Positions 1-64,000 of a stretch of 64,000 nucleotides of DNA are shown piece by piece. Numbering within the stretch: the first letter of the stretch is position 1; every line of letters starts with the position of its first letter. The notes under the pieces were generated by a model. The model made no database searches and was not told where the DNA came from. It saw nothing but the letters and a program-made list of their open reading frames with translations. The DNA comes from Podarcis pityusensis (taxonomy: Eukaryota). The stretch is taken from NCBI GenBank assembly GCA_964106645.2, contig OZ067038.1; one strand, written 5' to 3'. The translations under genes were made by a program, and so were the position numbers.

Positions 1-1
1 G

Positions 2-115
2 GTAAACTGCATTAACAAAAGAGTAGATGGGCTGATCAAACAGTGTACTGCTTACAAGGAACTTGCCTCAGAAAAACAGCACTTAACCACCTCCTTAGAC
101 AATTATCTCAAGAAG
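2..115 (+). CDS. CCDC141: CCDC141 internal coding exon (first in window; VNCINKRVDGLIKQCTAYKELASEKQHLTTSLDNYLKK)
   Basis: 114-nt open frame with helical composition; ends AAG|GTATAT; phase 0 into the exon at 3063. The acceptor is cut by the window edge (only the G at position 1 is visible). Confidence 0.8.
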
Positions 116-204
116 GTATATGAAAACATGCAACCCATTCTGATAAATATAACTGAATGATAAATAGAAATTGATGTCCAATTTTATTGGACAGTGTGAT
201 TTTT

Positions 205-705
205 CTTTCTTTTTTTTATAAGCTATTTATTGAGATTTTCAAAAATATTACAAAATAAAAATAAAAAAGAAGAAAATACAAAATAAAAATGGTTAAAAAC
301 AACTCAATCTTTCCATTACTTATTTTTCATTAGCTTGTTTCCCGGACCTCCTCACGCCTCCCTTTTTTGTATTCCAGTTCGGTTTGTTGGTTCAGCAAAT
401 CCTTACCCTCTTTGTTTATCCTAGTCTTTAATCTTAAAATATTGTAACGTTAAATTTTTACCTATTAATAATCCATTTTTCATATTCCCTTATAGTATTA
501 CAGCTGAAAACCACTTAATTTCTATCCAACATCATTCTAACATTCATTAATTTTACAGTATTTCTGTAGATAGTCTTTAAATTTCTTCCAATCTTCTTCC
601 ACTGACTCTTCTCCCTGGTCTCGGATTCTGCCAGTCATTTCCGCCAGTTCCATATAGTCCATCACCTTCATCTGCCATTCTTCCAGAGTGGGTAGATCTT
701 GTGTC
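205..705 (-). mobile_element. 5'-truncated L1-type LINE (ORF2 C-terminus, 3' UTR, A-rich tail) with 17-bp TSD
   Basis: The minus strand reads TQDLPTLEEWQMKVMDYMELAEMTGRIRDQGEESVEEDWKKFKDYLQKY. A poly-T tract lies on + at about 205-218. The direct repeat TGGACAGTGTGATTTTT flanks it at 188-204 and 706-722. Confidence 0.8.
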
Positions 706-754
706 TGGACAGTGTGATTTTTTGGGTAGATCCACTATATATTTTGGAAAGTTG

Positions 755-935
755 TATGTCTGCTTGGATGCCTCTTAAGGTACTGTAGCCGAATTTTGTA
801 TGATGGTTCCTAGGATCAAGGTTCAGGTTTTCACCTATGTTTGGATACAATTGGACACCATTTTGAATCAAGATGGTGGACTCCAACTTTAAAAAACTGC
901 ACTGATTTTAACCATTGATTTCAAAACTGCACCAG
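755..935. repeat. Unclassified interspersed repeat, with a second copy in the opposite orientation at about 12925-13100
   Basis: CCATTTTGAATCAAGATGGTGGAC here is the reverse complement of GTCCACCATCTTGATTCAAAATGG at about 12972; the similarity extends over about 170 bp. Confidence 0.65.
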
Positions 936-1223
936 TTTTTTGGTTTATAAGAATTCCTGAGGAATGCTACGTGCCGGGCTCCTAGTATATATACAAAACG
1001 GATTTAAATGCACAGTATATCTAAATATGTCACAAGATCTCACAAATTCCTGCAGGCAAACGTGTAAGAGAAATTGGGAGAGAGGTTCCTCATAGTGCTT
1101 CCCTCCAGATTTCTATCAGGTATTTCTCTCTTTCTCTCACTTCAGTCCAGGAAATGTCTGCACTCTCATTTATTTATTCTTTTAATTGGATTTTGTTATA
1201 TTCTGCTTTTTCGGATCACAAGC

Positions 1224-1257
<34 letters not shown>

Positions 1258-1570
1258 GCCTGTGAGCCGAAAAAGCAGAATATAAACAAAATCCAATTAA
1301 AAGAATAAATATGTATAATATTCCACTTTAAACACTGAAACCACAAAGGAAATTGATCCACGAGGAAAGATATTCAGAGTAGAGAAAGAAAAAAGAGGAG
1401 AATAGGTTGAAACATAATAATAAAAAAGAACACAGAAACGAGTACCGTAATTAAACATGGAGAATGCATTCAAAGCACATTTCACCACTCAAGGAATTCT
1501 GGGCACTGTAGTTTAAGGGTTGCTGGAAATTGTATCTCTGTGAGAGGTAAAATACAGTGCCCAGAATTCT

Positions 1571-1831
1571 TGGTGTGGTGTAGTGATTAAGAGCGGTAGA
1601 CTTGTAATCTGGTGAACCGGGTTTGCGTCTCCGCTCCTCCACATGCAGCTGCTGGGTGACCTTGGGCTAGTCACACTTCTCTGAAGTCTCTCAGCCCCAC
1701 TCACCTCACAGAGTGTTTGTTGTGGGGGAGAAAGGGAAAAGGAGAATGTTAGCCGCTTTGAGACTCCTTCAGGTAGTGATAAAGCGGGATATCAAATCCA
1801 AACTCTTTTTCTTCTTCTTCTTCTTCTTCTT
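1571..1831 (+). mobile_element. tRNA-derived CORE-type SINE (Squam3/MIR-like) with (TTC)n tail, inserted into a short palindromic MITE (about 1465-1875)
   Basis: tRNA-like head (TGGTGTAGTGATTAAGAGC...), CORE-like GGGTGACCTTGGGCTAGTCAC, L2-like 3' end and (TTC)n tail. The flanking MITE resembles copies at about 17490-17640 and 35815-35940. Confidence 0.7.
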
Positions 1832-3062
1832 TGAGGGAATGAATGGGAGTCATTTGTGCTTTAAAGGTAGGGTGTGTAAGTGGTCTGAGTCTCTCTCAAG
1901 CATAGTTGGTCTTCCATGACCAGCCTTGTTGGGGAGAAGACAGCTGCACTGAACACAGAGCCTGTTTCCCTTTCAAAGTCAGCTTCTATTGCCCTGCCAG
2001 GACTTCACACTCACTGTTATTGTAGAAACAACCTGAAGCCCTTCATTGAAAACAATTGTTTTATACCGAATTAATTATGCAGGTTGTGTTTCATTTAGGC
2101 AGAGTACCACTTAATACCTGTCTCACAAATGGTTAAAAAAAAAGATGCTTTTGATCATTGTTGTAAAAAACAGACATTCACAAAATTGGGGAATGCTTTC
2201 TGAAATTTAAGATATAATGAATGCTTCTTGCTTCTATGGGGAATTTGACTACCCTTTATAACCATAATAGGTGTTTTCTAGTACAGTTCTCTACTAACAT
2301 AGAGCACTATGAAATATTTGCTGCATGCTAAAATCAACCCTGGCATTTGGTAGACACAGCTTAATCCAATTTAGATGCTTCTAAAAATGTGCAACAGGAA
2401 TGAATCCTCATAATTGCTATATATACAATATAATTCTATATGCTAAGCCATCATGGCTATTTTTTCCATTCATGCTGTCACAAATGTAAATTTATGTGCA
2501 TGATGCGCAATTACGTCCACAAGCCATAAGGCCAAAGACTCAAAAACGTACTCAGTTTAAAAATGAAGACAGTGTTCTTATGGAGAGAAGAGAGTTTGTG
2601 AAATTAGTTATCCAGGCTACTTTTTGCTTCTTGGCTTAAGAAACAGTAACTGATATGTGTTTGAATTGTAATGCTGGAAATGTAGTTAGAGGTTAGGCAT
2701 TTCAGTATATATGTCTTTGTGGTCTTAATCGTGCACATGCAAAATCTCTGTCCCACAAAAAGGAACAGTTGAACATGCCTTCATTTTTAACTATATGGTG
2801 TCATTTTTACTAACTCAAATATATGTGGTGACACATGGCACACTCTCTCAAAGAATCGTGCCATTTTACAATGCATGTGGGAGAATCACTTATATGAAAG
2901 CCCTCCCCTATCAAAACCTCTCTACCTGTGGAATGCTTATACCTACATCACAGTGAAGACTTCTCATCCATAATTATGCCATTATGTCCAAAACAAGCCT
3001 TGGTGGCATGCAAATTTAGTAGTTCAATGTTTTTAACTAGTTATTTTTATTCAAAACCAAAG

Positions 3063-3182
3063 GCCTCTACAAAGATTAAGAATGTTGGTCCAATAGTCTC
3101 AGCTGCAATAAATCCTGGATCATCTGTCCCTGAATCAGAGAAAGTCCTGAACAAATACTTAGAGCTGGCAAATCAAACTAAG
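3063..3182 (+). CDS. CCDC141: CCDC141 coding exon (ASTKIKNVGP...LELANQTK)
   Basis: AAG|GCC acceptor, AAG|GTAAAA donor, 120 nt, phase 0/0, open. Confidence 0.85.
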
Positions 3183-3946
3183 GTAAAATACTTTTTTTAC
3201 ACTATATATTTTTTAAAAAAACCTGTGTTGAGCCATATGTTATTACTGTGCAAATTTCCCCAGGTACTTCAGGAATGGCTTGCTTTTCTACACCAGTCCT
3301 GCACACCAGTGAAGAATCTTGCAATGAACAGAGTCCCATTACGCCAGGGATAAGGAATTTGTGGTCCTCTAGAAGCTGCCTGATTACAACTCCCATTATC
3401 CCTGCTGGCTGCGATGAAAGTTGTAATCATAGAGTTGGAAGGGTCATCTATCCCAACCCCCTGCAATGCAAGAAATGTTTTAGCAGGACTGATTTTTAAA
3501 TTGCTTTTTTATGGTTGCTTAGAGACATGGTGCTGGAAGAATTAATATTAAGCACATTTCATATTATTTTTCAATACTGTAATATTGTACTTTAATTTTT
3601 GCTTTTTATTTAAATCTGCCATCACAACTCCCACCCACTCAAACCTACTACAGACCTTGGTGACATATCCCATAATGCTTAAGGCACCCTCAGGAAGTGC
3701 TGTGGTAGACATAGGAAATCTGGGCGGGGAGAGGGGAATGGTTATCCCACTCCGCACAAGCAGAAACACTTTTCGCCAACGCTAATATCCTAAAATCGTT
3801 TGTGCGGAGGGAGTTGTTTTGGTTTTTTTGACCTGAGGGTGGGGGGTACAGATGAGTTGCAAATCTTCAAGGAGTGGCCCAGTTTTAGGTAGGCCAATTC
3901 AAATGTTCACATTACACGTTATGTTTCTCTGTTTATGCTGCCGTAG

Positions 3947-4138
3947 GAGATGGCAACTGAACTGGAATTAGCTGTGAGAATTTTTAAAGAGATGGAAGAA
4001 CTGGAAACCACGGAAGTGGCCGTTTTCTCTAACAAAACTGACCTCCTGAATGAAGAACTGACAACACTTAACAGAAATATTAGCTCAAAACTGGAAATCC
4101 TGAAGCCGTATGTAGAATTTTTGAAGTCATCCGATGAG
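3947..4138 (+). CDS. CCDC141: CCDC141 coding exon (EMATELELAVRI...LKPYVEFLKSSDE)
   Basis: TAG|GAG acceptor, GAG|GTACTT donor, 192 nt, spectrin-repeat-like helix. Confidence 0.9.
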
Positions 4139-4461
4139 GTACTTTCCCCCTCCACTTGAGAGTCATATTCCCTCGGGGTAATCTGTCAGGGGCTGCATGC
4201 CATTGGTGAATGGGGCTGAAGTCAGTGGAAGCCAGCAGTGGGTGGGGCCACAGCCCAAAGTAGATGCTTTTCTTTCTCTCATTCTTACTTTCTGCCACCC
4301 TCCCTCCTTGTTACCCACATAAAATTAGACAGAGGTTCACAGGTTGCCCACACTTGTGTAGGTGGTATGGAGCCAGATGGACCAATGTTGTTTAGAATGT
4401 AATGCAATAAACTACAAGCTCCCCAAGTACCTATGAGATGGTTATCTGAGTATTGAAGGGG

Positions 4462-4807
4462 CATAGTAACCAACTCCTGGGGGCCAAGGGGGTCTTCAGC
4501 ACACCCAATAAAATATGCCCCAGTTGATGGGCATTGCCATACAAATGGTGTGTGCGCACCACGTCATGTGATTGGTTATGCGGGGCAGGGCTTGCCGCCA
4601 CCCCCCCCCCCAATATTTTACAGTCGTACCTCGGAAGTCGGAACGCCTTGTCAAATGTTTTGGTTCCTGAATGCCACAAACCTGGAAGTGAGTGTTCCAG
4701 TTTGAGAACGTTCTTTGGAACCCGAATGTCTGGCGTGGGTTCTGTGGCTTCCGATTGGCTGCAGGAGCTTCCTGCAGCCAATCAGAAGCCGCGCCTTGGC
4801 ATCCCTG
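4462..4807. mobile_element. hAT-like MITE (copies at 34399-34586 and 41405-41575) interrupted by a one-ended Tc1/mariner-type fragment (4621-4795)
   Basis: All three copies share the core GATGGGCATTGCCA..CAAATGGTGTG..CACC..GTCATGTGAT. The 41405 copy is flanked by CATAGTGG/CATAGGGG. The inner fragment starts TA|CAGTCGTACCTC. Confidence 0.6.
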
Positions 4808-6066
4808 GTAGGGGGAATTAATTATTGCAGTGGTTTTGTTCTAAGACTATATTTGGTCTGAGTCTAAGATTTGACAAAAGTCTCTTGAAGGACCAGAATG
4901 ACTGGCAGATGTTACTTTAGTACTCAGCGAATGTATCTGTCTAGGAACTGGCTTTTAGAATATGGTTTCTTGATTCAGAGATCTGTGGAACTATTTGAAT
5001 GTGAAAGCTATGAGAAGGTGATTCCCTGATTTGAGAGGAGCGTGTATGTGATTGAGTGTGAAAACTACCAAAATAAACAACACTTTGAGAGCATGAGAGA
5101 AACAGGAAAACAGAATGATACAGAGGGTACTTTCAAACAGTCTCTGTTTTCAAGGTGGGATTCAATCGCATTCTGGCAAATTCAGGTTTCACAATCCTTG
5201 AGAGGTCTTGGACAACAAGCCCACTTTCTTAAAAGATCAAACTTTTTGCAATAAGATGAGTGATGGGGGAATACACTGGAGAAAGCCATCATGTAACCTA
5301 CCTGCAAAAATTAATAATAATTAGGATGAGTGATAAATAAGTAGGTCATCTGGAAACACCCAGAGACAGAGAGCTGAATCCTGAAAGCATGGTGGGACAT
5401 GGCAGGTACACATCTCTAGAAATATGATTGCAGTTAGAAGGTCTGCTGCCTCCACTAGGCCACCAGCAGTGTAAAAGCCTTCACCGACAATGACGCCCCA
5501 CTTGGTGTGTAAGTAAATCAGATATTACAAAAACACTCAGCATTGCTAGTGATGAGGCCTCCACCAAAGGGAGCCATACCCTAGTAAATGCTGCCCCTGA
5601 GACTTCTGATGGCACAGAGAATTGGAGAGTGCACAGTAAGCTCATTTAAAGGATCATCAGCCCTCGCAGGAAATAATTATATAGTGGCTGTTTAAAAAGC
5701 GAGGGCTGATGATCCCATGATGCACTTGGGCAAAGTCCCTTTAAATGGAATAAAACTATCTCAGAAGAGACTATGAAGTGCCCAGAGTTTTACAAAGATA
5801 AATCCCCACCTGTTCCCAGTTTTCTGAAGTTTGGAGTTGTGAAACTGGGGAAAAATTGAAACGGCATCCCTTTCCATTTGAACTAACTAAGGATGAAATT
5901 AATTTGAAAAAGAACAACAAATAGTGAGTTCTTGAACAATTGCTTTATTTGCTTTCCGTTGACTTCAGTGAAGGGATTCAAGGATTATACAGGCCAGAGT
6001 TAATCACAGAGAAACTCCAACGTAAATGTAGAGGTTACCTACACTTGCTTATTTCTACCCCTTTAG

Positions 6067-6243
6067 GTCGGAGGTGATGCTCAGAGGCTGAAGGAATTCT
6101 ATATAACGGAGGCCGTGCAAGAAGATAGTGAAGCTAAAAATGAGGCTTTGCTACAGTCAGCTGATGACCAGTGGCAGATGGTTTTAAAGAAGATTCTTTC
6201 CACTCAAGACATGGGACATGACTTTCTAAATTTAGTAAACATG
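6067..6243 (+). CDS. CCDC141: CCDC141 coding exon (VGGDAQRLKEFY...DFLNLVNM)
   Basis: TTTAG|GTC acceptor, ATG|GTGAGT donor, 177 nt, phase 0/0. Confidence 0.9.
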
Positions 6244-6941
6244 GTGAGTCTCTCAGCTATGCTTTATTTGCTGACTCCAGCATTGACCGCCATTAAAAAT
6301 CTTGGCACCATTTCCCCCAAAATATTTCCAAACATAAATATATTGAAAATAGTTGGGAAGGATCAGGGAAACATGGAACCATTTCTCAAAAGACAGCTCA
6401 GTGGTACAGGATAAAACGTCCCAGGTATCTCCAGATACAGCTGGCAATCACCGTAGACAATGGGCTAGATGGACTAATAGACAAAAGCAAGGAAGCCATC
6501 TGAGTATCACAAGTATGTGGGCCAGCATCAATGTACAGTGAACTAACCTTACAATTGAGAAATCACATACACAAGTAAGAACTCAAGGAAGGGAAGCTTA
6601 GAAGAGAGATTTTTTGCTTATTTATCCAACATCAAAGAGAAGTATGATGAAATGTCAAAAAGAAAAAATAAGCTAGTTAGGTTAGGGATAAGGCTGGCAT
6701 CATAGACTGCATGGGCTTTGTTTCCATGTGCAATAAAATATTATGGAAGAGAGAGGGTTCAGATTTCTCTTCCTTTTCTATACCACAAAGTGGGAGTTCT
6801 TGGTATCTTAAAAGTGGAGGCTGAAGGAAATTTTGGCTTTTTCTTGGCTCTTACTATTATGGGGATTTGGAAGTATCAAAAATTAGATTCCACCCCTCTC
6901 AGAAAAAAAATATTGAAGTTTCTTAATTCTTCATTTAACAG

Positions 6942-7121
6942 ATAAATGAGAATCTAATACTCAATGTGGGAAGTGTTGTGCAAGTAACTGAACATACTAT
7001 TGATATTCTGAACAAAGAGAAGGAAGAATTGACACAGCTGTGGGCAACGTGGAAACTTAATATGAATCAAGTGAAATCCATCAAGCAGCAGTGTGGGAAA
7101 TTTAATGAACAATTTAAAACA
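6942..7121 (+). CDS. CCDC141: CCDC141 coding exon (INENLILNVG...KFNEQFKT)
   Basis: AACAG|ATA acceptor, ACA|GTAAGT donor, 180 nt. Confidence 0.9.
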
Positions 7122-7693
7122 GTAAGTGAAGAATATGTGGTTGTTCCTGACTTTCTGCTTGAGGTTTTTATGGTGTCTTACGGTCTACCAGTTATTTTGA
7201 TTTTGTCTAAGCTGATCAGAGAAACATTTAACAGGCCCCGAATCAAAATCAATACTTGTCACGAGCAAGAAATATCCTGAACGAGCAAAGCATATTCAGG
7301 AGGCTAATAAACTACAGTAGTTGAACTTTTAAAACAATCCCTCTTTATTCCTAATGGCAGTACATTTTTTTATTGTATTAGGTATTTAAAAATGTATAGG
7401 CTGCTTAATCAGAAAACTCTCTAAGAGATGCTCATAACAAAAACAGCAAGATCATTTTCAATAAACTCCACATAAAATTAGCATATCTTATTCTTTGTTT
7501 TAAAAATGTGCGCACATGTGTCTAGAATTGCTGAAATAAATAAGTTTTCTAAATGTGTTTAGAACAATATAGAGGTTGCCTGCCAAAGCAAGTAAATAAA
7601 GTAGACAAGGCGTTCCAAAGCATAGGTGCCGCCACACCAAAATAATGACTTCTTATAGATTTGGAAATGGGATCCTCCTTAATGAGGGTCCTA

Positions 7694-8669
7694 GTTGTGC
7701 ACGGGCCCCTAAGCCACTCCCACTGGGAGAGCTGTTGCCAGGCGTGGCCCAAGCCTTCACCGTTGGGCCCCGGGATCCCGCCAGGCTGTTTGGGCCAATC
7801 GGGGCAGTTGGCGCAATTCCTGGGGCCTATAAAAGCGGCAGCGCGACGTAACTGGGGGTACTGGCTTCGCGCTGCCAAACACCCTCCCTAATTTTAGGTG
7901 CTGCTGCTTTGGTCTTGCTTTGGATTGGGTTGCTTGCTTTGGAGCAGGGGCTGGGTAGGAATTTTTCCATTTGGCAGATTGGATGTAGCCACTTGGTTTT
8001 CGCCTACCCCCTTAGCAATCGTCACAACTTTGTAAGGTTTGGCGGTTAGGTATTGGCTTATTGAAGTGTGTGGGAGGGGAGGTGCGGCCATCACCTGCCC
8101 CCCCATGAATAAGGGTATTCCGGAAAAGGAATCTGGGGGTCCTGGATCTCGTCCGAAGTCCGCCTGAGGGGCTAGGGCCATGCCAGGACCACAGGAACCC
8201 CAGGGTGAGCTTTGTTGGTCTTCATCGATGTTGCTCCCTCATTTGGTGTTTACCCTTTCAGACTTCCAGACAGAGAGAGAGGAGTCAGTTATAGTCTGTT
8301 GCCAATGCTTAAGCCAACACCGCTCACTTTGCTGTAATCAATGAAGTTGTGGCCTAAATTTTGCCCAATACAGCGGTACCTCAGGTTACATACGCTTCAG
8401 GTTACAGACTCCGCTAACCCAGAAATAGTGCTTCAGGTTAAGAACTTTGCTTCAGGATGAGAACAGAAATCGTGCTCCGGCGGCGCAGCAGCAGCAGGAG
8501 GCCCCATTAGCTAAAGTGGTGCTTCAGGTTAAGAACAGTTTCAGGTTAAGTACGGACCTCCAGAACGAATTAAGTACTTAACCTGAGGTACCACTGTAAC
8601 TTAAACTAAAATTACGTGTCAGTGTAAAGTTATTTTCAGGGGAAGGGCTTGGGGGCCTCAGGACGCAAC
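7694..8669 (+). mobile_element. GC-rich LTR/DIRS-like element with imperfect inverted ends, carrying a nested Tc1/mariner MITE; related copy on - at about 32330-32800
   Basis: Ends GTTGTGCACGGGCCCCTAAGCC and GGCTTGGGGGCCTCAGGACGCAAC are imperfect inverted repeats. TATA-like CCTATAAAAG at about 7827. CTGTAATCAATGAAGTTGTGGC matches the reverse complement of GCCACAACTTTTATTGATTACAG at about 32348. The family assignment is inference. Confidence 0.5.
8371..8596. mobile_element. Tc1/mariner-type MITE with TA TSD
   Basis: TA|CAGCGGTACCTCAGGTTA...TAACCTGAGGTACCACTG|TA, with internal CAGGTTA repeats. Copies at 29087-29301 and 42185-42409. Confidence 0.85.
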
Positions 8670-9053
8670 TGAACATTTTATGGCACTTTGCAAGTGTGGG
8701 TTCCTCAGATAGAAGTGGTTGAATGGGCACCCTTCATCAAGAGACCACAAAGCAGTTTACAGCATAAAACACAAAATACATAATATGTTTCCAAACATAT
8801 ATATATGAAAAACAGTTGGGCAGGAGCAGCGAAACATGGAACAATTTTATTTAAAAACAGCTCAGTGGTAAAGCACTTGCTGTGCACACAATATTGCATT
8901 TATATGAGTGTGTTCTTTTAAGATGTGTAGGTTTTCATTCACTGCTCCAGTACTGTATACTATAGAGATTTATTTTGCATTTTTGCAAAAACAACCTGAT
9001 CCTTTTCTTACTTCAACAGCATGTATTACCATATCTGTATTTATTTATTGTAG

Positions 9054-9179
9054 ACTACCCAAAGCTTAAACATTCTTCAAGAGGCACTCAAGTCTACAAC
9101 AGCACTTGATCTTGGGAGTAACCTCTCAGTACTTATAGAACTGCAGAATAAATTTAACCATATGAAGCCACGGTTTCAG
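9054..9179 (+). CDS. CCDC141: CCDC141 coding exon (TTQSLNILQEAL...HMKPRFQ)
   Basis: TGTAG|ACT acceptor, CAG|GTGAGA donor, 126 nt. Confidence 0.88.
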
Positions 9180-10228
9180 GTGAGAAGAGAAATTAAGCAC
9201 TTCATGCCGTATGTGAAACAAATCATTTCTAAGTGCTTGCTCCTAGAAGTACCTAAAGCAAACTTTTCACTCCATGTTAAATTCAGCAGAAATGCTGTGC
9301 TTAATAATTTTGTGACAGAGAGAACTTCACATTTTTGGTATTGTGGATGGGTGCACAGGTATAAGTTTATGAAACTGTTTTGCACGAAGTTGAAATATGT
9401 GTCAGTTTATTTTATTATTATTATTATTATTATTACTGAAACAGTTATCTAGAAGCTGTTTATAAAGTTTGTATTGAACATAGCATTTTGAGTGAAATGA
9501 AGTGGGGGGAAATTAGCTTAAGAGGCAGAAAGGTCACGAAACCACTCCCCAGTTATATTTTGCATGCTTCAAAAAACAAAACAAAAAACAACAAAAACAG
9601 AAATAAAAATCTGAGACTAAAAATTTTTCAGGAGGGATTTAAACCTGAGCAGGCGTCTTCCAGCTTCTGGTTTTCCCTTTCTGCCTAAGCCCTAAGACAG
9701 GTGCCAGACAATCCACCTCATTCTGCCATAATCTGCTTTATATAGAGAATAGATGAGAAGTTAGGGATGCTTGAGATATTTTTCTGAGAATTCTGATCTG
9801 AAATGTCTTGCTACACACACCCTGGATTAATGTGCAGATCAGAAGTTAGTTGCCCACTTGGATTTCACATCTAAGCTAAAACAAATTTGTATAAAACCAT
9901 GTATATGGAGAGAAAATTCATTTAGAAAATACATATTCAAATCTGGATGTCGATGCAAATTTCCATGCAGATTGGTGTATTGTTTTGTTTTGTAAATCAG
10001 AGATTAATGCAGATGCATGATATTACAGTCTTATGAATGAGCACATACAAAAGGAGAAATGGACTGATTTCTCCATTGCTACTGAGAGGACAAATTTAAT
10101 CTTGAATTAAAAGTCCTTCTTTTGAATGTGCCCATCTTTCAGACCAATGGGATACAACAAGTAATCAACTCCCGGTTTAACATGAATGCAAAAGGTGGCG
10201 CAGAATTTAGGATACTCAGATCTTAATC

Positions 10229-10364
10229 CAGGCATAGGCAAACTTGGCCCTCTGGATGTTTTGGGACTACAGTCCCCATCATCCCTGACCACTGGTCCTG
10301 TTAGCTAGGGATGATGGGAGTTGTAGTCCCAAAACATCTGGCGGGCCAAGTTTGCCTATGCCTG
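10229..10364. mobile_element. Palindromic hAT-type MITE (copy at 29312-29446; degraded copies at about 37229-37368 and 60000-60140)
   Basis: CAGGCATAGGCAAACT...AGTTTGCCTATGCCTG terminal inverted repeats; the element is almost entirely self-complementary. Confidence 0.8.
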
Positions 10365-10525
10365 TTAGCTTTGGAAATGGGGGGGGGGGATTCACAAGCT
10401 AGGTGTGAACTCCACATTCAGAAAAGGAGGAAGAAGAAATGGCTTGAAGTCAACAGTGATTTGCTTGGATTATATATGTGTTTCCCTTTTAAGTTTCAAT
10501 AATCTTCTTGCATCTGATTTGTTAG

Positions 10526-10714
10526 CAACTCAATGCTGAGGTGGAATACACATTAAAGTTATCAGAGCAGCTGAGCTTGAAAGGCGTGCCTGACATGGAA
10601 AAATCTGAGAAAGTAAGCGAGCTTATTCATCTCCATAAGGAGATAAAGGAAAAGATGGCAGAATATGATGACATTTTCAACAAGACTATCAAATTCCATC
10701 ATGTCAAAGAGGAA
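10526..10714 (+). CDS. CCDC141: CCDC141 coding exon (QLNAEVEYTLKLSEQL...KFHHVKEE)
   Basis: GTTAG|CAA acceptor, GAA|GTGAGT donor, 189 nt. Confidence 0.9.
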
Positions 10715-10979
10715 GTGAGTATAGTCACCTTTAACCTGGCAAGAATTTATTTAACCTCAGAAATTCTCTTGCATGTGTATTCTGTGTCCCATAAATGAAC
10801 ACATTAAACGAAGCACCTATGACTATATAATAACCATACTAAAGCATACACCAGCTCCTAACTCTGGATTCAGATCCAAATTTGTGTATGTCTTGAGCCT
10901 AGACATAATGGCATGTGACTGTAAAGTGGAGGGACAGAAGAATGGTTGTTAACGAAAGATAATACGTTAATCTCCTCAG

Positions 10980-11159
10980 CTTGAAGGCCTCATAAAATCA
11001 GGAGGACTGAAGATCCCTGAAGCGAAAGATGTGCCCAGCGACACTCCACATGCTAAGATTCACTTGAATAATGCTCAGGAGAAGCACGCACATATCAGAC
11101 ACCTGTACAAATTGGCGCTCTCTCTTGGAATGGATATAATTTCAGCAGTGCAACATCCT
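10980..11159 (+). CDS. CCDC141: CCDC141 coding exon (LEGLIKSGG...DIISAVQHP)
   Basis: CTCAG|CTT acceptor, CCT|GTAAGT donor, 180 nt, open. Confidence 0.88.
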
Positions 11160-12108
11160 GTAAGTCAACAGAACGGCCCTAGTGGTGGAAGAAAGCAGGG
11201 ATAATAACGGGACACGGTGCTTCCTTTTCTCCATTACTTCTGGGTTGGGCTGTTTACAACAGATTTAGAAGGATACCAGAGATTGAACCTGACAATTGCC
11301 TATTTTCCCATATTGTTTAATATGACAATTTCTATGACTGAGCTAGGCTATTTACGAGTTAATCCAAAGGCAACATCCAAATCCCTTCAGGCTGAGAGAT
11401 TAAATGCCAGGATCGCTCAGCAAGCATCACATAATTGTATATTCTTCTATTACTTCCTCAGCATTCAAGAAGGGCTAATGTAGAACTAGACTCAGGCATT
11501 TAAACCAAATAAGCATGTTTCTATTGTACATCAATGTGCAGTTTGATAGAGGGCCTAATATAAAGAGTACACAATGGTAACAACACAATAAAAATAACAA
11601 AATGATAGATTATAATTTGTTTCAAAGACCCAGTGCTCAGTTGCTCCTCTGCATTCAGTATTAGCAATGAGGCATGTTTTCTTTGTCCAGAGGGATTCTC
11701 TGTCTGTATCTTCCATGACGTAGCCACACGATTCACTCCTATCCCTCAAAGCGGTGCCACACAAAAAAAGAAGATACTGTAGCAGGTTCAGAATACAAAA
11801 ATCAGACAGTTAACTAGAACAATCTGGTGGGAATATATTTCCCCAAGTTTATGCCAATGTCAAGCTTCACGCCTTTTTTAGGCAGATGCAGAACTGAACT
11901 GAACCCCATATTTTCAAATCTTGCCAGAATGTTACCACATCAACCTCTTGGAAGAACATAATCTTACTGTAAAATATGTTAATTTTGAATTGAAGGGTTT
12001 ATTTAAAATAAAAAACAATAACAAAACCGAAGTAACAAATAGCGTTGCAGGTCAGTTTGCTGCCCCTGATGCCAACTTTTTCAGCCTGATTTCTGCATCT
12101 CATTCTAG

Positions 12109-12258
12109 AATTCCTTTAATGTTTCTGTAAAGAACCTGCAGCAGCAGCTCAACATCCTTGAGTCTGACAGCGTGAACTGGGATTCCAAAGCCGAAAAGTA
12201 TGAGGAAGATTTGTCGCACATCCTCCACTTCTGCACCACAAAAGACAAGATACGTGAG
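12109..12258 (+). CDS. CCDC141: CCDC141 coding exon (NSFNVSVKNLQQQL...KDKIRE)
   Basis: TCTAG|AAT acceptor, GAG|GTCTGG donor, 150 nt. Confidence 0.88.
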
Positions 12259-14150
12259 GTCTGGTGAAAAAAGCATATTAAATGATCAAAAGCTGTCGTG
12301 TCCCTTCACTTCTTTCTGTTTAGTGGTCTTCAGTAGAGCTATCCTTTCACCTTTATTTGGTTAGGTTTATGAGGGGGGTGTGATTCACAAACCCATTTTA
12401 GAGATGCCACTTGTTTTCTTGAAGATAGGTTGGAAATGGTCTCAGCTCTCTGCAGTTTTACAGCCAGACTGCACGTTATTGTGGTATATATACTGAGGGC
12501 AGAGTTCATTTTTTAAAAATGCCTCTTGTCCCATGTAAAAAGTTATCTGCATGTAGTCAATGAAGCTATCGTGATGTTTCTAATTTAGCGTGCCTGATAC
12601 TTCCTTTCTAATATGCTAATTTACTATACAGAGATTAGTTTTTACGTGTGAAAAGAAAAAAAAATACATGCGTGTCATCTACAGTCTGAAAAGATGTGTT
12701 CTGTTCTTTGGCTTTTATGTGGTTCAGTTAAGCGGAATAGGCTTACAGAGATATTTGAACTGAACTTTGAGCACGAACAGCATTTTGGTACAGCAGAAAT
12801 GTAGCCTTCTAGTACACAGTCTGAAGCACAGATGCCAAGTGAAGCATGTTAAATGGATTTTTAGCTCTTCCAAACATTATGATGCGCTAGTATCCAGCAT
12901 TGCTCAGGAATTCTAAGAAACCAAATAATTTGAAATCAGTGGTTAAAATCAATGCAGTACTGAAATGTTCAGTCCACCATCTTGATTCAAAATGGCATCC
13001 AGTTGGAGCCAAATAATACAGATGAACATCAGCTCCTTGATCTCAGGGACAATCATGCAAAATTTGATTATGATGTCCTAAGAGGTGTCCAAATGCAAAC
13101 AAACAACTCCCACAGATAGATACATAGTAGATAAATTAATAGTTGTTGTCATCCAAATAGCTATTTGTCCATAGGCTTGAACGTCATCAGAAGGACTTTT
13201 GTTCTTGGAACAGTTGATGCCCCTCTCTAATGCCATATCATGGATTGCTCATTTCAAAGTTTCCTTCATTTCAAAATCAGTTTGCTACGAAGAATGGAGG
13301 GCAATAGTTCAAGAAAAACCAGCAGAAAGTCCCTTTAGATATGAGAAACCTCTGCAGTTCTCTAAACATAATTAGGTGCGTCAGTATGTCAATAACGTAC
13401 CATCATTTTTCTTATGCTTTCAGATTATTAGAAGCTTCATCTTCTCTGTGTCATGCAGTGGAAAGTTGAACATCTTATACCCTAATTATGAGGACATATG
13501 CATATGTCTGTGTCTAAGTGCGATTCTCTCCACCCCCTGTCCCCTCAACTGGTACTATTCTCAGCTTGTCTACATAATACATCTAGTGATCACATTTCAC
13601 TTTTCCCAATCAGCTTGTCTGCACTCGGCTAGTTTCCAGTCCTTAGCAGGAGAATCAAACTCACCATTTCTTTCACCTTCCTGTTAATTCCACCTCCCTT
13701 GATGAATCTGATTCCTCTGAGCCAGCTGTTTGAGCTCAGCAGAAGCGTGAAACTGACCATTGTATGAAGTTGTGAATTTCACCTCAGTGGTGCCAAGGTT
13801 TGGTTTCATTCTTCTGTTAGGGAGTTTCTGTATCTCCAGACGCAGAAACAGTCTCCAGCCAACACCTTCCTTACTTTGCTCTCCGTATACAGCAGCCTAG
13901 AAGTACTTATCGTAGCCATCCTTGCCTTTCATAGTTTAGTTCTGCGACAAAGAGGAAAAGCCACTAAACCTGTCGTGAAACTGGTACAGGGTGAAACATA
14001 TTTATGGACTGCAGTTTTAAATCCAGAGGACTATGCAATTAAAAAGAAATTGTCATCTGGGCGAGACTTTGGGTAGTGTTTTCCTTAATGCATAACCAGC
14101 AATCACAAATTATGGCAGTATTCTGCCACACAGGACAGGAATATTATGCT

Positions 14151-14349
14151 CAGTGGCAGAGCTTCATGCTCTGGCACCGGGGGGTGGAGAGCAGGCGGGG
14201 GCGGGACTGGTGCGCGTCCTGGGGGCATGACAAATCACCTGCGGGGGTGTGGCGTCCAGCGCAGGCAGGGGGGCAACCGCAATGGCACCCCACTGGGATC
14301 GCGCTGCCAGGGGCGGTGCGCTCCCCTCACTCCTCTTCCTCCGCCAGTG
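14151..14349. mobile_element. GC-rich hAT-type MITE
   Basis: TIRs CAGTGGCAGAG / CTCCGCCAGTG; near-identical 8-bp flanks ATTATGCT (14143-14150) and GTTATGCT (14350-14357). Confidence 0.7.
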
Positions 14350-17300
14350 GTTATGCTACTCTTGTGCAAACTTTAAAAGGGTTAGAGTGCCCAAGTCTTC
14401 TTCATAAATCACTTAAAAGTCGTATGGCATGTTCTTAAACTAGTTTAATCCCATTAAGGAGGGTCCCCTAAGTGGTTGGTGGTTTGCCATCTGCTAGCTA
14501 TAACCTGCAGGAATTCACGTATAAAATAAAGCAGTGCAAGATGCCCTTTTTACACTGTAACTATTTTTGTCTATATTGCTTTAGGAGCACTAATCCAACA
14601 GGATTTTATAATTAAAGTAGTGAGTTTATTATGAAGCATATTGTAGCTATTGTTCAGTCAGCTTGAATGCCTTTGACAGTTACAAATTCAGTGAATAATT
14701 AAATTAGTTGTCACCGTTGCAGTTTATCTCTTTTTGCCTCCAGTAGTAAAACATGCATCAAACAATAAATTGAACATTGCCTACCAGATAGAAGCAAACA
14801 AATGTTATACTACTGGTAGCTGGGGGAAAGCTGGTTATACTTAACAAACACATACCTGTTCATGGGGATTTGTAGGTCCTCCTTCTAAAGGTTAGGAGGC
14901 CTCCTAGAGCAGCAGCAGCCTATCCACACAATTCTGTCCCTCCCTTGAGCACAAAGTCTTCCTGATCATGCATGGTGGGGTAGGCTGGGCTTGGATATTG
15001 CCCATTCTTTGTACATCTCCAATTGGCTGTACTAGATTTCATAAATGCTTTATTGTCCAAGATATGTTCATGTTTATTGTTCAAAATATTTGTGTTCCTT
15101 TGGAAATGCACATTAGTTCCAAGGTGGAGCTTGGTTTAGAGCGAGTTGTCCTTATACCGTTCATCTTTAAAGAACCATGTGTTCCACCATGGTAATCTTC
15201 CACCACCAGCAACATCTTATTTCACAGGAACAAACAACCCTGCAGTGAAAACCGAGGGTAGAATTCAGTGTCGCTGGTGGTGGGGATGCACATGGAGAAC
15301 AAGGTCTGCATATGCAACCGGACTTCTCCTCTCTCTTTCCCCTGTGTGCCCTCTAAACCTTTTCTGAGTCCCCCCCCCCAACCTTCCAGAGAAGATGGGG
15401 GGCAGGGGGAGAAGAGGCGAGAAACATCCCATTGCATTAGCAGACCTTGTTCCACCCACACAACAACTTAGCCGAACCCTGCCACAAGTTGAAAACTGTT
15501 TCTTTTGTCTTCATCTATAGTGGAAGTCTTGTTCTAAATTGCATATTGCCTTTGTTTTAGATAAACGTCCCCCATTAATCAGTTAGGGAGATAACGCCAA
15601 ATTAAATGGTTGGTCCCTGAAAGCCTTTTTCCTAGACGAGTGGTAAAAAAGTGAGTTGCTCTGTTTTGTTTGTGAACCATGACAACCAGATCATTAAAAC
15701 AGTGTCCTGTTCTCTATTATTTGTTTTCTCCTTCTTGTGTGATAAATCACAGCAGTTGTCATCACATATCCCCTCCATCATTCCTTACCTAAGACAAAGC
15801 AGCTATATTTCAGGACAGCTGCACAAATTTTGTCTATAAGGCACTAGAAAAGCTTCTTAGCGGGCAAAGTTGATTAAAATCAATTCTACTTTTCAATAAC
15901 TAGAAGAGTGAGTGGCTAACTCAAATGACCCTTTCCCCCATATCATGTTAAAATTTATTGGACAGCCAAGGGCTGTCCTTACAAGCAATCAAGTGCATAA
16001 ATACATTTCTGTTGCCGTTGTGGTTTCAGCAAATTTTATTATTACAATTTGCTGAAAGCATGGCAGCTACAATGGTGTAATTATATTGCTCATTAAATGC
16101 TTACAAGGCTACCCAAAGTTTGCTTACTATTGGAATCAGAGGGGAGTTTACTTTTTTCAGGTGACTAAGTACTGGAGTGTTAGATGCATGCAGAGGTTTC
16201 TCTTTTGCCTTATTTTTAAGTAGGGCCACATCAAGTCTACCAGCTTCACCTGCCCCACCTTGTCAGTGCACTTGTTCCGCTATTTGATGTTTACACAGGT
16301 CAGTCAAAGGCAACCAAAATATAGCAGGTATGTTGGAGAAGAGAACAGAAACAAAACAGGTATGTTAGGAGGAGACCATGCTGACCAATTCAGCACTTAG
16401 CAGTATTGCTCTCCTACCACAAAAGAATTCCACTCTTGAAGCAGAACTATTCATTCCTTTGCCTGGGACATGTGCTGAGTTGGAGCTGAAGACATGACAG
16501 AGGACAATGTAAGGGTCTAAATCTGAGCTTTAAGATTTCCCATTAAGTCTAAAAGAGAAAAGTGGCAGCAGCTGCAGATCTTTTGGCATACAAGCAGTTT
16601 CTTCTGAAACAAGATCTCATTTCATGCATCTTTGCCAAAAAAGAGAGAGGGAGAGATTAATTAATTAATTAATGAACGGTGGTGAATTGACACGTATTGT
16701 TAAAGAGAATTCTCTTGTTGACGTATGTCTCGGTCAAAGGATTCCTTTCATCGCCTACAGTGTACAAATTTCACTTTTTGGGGAAAAGACAACTTCGACA
16801 AACTGAAAATCAGTTTCTTGGTGAAGCTGAGGCTCCAAACACGACTGTTGTGACTGATTCAGTTTGTGATAAATTGATAATGATAATTAGGACCTCCAAC
16901 TGAGAATGAAATATTGAAAAGGAGGCGTTATTTATAACTGAAAGTAAAGACAGCACTCAAAGATGTCTCACACATACACTCAAGTTTAAAGTGCATTTAT
17001 TCTGGGCTGGTGTGAGTGTGGATCATGAGGAGGAGTGTGGTACTTATTTAGCTCTCTTTCCTGCCCTATATAAAGGTTAGGCATATATTAACATAAACTT
17101 TATCTTTGCAACAACTCTGCGGTAAGCCACAATGAGAAACAATCACTCCAGTTCCTTGAAGTCCAGGGAGAAACCTGTTTAGAGAGACATTGCTGGAGCT
17201 CCATCTGGCATCTTGGACTTGGCATTATTTGCCTAGTAAGCTTCAAGTCTAAGCCAGGATTTGAACACTGGATTCCCACATCAAAGCCCAGTACCATATC

Positions 17301-19068
17301 CCAGGGAATACACCAAGAGATCATTTTCACCAAGGGTATGCAGAGGCAAACACAGCTTAGAATAGACAATAATACTTTGGAATTATTTTTGACAGCAACG
17401 GAATGTTGTGGAGGACTGGGATGGGAGGCCGTGTCTTCCCATCTACTTCCCACAATGCCCTGCGGTCTAAGCGCGATATTGTACTATACCTTTAAAGCAC
17501 ATTCAGAGCTCATCTTTTCCTTCAAAGGATTCCCGGCACCCTAGTTTACCATTCACAGAGTTACAGTTCCCAGCAACCCTCAACAAACTACAATGCGCAG
17601 AATTCTTCGAGGGGGAAAGTGTGCTTTGAAGGTAGACTGTGCATGGAGACTTAGGTGGAGAGAAGCAGATTGGCAAAGCCCTTTGTTCCTCCCCAACCCT
17701 CATTTCAAGACAGGGCTGCAGTGCGTTCCTTTCCAGTTTGCCTTAAATTAGTGGGTCCCCAGTCATGCTCTCCTCCTCTTTCCATTAGTCACCCTCTGCC
17801 CTTTTTTAAAAAATCATGGATAGCTGCAACTTCTTAGAAAAGCTTCCATCTTTCTCCACTTCTGTTTGTGCATTCCAGCAACATACACACCCGTCTCCCT
17901 GGAGGCCTATCGGCTTGCAGCCTCTCCCAGCTCCAGCACCAGGGTGTGGCCTTCCCCTTCCCATTAAAAATAGGACACAAATTTGGTTCAGAAATAATCA
18001 AGAAGCCCCAAGATCTCAAGCTAGTAAAAATGAAAATATATTTGGTTATTTGGGATCAATTGAGCACTCTCCAGGAGGTGTCCTGCTGCCTATTTTGGCA
18101 AGGAGCACATGAAAATACTGGAAAAGCATGGATTTATCTGCTTCCATCCCATGGCATTTAGTTTTGCAGCACAGTGCTAATTTGCCAGAAAAATTCAAAA
18201 GGCTATTCATTCCTTTCCAAAGACACCTTTATGAAAGCTCAAGTGGGTATCAAATTCTATGCCCTAGAGTTTCATCCCATTAGTTGCTAGATGACGGACA
18301 TAATCCATCGTGTTGACGGTCAGAAACTAGAGCTCACGTGGCAAGGCCAAAATGAAACAAACATATATTATATTTTAAGACCTCCAAGAAAGTAAGAAAC
18401 GAGGATGCAGTGGAAAATATACACTGCAGATGTTGCAGAGTCTGCAGTCCTGTTGGAAATGAGCAGAAGAGTTTCAGGGGAACATCAGCTTGGGGCTACT
18501 CCCTGCCCTCTTTGAAAATAGCAGTGGAGGAGTAGTCTTGAAACTCACTTCTGCATCAAGCGGAAAATAGTACACATTCATACTATTATAGCATTTTTAT
18601 GGAGTTACAAGTTTTGACACTTATCTTAGTGGTGATGATGCGCATCAGCTATTTCCACATGGTAGTTTTTAGAAATTTTGGCCTGGGAACTTATTTCCTT
18701 TCAGAGTACTGTGTTCTCAGAATAATAAAAACTTGTAGTGCATTTAAATTATGGTTTACATGCTTTCACAGAGAGAGATTATCTCCCTTTTTGGGGGGGG
18801 GGGACACCCCATGTTTTCAGGATGTACATTGAGTGTAATCTTAACCACCTAAATATTCCGAAGTACATACTTTTGAATTCAACTGGGGCTTTATTCCTGA
18901 GTCCTGGGTAATTGTGGTTCTACCGAGAGTAAGTCTATTGCACTCAGTGGGACGTACTTTTGAGTAGATAGGAATGCAGTATAAATAACTTCTTTTATTT
19001 AACTCTGTACGGGTTCTTTGTTTTATATCACTGTTAACAATCACTCATAAATAATGGTTTGTTTCCAG

Positions 19069-19209
19069 CTCAGAGAATCATTTAAAGACCTCAAAAAGAA
19101 ATTCAATAACATGAAATTCAACTATAGCAAGAAAACTGAAAAAGCGCGAAATCTGAAGACTCTGAGAATTCAGATTCAGCAAGTTGATGCGTATTCTGAA
19201 AAAATGCAG
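19069..19209 (+). CDS. CCDC141: CCDC141 coding exon ([22 protein letters not shown]...YSEKMQ)
   Basis: TCCAG|CTC acceptor, CAG|GTAACA donor, 141 nt; matches the recalled CCDC141 motif FKDxKKKFNNxKFNY. Confidence 0.92.
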
Positions 19210-19368
19210 GTAACAATTATAGTTGTTGAGTCATGGCCTGCATGATATGTATCTCAAAGATGCACCATGATGACTGACAACATTCAGCAGATAGTTTTCA
19301 TATCACAGCTGATGAAACAGAACACCAAAGGTCACACATCCTTTTTCTTTTAGCAATTGGCTTAGGGT

Positions 19369-19370
<2 letters not shown>

Positions 19371-19401
<31 letters not shown>
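19371..19401. repeat. (GT)n microsatellite; others are (TA)n at about 1227-1252, 48591-48631 and 51413-51445, and (TAA)n at about 59028-59054 and 63375-63416
   Basis: Directly visible in the sequence. Confidence 0.95.
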
Positions 19402-19403
<2 letters not shown>

Positions 19404-19820
19404 CAAGTTCAAAACTGACTCAACATTTCATGTCTGTCTTCAAAGCATTATGCAATTATTATATGATTTAAAATCAACAAAAGCCAAGACCAATAGTGGA
19501 AGGAAGCCATGGTTGCTAAAGTGGTATCAAAATTCTTTAAATATATTGTGCAGGCATGGCCTAAAGCTAGGGAGAAATCTACCACCTAGCTATCAGCCCC
19601 ACCAAGTTAACCAGACAATGTAGAGCAGTAATGGCCAAGCTGTGCCTTCAGAGACTAATTAAAAAGTTTTCAGTTCCACGGAAGTTGTAAATACCTACTA
19701 AATGCAGAAATGTGTGTTTGTTTCCTGTGCTTTTCCGTTATCTGTGGCGATTTCAGATAGAGTAAGTTTTTGCTCTATTGAACGTGTCTCTGACTATTCT
19801 TACTGTGTTCCTTGGAACAG

Positions 19821-20015
19821 GTACTGAGAAAGAAGACTGATAATCTAAAGAAGAAAATCTTAGATTCCTTAGCAACTCAGCCTAGTGATAAAGCTGAGAT
19901 ACTCTCTGGCTCAATCAACGAATTAGAGAAACAGCTGAGTGAATTTGGCAAGATTATGGAGGATTACAAACAAAATTTGGATCTGATGGAGCGTCTGCAG
20001 CAGATGATGGAAGAG
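19821..20015 (+). CDS. CCDC141: CCDC141 coding exon (VLRKKTDNLKK...RLQQMMEE)
   Basis: AACAG|GTA acceptor, GAG|GTATAC donor, 195 nt, coiled-coil composition. Confidence 0.9.
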
Positions 20016-20849
20016 GTATACAAAAACCACAAATGCACTTTACAGATGTGTTAAGGGGCCAGTTCGAGGTATGGGACTAACGTACATTGCCTATGTGCAT
20101 CTCATCCATCATTTCATACTTTTTTTAAATGGACCAGAGACTTTGTGGAAAGAACCTGGAGTTAAATTACTATAATAGTTCTCATTCATCTAATGCCTGT
20201 TCACACCCCAGACTTCAAGACTTGTTTATTGAGTGAAAGTTGAGTGATTATGTAAATGCCAGTGGTGTGTTTGATTGTGTTGTGTAGTATTGTGTAGAGT
20301 GTATGGAAATGATTTTTGTGACTGTTGTTTTTGTAATACTTATGAGACTTTCTGCATTATATTGCATTCTGATGTTCCATCTTGATGCATATTGATGTTT
20401 TGCATATGATTTGATTTGTGATTCTTATATTTATTGTTGTTTAATTATGTTACTTAAAAGGTAGAATTTTTATCATTAATGGTAATAGTAGTAATAGGTT
20501 GTCACCATAGTATTCTTTTGGTGTTGAATGTTGAATTTGCATTGTATTTCTTACATTGACTCTTTTTGTTAGCATATGTGAACCACACACACACCCTATT
20601 TAAAGTTATAGGCTATCGATAATATAATGGCTTTTTCTAAATTAAGCAGCAGGGTTCAGTTTTGGGATAGTTTTTTGCCATGTACTCTTGAATATCGGTA
20701 AAGATCACACGGACCCCAAAATAAAAACACAACAATTAGCATTATGGAAAGGATTAGACATGGTTTGACATCGTTGATTGAGCCATCAGTGATTTAACTG
20801 GAAAATATGTTTTAATATACTGGGATTTTCTGTTTCATTTCTCTCATAG

Positions 20850-21033
20850 TGTCTATTTTGGTGTGAAGAAGCAAGTGCTACAGTAGTTAGAGTTGAAAAA
20901 TATTCATCAGAGTGTAAGACGAGGGAGGCAGTAGAAACACTTTACAAGCAATTCAACAAGTTTGTTGAGCCGATGGTTCCTCAGCAAGAGGAAAGAATTC
21001 AGCAGATTACAAACCTCGCTAAAGACTTATATG
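20850..21033 (+). CDS. CCDC141: CCDC141 coding exon ([24 protein letters not shown]...LAKDLYG)
   Basis: CATAG|TGT acceptor, G|GTAAGA donor, 184 nt, phase 0/1; spectrin-repeat W motif. Confidence 0.92.
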
Positions 21034-21094
21034 GTAAGAACCTATTATTTTGGAACTTCTATGTACATTTTGGGGGAAGAAGGGAGATGAGCTT

Positions 21095-21400
21095 ACCGTA
21101 TTTTTCTGTGTATAAGATGACCCCTATTTTTTTAACCCGAAATTAAGTTGTTTAGCTTTTGGGGGGAGTGGGGGAGGTCACTTCCGCCAATCGCTCAGTC
21201 CGCCAGCCCACCACTGCCGATCGCACACCTCGCCGCAGCCAATTGTCTGCCCGCTCGCCACCACCAACAGCCTACCCGCCCACTTGCCGCAGTCGCCAAT
21301 CACCTGCCCAATTGCCGCAGCCGCAGCCAATCGCCAGCAGGCCTTGCCGCAGCCACCAATCACCCACCCAATCACCACTGCCAAACTCCTTCTTGCTGCT
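21095..21400. repeat. DNA-transposon-like end (TACCGTATTTTTTC...TATAAGA) followed by a GC-rich minisatellite (GCCGCAGCCGCCAATC-like units)
   Basis: About 10 degenerate ~18-20-bp units between 21184 and 21395. Confidence 0.6.
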
Positions 21401-21702
21401 GCCATTAATCGCACGTCCCCCTCTGCATTCACTATCCTGACTCCCCCCAAATATCCTCTGGAAGAGAGAGAGGGGGATTCTTCTGTCTGGCAAATAGAAA
21501 TGCTCACACTGAAGGAAGGATTAGAAGAATGTGATGCTGAATTCCTCCCGTGATAAGAAATTATGCACTTTGTTACACAGAGATGTCGGTCTATACTGTA
21601 AAAATATATATATTAAAAATCTAAACCTAAAGCTAGATACATTTTTACTACATCGGGCTAATATAAATGTTGTGCTCCTGCTCAATTTTTCGTAAACTAC
21701 AG

Positions 21703-21815
21703 GTATTGAAGATGGAAAGAAATACATCGAGAAAATAGGAGTGAAACACAAAGAAGTTCTTGATTCTATCAGTGAACTGTGTAGCTCCTTAACAGAACTT
21801 GAAGACAAGCTTGGG
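21703..21815 (+). CDS. CCDC141: CCDC141 coding exon (GIEDGKKYIEK...ELEDKLG)
   Basis: TACAG|GT acceptor, GGG|GTAATT donor, 113 nt, phase 1/0, which restores the frame. Confidence 0.9.
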
Positions 21816-23323
21816 GTAATTAGTTTTCCATATTGGAACCTATATTTGATTTGTGTACTGTACACCAATTCTGTATGCCCCTGTGCTTAGAACAAATATG
21901 GATTGCTTCAGTTGACATATTCAGGGTCGGAGGGGAATTTTGCCCTCAGGCTGATTTGTGTCTGTCTGGGGTTTCTTGCCTTCCTCCTAGCAACCATCAC
22001 AGCTTTGATGGCAATGGCATTGGGTATGACCTTTAGTCTTTGTTGGAGGTGAAGATTCAGGCCTCTTCCATCTACCTCCATGGCAGCAGGATATCTCAGC
22101 GGAGGTGCTTCTGGCCAAACACCCAAGTGGGGACTGAGGGCCATAAGCACTTCCCAGCATGGCAAACGAGTCAGATTGTATCTGGTGCATGTTATAGGCC
22201 ATCCTTTAACAGGTTTGACCCTCACCCCCCACACAATTGTCCAGCAGGCAGGCTGGATAATACGGGAGATGTCTAGTGCCATGTCCAACTCACTCACATC
22301 TGTTGTGACCTACTTTGAACCCAAGGTACTTGTCCAAGTCTTTTCTTTAACTGGAGCAGGCTGCGGGTCACATCACCTGGGCATTCAAACTCAATGGGCT
22401 CTTTATTTTAAAGCATTTATATGCTGCTTTTCTAAATAAATAAAATCGTTCCAGGCACCAACCATAAATAAAAATGTTCCAGACACCAACCAGAACAGAA
22501 TAAAATGGTGTCCCCAAAAGAGCAATTCAAACAACAAATTATGTAATCATAATTCACAAAAACAGTAGAAGATCTCTACAGCTGAATTTTGTCTATTTAC
22601 AGGAGTCCCTGCAATATGTATGTCCCATCCGACACTATGATCATTAGGGTAGCTACCATGTGACTCATAACCTATTACGATGGCAAAAATTAGATTAATA
22701 TGCCTCCAAAGGTCAACCCAGTTGATCTACTCAGAAGAGTCCTGCTTTATTTAGCCTCATAAATGTCAATAAAATAAAAATGAAATTTATGAGGCCTGTT
22801 TTTAACTCTTTTCCCTCTAAGCCTTGAAAGGGGGGGCGGTTATTGGGTTGATTTTATTTTGATTATATATTTTGTGGCTTTATATTTTGATTTTGTTCTG
22901 TGAACTGCCCTAAGACCTCCGGGTATAGAGCGGTATATAAATTCAATAAATCATCATCATCCTTTTAAAAAAGCATGTGAAAATAGTCCATTTTTAGATG
23001 ATCACTTCTACCCGTCCCAAGCCAGTGGATAATGGGAGTTGTAGTTCAGAAACATCTGGAGGGTTGGAGGGAACCACACTGGAGGGAACCACACCTACTT
23101 TAATTTTTTATCTCAATTTTTTGTTTCAGATGCTGCTGTGTCTTTATTCATTTATGTCCGTTCACTTGTAGTTTTGGTTTTCATTGTATTATATTTTATT
23201 GTGTTAAAAGCTACTGGCATAATTAAAGCTAAAAGGAATAACTATATAGGATATGTTTGACAAAGTCAGTCATTCTTTTTATTGCCTTGCTCAGCTACCA
23301 TAGCTCCTTTTTCCATTTGACAG

Positions 23324-23446
23324 GAAGACTCACTAAAGGGGAAAGCACAAAATTCTGGTAATTTTGAGGATGAGCAAGAAGCAGAACAGAAACAGATGAC
23401 AAGCAAGGAAAATCTAAAAGAAAAAACAAATGAGCTAAAACAACAG
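23324..23446 (+). CDS. CCDC141: CCDC141 coding exon, charged linker (EDSLKGKAQ...NELKQQ)
   Basis: Pyrimidine tract plus GACAG|GAA acceptor, CAG|GTTTGC donor, 123 nt, open. Confidence 0.75.
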
Positions 23447-23861
23447 GTTTGCAAACCTTTTCAACCATCTTACTTCTGGGTGAATTAATCTCAGGTCAAT
23501 GAAAACTGGTTTTAGGGGAGCTATTCACACAGGCACATAATATTGCCTTACTGCGATCTTGCGGGGGCTGCCATTTCCTGTCCAGTATGGTAGGCTGGGA
23601 GCCGGGAGCTGGAGGGTTCACTTCACACAGCTGGGGGCGGGGGGAATGCAAGACCTTCCTTTCCACCTGGCATGCTAAACTGCCCAATTGGGTGAGTGTT
23701 GTGGGGTTAGGGGCCTGGGGACCACCAGGACCACCTTCCCCCATAAGAGGGTGAGGCACGGCCTCTTGCCCACATGGAGCTCCTTGACACAGAGTTCAGA
23801 CCATCCAGGCTGTACAGTTTGAGGACATAGTTATAGAATTGTTGGCAGGTAACAAAGCGTC

Positions 23862-24350
23862 CAGCATCTTAAAAAGCAGAGAGAAAGGTCCATATAGTTA
23901 AAGCTATGGTTTTCCCAGTAGTGATGTATGGAAGTGAGAGCTGGACCATAAAGAAGGCTGATCGCCGAAGAATTGATGCTTTTGAATTATGGTGCTGGAG
24001 CAGACTCTTGAGAGTCCCATGGACTGCAAGAAGATCAAGCCTATCCATTCTGAAGGAAATCAGCCCTGAGTGCTCACTGGAAGGACAGATCCTGAAGCTG
24101 AGACTCCAATACTTTGGCCACCTCATGAGAAGACAAGACTCCCTGGTTAAGATCCTGATGTTGGGAAAGATGGAGGGCACAAGGAGAAGGGGACAACAGA
24201 GGACGAGATGGTTGGACAGTGTTGTCGAAGCTACCAGCATGAGTTTGACCAAACTGCGGGAGGCAGTGGAAGACAGGAGTGCCTGGCGTGCTCTGGTCCA
24301 TGGGGTCACGAAGAGTCGGACACGACTAAACGACTAAACAACAACAACAA
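23862..24350 (+). mobile_element. BovB (RTE-clade LINE) 3' fragment with (CAA)n tail
   Basis: ORF 23906-24337 (MVFPVVMYGSESWTIKKADRRRIDAFELWCW...LKLRLQYFGHLMRR...VTKSRTRLND) is the characteristic BovB RT C-terminus. Confidence 0.95.
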
Positions 24351-24781
24351 AACATAATGACTTTGGTAGATAAGCCATTGAGTGGCATCCTTTAACATCA
24401 GGGTAGCCTGTTAAAAGGATCTGGGAAGGAGCAGTACTGTCCGAGAGCCCACATGGGGGCCATAGCACCCCTTCCATGATGCGGCGTTCGCATGAACGGC
24501 ACACTTGATCCATTTCCGACCCAATTGTGAGTTCAACCAGTAGGCGGGCTGGTTAAGGTGGATACTTAGCCAGTGCATTTGCCAAGCTGGTTTACCTCTG
24601 CCTAATGCAACTGGGACATACAGACACTCATCCAGAATCTTGTGGGATTCGGCTGAAGGAATAATCCCTTGTCTTGAAAATATATCTTTAGGGAAACAAT
24701 TTATTACATATTGAGCCATTTAGCTTTCTTAGTGTCCATGTTCAATGCACTCATTTTATTTGCTTACTGGCTTACTTACAG

Positions 24782-24859
24782 ATGGAGTCGAGCACATTAG
24801 CTGAAAGCCCAGTTGCAACTAAGACTCTGAACACTGTTGCCTCTGCCAACACTAGAAAG
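24782..24859 (+). CDS. CCDC141: CCDC141 small coding exon (MESSTLAESPVATKTLNTVASANTRK)
   Basis: TTACAG|ATG acceptor, AAG|GTAATC donor, 78 nt, phase 0/0. Confidence 0.7.
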
Positions 24860-26411
24860 GTAATCAGTTTTGTTCTAAAATGTTTGTAAACCAAGGTTAT
24901 TCAAAGCAAAATGACTTGCATTCAGAAAACAAAAATAAGAAAAATTCCCAACCTACCTATATAGATTACTTTTGTTGCAGTGTTTCCTTGTGTTCCTTTT
25001 CTTTAGTGACTGGGCTCATCTTTTGTCTGATGCTTACATAATTAGCTCCTTGGCACAAACATCCTCTAAAAGTGCTAGCCCAATGAAACTCTCAATTCAG
25101 TTTCTTACATGCTGTTTAAAAAATACAATTGTCTCATCTAAACCACCTGCATTTATTCTTCAAGAGTCTTTTACATAGCACAGCATGATTTATTATTATT
25201 GAGGGTAGCATACTATAGTCCGGATCACTGATTTGTAACATATTTTTGTCATACCGGCTAATGAATTTGAAATTTTGCCTGAAATCATGTGTGTACGCAA
25301 GTCCATTATTAGTAGAAAAGTTTTTGACAGGTGCTTTTCAACCCTATCATTATAATGATTAAGAACCAGGGGCATGACTTACAGACAAGCACCCTTCTTT
25401 CTTGGTTCAATTGCGAGTATTCACTCACTGAATAAAGCTGAGGTCAGAGGTGGCACCTTGGGGCGAAGATTGGGGTGCCTTGCGGCTCACGGAAGCCTTG
25501 CCCAGTGCCACACACAGCTTTAATGGCTGAGGATCCTCCTCTCTCGTGCTCAGAAAGAACATGTTTTTGATGCTGCACTGCACTGGCCTTAGCGGCTCAG
25601 CCTCCTCCGCCCCCTCAATATTAGGGGGGCTGAGCCCCCTACAAAAGGAATAGTGAGGGGGCTGACAGCACCTCCACCCACCTAGAGTTGGCAACTTGCC
25701 TGAGTTACAGCTGCAACTTCTTTGTTGGAAAAAGAACTTGCAGCCTCTGCATTAGATCACTGGCCAGTTGAGGACTATTAGCAGTATAGATTCTTTGATT
25801 TCATTTGGAGTGGAGAGAATTCTGAGCTGCAGCTGTTTTTAATAAATCACAAAATGATTGGGGAGGAAAGAGGCTAAAGCATAGATATGGGACTGACTAC
25901 CTTTGAGAATGGGAAGCATTGATTGAGCCTAAGGGGGAAATGGCTAATTTGTAAGAGAGTTAAAGGAGTGGGATTGATATCAGAAGTCTGGAACACTCCT
26001 AGGAAAGAACTACAGAAGTGGAAATGGGAAGGAGAGGGGTACCAGTAATTGTTGCCCACCCCAAGCCCTTTGGACAGGATGCGCTGCTTTATTTAAAAAG
26101 AATTGCTATAAGGATTTATTATTGTTGATAGAACTGAAAAGTCCCATGATAATAAGCTTGATTTCATACTGTAACTAAATTGTAAACGAATACTTTTTAC
26201 ATTCTACCAGTCACATAGCTCATTTATTGTGTTTTCAGAAATTAAATTCCCCTGTAAAATAAAACATGTCGTAGAAATATTTGAAGGGGAATGAAAATCC
26301 TATTCAACTCAGTGCATAACAGGGAAACAATAAACAATAATAATTCAATTATCTTTGTTCAGTCACTCTCTTTCTCCCTCCCTCCTTTTCTCTCTCTCTC
26401 TCTTTTCTTAG

Positions 26412-27301
26412 GAAGAGATGATTTTGGCTGATATTTCAGTTGTCTGCTCAGCTGGTGAGGATTCTGTTTCACGAGACTCAGATCTCCTCTTGTCTTCTGC
26501 CAAAGAGGATAGCTTTCAGGCCGAGCTGCTGGCAGAAGAAGTGCCCTCTGGAGATGAATATGAGTGTATATCTCCTGATGATATCTCTCTGCCACCGCTT
26601 TCTGAGACACCAGAGTCCAACCTTCTGCATTCTGAAACAGAGCTCGAAGAGCCACCTTGCTGTAGCTCACGTAGCCTGCATGTCAGCTCCTATAGCGTGC
26701 AAATGCAGATAAATGCTGGCGGCAAAAGAATGATGGATGAATGCGATCCTTTAACCTCCGTTGCTTACGCTGACACGCCTGGTCACAGAAAGGAACACAT
26801 GTCAGATCAGCCAGGGAGATTTTCTTCCTCTACCCTAAGCTGCCACTCAAAACACAAAGCAGAGTCCCCTTTTGCTCACAGTCCACCAGAAATGCCTGAG
26901 GCCAGCCCCTTCACATGCATGCTCAAGGCAGAGCCTGCCTATTGCATGACGAGTGAAGTGTGCGAGACCCGTTTGCAACGCCACGAGGTCCACAGAAGCA
27001 TGACAGAAGCACAGGGACAATTGCATGACGGAAATAACTTCACTAAAAGCCAAGATAGGCTGCATGCTTCACCCAACGCATTCTCAGATCTCCTGTTTCA
27101 ATCAGACACCACCAGAAGCTGCCAGAGGCAGATGGTCACCCGAGAAGAGATTAAAAGTATATCTGAAAAGAACAGCATGGTCAGCCTTTGTGGACAGGCG
27201 CCTAACTTCTCCAAGCTTCTGTCTAATGTAACTGTCATGGAAGGTTCTCCGGTGACTTTGGAAGTAGAAGTAACAGGATTCCCAGAGCCAACGCTGACCT
27301 G
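26412..27301 (+). CDS. CCDC141: CCDC141 large penultimate exon (disordered region with EYECISPDDISLPPLSETPESN, then the first half of the Ig I-set domain)
   Basis: Long pyrimidine tract plus TTAG|GAA acceptor; ORF 26418-27329; ends APNFSKLLSNVTVMEGSPVTLEVEVTGFPEPTLTW at TG|GTGGGT (phase 2). Confidence 0.95.
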
Positions 27302-29086
27302 GTGGGTAGCTTACAATGAGAAAACCTAAATATAAATAGAGAAATCCCCACGGAGTCACATATAACCGAGCGCCAATTAGAAAACCAGAGCTACTTGTTT
27401 GGATTGCGCCACATGATTCCATTTCCAGCCAAAGCCCAATTCAAAAGTCATAATATGCATGCAATGTTAGGCCTTGATGCCACCATAACTCTCAAATGTC
27501 AAAGTGATTAAAGCATGCCCCACCCGAAATATTTAAAAAAAATTAAGATAAATGATAAACATCTCAATTTCCCAACAAAACATTCCAGTTGCTAAAAGTG
27601 TATTGAAATTCCTTTTCAAAGAGCTTATGAGTATGAGTGAATTGCTCTACATTGACAGACCAATGTCCATATTACCCAGAAAGCAGAGGAAAAATGGGGG
27701 TATTATTTACCTTGTCCTGGGTTCGCTGCACCACATTACTATTTATGCATGCCCAAGAAGACTTTGACACCACAACCTGCTACAAAACACTGGGCACTGC
27801 CACTTTGCCAGATGAGAAACTGGGGCTGATAGTCTCCCTGTCAAAGAACCCCAACACAGTATGCAGTGATCAATCTTGAGGATTTTTGCTTTTTAAAAAA
27901 AAATCTCCCGTTTTCAACAACAAGTACTCCAGACACCCTGAGTTTCAAGTTCAAGTTGCTACATTCCTAAAAGAAAGTAAGAGGGACAGCCCCAAAGCCC
28001 AGTGAAAGTTCAGAGGTGGTCACTCAATCTTCTGGACTGAGGCCACTGTCTTGCTCAAGATATTCCAATGCAGCCATGCCAAAGCTATGAGTCAAGCAAC
28101 TCCAAGGTCCTTTGGCTGTATCCAGCCAACAACGCGTTTGTCCCAGACATCACAATCCATGACCACACTGCAGCTCTGTGGCAATTCTTCCACAGGCCAA
28201 CTTAGAAAGAAAATGCGTTTCCAGCAGGAGGGCCTTGGAAAACGGGATATGGGCCAACAGCTTTTATTTTGCTGATTCTTGCTCTGGAATGATACAGAGC
28301 TGATGACAAGTTTTGGGGGGACAAATCCAGTATAAAAGGTAATAAAAGACTCATGGTAATGAAATCAGAGAGGGAAGAGAATGTGCAGAAGAGGAATTTC
28401 TACTTGTTTTCATCTTTAAATGGAGCTTCTTGGGTTCATAGTAAGATAGGACGAGCTGAATCTTAGTAAGACATTTCCCCACATATATTTTGCTGCAAAT
28501 CCACATTTAGTTAGCTAAGTAAAATGTAGATTGATTCTAAGATCATCTCCATTGTCACTTATTTCCTTTCCTCTATCCTTTATTCCTTGCCTCTTTTATG
28601 GCAGTGTATGCTCTTGCAGCTACTTTAGTCTACCTGCACTCCACATAGAAAGAAAGCAGAATTGTAGAGAGGCAACATTTTTATGTGTGTGCATATAACA
28701 TCTTTGAAACCAGAAACTAACCCATGTTGAAGAGAATTATTATCAGAATGCAGTTGAGAAGCAAATGGAACAGCTAAAACCTATCCCTGTGTTGTCACTA
28801 ACCAATTCTTAAATTATTTTTGCTTTTAAAATACCCTAATCTTCTTTCCTTTGGGAAACCTTCTGCCAGCTTTCAGCAGACCTTAATACTTACACCATTT
28901 TATTTAATACAAAAATGTTACTGCAGCTTGTTCAGCTTTTGAACAAAATAATTTTTTACAACAGAAAGATGATTAAAAATAAGTCCAGGAGGGAATTTTC
29001 ACGATGGGAACTAAGCACGGATGTTATGATGCTCTAATATTGATGGCAACAAAATATGCTTTTTGCCAAAAAAGAAGAAAGGAATA

Positions 29087-29301
29087 CAGTGATAGCTCAG
29101 GTTACAGATGCTTCAGGTTACAGACTCCGCCAACCCAGAAATAGTACCTCAGGTTAAGAACTTTGCTTCAGGATGAGAACAGAAATTACATGGCGGCAGT
29201 GGGAGGCCCCATTAGCTAAAGTGGTACCTCAGGTTAAGAACAGTTTCAGGTTAAGAACGGACCTCCAGAACGAATTAAGTTCTTAACCTGAGGTACCACT
29301 G
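29087..29301. mobile_element. Tc1/mariner-type MITE (same family as 8371-8596)
   Basis: TA|CAGTGATAGCTCAGGTTA...TAACCTGAGGTACCACTG|TA. Confidence 0.85.
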
Positions 29302-29311
29302 TACTATATAT

Positions 29312-29446
29312 CAGGCATAGGTAGACTCGGCCCTCCAGATGTTTTGGGACTACGACTTCCATCATCCTTGACCACTGGCCTGTTAGCTAGGGATGATGGG
29401 AGTTGTAGTCCCAAAACATCTGGAGGGCTGAGTTTGCCTATGCCTG
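29312..29446. mobile_element. Palindromic hAT-type MITE with a perfect 8-bp TSD
   Basis: CTATATAT at 29304-29311 and 29447-29454; TIR CAGGCATAGG...CCTATGCCTG. Confidence 0.88.
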
Positions 29447-30422
29447 CTATATATACACAACATTAATCGACCTAAGGTAATATGTAAACAAAAGAGCAGA
29501 TGTTGGAAGGCAATGGGGGCAGAAGTAATTAGCTGATCTGCAGTGCCATTTATTCATTTCCTATTGAGTGGTTCCCAAAAATGTGTGGTGGAAAAGATGG
29601 GGCAGTCGGTGCCCCCCTCCACCAAGTCAACTTTAAATGATAGGCTGCTCTTGGTAAATAAGATGTCAGCCCGGGGGATAGGAAATTCATAGATTTTGCT
29701 GGGACTACATAAATTGCCTCCTACAATTCTTGGCATAGCTACTTCTTAACGTATCAATGTCCACCCATTCTTGGGTGTTTTTGCAGTGACAGTTCTCCCT
29801 CTCATAGCCTATTTCCCCACTCAAAGTCACAGGATGGTATTAGCCGTGGAATGAGGCACATACCTAGCCATGACACGGGGACAGTAACAGTTTTCTAGTA
29901 ACACAAAATAGACACAGAACATTGCCAAACTTTATTTTGGGGCATGTTCCCCAATGAAAAGCAAAACAAAATAATAATAATCCCCTGTTCTGATGTTTCT
30001 CTCACTTACAGAATAACCCCAGTCAATTCAGCAGGACAGTTTCCTTTGGGTCAAATAAATGCTCCCAAATATAAATGAAACAGGGGCTCTTGCCTTGCCT
30101 TTATGGAGCCAAACAAAATGTCACAAGAAGCTCCCCTTTAAGAACACATACTTCAAGATCCCAGGCTTTATTTAACCTCTTTCCTGCTAATTACACCTTT
30201 CCCCCCCTTTTTTTAACCACAAGAACTTGCCCTAAATAGTTGCAAACCCAATCTTCTCTTTTTAATAAAAGACACCAGAAGGCAGGGAACTAATGTTAGC
30301 GATTTGCCCCTTACCGCCAACTTCCTGTCATAGGTCTGTAAGAGCTTGTTTGAGGCGACAGATTGTTTTGCTTTGACAAACATTCATGTTAACCTGACTT
30401 GAAAACTGACTCTCTGCTTCAG

Positions 30423-30684
30423 GTACAAGAAGGGCCAGAAAGTGACTGGAGATGAGCACTTAAAAATCTCACACAAGGACACAAAGTATGCTTTGTTCAT
30501 TGAGAAGGTGTGTGACACAGACGCTGGCCTCTATGTGGTCCGGGCTAAAAATTCTAGTGGCACGGTTTCCTCAAGTGCCATTCTCCATGTGCAAGGTAAC
30601 AAGCCACCTATAAAAAGAATAGACTGGATAATCATCTGTGCCCTCTACTTGGTTGTTTCACTTGCGTACTGGCTGTTCACTTAG
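30423..30684 (+). CDS. CCDC141: CCDC141 terminal coding exon: second half of the Ig domain plus C-terminal hydrophobic tail
   Basis: TTCAG|G acceptor completes the Trp codon; reads YKKGQK...[14 protein letters not shown]...[34 protein letters not shown]. Confidence 0.93.
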
Positions 30685-30946
30685 CACAGCAGCACACCAG
30701 CACCACGGGACTTTAACTTTCACACTTGGAGACGACAGCAAATGGCCGCCTTTCGCTGCACCTCACATCACTTTCACCCCCTTTGGTTATGAGTCACTCT
30801 GAATATAGTTCTTCTGATATTAATATCACAGCTACACTGGTTGTCGTTATTCATTCATTACTATATCAATGTTACTTGGGGGTGGGAAAGAGATTTGTAA
30901 AGACACCTAGTAGGTTTTTGTGTGTGCTTTAGAACTAAACACAAGC

Positions 30947-30952
30947 AATAAA
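30947..30952 (+). terminator. Candidate CCDC141 polyadenylation signal
   Basis: First AATAAA after the stop at 30684. Confidence 0.5.
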
Positions 30953-33900
30953 AAAGAAATGTATTATTTATGGGTTACGATTGGATTGCTGGCATCCACT
31001 TCAATTTATCTCCTTTTTTTTAAAAAAAAAAATAATCATACTGTGAATGCTTTAATGAAAATGCACCAAGGTTTCATGCACTTAGAATATTTGTAGCATA
31101 ATTCAAAGGGCTTTACTCCCATTGTCTCAATCTGTGCAACAGCTCTGCAAGGTAGGATGGTATTGTTGTATTGTTATCCCCATGTTGCAAGCGGTGCTGG
31201 GTGAGCCTGGAAGAATAGTGGTTTGCTTAAGGCCCACGTAGAAGCTTTTGAAAAGGGGATTTTCCGACTTGCAGCTCAGACACTTAAGACAATGCACAAT
31301 GCTAGGTTTTGCCAATTTCAGATTGCGTGTCAACTTGTCAAAGCGAGAAGATATGAAAATAGTTGATGCATTTATCATTTTAATTCACTCTTGAATGTTT
31401 TCAAATAGAACAAGAAATTCAGAACGATGTTTAAAAGGAGGAGAAATGTTTGTGGGTGACGTGTAGTTTAAAACATGATAAAATATAAAGCAAATAAAAT
31501 GTTAATGAGTACGCCCTTGCTAAAGTAATAAGGAAGGAGTAATACTTTTTAAAGCAAGCTAAGAGTCTTAGAAGGAATTTGCTTGGGAATTGCATTTCTT
31601 TTATTTTTAAATGTGGGAGCCAGAGCAACATTGTATTATTAGAATTTCTTGCCTTGAAGGATGTAATATCTTTGATTCATAGAATAATATATTGCCAGTT
31701 TTGACAAAGGTAAGGGGGGAAAAGATGCTATTTAAAGGGAGAGTTCACCTGTACATTTTCACCAAATTCAAATGACAAGTTGATCATCGTTAATTCCTTC
31801 CGTTTCCTAGGAAGAGGAGACATACATATATGGTATCTATGTGGTTTAAAAAATGGTTGATAAATATTAGTGTAACTTTTTTTCTTGGAGAATAACTTTC
31901 TTCTTTCTTATAATGACTGCTTTGAGGGAAATTAATTTTTTTTAAAGAAATCCAATCTCTTAAAAGAAAATTACAATATGAAAATAAATCTTCAAGTGCA
32001 CAGTGTGCTGTGGAAAGAATATCTGTTACAAATGGCAGGGAGGGAGGGGGTATGAAGATGGAGGGAAGAGGAGTTTTAGCCAACTGGCTGCAGATTTATT
32101 AGAGACATGTAAAACTGAAAGGAGATCAGTCTTCTAGGCAGCCCTGTCCTTGAGGCAAAGAAAGCAGGGGAGGGAGGCCAGTTGATCCAAGACAACAACT
32201 TATCATCGTTCTATGAAAAGAATATATTGGGCAGATGATGTGCTACACTTGTGGGCACAGGCGCAGTAAGGCTGCCTCCAAGAAGCCAAGGCAGCAGGGA
32301 TGCATAAGCAGAATTACCACAGTACAACGTTCTTGGATTAAAACACGCCACAACTTTTATTGATTACAGATGTAAGTAGGTTTTGGCTTAGGCCCTGGGT
32401 ATCCTGAATCATCCAGTCTCCTGATTGGGGGTTGGTTCCTGAGATAGGGTTGCCCTAAAGCATGCATCAAATAGAAGCAACTCCTCGCGACCACCAATTT
32501 GTTGAATGTTGTGGCCCTCAGCCCCTGTCTGGGTCTACAAACAGAAGCACCTCCCCCAGGATTCCTTTAATGGGATACCCCATTTCCTTGGAGAGGGAAG
32601 GCAGAGACTTTTATAACCCTCTCCTCCGCTGTTGACTCAGGATCCTATCCAATGCCTTAGTCAACAAAAGTTGTGATGATTGCTATGAGGTAGGCAGGCC
32701 CAATCTGTTTGGAGGAGAAATTCCTCCCTGGCCCTGAATTCAGCGGTTGAAACATCCGTAGCAAGGTCATACAGCAAACCATGCTAACAAGGGTGGGAGA
32801 TAAAACTCTTGACTGGCAACAGAATTTGGAGGCGGACCTGAATATATCTTGGGGGAAGGGACCTGATTGAAGACTCCTGATGGAGTCCCAGTCAGTTCCA
32901 CCCTCTGAAGCTCTGTCTCCGGACTCACCCACAATTGGTTGATTGGTGGGTGGGGAAATTCAAATTTCCAACGGCCAGGAGGAGGCCATAACTGCCACTT
33001 CACATTTCAAGGTCAATGGATCTTCCTTTACATCCACCCTTATACATGAATCACACTGCAACAAAATTCTCCTTGTAGCTCCTTTCGGAATACTGCACAG
33101 GTGGTAACAAAGTAGGGGAAAAGTTGTGTTCCAAAAATCGCTGGCAATAGTTTCACATGCTGTCTCAGATAACACAGCTGTTTCACACATGCGTTGACGA
33201 TAGCTGCATCAGCAGTCGAAGACGAGCGCATGTGAGTGAACCATCACAGTTCTAACACAACACATGTATTTCATATCATGCCTCTCCTGAAATGCAATCC
33301 TTTTCAGTGGAGTCAGTTCACACATCTGGTGCAAGCAATGTGCATTCATATGTGAACTGGCTCTAAGTGCAAAGAGCAAAAAGTTCTCACTCCTTCAGTT
33401 ATTTCTTGGCTATGTGAAGAGAGAGGAGGTGGTGTTTCATAGAAGCGGGATTGGAGTTTACTTGTGGCAATGTTACTCTCCCTTCCTTTGTCTAGCAGTC
33501 AGATCTGCCCCTACATAAAATGTGCTTCCATCCATCTTTCTGCCAATGCTGTTGCAGGCCTGCATATGGCTATGCAGATCTATTATTAGATGCTTCATTG
33601 ATTGGAGACTCCTTTCCTGGTACATAACAGAAACTCTTTCCCCTACAAAGTAATGGGGATGAACATCCTTCTGTGGGGAGCTCCTTTTCCTTAAGGCTAT
33701 TTGCATAGTGTGTCTAAATTATTTTGAGAAAGTTTGTGAAGTTAAAGAGTCAATATTTGTACTCAAGCTTTTATAAACAGAGTGTTGGAGTTGGAGTCCA
33801 CCCGTTTCTCTCTCCTTTCCACCAGCAAGAGTTCAGAGGTCTTTCGCAGCTGCCAGACAGGTGCTGCTTTCGCTTTGTACGTTCATGGCTTGGCTAGGAA

Positions 33901-34960
33901 AGCGACACCTGTTTAACTTTTGCCTGTCGCACAGCAGTTACATGGCACAAAATGTCTTAAAGTTAAATGCTGTCTGGAAGGGTAGTGTGACAACTCAACT
34001 CTGCTTTCATTCATAATTGTGACTTAAGCTCTTTCTAAAATGCATGAACAAATGGCCACAAACAAATTGCGAAAGAAACCAGCCCCAAACCATAACACTG
34101 GATCTCTATGCTGGGAAAAGCTTTACCGGTTGAAATTATTGGCAACCCAAGGGAACGTCCAGTAAAATAAAAAATAAAATATGTACTATTCCGTTTAGAT
34201 CTCATCTTTCCTCCAAGGAGCTCAAGCTGGCAAACATGGTTGTCTCCCTCCCAGTTTTATCCTCACAACATCCTGCGAGGTAGGTTAGGTTGAGAGACTG
34301 TGGTTGGCCCAATGTCATCCAGTGAGCTTCAGTTATAAGCAGGGATTTGAACCTGGTCTCTCGGATCCAAGCCCAACATTCTGACTACACCACACAACCA
34401 TAGGAGCCAACTCCAAGAGGCTGAGGGGTCCTAGCCCCCCATAAAATATTTAAGGGGGCCAGTGGGGGCAAAGTTGATGGGCATTGCCAGTCAAATGGTG
34501 TGCAGGCACCGTGTCATGTGATTGATCATGTATGGTGGAGCTGACCTGCCCCCCCCCCCCATATTTTATTCACATTGGCACCCCTGACACCACCTCCCTT
34601 CAAGCCTAGTGAACAGGGCCTAAACAACCGGCCCTAACAGCACAAAAAGGACTCCTATTAATCTGAGCAGGTTAAATAGGACTAATGAGATTTTGACAGT
34701 ATGACACTTAAATACCCACGGCATTGAAAATGCAAAATATTCCATTTGGAAACCCCAAACCACACCCACCTGACCCACCCCTAATATAATGACAGGTAGG
34801 CTAAGACATGGCCTTTACTCTGAAGTGTGTTTCCAAGTGGTTTCAATTGAAGTCATTCAGAAACACGCTTCAGAGGCCTGGTGACTGAGGAGTGAGTGCA
34901 CCTGTTTTGCTCAAGAGGCCTGGGAGTCTTAGAAATAAGAACCCGGACTGAGGCTGTGCT

Positions 34961-35526
34961 TGTTAGACACAGAGGTTAATTTTAGAGTCCTTGTTTGTGC
35001 CCACAGTTACTACAGACTGGTTTTCTCCCTTCCAGGATACTGTTGCATGCCACCCCAAGCGGTGAGAGATTCCAGGGGTTCCAGGCTCTGTGCTTCCTTT
35101 CGGAAATGAGGCACAGCAGAGACTGTGGAGACTTTAGGATACATGGTTTAATTACACATATATGCAACCCGAGACTACAGTGGAGGGGTTCACAGGATTA
35201 ACACAGCAAGAGGGTCTTGCTTCTCCCATAGTCACAGCTTTGGATTCTAAACAATCACCAGATATTCTGCTCTGACCCTCTCTCTAGCTTTGCGACTTTA
35301 ACAGCCTGCCACCTTTCCCCCTTAGATCATGTCACAGCTAATTCAACTCTTAAAAGGAGAGTTTAAAGTAAAGAGCTGAGGGAGACCCCTCCCATTTGCC
35401 ATCGGGCACCAAGCTCCCTCTATTTGGCTGTCCTAATGGCTCATCACTTGTATTTTGTCCTCCTAATGGCCTATTACCCCAGGCTATTTTTTGGTCAGAA
35501 AACTGCCCTGGGCTTATATTTTAACA
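34961..35526. mobile_element. Possible solo LTR
   Basis: TGTTAG...TTAACA inverted termini around about 570 bp; flanks only partly similar (TGTGCT/TATGCC). Confidence 0.3.
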
Positions 35527-37516
35527 TATGCCCTGATTAAATTCGAACCCTTACTGTACCCAGGAAATTAGGGGAGTCTGGTACCCAAAAACTCATAACA
35601 ATACTCTGTAGGCCCTGAGGTGGACTAGTCAAGGCTTACTTAGCCCAGAACATTCTGGAATCCTGGTCTAGATCAAGGAATGGATCTGCCATAGACAGTA
35701 CTCAGCTGTCAAGCTTGGCCTGCAGAGTTCGTGGAGACAAGGACTTATCCCTTCAGGCTGAAAAGTTCCCCCACCCTTGGTCTAAGACATTAACCCAACT
35801 GGGGCTGCCTACATGCTTTCTCTCAAAGAATTCTGGGCACTGTAGCTTACTCCTCACAAAGTTACAATTCCCAGCAACCCTTAAGGAACTACAGGGCCCA
35901 GAAGTCTTTGAGGGAGGGAAATATGCTTTGAATGTGCTTCAGAGGTATGGTGGGTGCGCATTCTAGGTTTCTGCTGTGGGAAAATGCTTTGGGCAACAGT
36001 GGTGTTTTGTGGGGTACAAGACCCCCAAGCTTAATCCCTTGCATTTCCAGGTTGGACTGGGAAAGATCCTCACCTGAAACTCTGGAGAGCCATTGCTAGT
36101 CAAAGTAAACAATCCAGATCCTCCAAGTGTCCCTATTTTCCAGGGACAGCCCTGGATTCACAGAAGCCATTCCAGTTTCAGATTTGATCCCAGAATCTCC
36201 CATTTTTTCCTTAGGACGTCCCTGTTTTCATCAGAAAAATGTTGGAAGGTATGGAATAGGATGTCCCAATTTTCATTAGATAAATGTGAGAGGTTATGCA
36301 GTAGTGAGAGATAGGTGGACCTGGTGGTTTGGCATGAGACAAATTCTTGTTTTTCCTATGAAATCCTCCAGGGATGCTTCACTTTACCGGGCTTCTTTAA
36401 AATCCCTCCTCAGCTCAGAAAGAAGATGGTGCCTATTCCTTCCCTGCAGGACAGAATTAGCCGTCAGGATTTCCTGGTATGAAGCAATATAAATAACCAG
36501 GAACCTGGCCAGGAGTATAAGAAGCAGAGCTGTGATAGGTGCAAAGGCGAGTCGGTATATGTTTCCTGGTATCCCAGGAAATGTTCCAATTCAATAAAAT
36601 AAAGGGCACATTTTGATGATGTAGAGGCACGGCCTAACAGATACTCTGAAGATAAAGGAGTTGTGGTGGAAAATAAAAGCAATTAACAAGCAGGCAGGAT
36701 ACAACATATTCTCTTTTTTTCATGCTCATGGGCATCTCTTCCTAATGAACCCATGGACTATGACAGTCATGTACAGGCTTGCCAATCAAATGTGGTAAAA
36801 CTGTGTTCTATCAGGCTTGTTTATTTCTTTTAGATCTTTTTACCTCACTCAGCAGGAATCCCAGAGCAGGCGACATTAAAACCCTTATACTGTAATCAAC
36901 AAAAACTAAAACAAGCAACAAAGCAATAAAGCCAAGCAAATAATCACAAAAATTAATAGCAGTACAAACAAAACCTTCACGAGGTTTTCTGTCATAAAAT
37001 ATCTATAGTGTTTGGATGCCCTGGATAAATAGAATTTTCATCTGGCATGGAATAGCAAACAAGGATGGTGCCAGGCAAACGTTTTTGGGGAAGGAGCTCC
37101 ATAAAAAGAGTTCTGTACAACTGAAAGGGGTTTATTGGTAGCTGAGAAAGTCAGTGAACTCTAATTTGCTTGAGTTCTCTCCCGGCACATAATAATCTGC
37201 CTTGGCTCTTTCTGTCACATCTCTACAGAAGGTGTGGTGAACCTGTGGCCCTCCAAACGTTACTGAACTCCAACTCCCATAAGTCCCTTCTAGCACGGTC
37301 AATGGTTGGGGATGAGGGGAAATGTAGTCCAGCGAAATTTGGACAATAGCCACAGGCTCACCATCCTTGCCCTACAATCCACCCAGTTCTTCCTAGGGAT
37401 CACCTGCCTGATTTCTGTCTCTGCAGCCAGCAATTTTAAAAAAGTTTTTATTTTTTGTGATACAAAAACAAACAAGGAAAAATACCTATAGCGTCTCCAC
37501 TTTCAATTCATATGGC

Positions 37517-38325
37517 CAGGGCCGGATTTAGGTTTGATGAGGCCCAAAGCTACTGAAGGTAATGGGGCCCTTTATACAGTGGTACCTCACAAGACAAATG
37601 CCTCGCAAGACAGAAAACTCGCAAAACGAAAGGGTTTTTGGTTTTTTGAGTTGCTTTGCAAGACGATTTTCCCTATGGGCTTGCTTCGCAAGACGGAAAC
37701 GTCTTGCAAGTTTGTTTCCTTTTTCTTAACACCGTTAATACAGTTGCGACTTGACTTCGAGAAGCAACTCATAGAACGCAGTGTGGTAGCCTTTTTTGAG
37801 GTTTTTGAAGACTTTGGTGATTTTTGAAGCTTTTCCAAAACTTTTCCGACACCGTGCTTCGCAAGACGAAAGAAACCGCAAGACGAAAAAACTCGCGGAA
37901 CGAATTAATTTCATCTTGCGAGGCACCACTGTATGTCCAGCTGTCCTTTGTCAACAACAAATTGTTGCAGTTTTTGTGTGTTGAATATATGCTATATTGT
38001 AATTTATGGACCTAATAGTTATCTAAAGTCATTTGCACATGTTGCCATGCAACCAGTCCATGCAGAATGTAGGCACCCTGTATATAGAAATGAGCAAACC
38101 AGTGATATTTTAGGGAGCAGGCTAGCAGGCGGGGCCCATTACTTACATCATAGGAGTCTACACAACACAAAACACTGTTGCTGCATGTAGGTTTTATTTG
38201 TTTTTTATCTTCTATTTTGGAAATGTGCATCCATTTTTTTTCTTTAATTTTTTTTTTTGGGGGGGGGCCAAAACAGTGGGGCACTAAGCTATAGCTTGTT
38301 TAGCTTATACGTAAATCTGGCGCTG
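37517..38325. mobile_element. hAT-type non-autonomous element with a nested Tc1/mariner MITE (37577-37931)
   Basis: Outer TIR CAGGGCCGGATTTA / TAAATCTGGCGCTG with flanks CATATGGC/CATGTAGC. Inner element TA|CAGTGGTACCTC...GAGGCACCACTG|TA with repeated GCAAGACG. Confidence 0.75.
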
Positions 38326-39059
38326 CATGTAGCTAATCTGACACAACACACACACACACCACAACCCCATGCACACGTACAAACAAACCATACTGCAACC
38401 AACCAAGCTATGGACTCTCCACTCTCTCACAATGCCAATAAAAACAAATAACTATATAAATAAAGGGCCTACCCACGAGACACTGACGCAAAAACCCTGT
38501 ACAAACACTATGCAATAGAATAAGAGTGGCCAGCAATTTTTAAAGCGAAAGCCAAGAGCTGTGTTCTTGCAGCCTGGGCAGAGATGTCACTGTAATACAT
38601 GTTTGAAATATACTTATTATAAGGCTTGATTCAGGGCAATGAGGCTGGTAAGTTTTTAAAAAGTCCCTGTAATTCCCTGCTCAACCAGGGAGTGCAGTTA
38701 TATAGCTATTCAGTTACATAGTTACACACTACCAAGCAAAAATAATATCCCAGCCGAGCCTCTGTAACCAGCAAAATCTATTTTATTAAAATGGATGTGT
38801 TACCAAGCTTCGGGGAGGGGAGTAGAAAAACCATAGCTTCTGTGTTTTTCTGAAATAATATTCCAAATTATGAAGCTGTCTCGACTTCCTAACATGGCTC
38901 TAAACATGTTGCACTGTTTATTAGCCAGGAGAACCTTTTGTGTGCTACTGCTTCGTCCAGGGTAAATGATATTTTTAAATTTTACACCTTAAACAGGCTA
39001 TCTAGATGAAAATACGGTCCAGTAAATCTTTGGAAACTTGAAGTTAGGTGGTATTAGAG

Positions 39060-39748
39060 AAGCCAGATTCAGATGCTATTCTAGGCTGCATAAACAGAAG
39101 TATAGTGTCTTGATCAAGGGAAATCACAGTACCACTATTTTTTGCCTTGGTCAGACTACACCGGAGTGGATTGACACACCGGGGGTGGGGATGCTATAAA
39201 TAAGTCAGAAATTAAATTGTTATAACAACAACAACAAAACCGCTATGGAAAATCACATATCATTTTTTAATACTCCCCAGCGCCATCCGGTGTTGTATGT
39301 TTATAACACATTCAAAACACTATTTTTTTTTACTAATGTAGCTGAGTCTCTGGAAACATATGAGGAATAGTTGAGGGAATTGGGTGTGTTTAGCCTGGAA
39401 AAGAGGAGACTGAGAGGCGATATTATAGACATCTTCAAATATATAAAGAATTGTCACATGGAGGATGGAGCAAGCTTGTTTTCTCTTGCCCCGGAGGGTA
39501 GGACTCGAACCAGTGGCTTCAAGCTACAATAAACGAGATTCCAACTTAACATGAGGAAGAGCTTTCTGAAGGTAAGAGCTGTTCAACTCCCTTGGAAAGT
39601 GGTGGACTCTCCTTTCTTGGTTTCTAAGTAAAGATTGAATGGCCATCTGCCGTGGATGTTTTAGTTGAGATTCCTGCCTTGCAGGGTGCTAGATTAGAAT
39701 GATGACCATCGGGGTCCCTTTCCAACTCTACATCTCTATGATTTTATG
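39060..39748 (+). mobile_element. Degenerate CR1 LINE 3' fragment, interrupted at about 39165-39340
   Basis: Similar to the CR1 at 61318 ([20 protein letters not shown]); ends in a CTATGATTTTATGA tail. Short CR1 tails also occur at about 3425-3475 (-), 50283-50363 and 53100-53227. Confidence 0.8.
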
Positions 39749-40660
39749 AACTTGTGGGTGCAGAGCTTTATGGGAAGTAAGCTTCCGTGTTAAGCACTGC
39801 CAAAGGGGGGACGTAAGAGGGGCTCCTTTGAACCCTATGCTGATTTCTTCTTGTGGCATAGCTTTGGCAGCATTAAGGTGGTCCCTGGTTCATCTGAGCC
39901 ACAGGGGACCACTAACATTGAGTCCCTCAAAGACCAAATCAAGTTAAGAAATTAAATAAGCTATGGCAATTTCAATTAAAAAAAATGAAAGCAGACTCCT
40001 TTCTTCCTTGCCCTCCTGGAATGCTTATCACATTATGCTTTCTGGCACACGATGATTATTCTGTATAACGTCCATGTGTGTAAACAAGTGCAAAGACATT
40101 TTGGGGAATGCAAATTGCTACTTTAAAAGCTTCCAGGGACTGGTGTGTGGCCAATGGGATTTTGTGACTTAGCCTCCCACTTTGAACGGCTGATCATCGT
40201 GGCATATCACAAACTACTTTCGAAATTCTCTTCGTTTTAAAAGCTCTTAGGCATGTAGTATAGAGCATGGCTGACTGAAAACTCTCAAGTGCAACCGAAC
40301 TAGGAATCTGGTTCCTTGGATCCTATCCACTGCCTGAATTTGTATTATCAACAAGTGCAAGTTGGCAGATTTGTGCAGTTTGAAACTACTTCAGCATACT
40401 AGACCCCATAGTGAGCAGCCACCTGTTTTGCAGTCAGTCTTACTGGATTACTGCCAACAAGTCAGAGTTGCTCTTTCTTTGGACAACTTTGAAATCTAGA
40501 TACGTGCTAAAGTGGCATGAGCGAATAACGGATAACTATTTCCCAGCTGTACCCCCACCCAACTAGGAAGTACAGAGTCCTCATAATATGATTTTCTAAA
40601 CACTATTTATCAGCCTCTTAATCAACAAAATCCTCAAAGTGGTGAACATCAAACCATATA

Positions 40661-40813
40661 CAGTGGAACCTCGGTTCTCGAATGTCTCCATTGACGAACA
40701 TTTCCGAACCCGAACGCCGAAAACCCGGAAGTAAATGCTTCTGTTTTCAAACGCGCCTTGGAAGTCAAACAGTCTTCCGGAATGTATTATGTTTGAAAAC
40801 CAAGGTTCAACTG
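40661..40813. mobile_element. Tc1/mariner/Tigger-like MITE
   Basis: TA|CAGTGGAACCTCGGTT...AACCAAGGTTCAACTG|TA. Confidence 0.75.
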
Positions 40814-40943
40814 TACAGTAAAACATGCCAATAAAATAAAACTTTTAAAACACATTGACATGAGAATGTGTCAGTATGTAAGTGATATCCGGATATATAG
40901 CATCATATTGTAAAATTACTTGTCCGGATAGGATTGCTTAAAC

Positions 40944-41297
40944 TGTATACCTGAAGGAGCGTCTTCACCCCCATCATTCAGCCCGGACACTGAGGTCCAG
41001 CTCCGAGGGCCTTCTGGTGTCTCCCTCACTGCGAGAAGTGAGGTTACAGGGAATCAGGCAGAGGGCCTTCTCAGCAGTGGTGCCCGCCCTGTGGAAAGCC
41101 CTCCCATCAGATGTCAAGAGGATAAAGAACTACACAACTTTTAGAAGACACTTGAAGGCAACCCTGTATCAGGAAATTTTTTAAATATTTGATGTTATAT
41201 TATGCTTTTATATGTGTTTGAACCTGCTCAGAGTGGCTTGGGCAACCCAGCCAAACGGGTGGGGTATAAATAATAAATAATTTATTATTATTATTAT
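40944..41297 (+). mobile_element. L2-clade LINE 3' fragment (copies at 59028-59437 on - and 63000-63416 on +)
   Basis: RAFSxxAPxLWxxLPSDVK-type coding remnant and AT-rich simple-repeat tail; the three copies are mutually similar. Confidence 0.8.
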
Positions 41298-42184
41298 AGC
41301 AGCACACTGAAAACAATACAGCAAATATTCTGCCTAATAATGTCCACCTAATAATAATATGTCATTCAAACAATAATTTTACATGCCACGTACAAACATA
41401 GTGGCATAGGACCCAATTAGCCCCCACAGTAAAATATTTTGAGGAGGCTGGGCCCCCGCAAAGGTGATGGGCATTGCCATTCAAATGGTGTGTGTGCACC
41501 ATGTCATGTGATCAATTATGCGAGGTGGGGCTTCCCTGGGCCCCCACAATGTTTTATTCAAGTTGGCACCCCTGCATAGGGGTGATTGACAGCCGTCATT
41601 CTATGTTGCGCAACACATGAAGCTTTCCTCTTTCAACCCTACATTCTGTTTCTGCCAGTCTGCTTCAAGCTACTAGCAAAGCTTTGACGCTGATCTCTTT
41701 TGAGGCCTCTGCCCCCTTGCACTCAGCCGTTTGTCATCCCAAATGATCCAAATGATACAGAAGGAATACATAGCTTAGGTAACTAAAGGATACAGATTTT
41801 TTTTTTTATCGTGCCATAAATCATCAAGCAGAGGGCATTTTATTTCTCCATAGCCTCACTGCCTGTAGACACAGCACTGCAGGAAGGCAGCAAAAAGGGG
41901 GCTGAATTTTCCTGGTGTGTCTTCTAAACATGTTAAGAGATCAAATGCAGGAGTTGGTTAGCAGGGGAATAGCACAGAAGGGATTTCTCTCCTCCCTGCC
42001 TGCCCCCACTTCATTCATTTTTCATTTTTCTTGCACGTCCCCAAGCACATGGCAGATCACAGTTGCTATACCAAGTGTGCTGCTGGTTATTAACATCCCT
42101 CCTACCCACCACACAAATATGCTTACTTACCTCCAACAATTTACATCCTGTACACAGTATGAAAACTTTCTCTCATGCCCACTA

Positions 42185-42409
42185 CAGTGGTACCTTGGGT
42201 TACAAACACCTCAGGTTACAAACACTTTGGGTTACAGACTCCATTAACCCAGAAGTAGTACCTCAGGTTAAGAACTTTACCTCAGGATGAGAACAGAAAT
42301 GGCGCCACGGTGGCGTAGTGGCAGCAAAAGGCCCCATTAGCTAAAGTGGTACCTCAGGTTAAGAATGGACCTCCGGAACGAATTAAGTTCGCAACCAGAG
42401 GTACTACTG
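42185..42409. mobile_element. Tc1/mariner-type MITE (third copy)
   Basis: TA|CAGTGGTACCTTGGGTTA...AGAGGTACTACTG|TA. Confidence 0.85.
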
Positions 42410-42554
42410 TATATCGCAATACCCAAAGGGAGCTAATTCAACCATTAAGGAATCTTTGCTGTGGGAAGTCATTTACTGGTACTTCAATCTCAGCAGCAGC
42501 ATTTTGCCTTTTTTAAAAAAGCAATATACCCCTTCTCTTCTTTTCTTTTCCTAG

Positions 42555-42709
42555 TACAAGGAGTGCAGCCAAGCTTCATTAAAAAATTTAGACATGCTAC
42601 TCTTCAAGAAGGAGATGATTTAAACCTGCACTGTACAATATCTGGAAGACCAAGGCCAAATGTCATTTGGACAAAAGATGGCATCAGGGTGGCAGCCAGA
42701 GGAACGAGT
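42555..42709 (+). CDS. Intergenic exon A: N-terminal half of an extra Ig I-set domain (VQGVQPSFIKKFRHATLQEGDDLNLHCTISGRPRPNVIWTKDGIRVAARGTS)
   Basis: Strong pyrimidine tract plus CTAG|TA acceptor, AGT|GTATGT donor, 155 nt, phase 1/0; I-set hallmarks P-x-F, C, G-x-P-x-P and W-x-K-D-G. Confidence 0.85.
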
Positions 42710-42808
42710 GTATGTCACAGTGTTTTGTAAATGCTCCTTTGGGAAGAACACCACATGTCTGGCTTCACACAGCTAATCTCCCTCTATCTGTATTTCATTG
42801 TTTTGCAG

Positions 42809-42938
42809 ATTGAGAAATTAGGGGACACCTATTACCTTTTAAAAAGAAACGCGGTCCTTGCTGACTCTGGGAAATATCTCTGCATTGCCACTAATGAAGT
42901 CGGGGAGGCCTCTTGCTCAGCTTTCGTAAGAGTAATAG
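42809..42938 (+). CDS. Intergenic exon B: C-terminal half of the extra Ig domain (IEKLGDTYYLLKRNAVLADSGKYLCIATNEVGEASCSAFVRVI)
   Basis: TTTTGCAG|ATT acceptor, ATAG|GTAACT donor, 130 nt, phase 0/1; D-S-G-x-Y-x-C-x-A-x-N-x-x-G motif. Confidence 0.85.
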
Positions 42939-43027
42939 GTAACTTGGCACACATTATTGGGTCACGTTAGTATAATAAATGAAGACCTTGCTCCCAACTC
43001 TGGCTTGACATCCCCATTTTGTTTCAG

Positions 43028-43184
43028 AGCAGAATAAAAATGTTCCTAGTGCAACTGAGACTAAATCAAAGCAGGAGAGCTGCTATTCATCAGGAAAAGT
43101 GAAGGCTGATGCACCTGAAGCATTGCAAGGTCAGGATTCGCGTTGCTTGAGAGGTCAAAGGCAAACTAAAAACTGTTCCGTGAG
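43028..43184 (+). CDS. Intergenic exon C: polar linker (EQNKNVPSATETKSKQESCYSSGKVKADAPEALQGQDSRCLRGQRQTKNCSV-R)
   Basis: TTTTGTTTCAG|AG acceptor, GAG|GTAACT donor, 157 nt, open in the frame set by exon B, phase 1/2. Confidence 0.65.
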
Positions 43185-44272
43185 GTAACTTCAATTTATG
43201 TTTTCTTACCTTGTCAAGTCCTGCGGCAGCTGTTTCAGCATTTCATTTACAGAGATTTCATACCGCTCTCTCCTTTTAGCACTGTACTATTTTGAACAAT
43301 CAAAGGAAATGCCACACAAAAAGGAGCCAAAGGGGTGTGTGCAGTGTCTTGCGTGCTGTGCGCACCCCAGTTGTCCCAAACTATTCCACGCACACTAACA
43401 CGTCCCCTTGAAAAGCTACACCTAAAGGCAGAGGGTCCCTTTTAAGTACTGGAGCAAAGTACTGTAGGTGAAAAGGGAAACCAGCTGTTCCCTCATGGGC
43501 TTGCACATAAGTGCCTCAGCCCAACAATTATTTCCTAACAAAATTTTTGAATGTGTGTGTGCACGCTAAGGTTATCTCAGAAATCAAGATGGGCAACGGG
43601 ATACATATAGCCTTTGACCCCCTCTGGCAGCAGGGAGAAACACTGAGAATTGTGTTGGTGTCATTTAATGAATCGGGTTTCTGGTCAATAAGAACATGTG
43701 GGTTTTCAAGCATTGTTTCAGATTTTGCCTCTGACCAACTCAAAACTTTTCACTAAGGCAGCCAGCTAACTTAGCATTTGTGAAAATCTAGTCATGTGAT
43801 TCTCCCACCAGCAGTTTGAAATGGTTTACCACGTACTTTCACAGCACTTTGGAGATGTGGCTATTTGGTGATTATTAACATTCATGAAGCACCAATAATA
43901 CTAGCCGATAAAGTTTGGCGTGGTTTTTTCTTTGTATGGCGCATGGCTGGAATGCCCCACATAGAGGAAGTGATAATCAGCACTTAGTGTCTAAAAATAG
44001 TGGTGTCGGGGCTTAAACCTGCCTGCGAACTATGCCATGTGTCCTGAAAAACCTCCTCTTTAATCCAAGAATGTGGAGACAGACTGAAGTTGCCCAGTGG
44101 TGGCACTTTTAAATATGACTTCATGCATTCCAGAACCACAGCCCTGTTGTTCAGAGAGTGGCTGAACTCTAGTGAGCCTGGAAACAACTTAAGCCCTGGT
44201 GGTAATGGTTGGTTGTGATCTCCAGCTATCCTGGTTGCACTAGAAAACTGGACTTCCTTCTTTTGACTACAG

Positions 44273-44354
44273 AAAAACCATACAGCTGTCCTTTAATCAC
44301 CACCCCAAAGTTCCATCAAGACTGCAAGCAGAAGAGTTGGAAGATGTAGCCTGA
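44273..44354 (+). CDS. Candidate alternative terminal exon D (R-KTIQLSFNHHPKVPSRLQAEELEDVA*)
   Basis: CTTCCTTCTTTTGACTACAG acceptor; continues the phase-2 frame from exon C for 26 codons to TGA. No homology support. Confidence 0.35.
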
Positions 44355-45880
44355 GTCATTCAAGCAACAAACATTAATGGAGAAATACAGTACAAGATGT
44401 TAGTTTCAGAATCACGAGGATATTCAGAAATGGCCTCCTCAGCAAGCTCTACATAATGTTTCCCAAAATGGTTTTAGAATTATCACACAGCAGGTGGCAC
44501 AGATTGCGTGGTCATCTCTTGTGTTCAGTATACCCAGAAGTTTTATTTTATGTGATCGTAAAGACTTTTGATCATCATCAGCTCCTGTGAACCTTTATTT
44601 GGGCCCAGTGAGGGCATATTCAATTTTTTTAAATTTATTACTTTCTCTATCCAAAAGGTTCAGGTTGGAGTTGCACTACGTGATCATATTATTGTCTACA
44701 GTAAGTCCACAACTTATGCAGTGATTAAGTTCCAGGGATCGAACTCAAAGCCCAAATTGTGTTTGGTCAAAACCAATTGGGTTCAATGGCTGGCAGGATT
44801 GGCAAAGTCATTCCCGCCCCCCCGACCCGAACCATGCTCCCCTTTTTAAATTTTTTGTCATATGCGTAAAGCTGAATGCACACAAGTTAAATGTGTTTAA
44901 AGCTGCAGGCTTACTGTGTTCATCCATCAACTTTAAAGACAGTTTCATAGCAGAGAGGAAATTGGGTTGGCCCAATTGCATCCACCCAGGTAGTTTTCCT
45001 GGGACAGCAGTGTTTTCAGACCACCAGTGAAACCGTCTGCACTCCAAAGGTACACAAGCAGTATCCCTTCCAACAGGGGTGGGGATCCTCAGGCCTTGGG
45101 GACAAATGTTTATTTTATTAACTAAATTTCTATGTCACCCTTCATCCATAGATCTCAGAGCAGTTCACAGCATAAAAATACAAGACAAATGTGGCCCTCC
45201 AGGTCCTTGGAACACCCCCCCCCCAGTCTTGCTCCACATCCTCCTCGAGTGTTTTTGCCTAGCTGGAATATGTCCTTGAACTCTGATCTTGCCTCTTAGT
45301 TACCTGGGCGGAGGATAGAGAGGGATGTGTGAGGGTGTGTAGAAACTAGTCTGGTGTATAAAGATAAATTTTATTTCTCCACCCAATTTTCATAGGAAAA
45401 CGTCAAATGGGGAAAAAAAGTGCTTTACTTTTGTTCTGAGTGGACAGTTAGCATTGCAGCCAGACTTGGAAGCTATACCAAAATGAAAGCTGGCTATTAT
45501 TCCAAACACACCAGATTGGCACATCAGAGCAATTAACTCAAAGCATCTCTCTGACAACGGAGTCCCTATCCTGCTCTTTATATCGAGCTTTTTAAAAGAA
45601 ATGTCAATGATGCTCAGGATGAAACACACGTGAGTGACACACATACAAAATGGCACCTCTATAATGAGTTCTCCCCCCTTTACTTTATAACGTGCCGGAG
45701 CACTCATCATTATGTTGGGAGTTTCCTCACCCCTGTTACTGGCTGCCAGGGTGGTGAAATTCACAACACAATAGTATCAGATCCTTGCTTGAATGTGGCT
45801 GTATATCACTGGGATGATTTTGTCATGCGGGTGTACGCAATTTGAAGCTTCACAATTTGAAGGCTGTTACCCTTATCACA

Positions 45881-46244
45881 GGGACGCGGGTGGCGCTGTG
45901 GGTTAAACCACAGAGCTTAGGATTTGCCAATCAGAAGGTTGGCGGTTCAAATCCCTGCGACGGGGTGAGCTCCCATTGCTCGGTCCCTGCTCCTGCCAAC
46001 CTAGCAGTTTAAAAGCACGCCAAAGTGCAAGTAGATAAATAGGGACTGCTCCGGCGGGAAGGTAAACGGCATTTCTGTGTGCTGCTCTGGTTTGCCAGAA
46101 GCGGCTTAGTCATGCTGGCCACATGACCCGGAAGCTGTCTGCGGACAAACGCCGGCTCCCTCGGCCTATAGAGCGAGATGAGCATGCAACCCCAGAGTCG
46201 GTCACGACTGGACCTAATGGTCAGGGGTTCCTTTACCTTTACCT
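45881..46244 (+). mobile_element. Full-length Sauria SINE with 14-bp TSD
   Basis: GGGACGCGGGTGGCGCTGTGGGTTAAACC head, B-box-like GGTTCAAATCC and (ACCTTT)n tail; flanks TTACCCTTATCACA (45867-45880) and TTACCCTTCTCACA (46245-46258). Confidence 0.92.
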
Positions 46245-48587
46245 TTACCCTTCTCACATGGTAATATATGATAAGACCATGTTTGTTATATATTATATAG
46301 AGAGATGATTTTAAAGAAAATAATTCAGTGTAAAAGTAAACAAGTACGAAACAAGTTACAAAATATAAAGCAAGGACAAAGGTGGTTACAAATAATTCAT
46401 ATACTGTTGCATAATCAGTTTGAAGGAGTCGAGCAGGCAGGTGGCAATATTCTAGCATCTTCCATGCAGCTTCCAGGCTGCCATGTTGCTCTCTTCCGAC
46501 CCAAAAGTTATTACTGAAACCACAAATGAGAATAAGGGGAAGGCAGGGGATGACCATGCTGACTAACTTCAGTTAACTCAAAAAGCTGCAAACTTATTCT
46601 GTATACTTCCCCCCCCCCCAGCAATTTTCACTTTTGTGTGCGTTTCTCCAATAAGAAAATGTGCCACAATATATGATCCCATGTCTTCAGTTTTAAGGAG
46701 GTTAGAGATATTGGAAATTGCCACTCAAAAGAGCACATCAACTGAGCTCTCTGATTTTTAGGTGTGAGATGGGATGTATTGGAGAGGCCCTGCACCTTTG
46801 GGTTTGTTTATGACTTCTTCTGTCTTAGCCCAGAGTAAAGAGCTTTGCTCATCTGTCACAAAAGTTGTGGACTATGTTCTTGTTTGCTTCCTTTAGCTTA
46901 TCACACATTTCCTCCTCACAGCAAAAGCACAGAAGTGAAATCTGTCTACATAACCCATTATGATTATATTATATCCAACCGCATAGCAAGAACTAAAACT
47001 TAACAAATGTAACTTGTCCATAAGAAATAAATATTTTGCTTGAAAATGTTATAGAAAAGTTCATTTATTTTTTCTCCTCTTACATTTTGTGAACACATCA
47101 GAATGTGACTATGTGCATATAAACAACACTTGGGAAGACACATCCCTCTCCTTATCTTTCAAAAGTATTGATTTGTTGAAAAAGCAGCAAACAAAAATGA
47201 AACTTCAGTTTCTAGACGTAATGCATATTCATTCAGACAACACCCACAATTCATGGTTTGACAATAAATCATATGTTACACTGTAGCCATTCTGTAATAA
47301 ACCATGTGGTTAATGATGACTGTTCATTAGAGATGAAAGTAATTTATTTGTAAATCACTGGGAATGCAAAAAAAATAAAACAACCCGCTTACTAGACTAC
47401 AGGTTTTTAAATTCCATCTTTCTCACACACATATATTTTGCTATTTCCTCTGTGTGGAGATTTAAAACCAAGTAGAGAAGAATGTCTGAAAAGGGCTATA
47501 GTTATAGGGAATAAAGCTGACCCTTAGAAGAGCTTTTGAATTACTTGTGCCTTGTCATTGTGGTTGGTATCAGTCCTTCATATACTCTGGTGCTCTAGTC
47601 AGCGACTAATTTTAGTAGCTGCCATGTTTTAAATTGGGCCTGGGCTGAAGGCCTAGCAAGATTGGCTTCAGCTGCCTACGGCTGACACAAGCCGACACAC
47701 AACCACACGGGAGGCTTAAACTTTGTCTCCTTAGTAGAAACAACCACAGAAGTTCTGACACAGTTTTGATGCTCTGGTTTTTGTTTTTTGCTTGACTAGC
47801 CAAGGGAATAGCCGTTGTACATAACTAGGGTCTAGGGGAAAGTCTGTAGAATTTGGGGAAAAGACAAAAAGTCCCCTGTGGCCTGAACTGAACCCTTATT
47901 GTAATGCTACTGCTGCCTTGGGGAAAAGTAAGATCCTACGCGGACACCGTAGAGTTGAGGCGATAGCCATAGATCAAACCAGCCCTGGTTGTCAAAAAAG
48001 GCGAGAGTACAGGTAATTTTAATCCTAAATATATAACTATATAGGGCACTATTCTACATTTTTGCAAAAGTGTAAGGACTAACACCACAAGGGAAACACA
48101 CAAGTGAACACTGTCCCCCAATATGATACGGAGGCTTGCGTGGAAATCTGAGAACAGATTTATGGGGTGTGGGTGGGGTAAGAAGAAGGGGAGATGATTC
48201 AGTTGCACAAGGAGAAATCCTTGCACTAATGCTTTGTTGTAGTCTCGTTGCTAAGCAACAACGTGCCGAGCTCACCAGAGTGGGAGGCCAGCCAATCAGA
48301 AGAGTCTCTGAGGTGTACTTACTTCAGATATTGAAGTCAGATCCAGTGCTAGATCCAGTGACAACTGGGCATGGCAATAGTTGAGAAGCCATTTTGAGAC
48401 ACATGGCGAAAATAAAACGCTTCTCTCGTTTTCCCAGTCTTAAGTTCAGTTTTCCACATTTCCGTATCAGTTTGTATTTTTAAAATTCTTTGGTATTTTT
48501 GTGTGAATTTCTACTAAGATACATATTTATACTGCAAACTACACTGTGACCCTTGCATGATGAGCAGTATATAAATTTAATAAATAG

Positions 48588-48636
<49 letters not shown>

Positions 48637-49920
48637 AAAGCAGTTTTCCTTAAGTTTTGTATGTTATGGTCACTAAGCAACTTTATGCACACTTTAGCTG
48701 AGTATATGCATTTTGGTTTACATTACAAAAGAACACCACTGCAAAATTTGGAAAAGTGCAAATTTCAAAAAGGTATCTGTGTTCTGGTTCATCTATTGTT
48801 CCGAAAAGTGGGTGCGTTTAAATGTGAACTGAGTGGAATTTCTCTAGATGAAAAAGCTGGCTATACATTTCATAAATAAATGAATTAATATTTCCTCTAA
48901 AAATGGTTCAGTCTTTAAGAAGACATTCAAGAGGGAGCTTGCTAAAAATTGTTACTTTCCAGATTTTAACTACTACCCTAATAACATGGCTGTTTCCCCT
49001 GGTAATATGGATTAACACTTCGGCAATAATTTAGTGTTTTGTCCACATAATGAAACTTTAATCATGATGCTAAGTTTCCAGCTTTGCATCCAGAACATCA
49101 TAAACTTCCTAGACAAGTTGTGTTCACCATCCATCTTGGAGAGCTGGGCTGTGTCCAACCTTTGTCACAGTTCATCGTGAAACCTTGAGTAAACCACTAT
49201 TTTCAGCCTCAGTTCCCCATCCAACAAATGGGAGTAAAGGTGACCTATCTCTCATAATCATGATGGAGACAACCCCACTTTTCAAATTAAAATGTCCCTT
49301 AAGTGGTATTCAACTAAATTTTACTCAGAGTATACCCACTGAAATTAATGAACACCAATGAGCAGATTTTGGTGGGCCAAAGCAGGGTCAGCCCACCAAT
49401 GAGGCCAAGTGAAGTGACTGCCTCAGATGGCAAGATCCACAGGTGCAGCAGATCCCGATGTCAATCTTTCTTCCCCTAATGTTCCTGATGTAGATCTTCA
49501 CTCACCCCTTCTTCCCTTGCAGGGAGGGGAGCACCATTTTGGGGTTCGCCTCAGGTGCCAAAATGTCTTGGGCCGGCCCTTATCCAGAAGGTTCCATGGG
49601 GAAGGCAAGATTGGTACCAAAACCAACCTCCTCTCCCCCATGGAAGCCTCATTGCATCCAAGGCCCTTCCATGAACAGAAGGGCACCACGGTTGCAGTCA
49701 ACGTCTTATCTCTGCTTTCATTTTCTGCGAAGTGGGGAGGTGGACTGCAAAACACCACCCCTCTTGAACATTTCTGCTGTTTGCAGCACAGTTTTTATTC
49801 CTCTTTGCTAAATCCAACCTCTGATCTCTGATCAAGGATTATTTCCAATTTATATGAAATAAACAAATGCTTTTGTTTGCATCGGAACATGCTTCGTTTA
49901 AGTCATCCTAGAAGCAATGT

Positions 49921-50263
49921 GGGACGCAGGTTGTGCTGTGGTCTAAACCACTGAGCCTCTTGGGCTTGCCGATCAAAAAGTTGGCAGTTCGAATCTTCAC
50001 AACGGGGTGAGCTCCCGTTGCTCTGACCCAGCTCCTGCCAACCTAGCAGTTCGAAAGCAGACCAGAGCAAGTAGATAAATAGGTACCGCTCCAGCGGGAA
50101 GGTAAGTGGTGTTTCCGTGTGCTGGTGACATGACCCAGAAAGCTGTCTGTGGACAAACGCCAGCTCCCTTGGCCTGAAAGCGAGATGAGCGCCGCACCCC
50201 ATAGTTGCCTTTGACTGAACTTAACTGTCCAGGGGTCCTTTACCTTTTTTTTTTTTTTTTTTT
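49921..50263 (+). mobile_element. Sauria SINE with internal deletion, T-homopolymer tail and 11-bp TSD
   Basis: Same head and body as the 45881 copy; TAGAAGCAATG at 49909-49919 and 50264-50274. Confidence 0.9.
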
Positions 50264-50859
50264 TAGAAGCAATGCCTTAACTTCCTGAGATTCCTGCATT
50301 GCAGGGGGTTGGACTGGATGACCCTTGGGGTCCCTTCCAACTCTTCAATTATATGATTCTATGAACTTTCTTCAGAAGTGCTAATCACTCTGACATGTAA
50401 AGGCTTTATTAAGTCAAAATAATATATTCTTCCAGTATAATAAGTCCACCTGGTATGCAACCAGCTTACTTATTTGACCTGGAGATAGACAGTTGAATTT
50501 GCCCTTTTTTTGTTCGCAAGGAGGCAAATGGATGGTTTGGCTGGACTGGGACTAGAAGAGCCCATTACTTAGTTGACTCTTTATCACAATTAGCTAATAA
50601 CATCTCTATTAACACACCCACCCACATGACCCCATTTCTTTACTCTCCCACTTTTTTAAAAAAAAGATACCTAAGGCATGAACTCCTTAGTAGCATCGGA
50701 TACAATCCCAGTTCCCCACACAACTATACTTTGTGGAAAAAAACCTGGTTGCTTGTTCCTCAGTATGGCCTCTCTTTCTAGTGCCAAAATTAGCATTGTC
50801 AATCAGGCAAACAGGTGGCCCATTGCATTAAGCGGACATACACCCCTTTTTGCTGGGGA

Positions 50860-50948
50860 AGCCAATCAGAAGTGGCGCCGAGGTGACAGAGGCAGACTTG
50901 TCAGCAGATCTGGGGTATAAAAAGCTAAACAACCATGTTAGCACTTCT
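50860..50948 (+). promoter_or_regulatory. TTN: TTN core promoter (CCAAT box 50862-50866, TATA box 50916-50923)
   Basis: GCCAATCAG and TATAAAAA; the TATA box starts 33 bp upstream of the recognised start of exon 1. Confidence 0.85.
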
Positions 50949-51163
50949 GAGCAGTCGTGCATTCCCAGCCTCGCCTCGGGTGTAGGGATTGCAGGGAAAA
51001 GCAAAACTACACCGTCTCAACCGTGTAGTTTTGTTTTTTTCGGCTAGAGGCTCAACCATTCTCATGTTGGGATTGTTTAAAATCATACTCTGGATAAGGA
51101 CGTCGTTTAAGGAACTTACGTTTGGGCGTAGCCCACCCAATTTAGGCACTCTTGTGCAATCAG
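50949..51163 (+). other. TTN: TTN exon 1 (non-coding 5' UTR)
   Basis: Begins GAGCAGTCGTGCATTCCCAGCCTCGCCTCGGGTGTAGGGATTGCA, matching the recalled 5' end of human TTN mRNA; ends at CAG|GTGAGT. Confidence 0.9.
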
Positions 51164-51407
51164 GTGAGTGGCATGCCTGGGTTGACTGAGCTGTGTTTTC
51201 TATGTCAAGTAAAGCCCTGGTACAAAATGCATGTACCTAGGAGTGTCTAGTAGCTTGAATTAAGGGGGTGGGGTGGGGGAAAAGCATGAAGTCCTACATG
51301 ATTCTTTTAAACCAGAATGCAGAAGTAGAGATCTCTTGGCAAATGAATTTTTAGGTCTTTGTAATAGTTGGCTAATATGTCTTTAAATGTGCTTGAGTGT
51401 GAAAAGC

Positions 51408-51448
<41 letters not shown>

Positions 51449-52793
51449 TATTAAAATGTCTGGTTAACTTTTAATGCTTCCAGGGAGTGCTCAAGGTTAT
51501 ATTACTTGCAGATAAACGGAGATGCTCCCAGAATAGCTCTGATAAAATGCACATGGCATCGGCTAGTCGCTGATGACTTTTTAAGGGAATCAGCTGCTGG
51601 GGTATCCGTTACACTGCAGATCTGGACCACTTGCCTGCTGTCAGTCAAACCTGGGGTGGTTATTTTTGGAATGTGACATTTCACAGGCATACTTTCGAAA
51701 TACTAATGATACAAAAGTCATATAAGATTACCGTTTGGATAAACAGCAATTTCCCCCGCTACATTAAGGTAGAGAAGAAAACAAATTGGGGACTGAAACA
51801 TCTATGCTATGGAATTAAGTCACCTTAAGTAGTCTTTGCTTTCTTTCCTTTTAGCTCAGTTCTTTCTGCTTCAGATAATGTGAGGAACCCAACTTGGAAA
51901 ATGACGTAAAGTCATCTAAATATTCTCAATTTAAAACTAAGCGTTGCAACGAATTCATGTAAAGGAATTCACTTGTTAGAAATCTGGAAGTTTTAACTAT
52001 TTAAGAAGAAAGGGGGCCATATGCAGAAAAAGGCAGCATGTTCATATTGCTATTATGAAGCTTTCTATTATTATCTCAGTGGAATTCTGCTGTCTGAACT
52101 TACAGGCATAGGAGTTTTTAAGATAGCTCAGAGAAATAGGCCTCCCATATGCCACTAGTAAAATCTCTGGTACCTCAGTTTGTAGTTTTGTGGGAATTCA
52201 TTAAAGATATCGGAATACTGATCCTGCCTCTTTTATGATAAATCCAGCAGGCAAGTAAATACAGAGGGATATTATAGGTCCTGCATACTGAGTTGAATTA
52301 TTACATGGCTGTATGCTTTTTTTATGTGGTTTGCCAGAAAATGAGGACATTGTGTTTTACCAACAAATGTTTTAGGGGTGGGGTGGGGTCAGATTTTGCA
52401 CCTTCCTGCAGTTGTTCAAACCATCAGTGTCAGTTATCTTATAGCCTAGCTCACATTTCACAGGGCTCCTCACTCTCTAACCTAGATTCAACTGTGCTGC
52501 CTGTATGTTTTACAAGTACATTTTTATTCTGCTTCCCCCCACCTCTCCCCACAGAGTTCATCTTTTGTATGAAAGGAAACTATCAAGCATTCTAAGGAGG
52601 TTCTTTTTAAACACTTCTAAATTTCCACATAGACTGAAGATTTCCAGTACACTTTAATGGTCACTCATTTAAAGGCACGTGGAATGGGGAAATGATACTA
52701 GCACTTTAGGGCAGTCTTGTGATTTTGAATAAAATCATTTCCTCCCACCCTCCACCCCTCCATTTTCACTTCTGGTTTGAGAAGGGCTTAAGG

Positions 52794-52998
52794 CAGAGCT
52801 TTCCAAATGGTGAATCGCAACACGTTTGTGTGTCGGCTGCAGCGTGTAGGTGTGTCGCGTAACGCTCCCTGAGCTCATTCCGGAGCTGGAAAGGGCTTAG
52901 TTTAACCTCCGGTTTGCTAGTAAAGCCGGATTACTGTGTTGCGAAATGATGCATGTCTGAAAAGGGTGTCACTGACATGAAAAGTTAGGGAAGCTCTG
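52794..52998. mobile_element. hAT (Charlie-like) MITE in TTN intron 1 with a perfect 8-bp TSD
   Basis: GCTTAAGG|CAGAGCTTTCC...GGAAGCTCTG|GCTTAAGG. Confidence 0.85.
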
Positions 52999-53503
52999 GC
53001 TTAAGGAGTGCAGCAAATGTCAGATAATAAAGCAATAGCAGCATGAGATAGGAGGCTCTTAAGCGGCGTGCTTATTTCCATTTGGCAATATGGACTGTCC
53101 TTCCTTGCAGGTTTTTAAGCAGAGGTTGGATGGCTGTCTGTCATGGATGCTTTAGCTGAGATTCCTGCATTGCAGGGGGTTGGACTAGATGACCCCCCAG
53201 CATCCCTTGCAGCTCCATGATTCTATGTGCAGCTCCCTTTAAGCCGTTTGCAACCAGGTCACTCACTGTGCTAATCAGAGCTGTAGATAGTCGGGATAAC
53301 TACAATGCATCAACCTCCATAAAATGCTGCTATTAGGGTGTGACTCAGTCAAGAATGTCATCAGTGGAAATCACTCCATAGGGAAGTGTAGGGCAAAGAG
53401 TTTCATGTCACCTGGTCATGCTCTCTATGCTCAGGACTTCAGAAGGATCGACATCTCACATACGCTTTTTATTTCCGTCTTTCTTTTCAGAGTGCCTTTA
53501 AAG

Positions 53504-53594
53504 ATGTCAACCAAAGCGCCGACGTTCACGCAGCCGTTACAAAGCGTTGTGGCACTGGAGGGTAGTGCCGCAACCTTTGAGGCTCACATTAGTG
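53504..53594 (+). CDS. TTN: TTN exon 2 coding part (exon 53491-53594; MSTKAPTFTQPLQSVVALEGSAATFEAHISG), start of Ig Z1
   Basis: Titin N-terminus; TTTTCAG acceptor, 13-nt UTR, 91 coding nt, G|GTAAGG donor. Confidence 0.97.
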
Positions 53595-56500
53595 GTAAGG
53601 CTTTTATCTCGCAATCATGGCTTCCCTTTTCGTTTGCTGGTTTCTCCAAACACCATGGTCAAGGGGCTCAGTGTTTCTCCTGTGTATCAGATCATCTGAC
53701 GTGTGGGGGGGGGGGCTTTCTTATACTCCCTCTGTTTCCATCCCACACTGGTCCCCTGCCTGCTTGCACCGGGGTGATGGCGGTGACTGACTGCACTAGT
53801 GGTGGCCCACTGAGGGAGGATCAGATGAAGGGTTTGATTATTAGGATTATCATCATCAACAACATCAGCGTATTAGGTGTCTTCATGGGGGTTTAGCTCC
53901 CCCTATGGTGCAAAGGCATAAAACGTCAAAGGCAACGTTGGTTCTTCCTCCACTGACGCCTCAGTTTGACACCACATGATTCCATAAGAACATCATGAGA
54001 GCCTGGAATATCAGGCCAAAGGCCCATCTAGTCCAGTATCCTGTTTTCACAGTGGCCAACCAGATGCCTGTGGAAAAACCCTCAGGCAGGGCCCAAACAC
54101 AAGAGTACACCTGCTTCCTGCAGCTTCCAGAAACTGATGTTCAGAAGCATTACTGCCTCCACCGATAGAGGCAGATACCAGTCCTCCTTGAGTATCCTTT
54201 TTTCCCTATCCTGAGGAAAACTTCAGCCCTAAGCTAAGATGGCGGAAATGGACTGCTTCAGGGAAGACTTTCCCTGTTAGTTGGTAGAGTGAGAAATATA
54301 GTTGTCAATGTACAGCAAGGCTTTAGTCTGACCATTCACATTCCTGTGGGGACTACTTTGCATAATTTATTTACCACGTAAAGGTTTCTCACACACCATG
54401 CATTTAAAGGACTCTTATACCTCTTTGACAGTCATTACTTCCACCCAAGTAATCCTGGGAACAGTGGTTTGTTAGGGGGTGCTGAGAGGTGAGGGGTTTT
54501 TTTGGGTGGGGGGTTTAATTCGACAGTATATACTATATACAGTCAAGGCGCACCATTGTGAAATACTTCAGTTAATTAAGTTCCTTCCTTCTCTGTGAGT
54601 TACAGTTTAGCAGATAAAGAACCAGTTCACATCATGGTAAACTGGCACTACACAGTAAATAAAGTACCCCGAACCTGCCTAAAGAATGTTCTTTCAATCC
54701 TCCCTGCTTGCACTGGAAGGACACAAACCATGATCCTTGGCTTATGGATACATCCAAGCCAGTGTTTGTGGTTTGTTTCTCATTCTGAAAAAGTACAGTT
54801 GTAAGCCAAAAGCACATTTTGGCAAGAGATCATGGTTTACTAGAGTGAAAACTTAGAATAGTGGAGGTGAAAGGGAGTCAAACCATGATCTCTGGTTTGG
54901 ATGTAATGGTAAGCCAAGATTCATGGTTTGTTGCCTCTGCACAGTAGCAAGGGAGAATGAAGCATAAAGAGGAAGGCACAATCAAGATAAATATCTATGG
55001 CAGTGGGCCATTCTGGAGGAGAGAATAATTGGGGTCTTGATGCTCTGCATCTTTACTCAGAGTGGCTGTCCAGGAAAAGCTACTTGCTGACTAGAGTGGG
55101 TGGTGGTGATGCAGCTGCCACAGGCTGAAATAGCTGGTGATGGGATGAATCGGCAGTAAGCTGGTTTTAGAACGTAGAAGGGGAGCCCCGCTGGATCACA
55201 CCAAAGGCTGGAGTTCCATGACTGAATCCCTTAAATCTTAAGCTTCCACAAAATCATGCTCCAAAGTGGCCCAAATTCATCCAAGTCTCTGTCCACAAAG
55301 CCAGATTTCACTATGGCAGGTCCTGTTTTAGATGTGCTGCAGGCATTGCCAGGCCAAATGAGATCATGGTGCAGCTTATAGCAGCCCACATGTTTTAAAG
55401 TTAAGGGCCATATTACTGGAACTGAACACGATGTGGAAATACCCCATGACTCAGAATACATACCTTAGGTAGATCATAGGCCACACATTGGGCATAGGCA
55501 ACATAATATATATTTATTCCCATGCATAGCCATGATACATGAGCCACAGTATAATAGAAGAACCAGCCTAAGATACATGAGCAGCCTTGCCAGGACTCGG
55601 TTCTGTGCTGCTGGAAGTTTTCCCCCATAGCCCCTCCTGCAAAGTCCTATCTGTGTGGCTTCATTTCCCCCTATGCCCCCATCCTTGCTTACTCTAATTC
55701 CTTCTTCTGAGCTAGAAACTATATATTTTGCAGTGTGAGCCAGGGCAAGGCAGGCAATCCTTCCTGGGACCATTGATTTGTGTATTCGCCTGTGGGAATC
55801 TATATTGCCTAACACTTACTTGAAAGTAAATTCTATTGCCTTTATACCCAAAGGCTAAGCTTGAAGTGTTGGTGGCGACAGTCTCATGAGTTTAAACATG
55901 GAACTGCCTCGATCTCTCACACACAAAAGGAAAGGGGCATTTTAAACAAAAGGGGCATAGAGGGATGCTTACCTCTCTGCAGCCCCTCTGCCCAAACACC
56001 TTTTCTCTCTGCTGAGGTCACTTCTAGTATCAGAACTCAGCCGTGGTGGGTGTGGCGATCTCTTGGTCACAGAAGCTGCACTCAGTGCTAGATTTATACA
56101 CAAGCTCAGTTTAGCTGCATTTTATGGCCTCTGATTATAAGGGGCCCCTATATATAAAAAGAAATGGGTGGGATTCAGCTAAACTGTTGCATGCATGGAA
56201 CCATGTTCCCTATTCTTTCCCGGCAATCCCCAAATCAGCAATGAAAGGTTTGGAGGAAGTCCCATTGTGCAAGTGGATCTTGTTCCTCAAAGCACATTGC
56301 CCACTTAGTACCATATTCCACCAATTCTGCTCATTAAACGTAAAAGCCATTTCATATACAACAAACAGGCCTATTGCAAGATATACCATACGTTCTAGTT
56401 AAATTGTTAGTTTTCAGTTGCATTCTCGCCTATGCACCAGTGTATATGCATGCACAGATATTTATGATTTCTGTTGTCCTTTCTGTTAGAATGATACATT

Positions 56501-58497
56501 TTGTGTGTGCGTGTGACGGTCTGGGTCCTCTTAAACCTGACATACGGTAGTTTAGGACCTCAGCATGCCTTAATCTGGCCTTAGATGCAGTGAGGTATAT
56601 CATAACGGGGGGCGGAGGGCTTCTCAACTGAGCTCCTATTTTGCTGTCCGAGTCAAAGTAGGGTTTGCCTGGCTAAAATAGACCTTGAAGGGTGATAATT
56701 CCTGTGAGAGGTCTGTGGGATTGGTGAGAGTATGAAAGCTACTGGTGTTTGCATGGCTAGAATGTAGCCTATCATATGTACCTAAGAGTCAAACCCATTG
56801 TGTCCCCCATTTTTGCCTCTGGCCATTCCCACTATTTGCATGTGGCACCCAGAAGGTTGCACGTAAGAGAATGTGACTCTCAGTCTGAAAAATGTTCCCC
56901 ACTCCCCATCTTATGGGTTAAGATTCCTTTTATCCCTCAAATTTATTCCATCTGCCACATTCACTGGACTGCTTGGTATATCAGTGAGACCAGAGCATGG
57001 TAGCACAGGCTGGGTGTATTTTCCTAGGCTCTCTGTATCACAGAGAGAGCTAGTTTTCTGAAACCGTTTCTCTTTTGCTTGTGTCTCCAATCCAGTCCTT
57101 TGCACAAAGTAATCTTATTGTTAACACTAACTCACATGGCAAGGTGTTGTAAATCCCTCCTTCCCCAAAGCCGCTCATCAGTTTGGACAGGGCTGACAGT
57201 GATTCAGGATTTGGGTTTCTAATGCACTAAAATCTGTGAGCAATTTTTATCTCTTGAAATCTGAGCCCCTAAATCACCAAAGAAGGATAACTTCGCACTT
57301 GCAATTCTTTCCCTCTTCTCTATAATCAGGCATTTAAAATTTAGTCTTTCTCTACCTATGATAATGCAAAACCGGACTACATATCTATATTTACAGGTCA
57401 AATATTAAAGTTAGGTTGTAAACTGTATATTAATGTCAGCAAATCGGGGCTTTCCCCCCAAATTATCGCAAAATATTATCTTTCAGACTACAACATAAAG
57501 CTGTTACTTTATTTATATTATACATCACATTTCTAAGTGATCATAGCACTTTTACATGCATCCGCTAAGTCTTGCAAAAATTATGTGATGTAGGGCCAGC
57601 ACAAAACATTTTACCGCCTGAGGCAAAGGACAAAATGATGACCCATCTCCACACCATTCCATATATAGAAGCCAATTGTGCTGGCCAGTTGAATCTTATT
57701 TCAGTACTGTTAGCAGGATAGACTCTAACCCTCCGCTGCCCCTGAGGACAACAGCTTATACAGCAGGACAGGCCATATAGCACATGTATAGTTTATGTCC
57801 TCCAACAATGGAGAATGGTTGATGGTGCTCAGAAGGTTTCCTTACTCTGGCTAACAATAGGGTTGGCCTTAGCCAGAACAAGTATCCCTTCATTACAGGT
57901 GGGAAGCTAAAGTTGACTGTTGCTTCCTTAAGATTACCTAGTATATTCACAGAGAGCCTGAGACTTGAAACAGGGACTTCAAGTGTTCTAATTTTACCTC
58001 CTATGCTGCTGGATATGGAATTCCCTTATAATGCAACCACTTTATAGGGTATAGTGCAAATGTGCAAATAATTTCAACTCCTTCAGTTTTCTTGAACTAT
58101 CCCTTTTAAAAAAAAAGATTAAGCAATACAAGTTAAATTCTACTTGTCACCTAGGAAAGCTACCTTCTAATCATCTGCATCTCAGCTATTCTTTCAGTTG
58201 AAAATTTAGATGGAAATATTGAGAGTTTATTATAATTAATTATTAAAAGGTGGAAAAGAAGATTGCCAGATGGCCCCAACTGCATAGACAACAGAAATGA
58301 ATATTGACATGTTCTGGCAATCAAGGGCACAGCCAGCATTGGTTTTCTCAAAATGCAATATCCTTCAAATCACATTCTTCTTGCCTAATCAGGATCTGAG
58401 GCCCTATGTCATTTGAAAACTTCATGGGTGACAATCAGTGATATTTGGCAACCTTATTAACAACACTAACACTTTAACTGTCTTTCTCCTGCTAAAG

Positions 58498-58701
58498 GTT
58501 CCCCAGTTCCTGAGGTGAGCTGGTATCGGGATGGTCAGGTTATTTCTGCTGCAACTCTGCCCGGTGTGCAGATCTCATATAGCGATGGCCGCGCTAAACT
58601 TGTGATCTCTGCCGTGACAGCCGCTAACAGTGGAAGATACACCCTACAAGCCACCAATGGATCTGGACAAGCAACTAGCACCGCTGAACTACTTGTAACA
58701 G
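58498..58701 (+). CDS. TTN: TTN exon 3 (rest of Ig Z1)
   Basis: PVPEVSWYRDGQVIS...ANSGRYTLQATNGSGQATSTAELLVT; 204 nt; AAG|GT acceptor and G|GTATGT donor. Confidence 0.97.
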
Positions 58702-59027
58702 GTATGTTGCAATTAGGGGAATATAAACAGTTGGCACTTTCCTTCTGACACCTGCCAACCCAGTGAGATGACCCACAAATACTACTTTTTAGAAGCATGA
58801 AATTAAGAAAGGCGCAAGAGATCAACACCATTAAGCAAGCTGCTTCATCTCCTTCCCCACTTCTAAATCCTACTCTGTATTCAAAGACTACATCATTATA
58901 AGATTATTCATATTTAGTTTACCCCTTAATCCTAAATACTTTTGCTTGGAAGTAAGGACCAGTCAACTATAGGATACATGAGGCCTGCACATGATGTCCC
59001 CAAGATGCACATGTAAATCAGCAGTAG

Positions 59028-59437
59028 TAATAATAATAATAATAATAATAATAATTTATTATTTATACCCCCGCCCATCTGGCTGGGTCCCCCCAGCCAC
59101 TTTGGGCGGCTTCCAACAAAGGTTAAAAATACATTAAAGCATCAGTCATTAAAAACTTCCCTAAACAGGGCTGTCTTCAGATGTCTTCTAAACGTCAGAT
59201 AGTTATTTATCTCTTTGACATCTGATGGGAGGGCGTTCCACAGGGTGGGTGCCACTACCGAGAAGGCCCCTCTGCCTGGTTCCCTGTAACTTCACTTCTT
59301 GCAGTGTTGACTTCTTGCAGTGAGGGAACTTGACTTCTTGCAGTGAGGGAACCAACAGAAGGCCCTCAGAGCTGGACCTCAGTGTCTGGGCAGAACGATG
59401 GGGGTGGAGACACTCCTTGAGGTATACTGGGCAGAGG
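59028..59437 (-). mobile_element. L2-clade LINE 3' fragment with a small internal tandem duplication (GACTTCTTGCAGTG, about 59293-59352)
   Basis: Reverse complement of the 63000-63416 copy. Confidence 0.8.
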
Positions 59438-60237
59438 CAACAGATTTGTGTTCACTGGACCCCCATGAACCTTTTCCCTTGAAAAGGATATAATTATCCA
59501 AAGAATCAAGCATTTGTGTTCATATAACATATTACTTTATGTATATTTATGTGTATTGTTCAGCACATGTAGACAGAATTTCCAAAAGGCAAAGTACAGG
59601 TGTTTCAGGAGACAAATATCCTTACAGCCAGAGAATGTAAAGTCTCTGGGTGCATGTTTTGATCCTGCCTCATAATTTGTGAATAATATTTAACATACCA
59701 GAAGCTACGCTGATTTTAGTGGAACTACTTAACCGATACAAAGAAATCCCTTTGTTTTCTGATCATCTCAACTGATGTTTTTCTTGTAAGAGTTTGCCAC
59801 TGAAATGCTTCAGTCAAAACTGACACAATAATTTCCTCTGATTTAGTGACACTATACTTATAAATAGGATCAAAATAACAACGTTTTAAAATAATAATAA
59901 TTCAATTTTGTTGCCGCAAAGGTATATGAAAGATAAAATCAGGGAGTCCTTTACTGGAACAATTATTGATAATCTTTAATACATAGTTAATATTTTAACA
60001 CATGGATGGGTGAACTCTGGCCCTCCAAATGCTATTGGACTTCCAACTCCCATCAGTCATAGCTAGTGTGGCCAATGGGCAGAGATGATGGGACTTGTAG
60101 CCTGGTAATGTCTGAAAGACCACAGGTTGGCCACTCCTGTTTTAACATAATTTTAATACAATCGATTAAAATGACCAGGAACTGGTCTTTTTTGTTCCCC
60201 TCTTATCTGAGCATGCTTCTTGTTCTTTAAACCACAG

Positions 60238-60525
60238 CTGAAACAGCGCCACCCAACTTTTCACAACGACTACAGAGCACAACAGCAAGACAAGGAAGTC
60301 AAGTTCGACTTGACGTGAGAGTGACTGGAATCCCTACACCTGTGGTGAAGTTCTATCGGGATGGAGCAGAAATTCAAAGCTCCCCTGATTTCCAAATTTT
60401 ACATGAAGGAGACCTCTACAGTTTAATAATTGCAGAAGCTTACCCCGAAGACTCCGGCACCTATTCAGTAAATGCCACAAATAGCGTGGGACGAGCAACT
60501 TCAACAGCCGAACTTCTGGTTCAAG
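60238..60525 (+). CDS. TTN: TTN exon 4 (Ig Z2)
   Basis: ETAPPNFSQRLQS...AYPEDSGTYSVNATNSVGRATSTAELLVQ; 288 nt, phase 1/1. Confidence 0.97.
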
Positions 60526-61317
60526 GTAATAATAGATCAGAAGTGTGTCAGCCACACACACACACAAAAAACCCCCACATACCTACTATATCATCATGGC
60601 AGTGCCTACACGGCTATTACTGTTCCGTCAACAGATCCATCAACATCGTGTCTCTCAAGCATTTGTAACTGGGTTGTAAAAAAATTTGCTCCAGACTGAA
60701 ACTTATCCTAAAATACCTCAGCGTGAGAGAAAGTATTTCTTCACCCTCCTACCCCTCAATCATCAACATAGCTGTTTGCAGTTCTTCCCCTTTTTGTATA
60801 CAAAAATAATAATTAGGCATCGCTTACATATGTGTTAGGCAAAAGGTTTATCTTTGTCATTGAATCCATTTCTCCTATAATTTTTTGAAAGTTGTTTTGC
60901 TATAAAAACCCAGCAAAGCATGGTTTGATTTCTTATCTTCAGGGCTTGTCCTGTTGTGTATTGTCGCTTCATAATGACTCACTTGGAAATATGCTTACAG
61001 GCACTCCAGTGGGGGAATCTCATATATCACATGAGATTTCCCATCAGGCTAGGGATACATGAGTAGGAGCTTGTTCCCATGTGCACATTGGTCCCAGCTG
61101 GACTGGGGGAGCTCTGCACAGTGCCCAACTAATGCATCCCATCAGCAAAAGGATTTATACGTATACAACAGGACTCCCCCCCCCACTTCCTCTAGGTGCA
61201 GGTATATCCTTAGTTATACAGGTTAGATTCAAGAAAGCACATGAAACTTGGTGAAACTGAGCCAAATATTTGGAAGCCACCAAATAATACTTTCACACAG
61301 AACATATTTCTATGTTT

Positions 61318-61870
61318 CATAGAATCATAGAATCATAGAGTTGGAATAGACCACAAGGGCCATCGAGTCCAACCCCCTGCCAAGCAGGAAACACCATCAG
61401 AGCACTCCTGACATATGGTTGTCAAGCCTCTGCTTAAAGACCTCCAAAGAAGGAGACTCCACCACACTCCTTGGCAGCAAATTCCACTGTCGAACAGCTC
61501 TTACTGTCAGGAAGTTCTTCCTAATGTTTAGGTGGAATCTTCTTTCTTGTAGTTTGGATCCATTGCTCCGTGTCCACTTCTCTGGAGCAGTAGAAAACAA
61601 CCTTTCTCCCTCCTCTATATGACATCCTTTTATATATTTGAACATGGCTATCATATCACCCCTTAACCTCCTCTTCTCCAGGCTAAACATGCCCAGCTCC
61701 CTTAGCCGTTCCTCATAAGGCATCGTTTCCAGGCCTTTGACCATTTTGGTTGCCCTCCTCTGGACACGTTCCAGTTTGTCAGTGTCCTTCTTGAACTGTG
61801 GTGCCCAGAACTGGACACAGTACTCCAGGTGAGGTCTGACCAGAGCAGAATACAGTGGCACTATTACTTC
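61318..61870 (-). mobile_element. Young CR1 LINE 3' fragment
   Basis: Uninterrupted ORF2 C-terminus ([20 protein letters not shown]...LEVFKQRLD) and (ATTCTATG)n tail. Confidence 0.95.
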
Positions 61871-62212
61871 AGTCATTGTTTCAGTCATTTTGTTTTTCTA
61901 GGCTTTATATGACATGCTGCCATGATTCTGAAACATCAATGTCTTCATTATTATGCATCACACAATTGGCCTAATTACATAGTTGTACAAAAAGACTAAT
62001 CTTATATCAACAGTTCCTCCATTAATTGTCTAGATGCCCAAGAAAAACAGATGGCAGGATTTTGGGGGTTTTTTGTGGTTTTTTTTACTGGTGGTGTTTA
62101 TATGTGAACATAAAAAATTGGAACAACAGATTTTATTCTCCCACACACACACACACAAAACCAATTAATGCTTATATTGCAATTTAAGAGTTTGGTTTCC
62201 CTTTCTTATTAG

Positions 62213-62304
62213 GTGAGGAAGAAGCTGTTCCCGCTAAAAAGACAAAGACAATTGTTTCGACTGCTCAGATTACACAAGCTACAAGACAAACTAGAGTTGA
62301 AAAG
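62213..62304 (+). CDS. TTN: TTN exon 5 (GEEEAVPAKKTKTIVSTAQITQATRQTRVEK)
   Basis: TTAG|GT acceptor, AAG|GTTTGT donor, 92 nt, phase 1/0; contains the PAKKTK NLS-like motif. Confidence 0.95.
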
Positions 62305-62396
62305 GTTTGTATTTTGGCAGGCGGGTTTACTGGAAGTTTTCAGGATGCCTGTGTTTATTGCTGCAGATTCTCCTGACTGTTTATTTGCATTTGCAG

Positions 62397-62644
62397 AAGA
62401 TAGAAGCCCACTTTGACGCCAGAACACTTGCAACTGCTGAGATGGTTATAGAAGCGAGTGCCACTGGGCAACAGCTGCCACACAAGGCTCCTCCGCGGAT
62501 GCCACCGCGGCCTACCTCTAAATCACCGACTCCGCCAATAATTGCTGCCAAAGTACAGATGGCACGACAGCAGTCGCCATCCCCGGTTAGACAGTCGCCA
62601 TCTCCTGTAAGACATGTCAGAGCTCCAACACCATCTCCAGTCAG
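62397..62644 (+). CDS. TTN: TTN exon 6 (KIEAHFDAR...RQQSPSPVRQSPSPVRHVRAPTPSPVR; Zis1 SP repeats)
   Basis: TTGCAG|AAG acceptor, AG|GTAAAC donor, 248 nt, phase 0/2. The gene continues beyond the window. Confidence 0.96.
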
Positions 62645-62999
62645 GTAAACCACTCTAACGCCTATGCAAAGTTCTCTTTCTCCCCAACCTCCCTCTGGCA
62701 ACTTTAATACAAATTGGAATGAGATACACAGAAAATGCTATGGCCTGGAAGCCAATGGTTTGGATAGGTGCATTTGGTTCCATGCCCTTTTTGTTGGGTG
62801 GGAATCCTTAGCAAGGCACACACGCCTTGCGTGTTTCTGTTTCTGTTGTTTAGCAAGAGGGATAAAATATACCAGACAATGAGGTACATTCTCACTTGGA
62901 ACTTAGGGACTCTTTTCTGCACATGGGTAAGATTTCACCTCAGTATGCCCACTAAGCCACTTCAACCTATGGCACTGAAACCTACATTGGCTCCCAGTA

Positions 63000-63371
63000 T
63001 GTTTCCGAGCACAATTCAAAGTGTTGGTGCTGACCTTTAAAGCCCTAAATGGCCTCGGCCCAGTATACCTGAAGGAGCGTCTCCACTCCTATCGTTCTGC
63101 CCGGACTCTGAGGTCCAGCTCCAAGGGCCTTCTGGCGGTTCCCTCACTGTGAGATGTGAGGTTACAGGGAACCAGGCAGAGGGCCTTCTTGGTGGTGGCG
63201 CCCACCCTGTGGAACTCCCTCCCATCAGATGTCAAGGAAATAAACAACTCTCTGACTTTTAGAAGATATCTGTTTAGGGAAGTTTTTAATGTTTGATGTT
63301 TCATCATGTTTTTTATATACTGTTGGGAGCCACCCATAGTGGCTGGGGGAAACCCAGCCAGATGGGTAGGG

Positions 63372-63416
<45 letters not shown>
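63000..63416 (+). mobile_element. L2-clade LINE 3' fragment with (TAA)n tail
   Basis: VLVLTFKALNGLGPVYLKERL...RAFLVVAPTLWNSLP remnant. Confidence 0.82.
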
Positions 63417-63417
<1 letters not shown>

Positions 63418-64000
63418 TTATTTGCAAATGCCACATAATGGTCAGTCCACACTTGCAAGAATTCATCTCTCAGTTTAGCAGCTCCTACTCTCTGTATCTC
63501 CCTTGCTCACTGGCATTAGGCAATTGCCTTCACTGTATTCTTTCCAGCACCTCTAGAAACGTTTCTCTCTAGGCAAGCCTACCCAGACACATAAAACTCA
63601 CATGTATCTCAATCTGCAATTTTAGTCTATGGTGCGATTATATTCATATTTTGATTTAAAACAAACGAAAACCTTGTTTTAAACTTTAGTTATTATTGAC
63701 AGTTTTCATGTACGTTCTATAGCCTTTGTAAACGACTTGGAGATTTTTTAGACAATCAAGCAGCCTGCAAATTTTGTTAAAGAAAAGTTAAATAAATTTA
63801 TTATGTGTATGTGATAGCAATGATTTGGGGGTGGGGGGAACAATTGCTTACTTCATAGATAACCTACCTCTGAGAAGATATATAAATACAACATTGATGC
63901 AACAGTGTCCCCTGCAGGACACAGTTCTGCTTTTTATTCTCCTCTGAATAAGTCGATTTTACAAATAAGTATTGAGCCCACACTGCTGTTATTCAGAGTC

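Follow-up and report, generated by a model that had tools for sequence, protein, structure and literature searches.

An ancestral SESTD1–CCDC141–TTN gene, connectitin, has been published, along with zormin and sallimus of Drosophila (PMC12198301). In mammals, the C-terminus of CCDC141 binds A-band regions of titin (PMC12657953), and the same paper cites a transcript spanning both genes (the FLJ39502-TTN joint transcript of Labeit et al. 2006). Our own literature search for CCDC141–TTN read-through found no paper. An earlier note on the lizard locus, made from the sequence alone, had inferred an ancestral titin–CCDC141 link, which the connectitin work already describes; the note had itself cautioned that such a link may already be reported in other vertebrates. 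Here, we analyze the interval between the two genes in a 64,000-nucleotide stretch of Podarcis pityusensis DNA (the window).

Results

Exons at the 3′ end of CCDC141

The splice path and its surroundings comprise the following features.

30423..30595, + strand: CCDC141 exon, second half of Ig domain 1 (Pfam I-set 35-90), ending at an internal phase-1 donor
30596..30684, + strand: read-through tail of the same CCDC141 exon, membrane-anchor form, stop TAG at 30682-30684
42555..42709, + strand: exon A, first half of Ig domain 2 (phase 1/0)
42809..42938, + strand: exon B, second half of Ig domain 2 (phase 0/1)
43028..43184, + strand: exon C, linker (phase 1/2), with a second donor at 43129/43130
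44273..44354, + strand: exon D, coding part, 26 codons, TGA at 44352-44354
44355..47515, + strand: long 3′ UTR of exon D, contig coverage to 45800, probable end near the AATAAA cluster at 47026-47515
50913..51163, + strand: TTN TATA box and noncoding exon 1, donor ATCAG/GTGAGT at 51163, putative start site
53491..53594, + strand: TTN exon 2, with a 13-nt open leader, ATG at 53504, and the start of Z1

Sequence checks upheld the internal donor (CAAG/GTAACA at 30595/30596), the AG/GT ends of exons A, B, and C, and a stop-free path through them into TTN exon 2, as originally described from the letters. These three exons are far beyond chance. Together, exons A and B make up one I-set Ig domain, each encoding half of it (Pfam PF07679; profile positions 1-42, E 1e-9, and 52-90, E 9e-8); this is the extra Ig domain that the earlier note had proposed. 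Reading across the main donor of exon C leads to an immediate stop (AGG TAA). The read-through tail at 30596..30684 has a 19-residue hydropathy of 2.1, and gecko has an exon 83% identical to it.

Exon D, which was absent from the earlier note, begins at the acceptor TACAG/AAAAAC at 44273. When it is entered from the 43129 donor, translation ends at a TAG at 44347-44349. Contig depth over 44238-45800 is 52-145 in run X1 and 42-231 in run X6, values that are partly inflated by repeats. Five AATAAA signals lie 3′ of exon D (the first at 47026, then 47263, 47296, 47374, and 47510), ∼3.4 to 3.9 kb upstream of the titin promoter. Beyond the last Ig exon, the interval up to TTN thus holds a terminal exon with a stop, a long UTR, and several poly(A) signals.

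RNA contigs join exon C to exon D

The joints 30595^42555, 42709^42809, and 42938^43028, for which the earlier note had suggested a search, are present in RNA contigs, and the X1 loose end that precedes 42553 corresponds to where the CCDC141 exon ends, at 30595. The contig runs are marked "RNA?" by the record; their spliced joints argue for RNA. In all three runs with coverage (X1, X5, and X6), the main partner of exon C is exon D rather than TTN exon 2. The joint 43184^44273 reaches a depth of 66.1 in X1, 48.7 in X6, and 3.4 in X5, where a single contig passes unbroken from exon C into exon D. The second donor of exon C is joined to the same acceptor (43129^44273) at a depth of 30.6 in X1, and a form that retains the C–D intron, and stops at once, has depths of 16 and 9.9. 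In X6, a depth of 53.1 enters exon C, and 48.7 (to exon D) plus 9.9 (retained intron) leaves it. No exit from exon C toward titin is among the joints listed, and the known exits fill the incoming depth, in contigs that lose rare forms, in a listing that leaves out 110 loose ends, and in a mapping of 3,371 letters, too short to hold exon C and TTN exon 2 together. No reads of the raw-read run X19 fell on these exons. Exon C had been read as a bridge to titin; its joining to a terminal exon, found in three studies under two species labels, is, for the samples covered, the outcome that the earlier note had itself set against that reading.

Titin start and frame match

The TTN exon 1 motif recurs in bird and tortoise and in two fishes, one of them sardine, and the exon contains stops in the titin frame. 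The product of TTN exon 2 is 97% identical to bird titin residues 1-30. By chance alone, exon C and TTN exon 2 would match in frame with a probability near 0.28. The frame is kept in lizard, bustard, and tortoise, all with the same AG/GTAACT donor and a 13-nt stop-free leader; in sardine it is probably kept, as a possible phase-2 donor (GA/GTAAGG) across the stop also gives an open frame. The earlier note had asked whether the frame holds in other species, and it does so in this set. Agreement of phase across species represents one event, the inheritance of two introns, and not four. The 13-nt leader is also kept in the fish L009, whose second Ig has decayed, so conservation of the leader does not need a fusion. 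We regard the frame match as a relic of the connectitin seam or as a one-in-three coincidence inherited by all compared species, with the two about equally probable.

Counterparts in birds, turtles, fish, and mammals

An exhaustive protein search with exon A was dominated by giant multi-Ig proteins and recovered no orthologue; orthologues were reached through the large upstream exon and then through bird proteins. A human protein cluster (P0171, P0228-P0241) was left out of the comparisons. Exon A is identical to its counterparts at 35/51 residues in tortoise, 31/51 in bustard, and 23/50 in sardine, and exon B at 33/41 in tortoise and 32/43 in bustard, and the second Ig (exons A and B) is orthologous to that of birds and turtles (61-80% identity). 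Exon C matches tortoise at 18/48 residues, a score that none of 300 shuffles equaled. For exon D, the lizard peptide and that of birds and turtles share a faint 4/9 match that 153 of 300 shuffles equaled; a profile of 51 exon D peptides had no match in the window, nor was there a DNA match. The orthology of exon D therefore rests on position and phase.

The second Ig is present in 104 proteins, nearly all of them bird or turtle CCDC141, with tails of 55-126 residues. None of the 104 continues from the second Ig and linker into a titin start, in a search limited to models of 950-3020 residues, a range that full-length fusions would exceed. Six turtle RNA contigs run from exon C into exon D, and titin is called as a separate gene ∼9 to 10 kb past the CCDC141 tail in bustard, tortoise, and emu. 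Exons A to C, described by the earlier note as intergenic, constitute the 3′ end already annotated for CCDC141 in sauropsids, and the same tail in ∼100 bird and turtle models and in turtle RNA contigs removes their lizard-specific status. In gray whale, a search of the 10 kb that follow exon 24, a flank that stops short of TTN, found no second Ig, and a candidate exon D remnant was not significant (E 0.6). In a hemichordate model, a single ORF encodes CCDC141-like spectrin repeats together with a chain of Ig domains (E 1e-76 over 1154 residues).

Discussion

Exons A to D very probably form an alternative 3′ end of CCDC141 itself, which ends upstream of the titin promoter. When the internal donor at 30595 is used, the membrane anchor is lost and the protein gains a second I-set Ig, a 52-residue linker, and a short tail stopping in exon D; the transcript would close with a ∼3 kb 3′ UTR, at a putative poly(A) site before the titin promoter. 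The predicted product is a soluble two-Ig CCDC141. Like mammalian CCDC141, whose C-terminus binds titin (PMC12657953), the two-Ig protein may bind titin in trans by means of its C-terminal Ig region, rather than as part of one polypeptide. On the relic reading, the frame match marks the seam where a terminal exon and an internal promoter divided the ancestral connectitin gene.

A minor share of transcripts might escape polyadenylation at exon D, splice 43184^53491, and be translated as an N-terminally extended titin with spectrin repeats, two Ig domains, and the linker ahead of Z1–Z2 and the rest of titin. The frame shared by lizard, bustard, and tortoise, which the possible sardine donor would also leave open, the single hemichordate ORF, and the spanning transcript cited in the mammalian paper (PMC12657953) are consistent with such a product, and contigs cannot show its absence. 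We nevertheless consider it unlikely: the listed joints include no exit from exon C to titin and the depth is taken up by the exits observed, the leader persists in fish L009 with its decayed second Ig, the phase agreement is one inherited event, and no protein model in the searched size range continues into titin. It is correspondingly doubtful that exon C's phase-2 donor and the 13-nt TTN leader are a preserved connectitin seam that non-mammalian vertebrates still use, in a minority of transcripts, to place CCDC141 spectrin repeats and two Ig domains ahead of Z1–Z2. Two UniRef models in which CCDC141 is linked to parts of titin, from cavefish (P0218, Ig 1 to Z2) and owl (P0173), were rejected as evidence for a fusion; both skip exons A to C, join similar phase-1 Ig exons, and look alignment-driven.

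Alternatively, exons A to D might chiefly make up a small single-Ig transcript that is distinct from full-length CCDC141 and starts at an internal promoter lying between exons 24 and A. Six RNA contigs of a turtle link exon A with first exons that fall within the exon 24–A intron, and duck, tortoise, and sparrow records call A to D a separate small gene. In the lizard, however, the X1 sequence before exon A is the CCDC141 exon end at 30595, and no CpG-rich stretch occurs between 30700 and 42500, which makes this explanation improbable. That exons A to C exist to bridge CCDC141 to titin, with the fused transcript as the main product in this lizard, is very improbable despite the clean splice sites, open frame, and conserved phase, given that exon C goes mainly to exon D in all three covered runs, that exon D has a stop followed by poly(A) signals, and that in birds and turtles the orthologues close with a terminal exon of the same phase.

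The result is a gene model, the lizard orthologue of a CCDC141 ending already in databases for birds and turtles. It adds a third C-terminus, with a second Ig and lacking the membrane anchor, that is absent from the detailed functional paper on mouse and human (PMC12657953). It also locates, with exact coordinates, where the ancestral CCDC141–titin gene probably split, a point at which read-through can be decided by counting one junction. If a fusion were translated, even at a low level, vertebrate titin would gain an N-terminal extension before the telethonin-binding Z1–Z2; this extension would carry nesprin-1-binding spectrin repeats and provide a direct covalent link that is presently thought to be made in trans.

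The closest known systems are the two-Ig CCDC141 proteins of birds and turtles (bustard KAM6071380.1 and XP_010125346.1; chicken XP_004942755.1) and the sardine model XP_062389611.1. All share with the lizard the internal donor after Ig 1 and a second Ig over two exons followed by a linker exon. The bird and turtle genes also share a phase-2 donor (AG/GTAACT) with an immediate stop if read through and the terminal exon before the titin promoter, whereas the sardine model ends in exon C. After the junction codon, exon D encodes 26 residues in lizard and ∼41 to 42 residues in birds and turtles; the lizard also differs in its long 3′ UTR and in the second donor at 43129, which gives another tail. 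Isoforms 1 and 2 of mammalian CCDC141 (CAMDI) resemble the lizard gene in their spectrin repeats, Ig 1, exon 24 read-through membrane anchor, and location just upstream of TTN, and the lizard tail at 30596..30684 matches isoform 2, but a single Ig domain is described in mammals compared with two in lizard (PMC12657953). With connectitin, the locus shares gene order, spectrin-then-Ig architecture, and a possible read-through path. Unlike connectitin, the lizard genes are separated by a terminal exon, poly(A) signals, and a titin promoter, and no joining RNA was seen among the contig joints listed.

Exons A to C are genuine but lead to a fourth exon

The window, which contains no N, covers two genes on its + strand: CCDC141, of which the 3′ part is present, and titin (TTN), represented by its 5′ end. 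An earlier note had proposed that three exons bridge a donor in the last CCDC141 exon to TTN exon 2, creating a fusion. Donor, exons and acceptor were all confirmed by a sequence check, and the path from CCDC141 through A, B and C to TTN exon 2 is open in a single frame only.

Features of the CCDC141–TTN interval
30595, +, CCDC141 internal donor (exon 24)
42555-42709, +, exon A, first half of a Pfam I-set domain (E 1e-9)
42809-42938, +, exon B, second half of the I-set domain (E 9e-8)
43028-43184, +, exon C, a linker with no match in the Pfam domain search
about 50913, +, titin TATA box
51163, +, end of non-coding TTN exon 1
53491, +, TTN exon 2 acceptor

Public runs that are probably RNA by label contained 22–39% of the words from 42400–43400, approximately the exon share of that stretch, and RNA contigs were placed on 42430–45800. 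Contigs from three studies skip the A–B and B–C introns, and in run X1 the letters preceding exon A are the CCDC141 exon end at 30595; junctions 30595^42555, 42709^42809 and 42938^43028 are therefore real. The final step of the proposal, 43184^53491, gave way to another: donor 43184 joins an acceptor 1.1 kb downstream, at 44273 (exon D), at contig depths, rough and from unspecified tissues, of 66.1 in X1, 48.7 in X6 and 3.4 in X5, where one contig crosses from C to D unbroken. Donor 43129 is also joined to 44273 in X1 (depth 30.6), and the C–D intron is kept at low depth (16 in X1, 9.9 in X6). Depth in X6 is 53.1 into exon C and 58.6 out through 43184^44273 plus the kept intron. Contigs lose rare forms; none of the loose ends listed for these runs falls at 43184 (110 more lie outside those listed). 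In the raw-read run X19 the exons are without any reads. A to C are genuine exons whose destination differs from the proposed titin.

Exon D supplies 26 codons past the junction codon before a stop at 44352-44354. The donor at 43129/43130, inside exon C, is phase 1 and reads D in another frame, with a different C-terminus and a stop at 44347-44349; the kept-intron form stops immediately. RNA coverage is high up to the end of the examined stretch (45800). The first AATAAA past D is at 47026, with four more, the last at 47510, about 3.4–3.9 kb upstream of the titin TATA box, and the poly(A) site of the D-ending transcript would lie near these signals. In the interval from exon D to the titin promoter are two related SINE-like repeats, one at 45878-46250, within the predicted 3′ UTR, and one at 49900-50250.

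At 30595, CCDC141 has either a membrane-anchor ending (hydropathy 2.1) or splicing to A-B-C-D, which would yield a soluble product carrying two Ig domains. The two-Ig transcript would be ended by polyadenylation in D, with titin beginning at its own promoter. Beyond the membrane-anchor stop, non-coding 31571-32227 (74% gecko identity over 675 nt; AATAAA at 31493 and 31983) is probably the anchored form's 3′ UTR. The large CCDC141 exon (26412-27329), read past its donor, has a short ending that is conserved: gecko, frog and fish carry versions resembling WWVAYNEKT. It corresponds to isoform 1 of mammals, which has half of an Ig domain.

The second Ig domain in other species

Exons were searched individually, and a cluster of human proteins was kept out of the comparison. 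Searching with the large upstream CCDC141 exon found bustard and sardine proteins with a second Ig. The tail of full-length bustard CCDC141 matched 177 proteins, nearly all of those listed being bird or turtle CCDC141. The motif of the second Ig occurs in 104 proteins, every one ending 55–126 residues afterwards and none containing a titin start, in a search covering lengths to about 3,000 residues. Annotation makes titin a gene of its own in bustard, sardine, tortoise and emu. Judged by sequence identity (A 35/51, B 33/41, C 18/48), lizard exons A, B and C are orthologous to their tortoise counterparts. Lizard exon D has no significant similarity to bird or tortoise D; the C^D junction is present in six turtle RNA contigs. 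In gray whale, a weak similarity to exon D of birds and turtles, 5 kb past exon 24 (L010:26573-26626), was not significant (E 0.6).

One turtle has two alternative first exons within the exon 24–A intron (L003:14480-14620 and 15108-15352; contigs L004-L008 and L012), spliced to exon A in a short single-Ig transcript. One is GC- and CpG-rich, and the lizard window has no CpG-rich stretch matching it.

The frame match with TTN exon 2

The frame agreement behind the fusion proposal passes the cross-species check that the note asked for, since it extends to bustard and tortoise: both have the lizard's AG/GTAACT phase-2 donor and a stop-free, 13-nt TTN exon 2 leader, which puts C in the same frame as exon 2. 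In sardine, where no exon D is evident (L002), the CCDC141 last-exon stop (14361-14386) spans a possible phase-2 donor, GA/GTAAGG, also in frame, with TTN exon 1 only some 780 nt downstream. A carp-like fish (L009:13370-13670) has lost the second Ig, with exon A recognisable yet decayed and a short stop-containing exon after it; its titin leader is likewise 13 nt and open. The C–D intron fixes the donor phase, just as the exon 1–2 intron fixes the leader; because both introns are inherited, this agreement counts once, against a chance level near 0.28, and is weaker than it appears. The junction arginine reflects the AG in the donor consensus, and TTN exon 1 has an identical end. A minor in-frame read-through from CCDC141 to titin is unlikely. 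TTN exons 3 (58498) and 4 (60238) begin in phase 1, like donors 30595, 42938 and 43129, so several further in-frame skips into titin are possible on paper. Two UniRef models joining CCDC141 to titin pieces (P0218, P0173) are probably artefacts.

Relation to known CCDC141–titin links

The frame pattern still fits a relic of an ancestral CCDC141–titin junction; in a hemichordate model, a single ORF combines an Ig chain with spectrin repeats resembling those of CCDC141 (E 1e-76). The two-Ig CCDC141 ending is already in databases; a literature search not aimed specifically at this ending returned no publication on it. In mouse, the CCDC141 C-terminus binds the titin A-band and its spectrin repeats bind nesprin-1 (PMC12657953), making a connection in trans the most likely one between CCDC141 and titin. 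A mammalian transcript spanning CCDC141 and TTN is credited to Labeit et al. 2006, as cited in PMC12198301 and PMC12657953, and an ancestral SESTD1-CCDC141-TTN gene has already been published under the name 'connectitin' (PMC12198301).

Follow-up and report, generated by a model that had tools for sequence, protein, structure and literature searches.

In mouse, CCDC141 occurs as a transmembrane (TM) form at the nuclear envelope and Z-line and as a TM-less form near the M-line/A-band; its C-terminal immunoglobulin (Ig) domain binds titin and its spectrin repeats bind nesprin-1 (PMC12657953). Two recent papers on the origins of CCDC141 and titin assign a single Ig domain to vertebrate CCDC141, on the basis of human and mouse, and describe the human protein accordingly (PMC12198301, PMC12657953) – as the initial annotation of the DNA considered here also stated.

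This analysis concerns a second Ig domain of CCDC141 (Ig2), encoded downstream of the known one (Ig1) in the lizard Podarcis pityusensis, within a window of 64,000 nucleotides (the whole stretch of contig OZ067038.1 that was analysed). Ig2 is real, expressed and conserved, most probably belongs to CCDC141, and is already included in automated annotation of non-mammals; no paper on a second CCDC141 Ig domain was found in the literature searched. As it stands, the finding is a point of annotation and evolution, not a new mechanism. The features on which the argument turns are collected in Table 1.

Table 1. Features between the Ig1 exons of CCDC141 and the start of the TTN coding sequence (positions in the window)
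Feature	Positions	Strand	Remarks
CCDC141 exon with second half of Ig1	30423..30595	+	ends at internal phase-1 donor, CAAG/GTAAC, GT at 30596
Read-through of that donor (known CCDC141 ending)	30596..30684	+	29-aa hydrophobic transmembrane tail and stop; TM domain of isoform 2, PMC12657953
Exon A, first half of Ig2 (strands A–D)	42555..42709	+	155 nt; TAG acceptor; phase 1 in, phase 0 out
A–B intron	42710..42808	+	99 nt, GT–AG
Exon B, second half of Ig2 (strands D–G)	42809..42938	+	130 nt; phase-1 donor
Exon C, linker of low conservation	43028..43184	+	157 nt; phase 1 in, phase 2 out; splice-site scan and RNA contigs
Exon D, terminal	44273..47391	+	stop after 24–26 codons, long 3′ UTR; 3′ end approximate; RNA contigs
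TTN exon 2 leader	53491..53503	+	13 nt before ATG (53504); open; in frame with a phase-2 donor such as that of exon C

The two exons, the intron between them and the motifs quoted from them are present as the initial annotation described; the unit is of phase 1 on both flanks, as is titin Z2, and lies – again as proposed – 12 kb past the CCDC141 stop (30682–30684) and 8 kb before the TTN TATA box (about 50916). The proposed exon set holds for A and B, and had overlooked exons C and D as well as the internal donor of CCDC141. Preceded by a strong pyrimidine tract, the exon A acceptor ranks second among 1362 AG sites in a 20-kb interval under a simple position weight matrix. The claim of an intact I-set fold is borne out by profile searches in which the two lizard exons were each run separately, never as a joined A–B model: exon A alone covers positions 1–42 of the 90 in Pfam I-set (PF07679; E = 1e-9) and exon B alone positions 52–90 (E = 9e-8), both above the curated cut-off, and the tortoise orthologue matches positions 1–90 (E = 6e-18). 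Among 1.8 billion representatives, the matches to exon A are dominated by multi-Ig giants; a search of solved structures returned generic Ig matches, and one against proteins of 51–163 aa returned no match to exon A, which has no bearing on longer relatives. Between the CCDC141 stop and TTN (30.7–53.5 kb), no further Ig exons were found, and the ATNING open reading frame at 44355, considered as an extra Ig exon, was rejected, as it sits 3′ of the exon D stop. A MITE-like, high-copy element with inverted ends and very high read depth occupies 42190–42410, 145 nt upstream of the exon A acceptor.

Exon C was predicted by the splice-site scan and then confirmed by RNA contigs, which came from three runs of three studies in two organisms. 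In these contigs, the A–B joint occurs in two runs (one from each organism), and the joints from B to C and from C to 44273 in three each. The runs were labelled as RNA by guess; since the joints fall at GT–AG ends, they represent spliced molecules. The A–B splice in two organisms thus answers the question of expression, whose absence had been named as grounds for refuting the module. In a raw-read RNA run from the first organism, depth on the exons is zero, which points to tissue-restricted or low expression. Exon C starts 3 nt later in the second organism, with the frame kept, and possesses a second, phase-1 donor after 43129 that is used in one run; the choice of donor sets the frame in exon D, where the stop falls after 24 or 26 codons. 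The 3′ UTR of about 3 kb ends near an AATAAA at 47374, close to an A-rich stretch, so that internal priming is another possible cause of the apparent 3′ end. Within this UTR, a SINE-like repeat at 45876–46256 is missing from the contig of the second organism (a 379-nt skip), and is an insertion that is either recent or specific to a lineage. Homology of lizard exon D to the terminal exon of turtles and birds was rejected as not significant, both for DNA (167 of 500 shuffles scored as well) and for protein (about 450–550 of 2000). The terminal-exon homologue of one bird carries a premature stop (L014:1782–1901), with A, B and C intact there. In the tortoise, a CpG island (L009:14480–15352) provides at least two alternative first exons spliced to A (contigs L004–L008 and L010), and these transcripts possibly encode a single-Ig protein of about 195 aa.

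The preferred reading, to which we give a probability of roughly 0.7, is that A–B–C–D form an alternative 3′ end of CCDC141, reached by splicing from the phase-1 donor at 30596. Were this donor ignored, the frame would continue into the hydrophobic tail and its stop, yielding a tail-anchored form; were it used, a 12-kb splice would lead to A–B (Ig2), C (the linker) and D (a short tail, a stop and a long UTR), and the product would be a soluble protein in which the spectrin repeats are followed by two I-set domains in tandem and, at the end, a disordered tail. In the lizard, Ig1 would then be joined to exon A, loss of the tail would be expected to take the protein off membranes and, by extension from mouse, Ig2 may serve as a second titin- or sarcomere-binding module on the soluble form.

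Several observations bear on this switch. The AG/GTAA donor after Ig1 and the TM tail occupy the same position in tortoise, bustard, whale and sardine. In both organisms, the lizard-type contigs begin exactly 30 letters before exon A, with 28 unmapped letters followed by AG; such starts would be left by an upstream exon that ends in AG and forks at its donor, and the donor at 30596 ends in CAAG and forks by read-through. Seven other AG/GTRA sites lie between 27300 and 42550. Full-length CCDC141 models – which are predictions – have the order Ig1–Ig2–tail in a terrapin (XP_053900467, X4), the painted turtle (XP_042716604, X6), a bustard (KAM6071380) and a merganser (KAM9189652), as does a CCDC141-like model of the sardine (XP_062389611); Pfam finds spectrin repeats and two I-set domains in XP_053900467. 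Orthologues of exon A thus stand directly after Ig1 in annotated CCDC141 proteins, whose models use that same donor. Two parts of the initial annotation fall away here. That the module is an unassigned extra titin-like one is not supported, since it lies within annotated CCDC141 models of turtles, birds and sardine and in a clade apart from titin Z1 and Z2; and its novelty is removed, on the initial annotation's own terms, by RefSeq/GenBank models in two turtles, two birds and the sardine, which already join these exons to the first CCDC141 Ig.

Other parts of CCDC141 in the window offer some observations of their own. The large CCDC141 exon shares about 80% identity with a cluster that includes a gecko protein, and 65–70% with birds; among the proteins that it retrieved, those of bustard and sardine run on past Ig1 into Ig2. 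When a donor midway through Ig1 is read through, the result is a short conserved ending at 27306–27329 (WVAYNEKT-like), also present in gecko and bird proteins, which matches the type of the TM-less isoform 1 (PMC12657953). In the 3′ UTR, the segment 31662–31714 is 85% conserved with tortoise and has a strong donor-like end in the lizard only; a donor at 31710 was rejected as a conserved site, being GC in tortoise and preceded by stops in the upstream frame.

Syntenic exons lie between the CCDC141 TM exon and TTN exon 1 in desert tortoise (L009), bustard (L001), duck (L011) and sardine (L002). Identity to birds and tortoise is 61–69% for exon A and 74–80% for exon B (61% and 74%, respectively, in bustard), and identity to the sardine 44–46% (46% for A, 44% for B); exon C reaches 41–45% identity to tortoise. 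In the four sauropsids (lizard, tortoise, bustard and duck), the A–B intron measures 97–100 nt and its donor, AGT/GTATGT, is unchanged. Nei–Gojobori dN/dS among sauropsids is 0.13–0.32 for exon A and 0.16–0.27 for exon B – a range similar to that of CCDC141 Ig1 (0.19–0.31) – and the bootstrap upper bounds remain below 1 in 12 of 12 pairs, in agreement with the purifying selection that the initial annotation had supposed and that a ratio near 1 would have contradicted. In a tree of 32 domains, built on a short alignment with rough support and with the lizard row left out, the Ig2 domains of fish, turtle and birds group together in a single clade (99/96) that excludes Ig1, Z1 and Z2. The best identity of Ig2 among 150 multi-Ig giants is 35–51%, the comparison with titin comprising Z1, Z2 and those giants; one-to-one orthology with a hemichordate or insect Ig domain is ambiguous (support 87/76). 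The Ig2 exons are anciently conserved, and their distribution over fish and sauropsids suggests two Ig domains in the bony-vertebrate ancestor.

In mammals, searches with profiles found no remnant of Ig2 in the 10 kb (gray whale) or 13 kb (franciscana) past Ig1, at loci that end short of the TTN promoter, exon A lying 9–14 kb past Ig1 in sauropsids. Four mammalian CCDC141 proteins, among them those of whale and camel, end in the TM tail. A loss of Ig2 in mammals is plausible.

The AlphaFold model of the tortoise orthologue (P0238) is an eight-strand β-sandwich with a pLDDT of about 85 over residues 21–100, followed by a disordered tail, and Foldseek aligns this orthologue with titin and obscurin-like-1 Ig domains at a TM-score of about 0.9. 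The 11 orthologues compared all carry cysteines at three positions, on strands B, F and G, and the lizard exons have them too; among the 2479 other Ig domains scanned, 84 have this triad. The same CysB/CysF/CysG triad occurs in 21% of titin I-band domains (PMC5766482). It may allow redox-tuned mechanics in Ig2.

Three other readings of A–B–C–D deserve to be weighed against an alternative ending of CCDC141. A decaying relic, transcribed as noise and with no protein function, would account for the looseness of exon D – two frames in the lizard, a premature stop in one bird – and for the RNA run in which nothing was found; however, the dN/dS values and their bootstrap bounds refute it for A and B, the exons are intact in lizard, turtles, birds and sardine alike, and splice sites and intron length are maintained, which leaves this reading next to no probability. 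It is unlikely, too, that A–B–C–D are mainly a short stand-alone transcript, driven by an internal promoter and encoding a protein of roughly 190 aa with one Ig domain and a disordered tail, although such a transcript may coexist with the long isoform. The logic would be that of telokin, a terminal Ig domain released by an internal promoter, and the tortoise speaks for it: in six RNA contigs, exon A is spliced from first exons in the CpG island 5 kb upstream, one of which gives an in-frame ATG, and this entry from separate first exons instead of Ig1 counts against the CCDC141 ending. RefSeq moreover holds separate genes for 176–242 aa at this locus in ducks, a sparrow and tortoises, named MLCK-like, ROBO2-like or titin-like, and a non-coding block 250–450 nt upstream of A is common to tortoise and birds. 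Yet the lizard has no CpG island between 30 and 51 kb except in a SINE, its window matches neither the tortoise first exons nor the shared upstream block, its contigs, unlike those of the tortoise, do not extend into a unique first exon, and the first exons that are seen vary among species and contigs.

The third reading takes A–B–C as a bridge through which CCDC141 would continue into titin without a change of frame, in the order Ig1, Ig2, linker C and titin Z1; this would be a vertebrate 'connectitin' that has survived. The end of exon C is of phase 2 in lizard, tortoise, bustard and duck, a phase-2 site (GA/GTAAGG) overlaps the sardine stop, and the 13-nt TTN exon 2 leader is open in each of the four genomes compared, those of lizard, tortoise, bustard and sardine; a hemichordate protein, XP_006823021, fuses a CCDC141-like spectrin block to 30 Ig domains, and transcripts spanning CCDC141 and TTN have been reported in mammals (PMC12657953, PMC12198301, citing Labeit 2006). 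The phases would match by chance one time in three, however, and the leader shows no synonymous change, its nucleotides themselves being conserved, in the manner of a splice or initiation signal. Every spliced joint from C leads to D, the only other outcome being intron retention, in RNA contigs that cover a 6-kb stretch around the exons with TTN outside it; the depths going out of C cover those coming in (79 in and 31+66+16 out for X1; 53 in and 49+10 out for X6), and the database models all end at D or C, none crossing into titin. Exons A–D, 8 kb upstream of the TTN TATA box and with transcripts ending in D over that same stretch, are not exons of TTN, and we consider the bridge highly improbable. 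Its specific form – that C is joined in frame to TTN exon 2 in a particular muscle or at a particular stage, giving a fused CCDC141-Ig1-Ig2-linker-titin in non-mammalian vertebrates, with the bridge lost in mammals – is likewise very unlikely. If it were true, a connectitin- or Zormin-like fusion would tie the Z-disc end of titin to a nesprin-binding spectrin rod, and the junction from 43184 to 53491 is the exact place at which a surviving fusion would show.

The titin side of the interval has some further features. A model from Sinocyclocheilus grahami (P0218, UniRef A0A672NVY8) places titin Z2 immediately after CCDC141 Ig1, with a phase-1 junction, and is probably a product of gene prediction. 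An inverted repeat at 50997–51040, in TTN exon 1 (5′ UTR), is shared by the lizard with tortoise, birds and sardine and makes a candidate conserved RNA hairpin; two non-coding blocks of TTN intron 1, at 51450–51727 and 52389–52464, share 79–85% identity with tortoise and birds – the first in part with sardine too – and are candidate enhancers.

An Ig2-containing ending of CCDC141 accounts for the misnamed small RefSeq genes beside TTN (MLCK-like, ROBO2-like, myopalladin-like and titin-like), and an ancestor with two Ig domains and a donor switch between membrane tail and Ig2 brings CCDC141 closer to Zormin with its many Ig domains. Compared with the long-isoform models of turtles, birds and sardine, the lizard locus has the same exons in the same position and phases; it differs in that the terminal exon of birds and turtles has no significant likeness to lizard D, and in the second donor of exon C. 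Mammalian CCDC141 isoforms 1 and 2 (PMC12657953) resemble the lizard gene in their spectrin repeats, Ig1 and a TM tail produced by read-through, and their localisation depends on the isoform; they differ in that only one Ig domain is described for them, and the TM-less isoform 1 stops in the middle of Ig1 with no Ig2 added. With the Ig domains of the titin I-band, Ig2 shares the I-set fold, the three cysteines on B, F and G and an F–G spacing of 11 – a triad that CCDC141 Ig1, unlike Ig2, does not have – but identity to them is only 20–34%, and Ig2 is not a titin exon. Drosophila Zormin/sallimus and 'connectitin' (PMC12198301) have a spectrin block and then several I-set domains, which lie upstream of titin-like sequence or are fused to it, and the titin-like protein XP_006823021 of Saccoglossus follows the same spectrin-then-I-set plan; in comparison with all of these, the lizard series comprises two Ig domains and ends at exon D.
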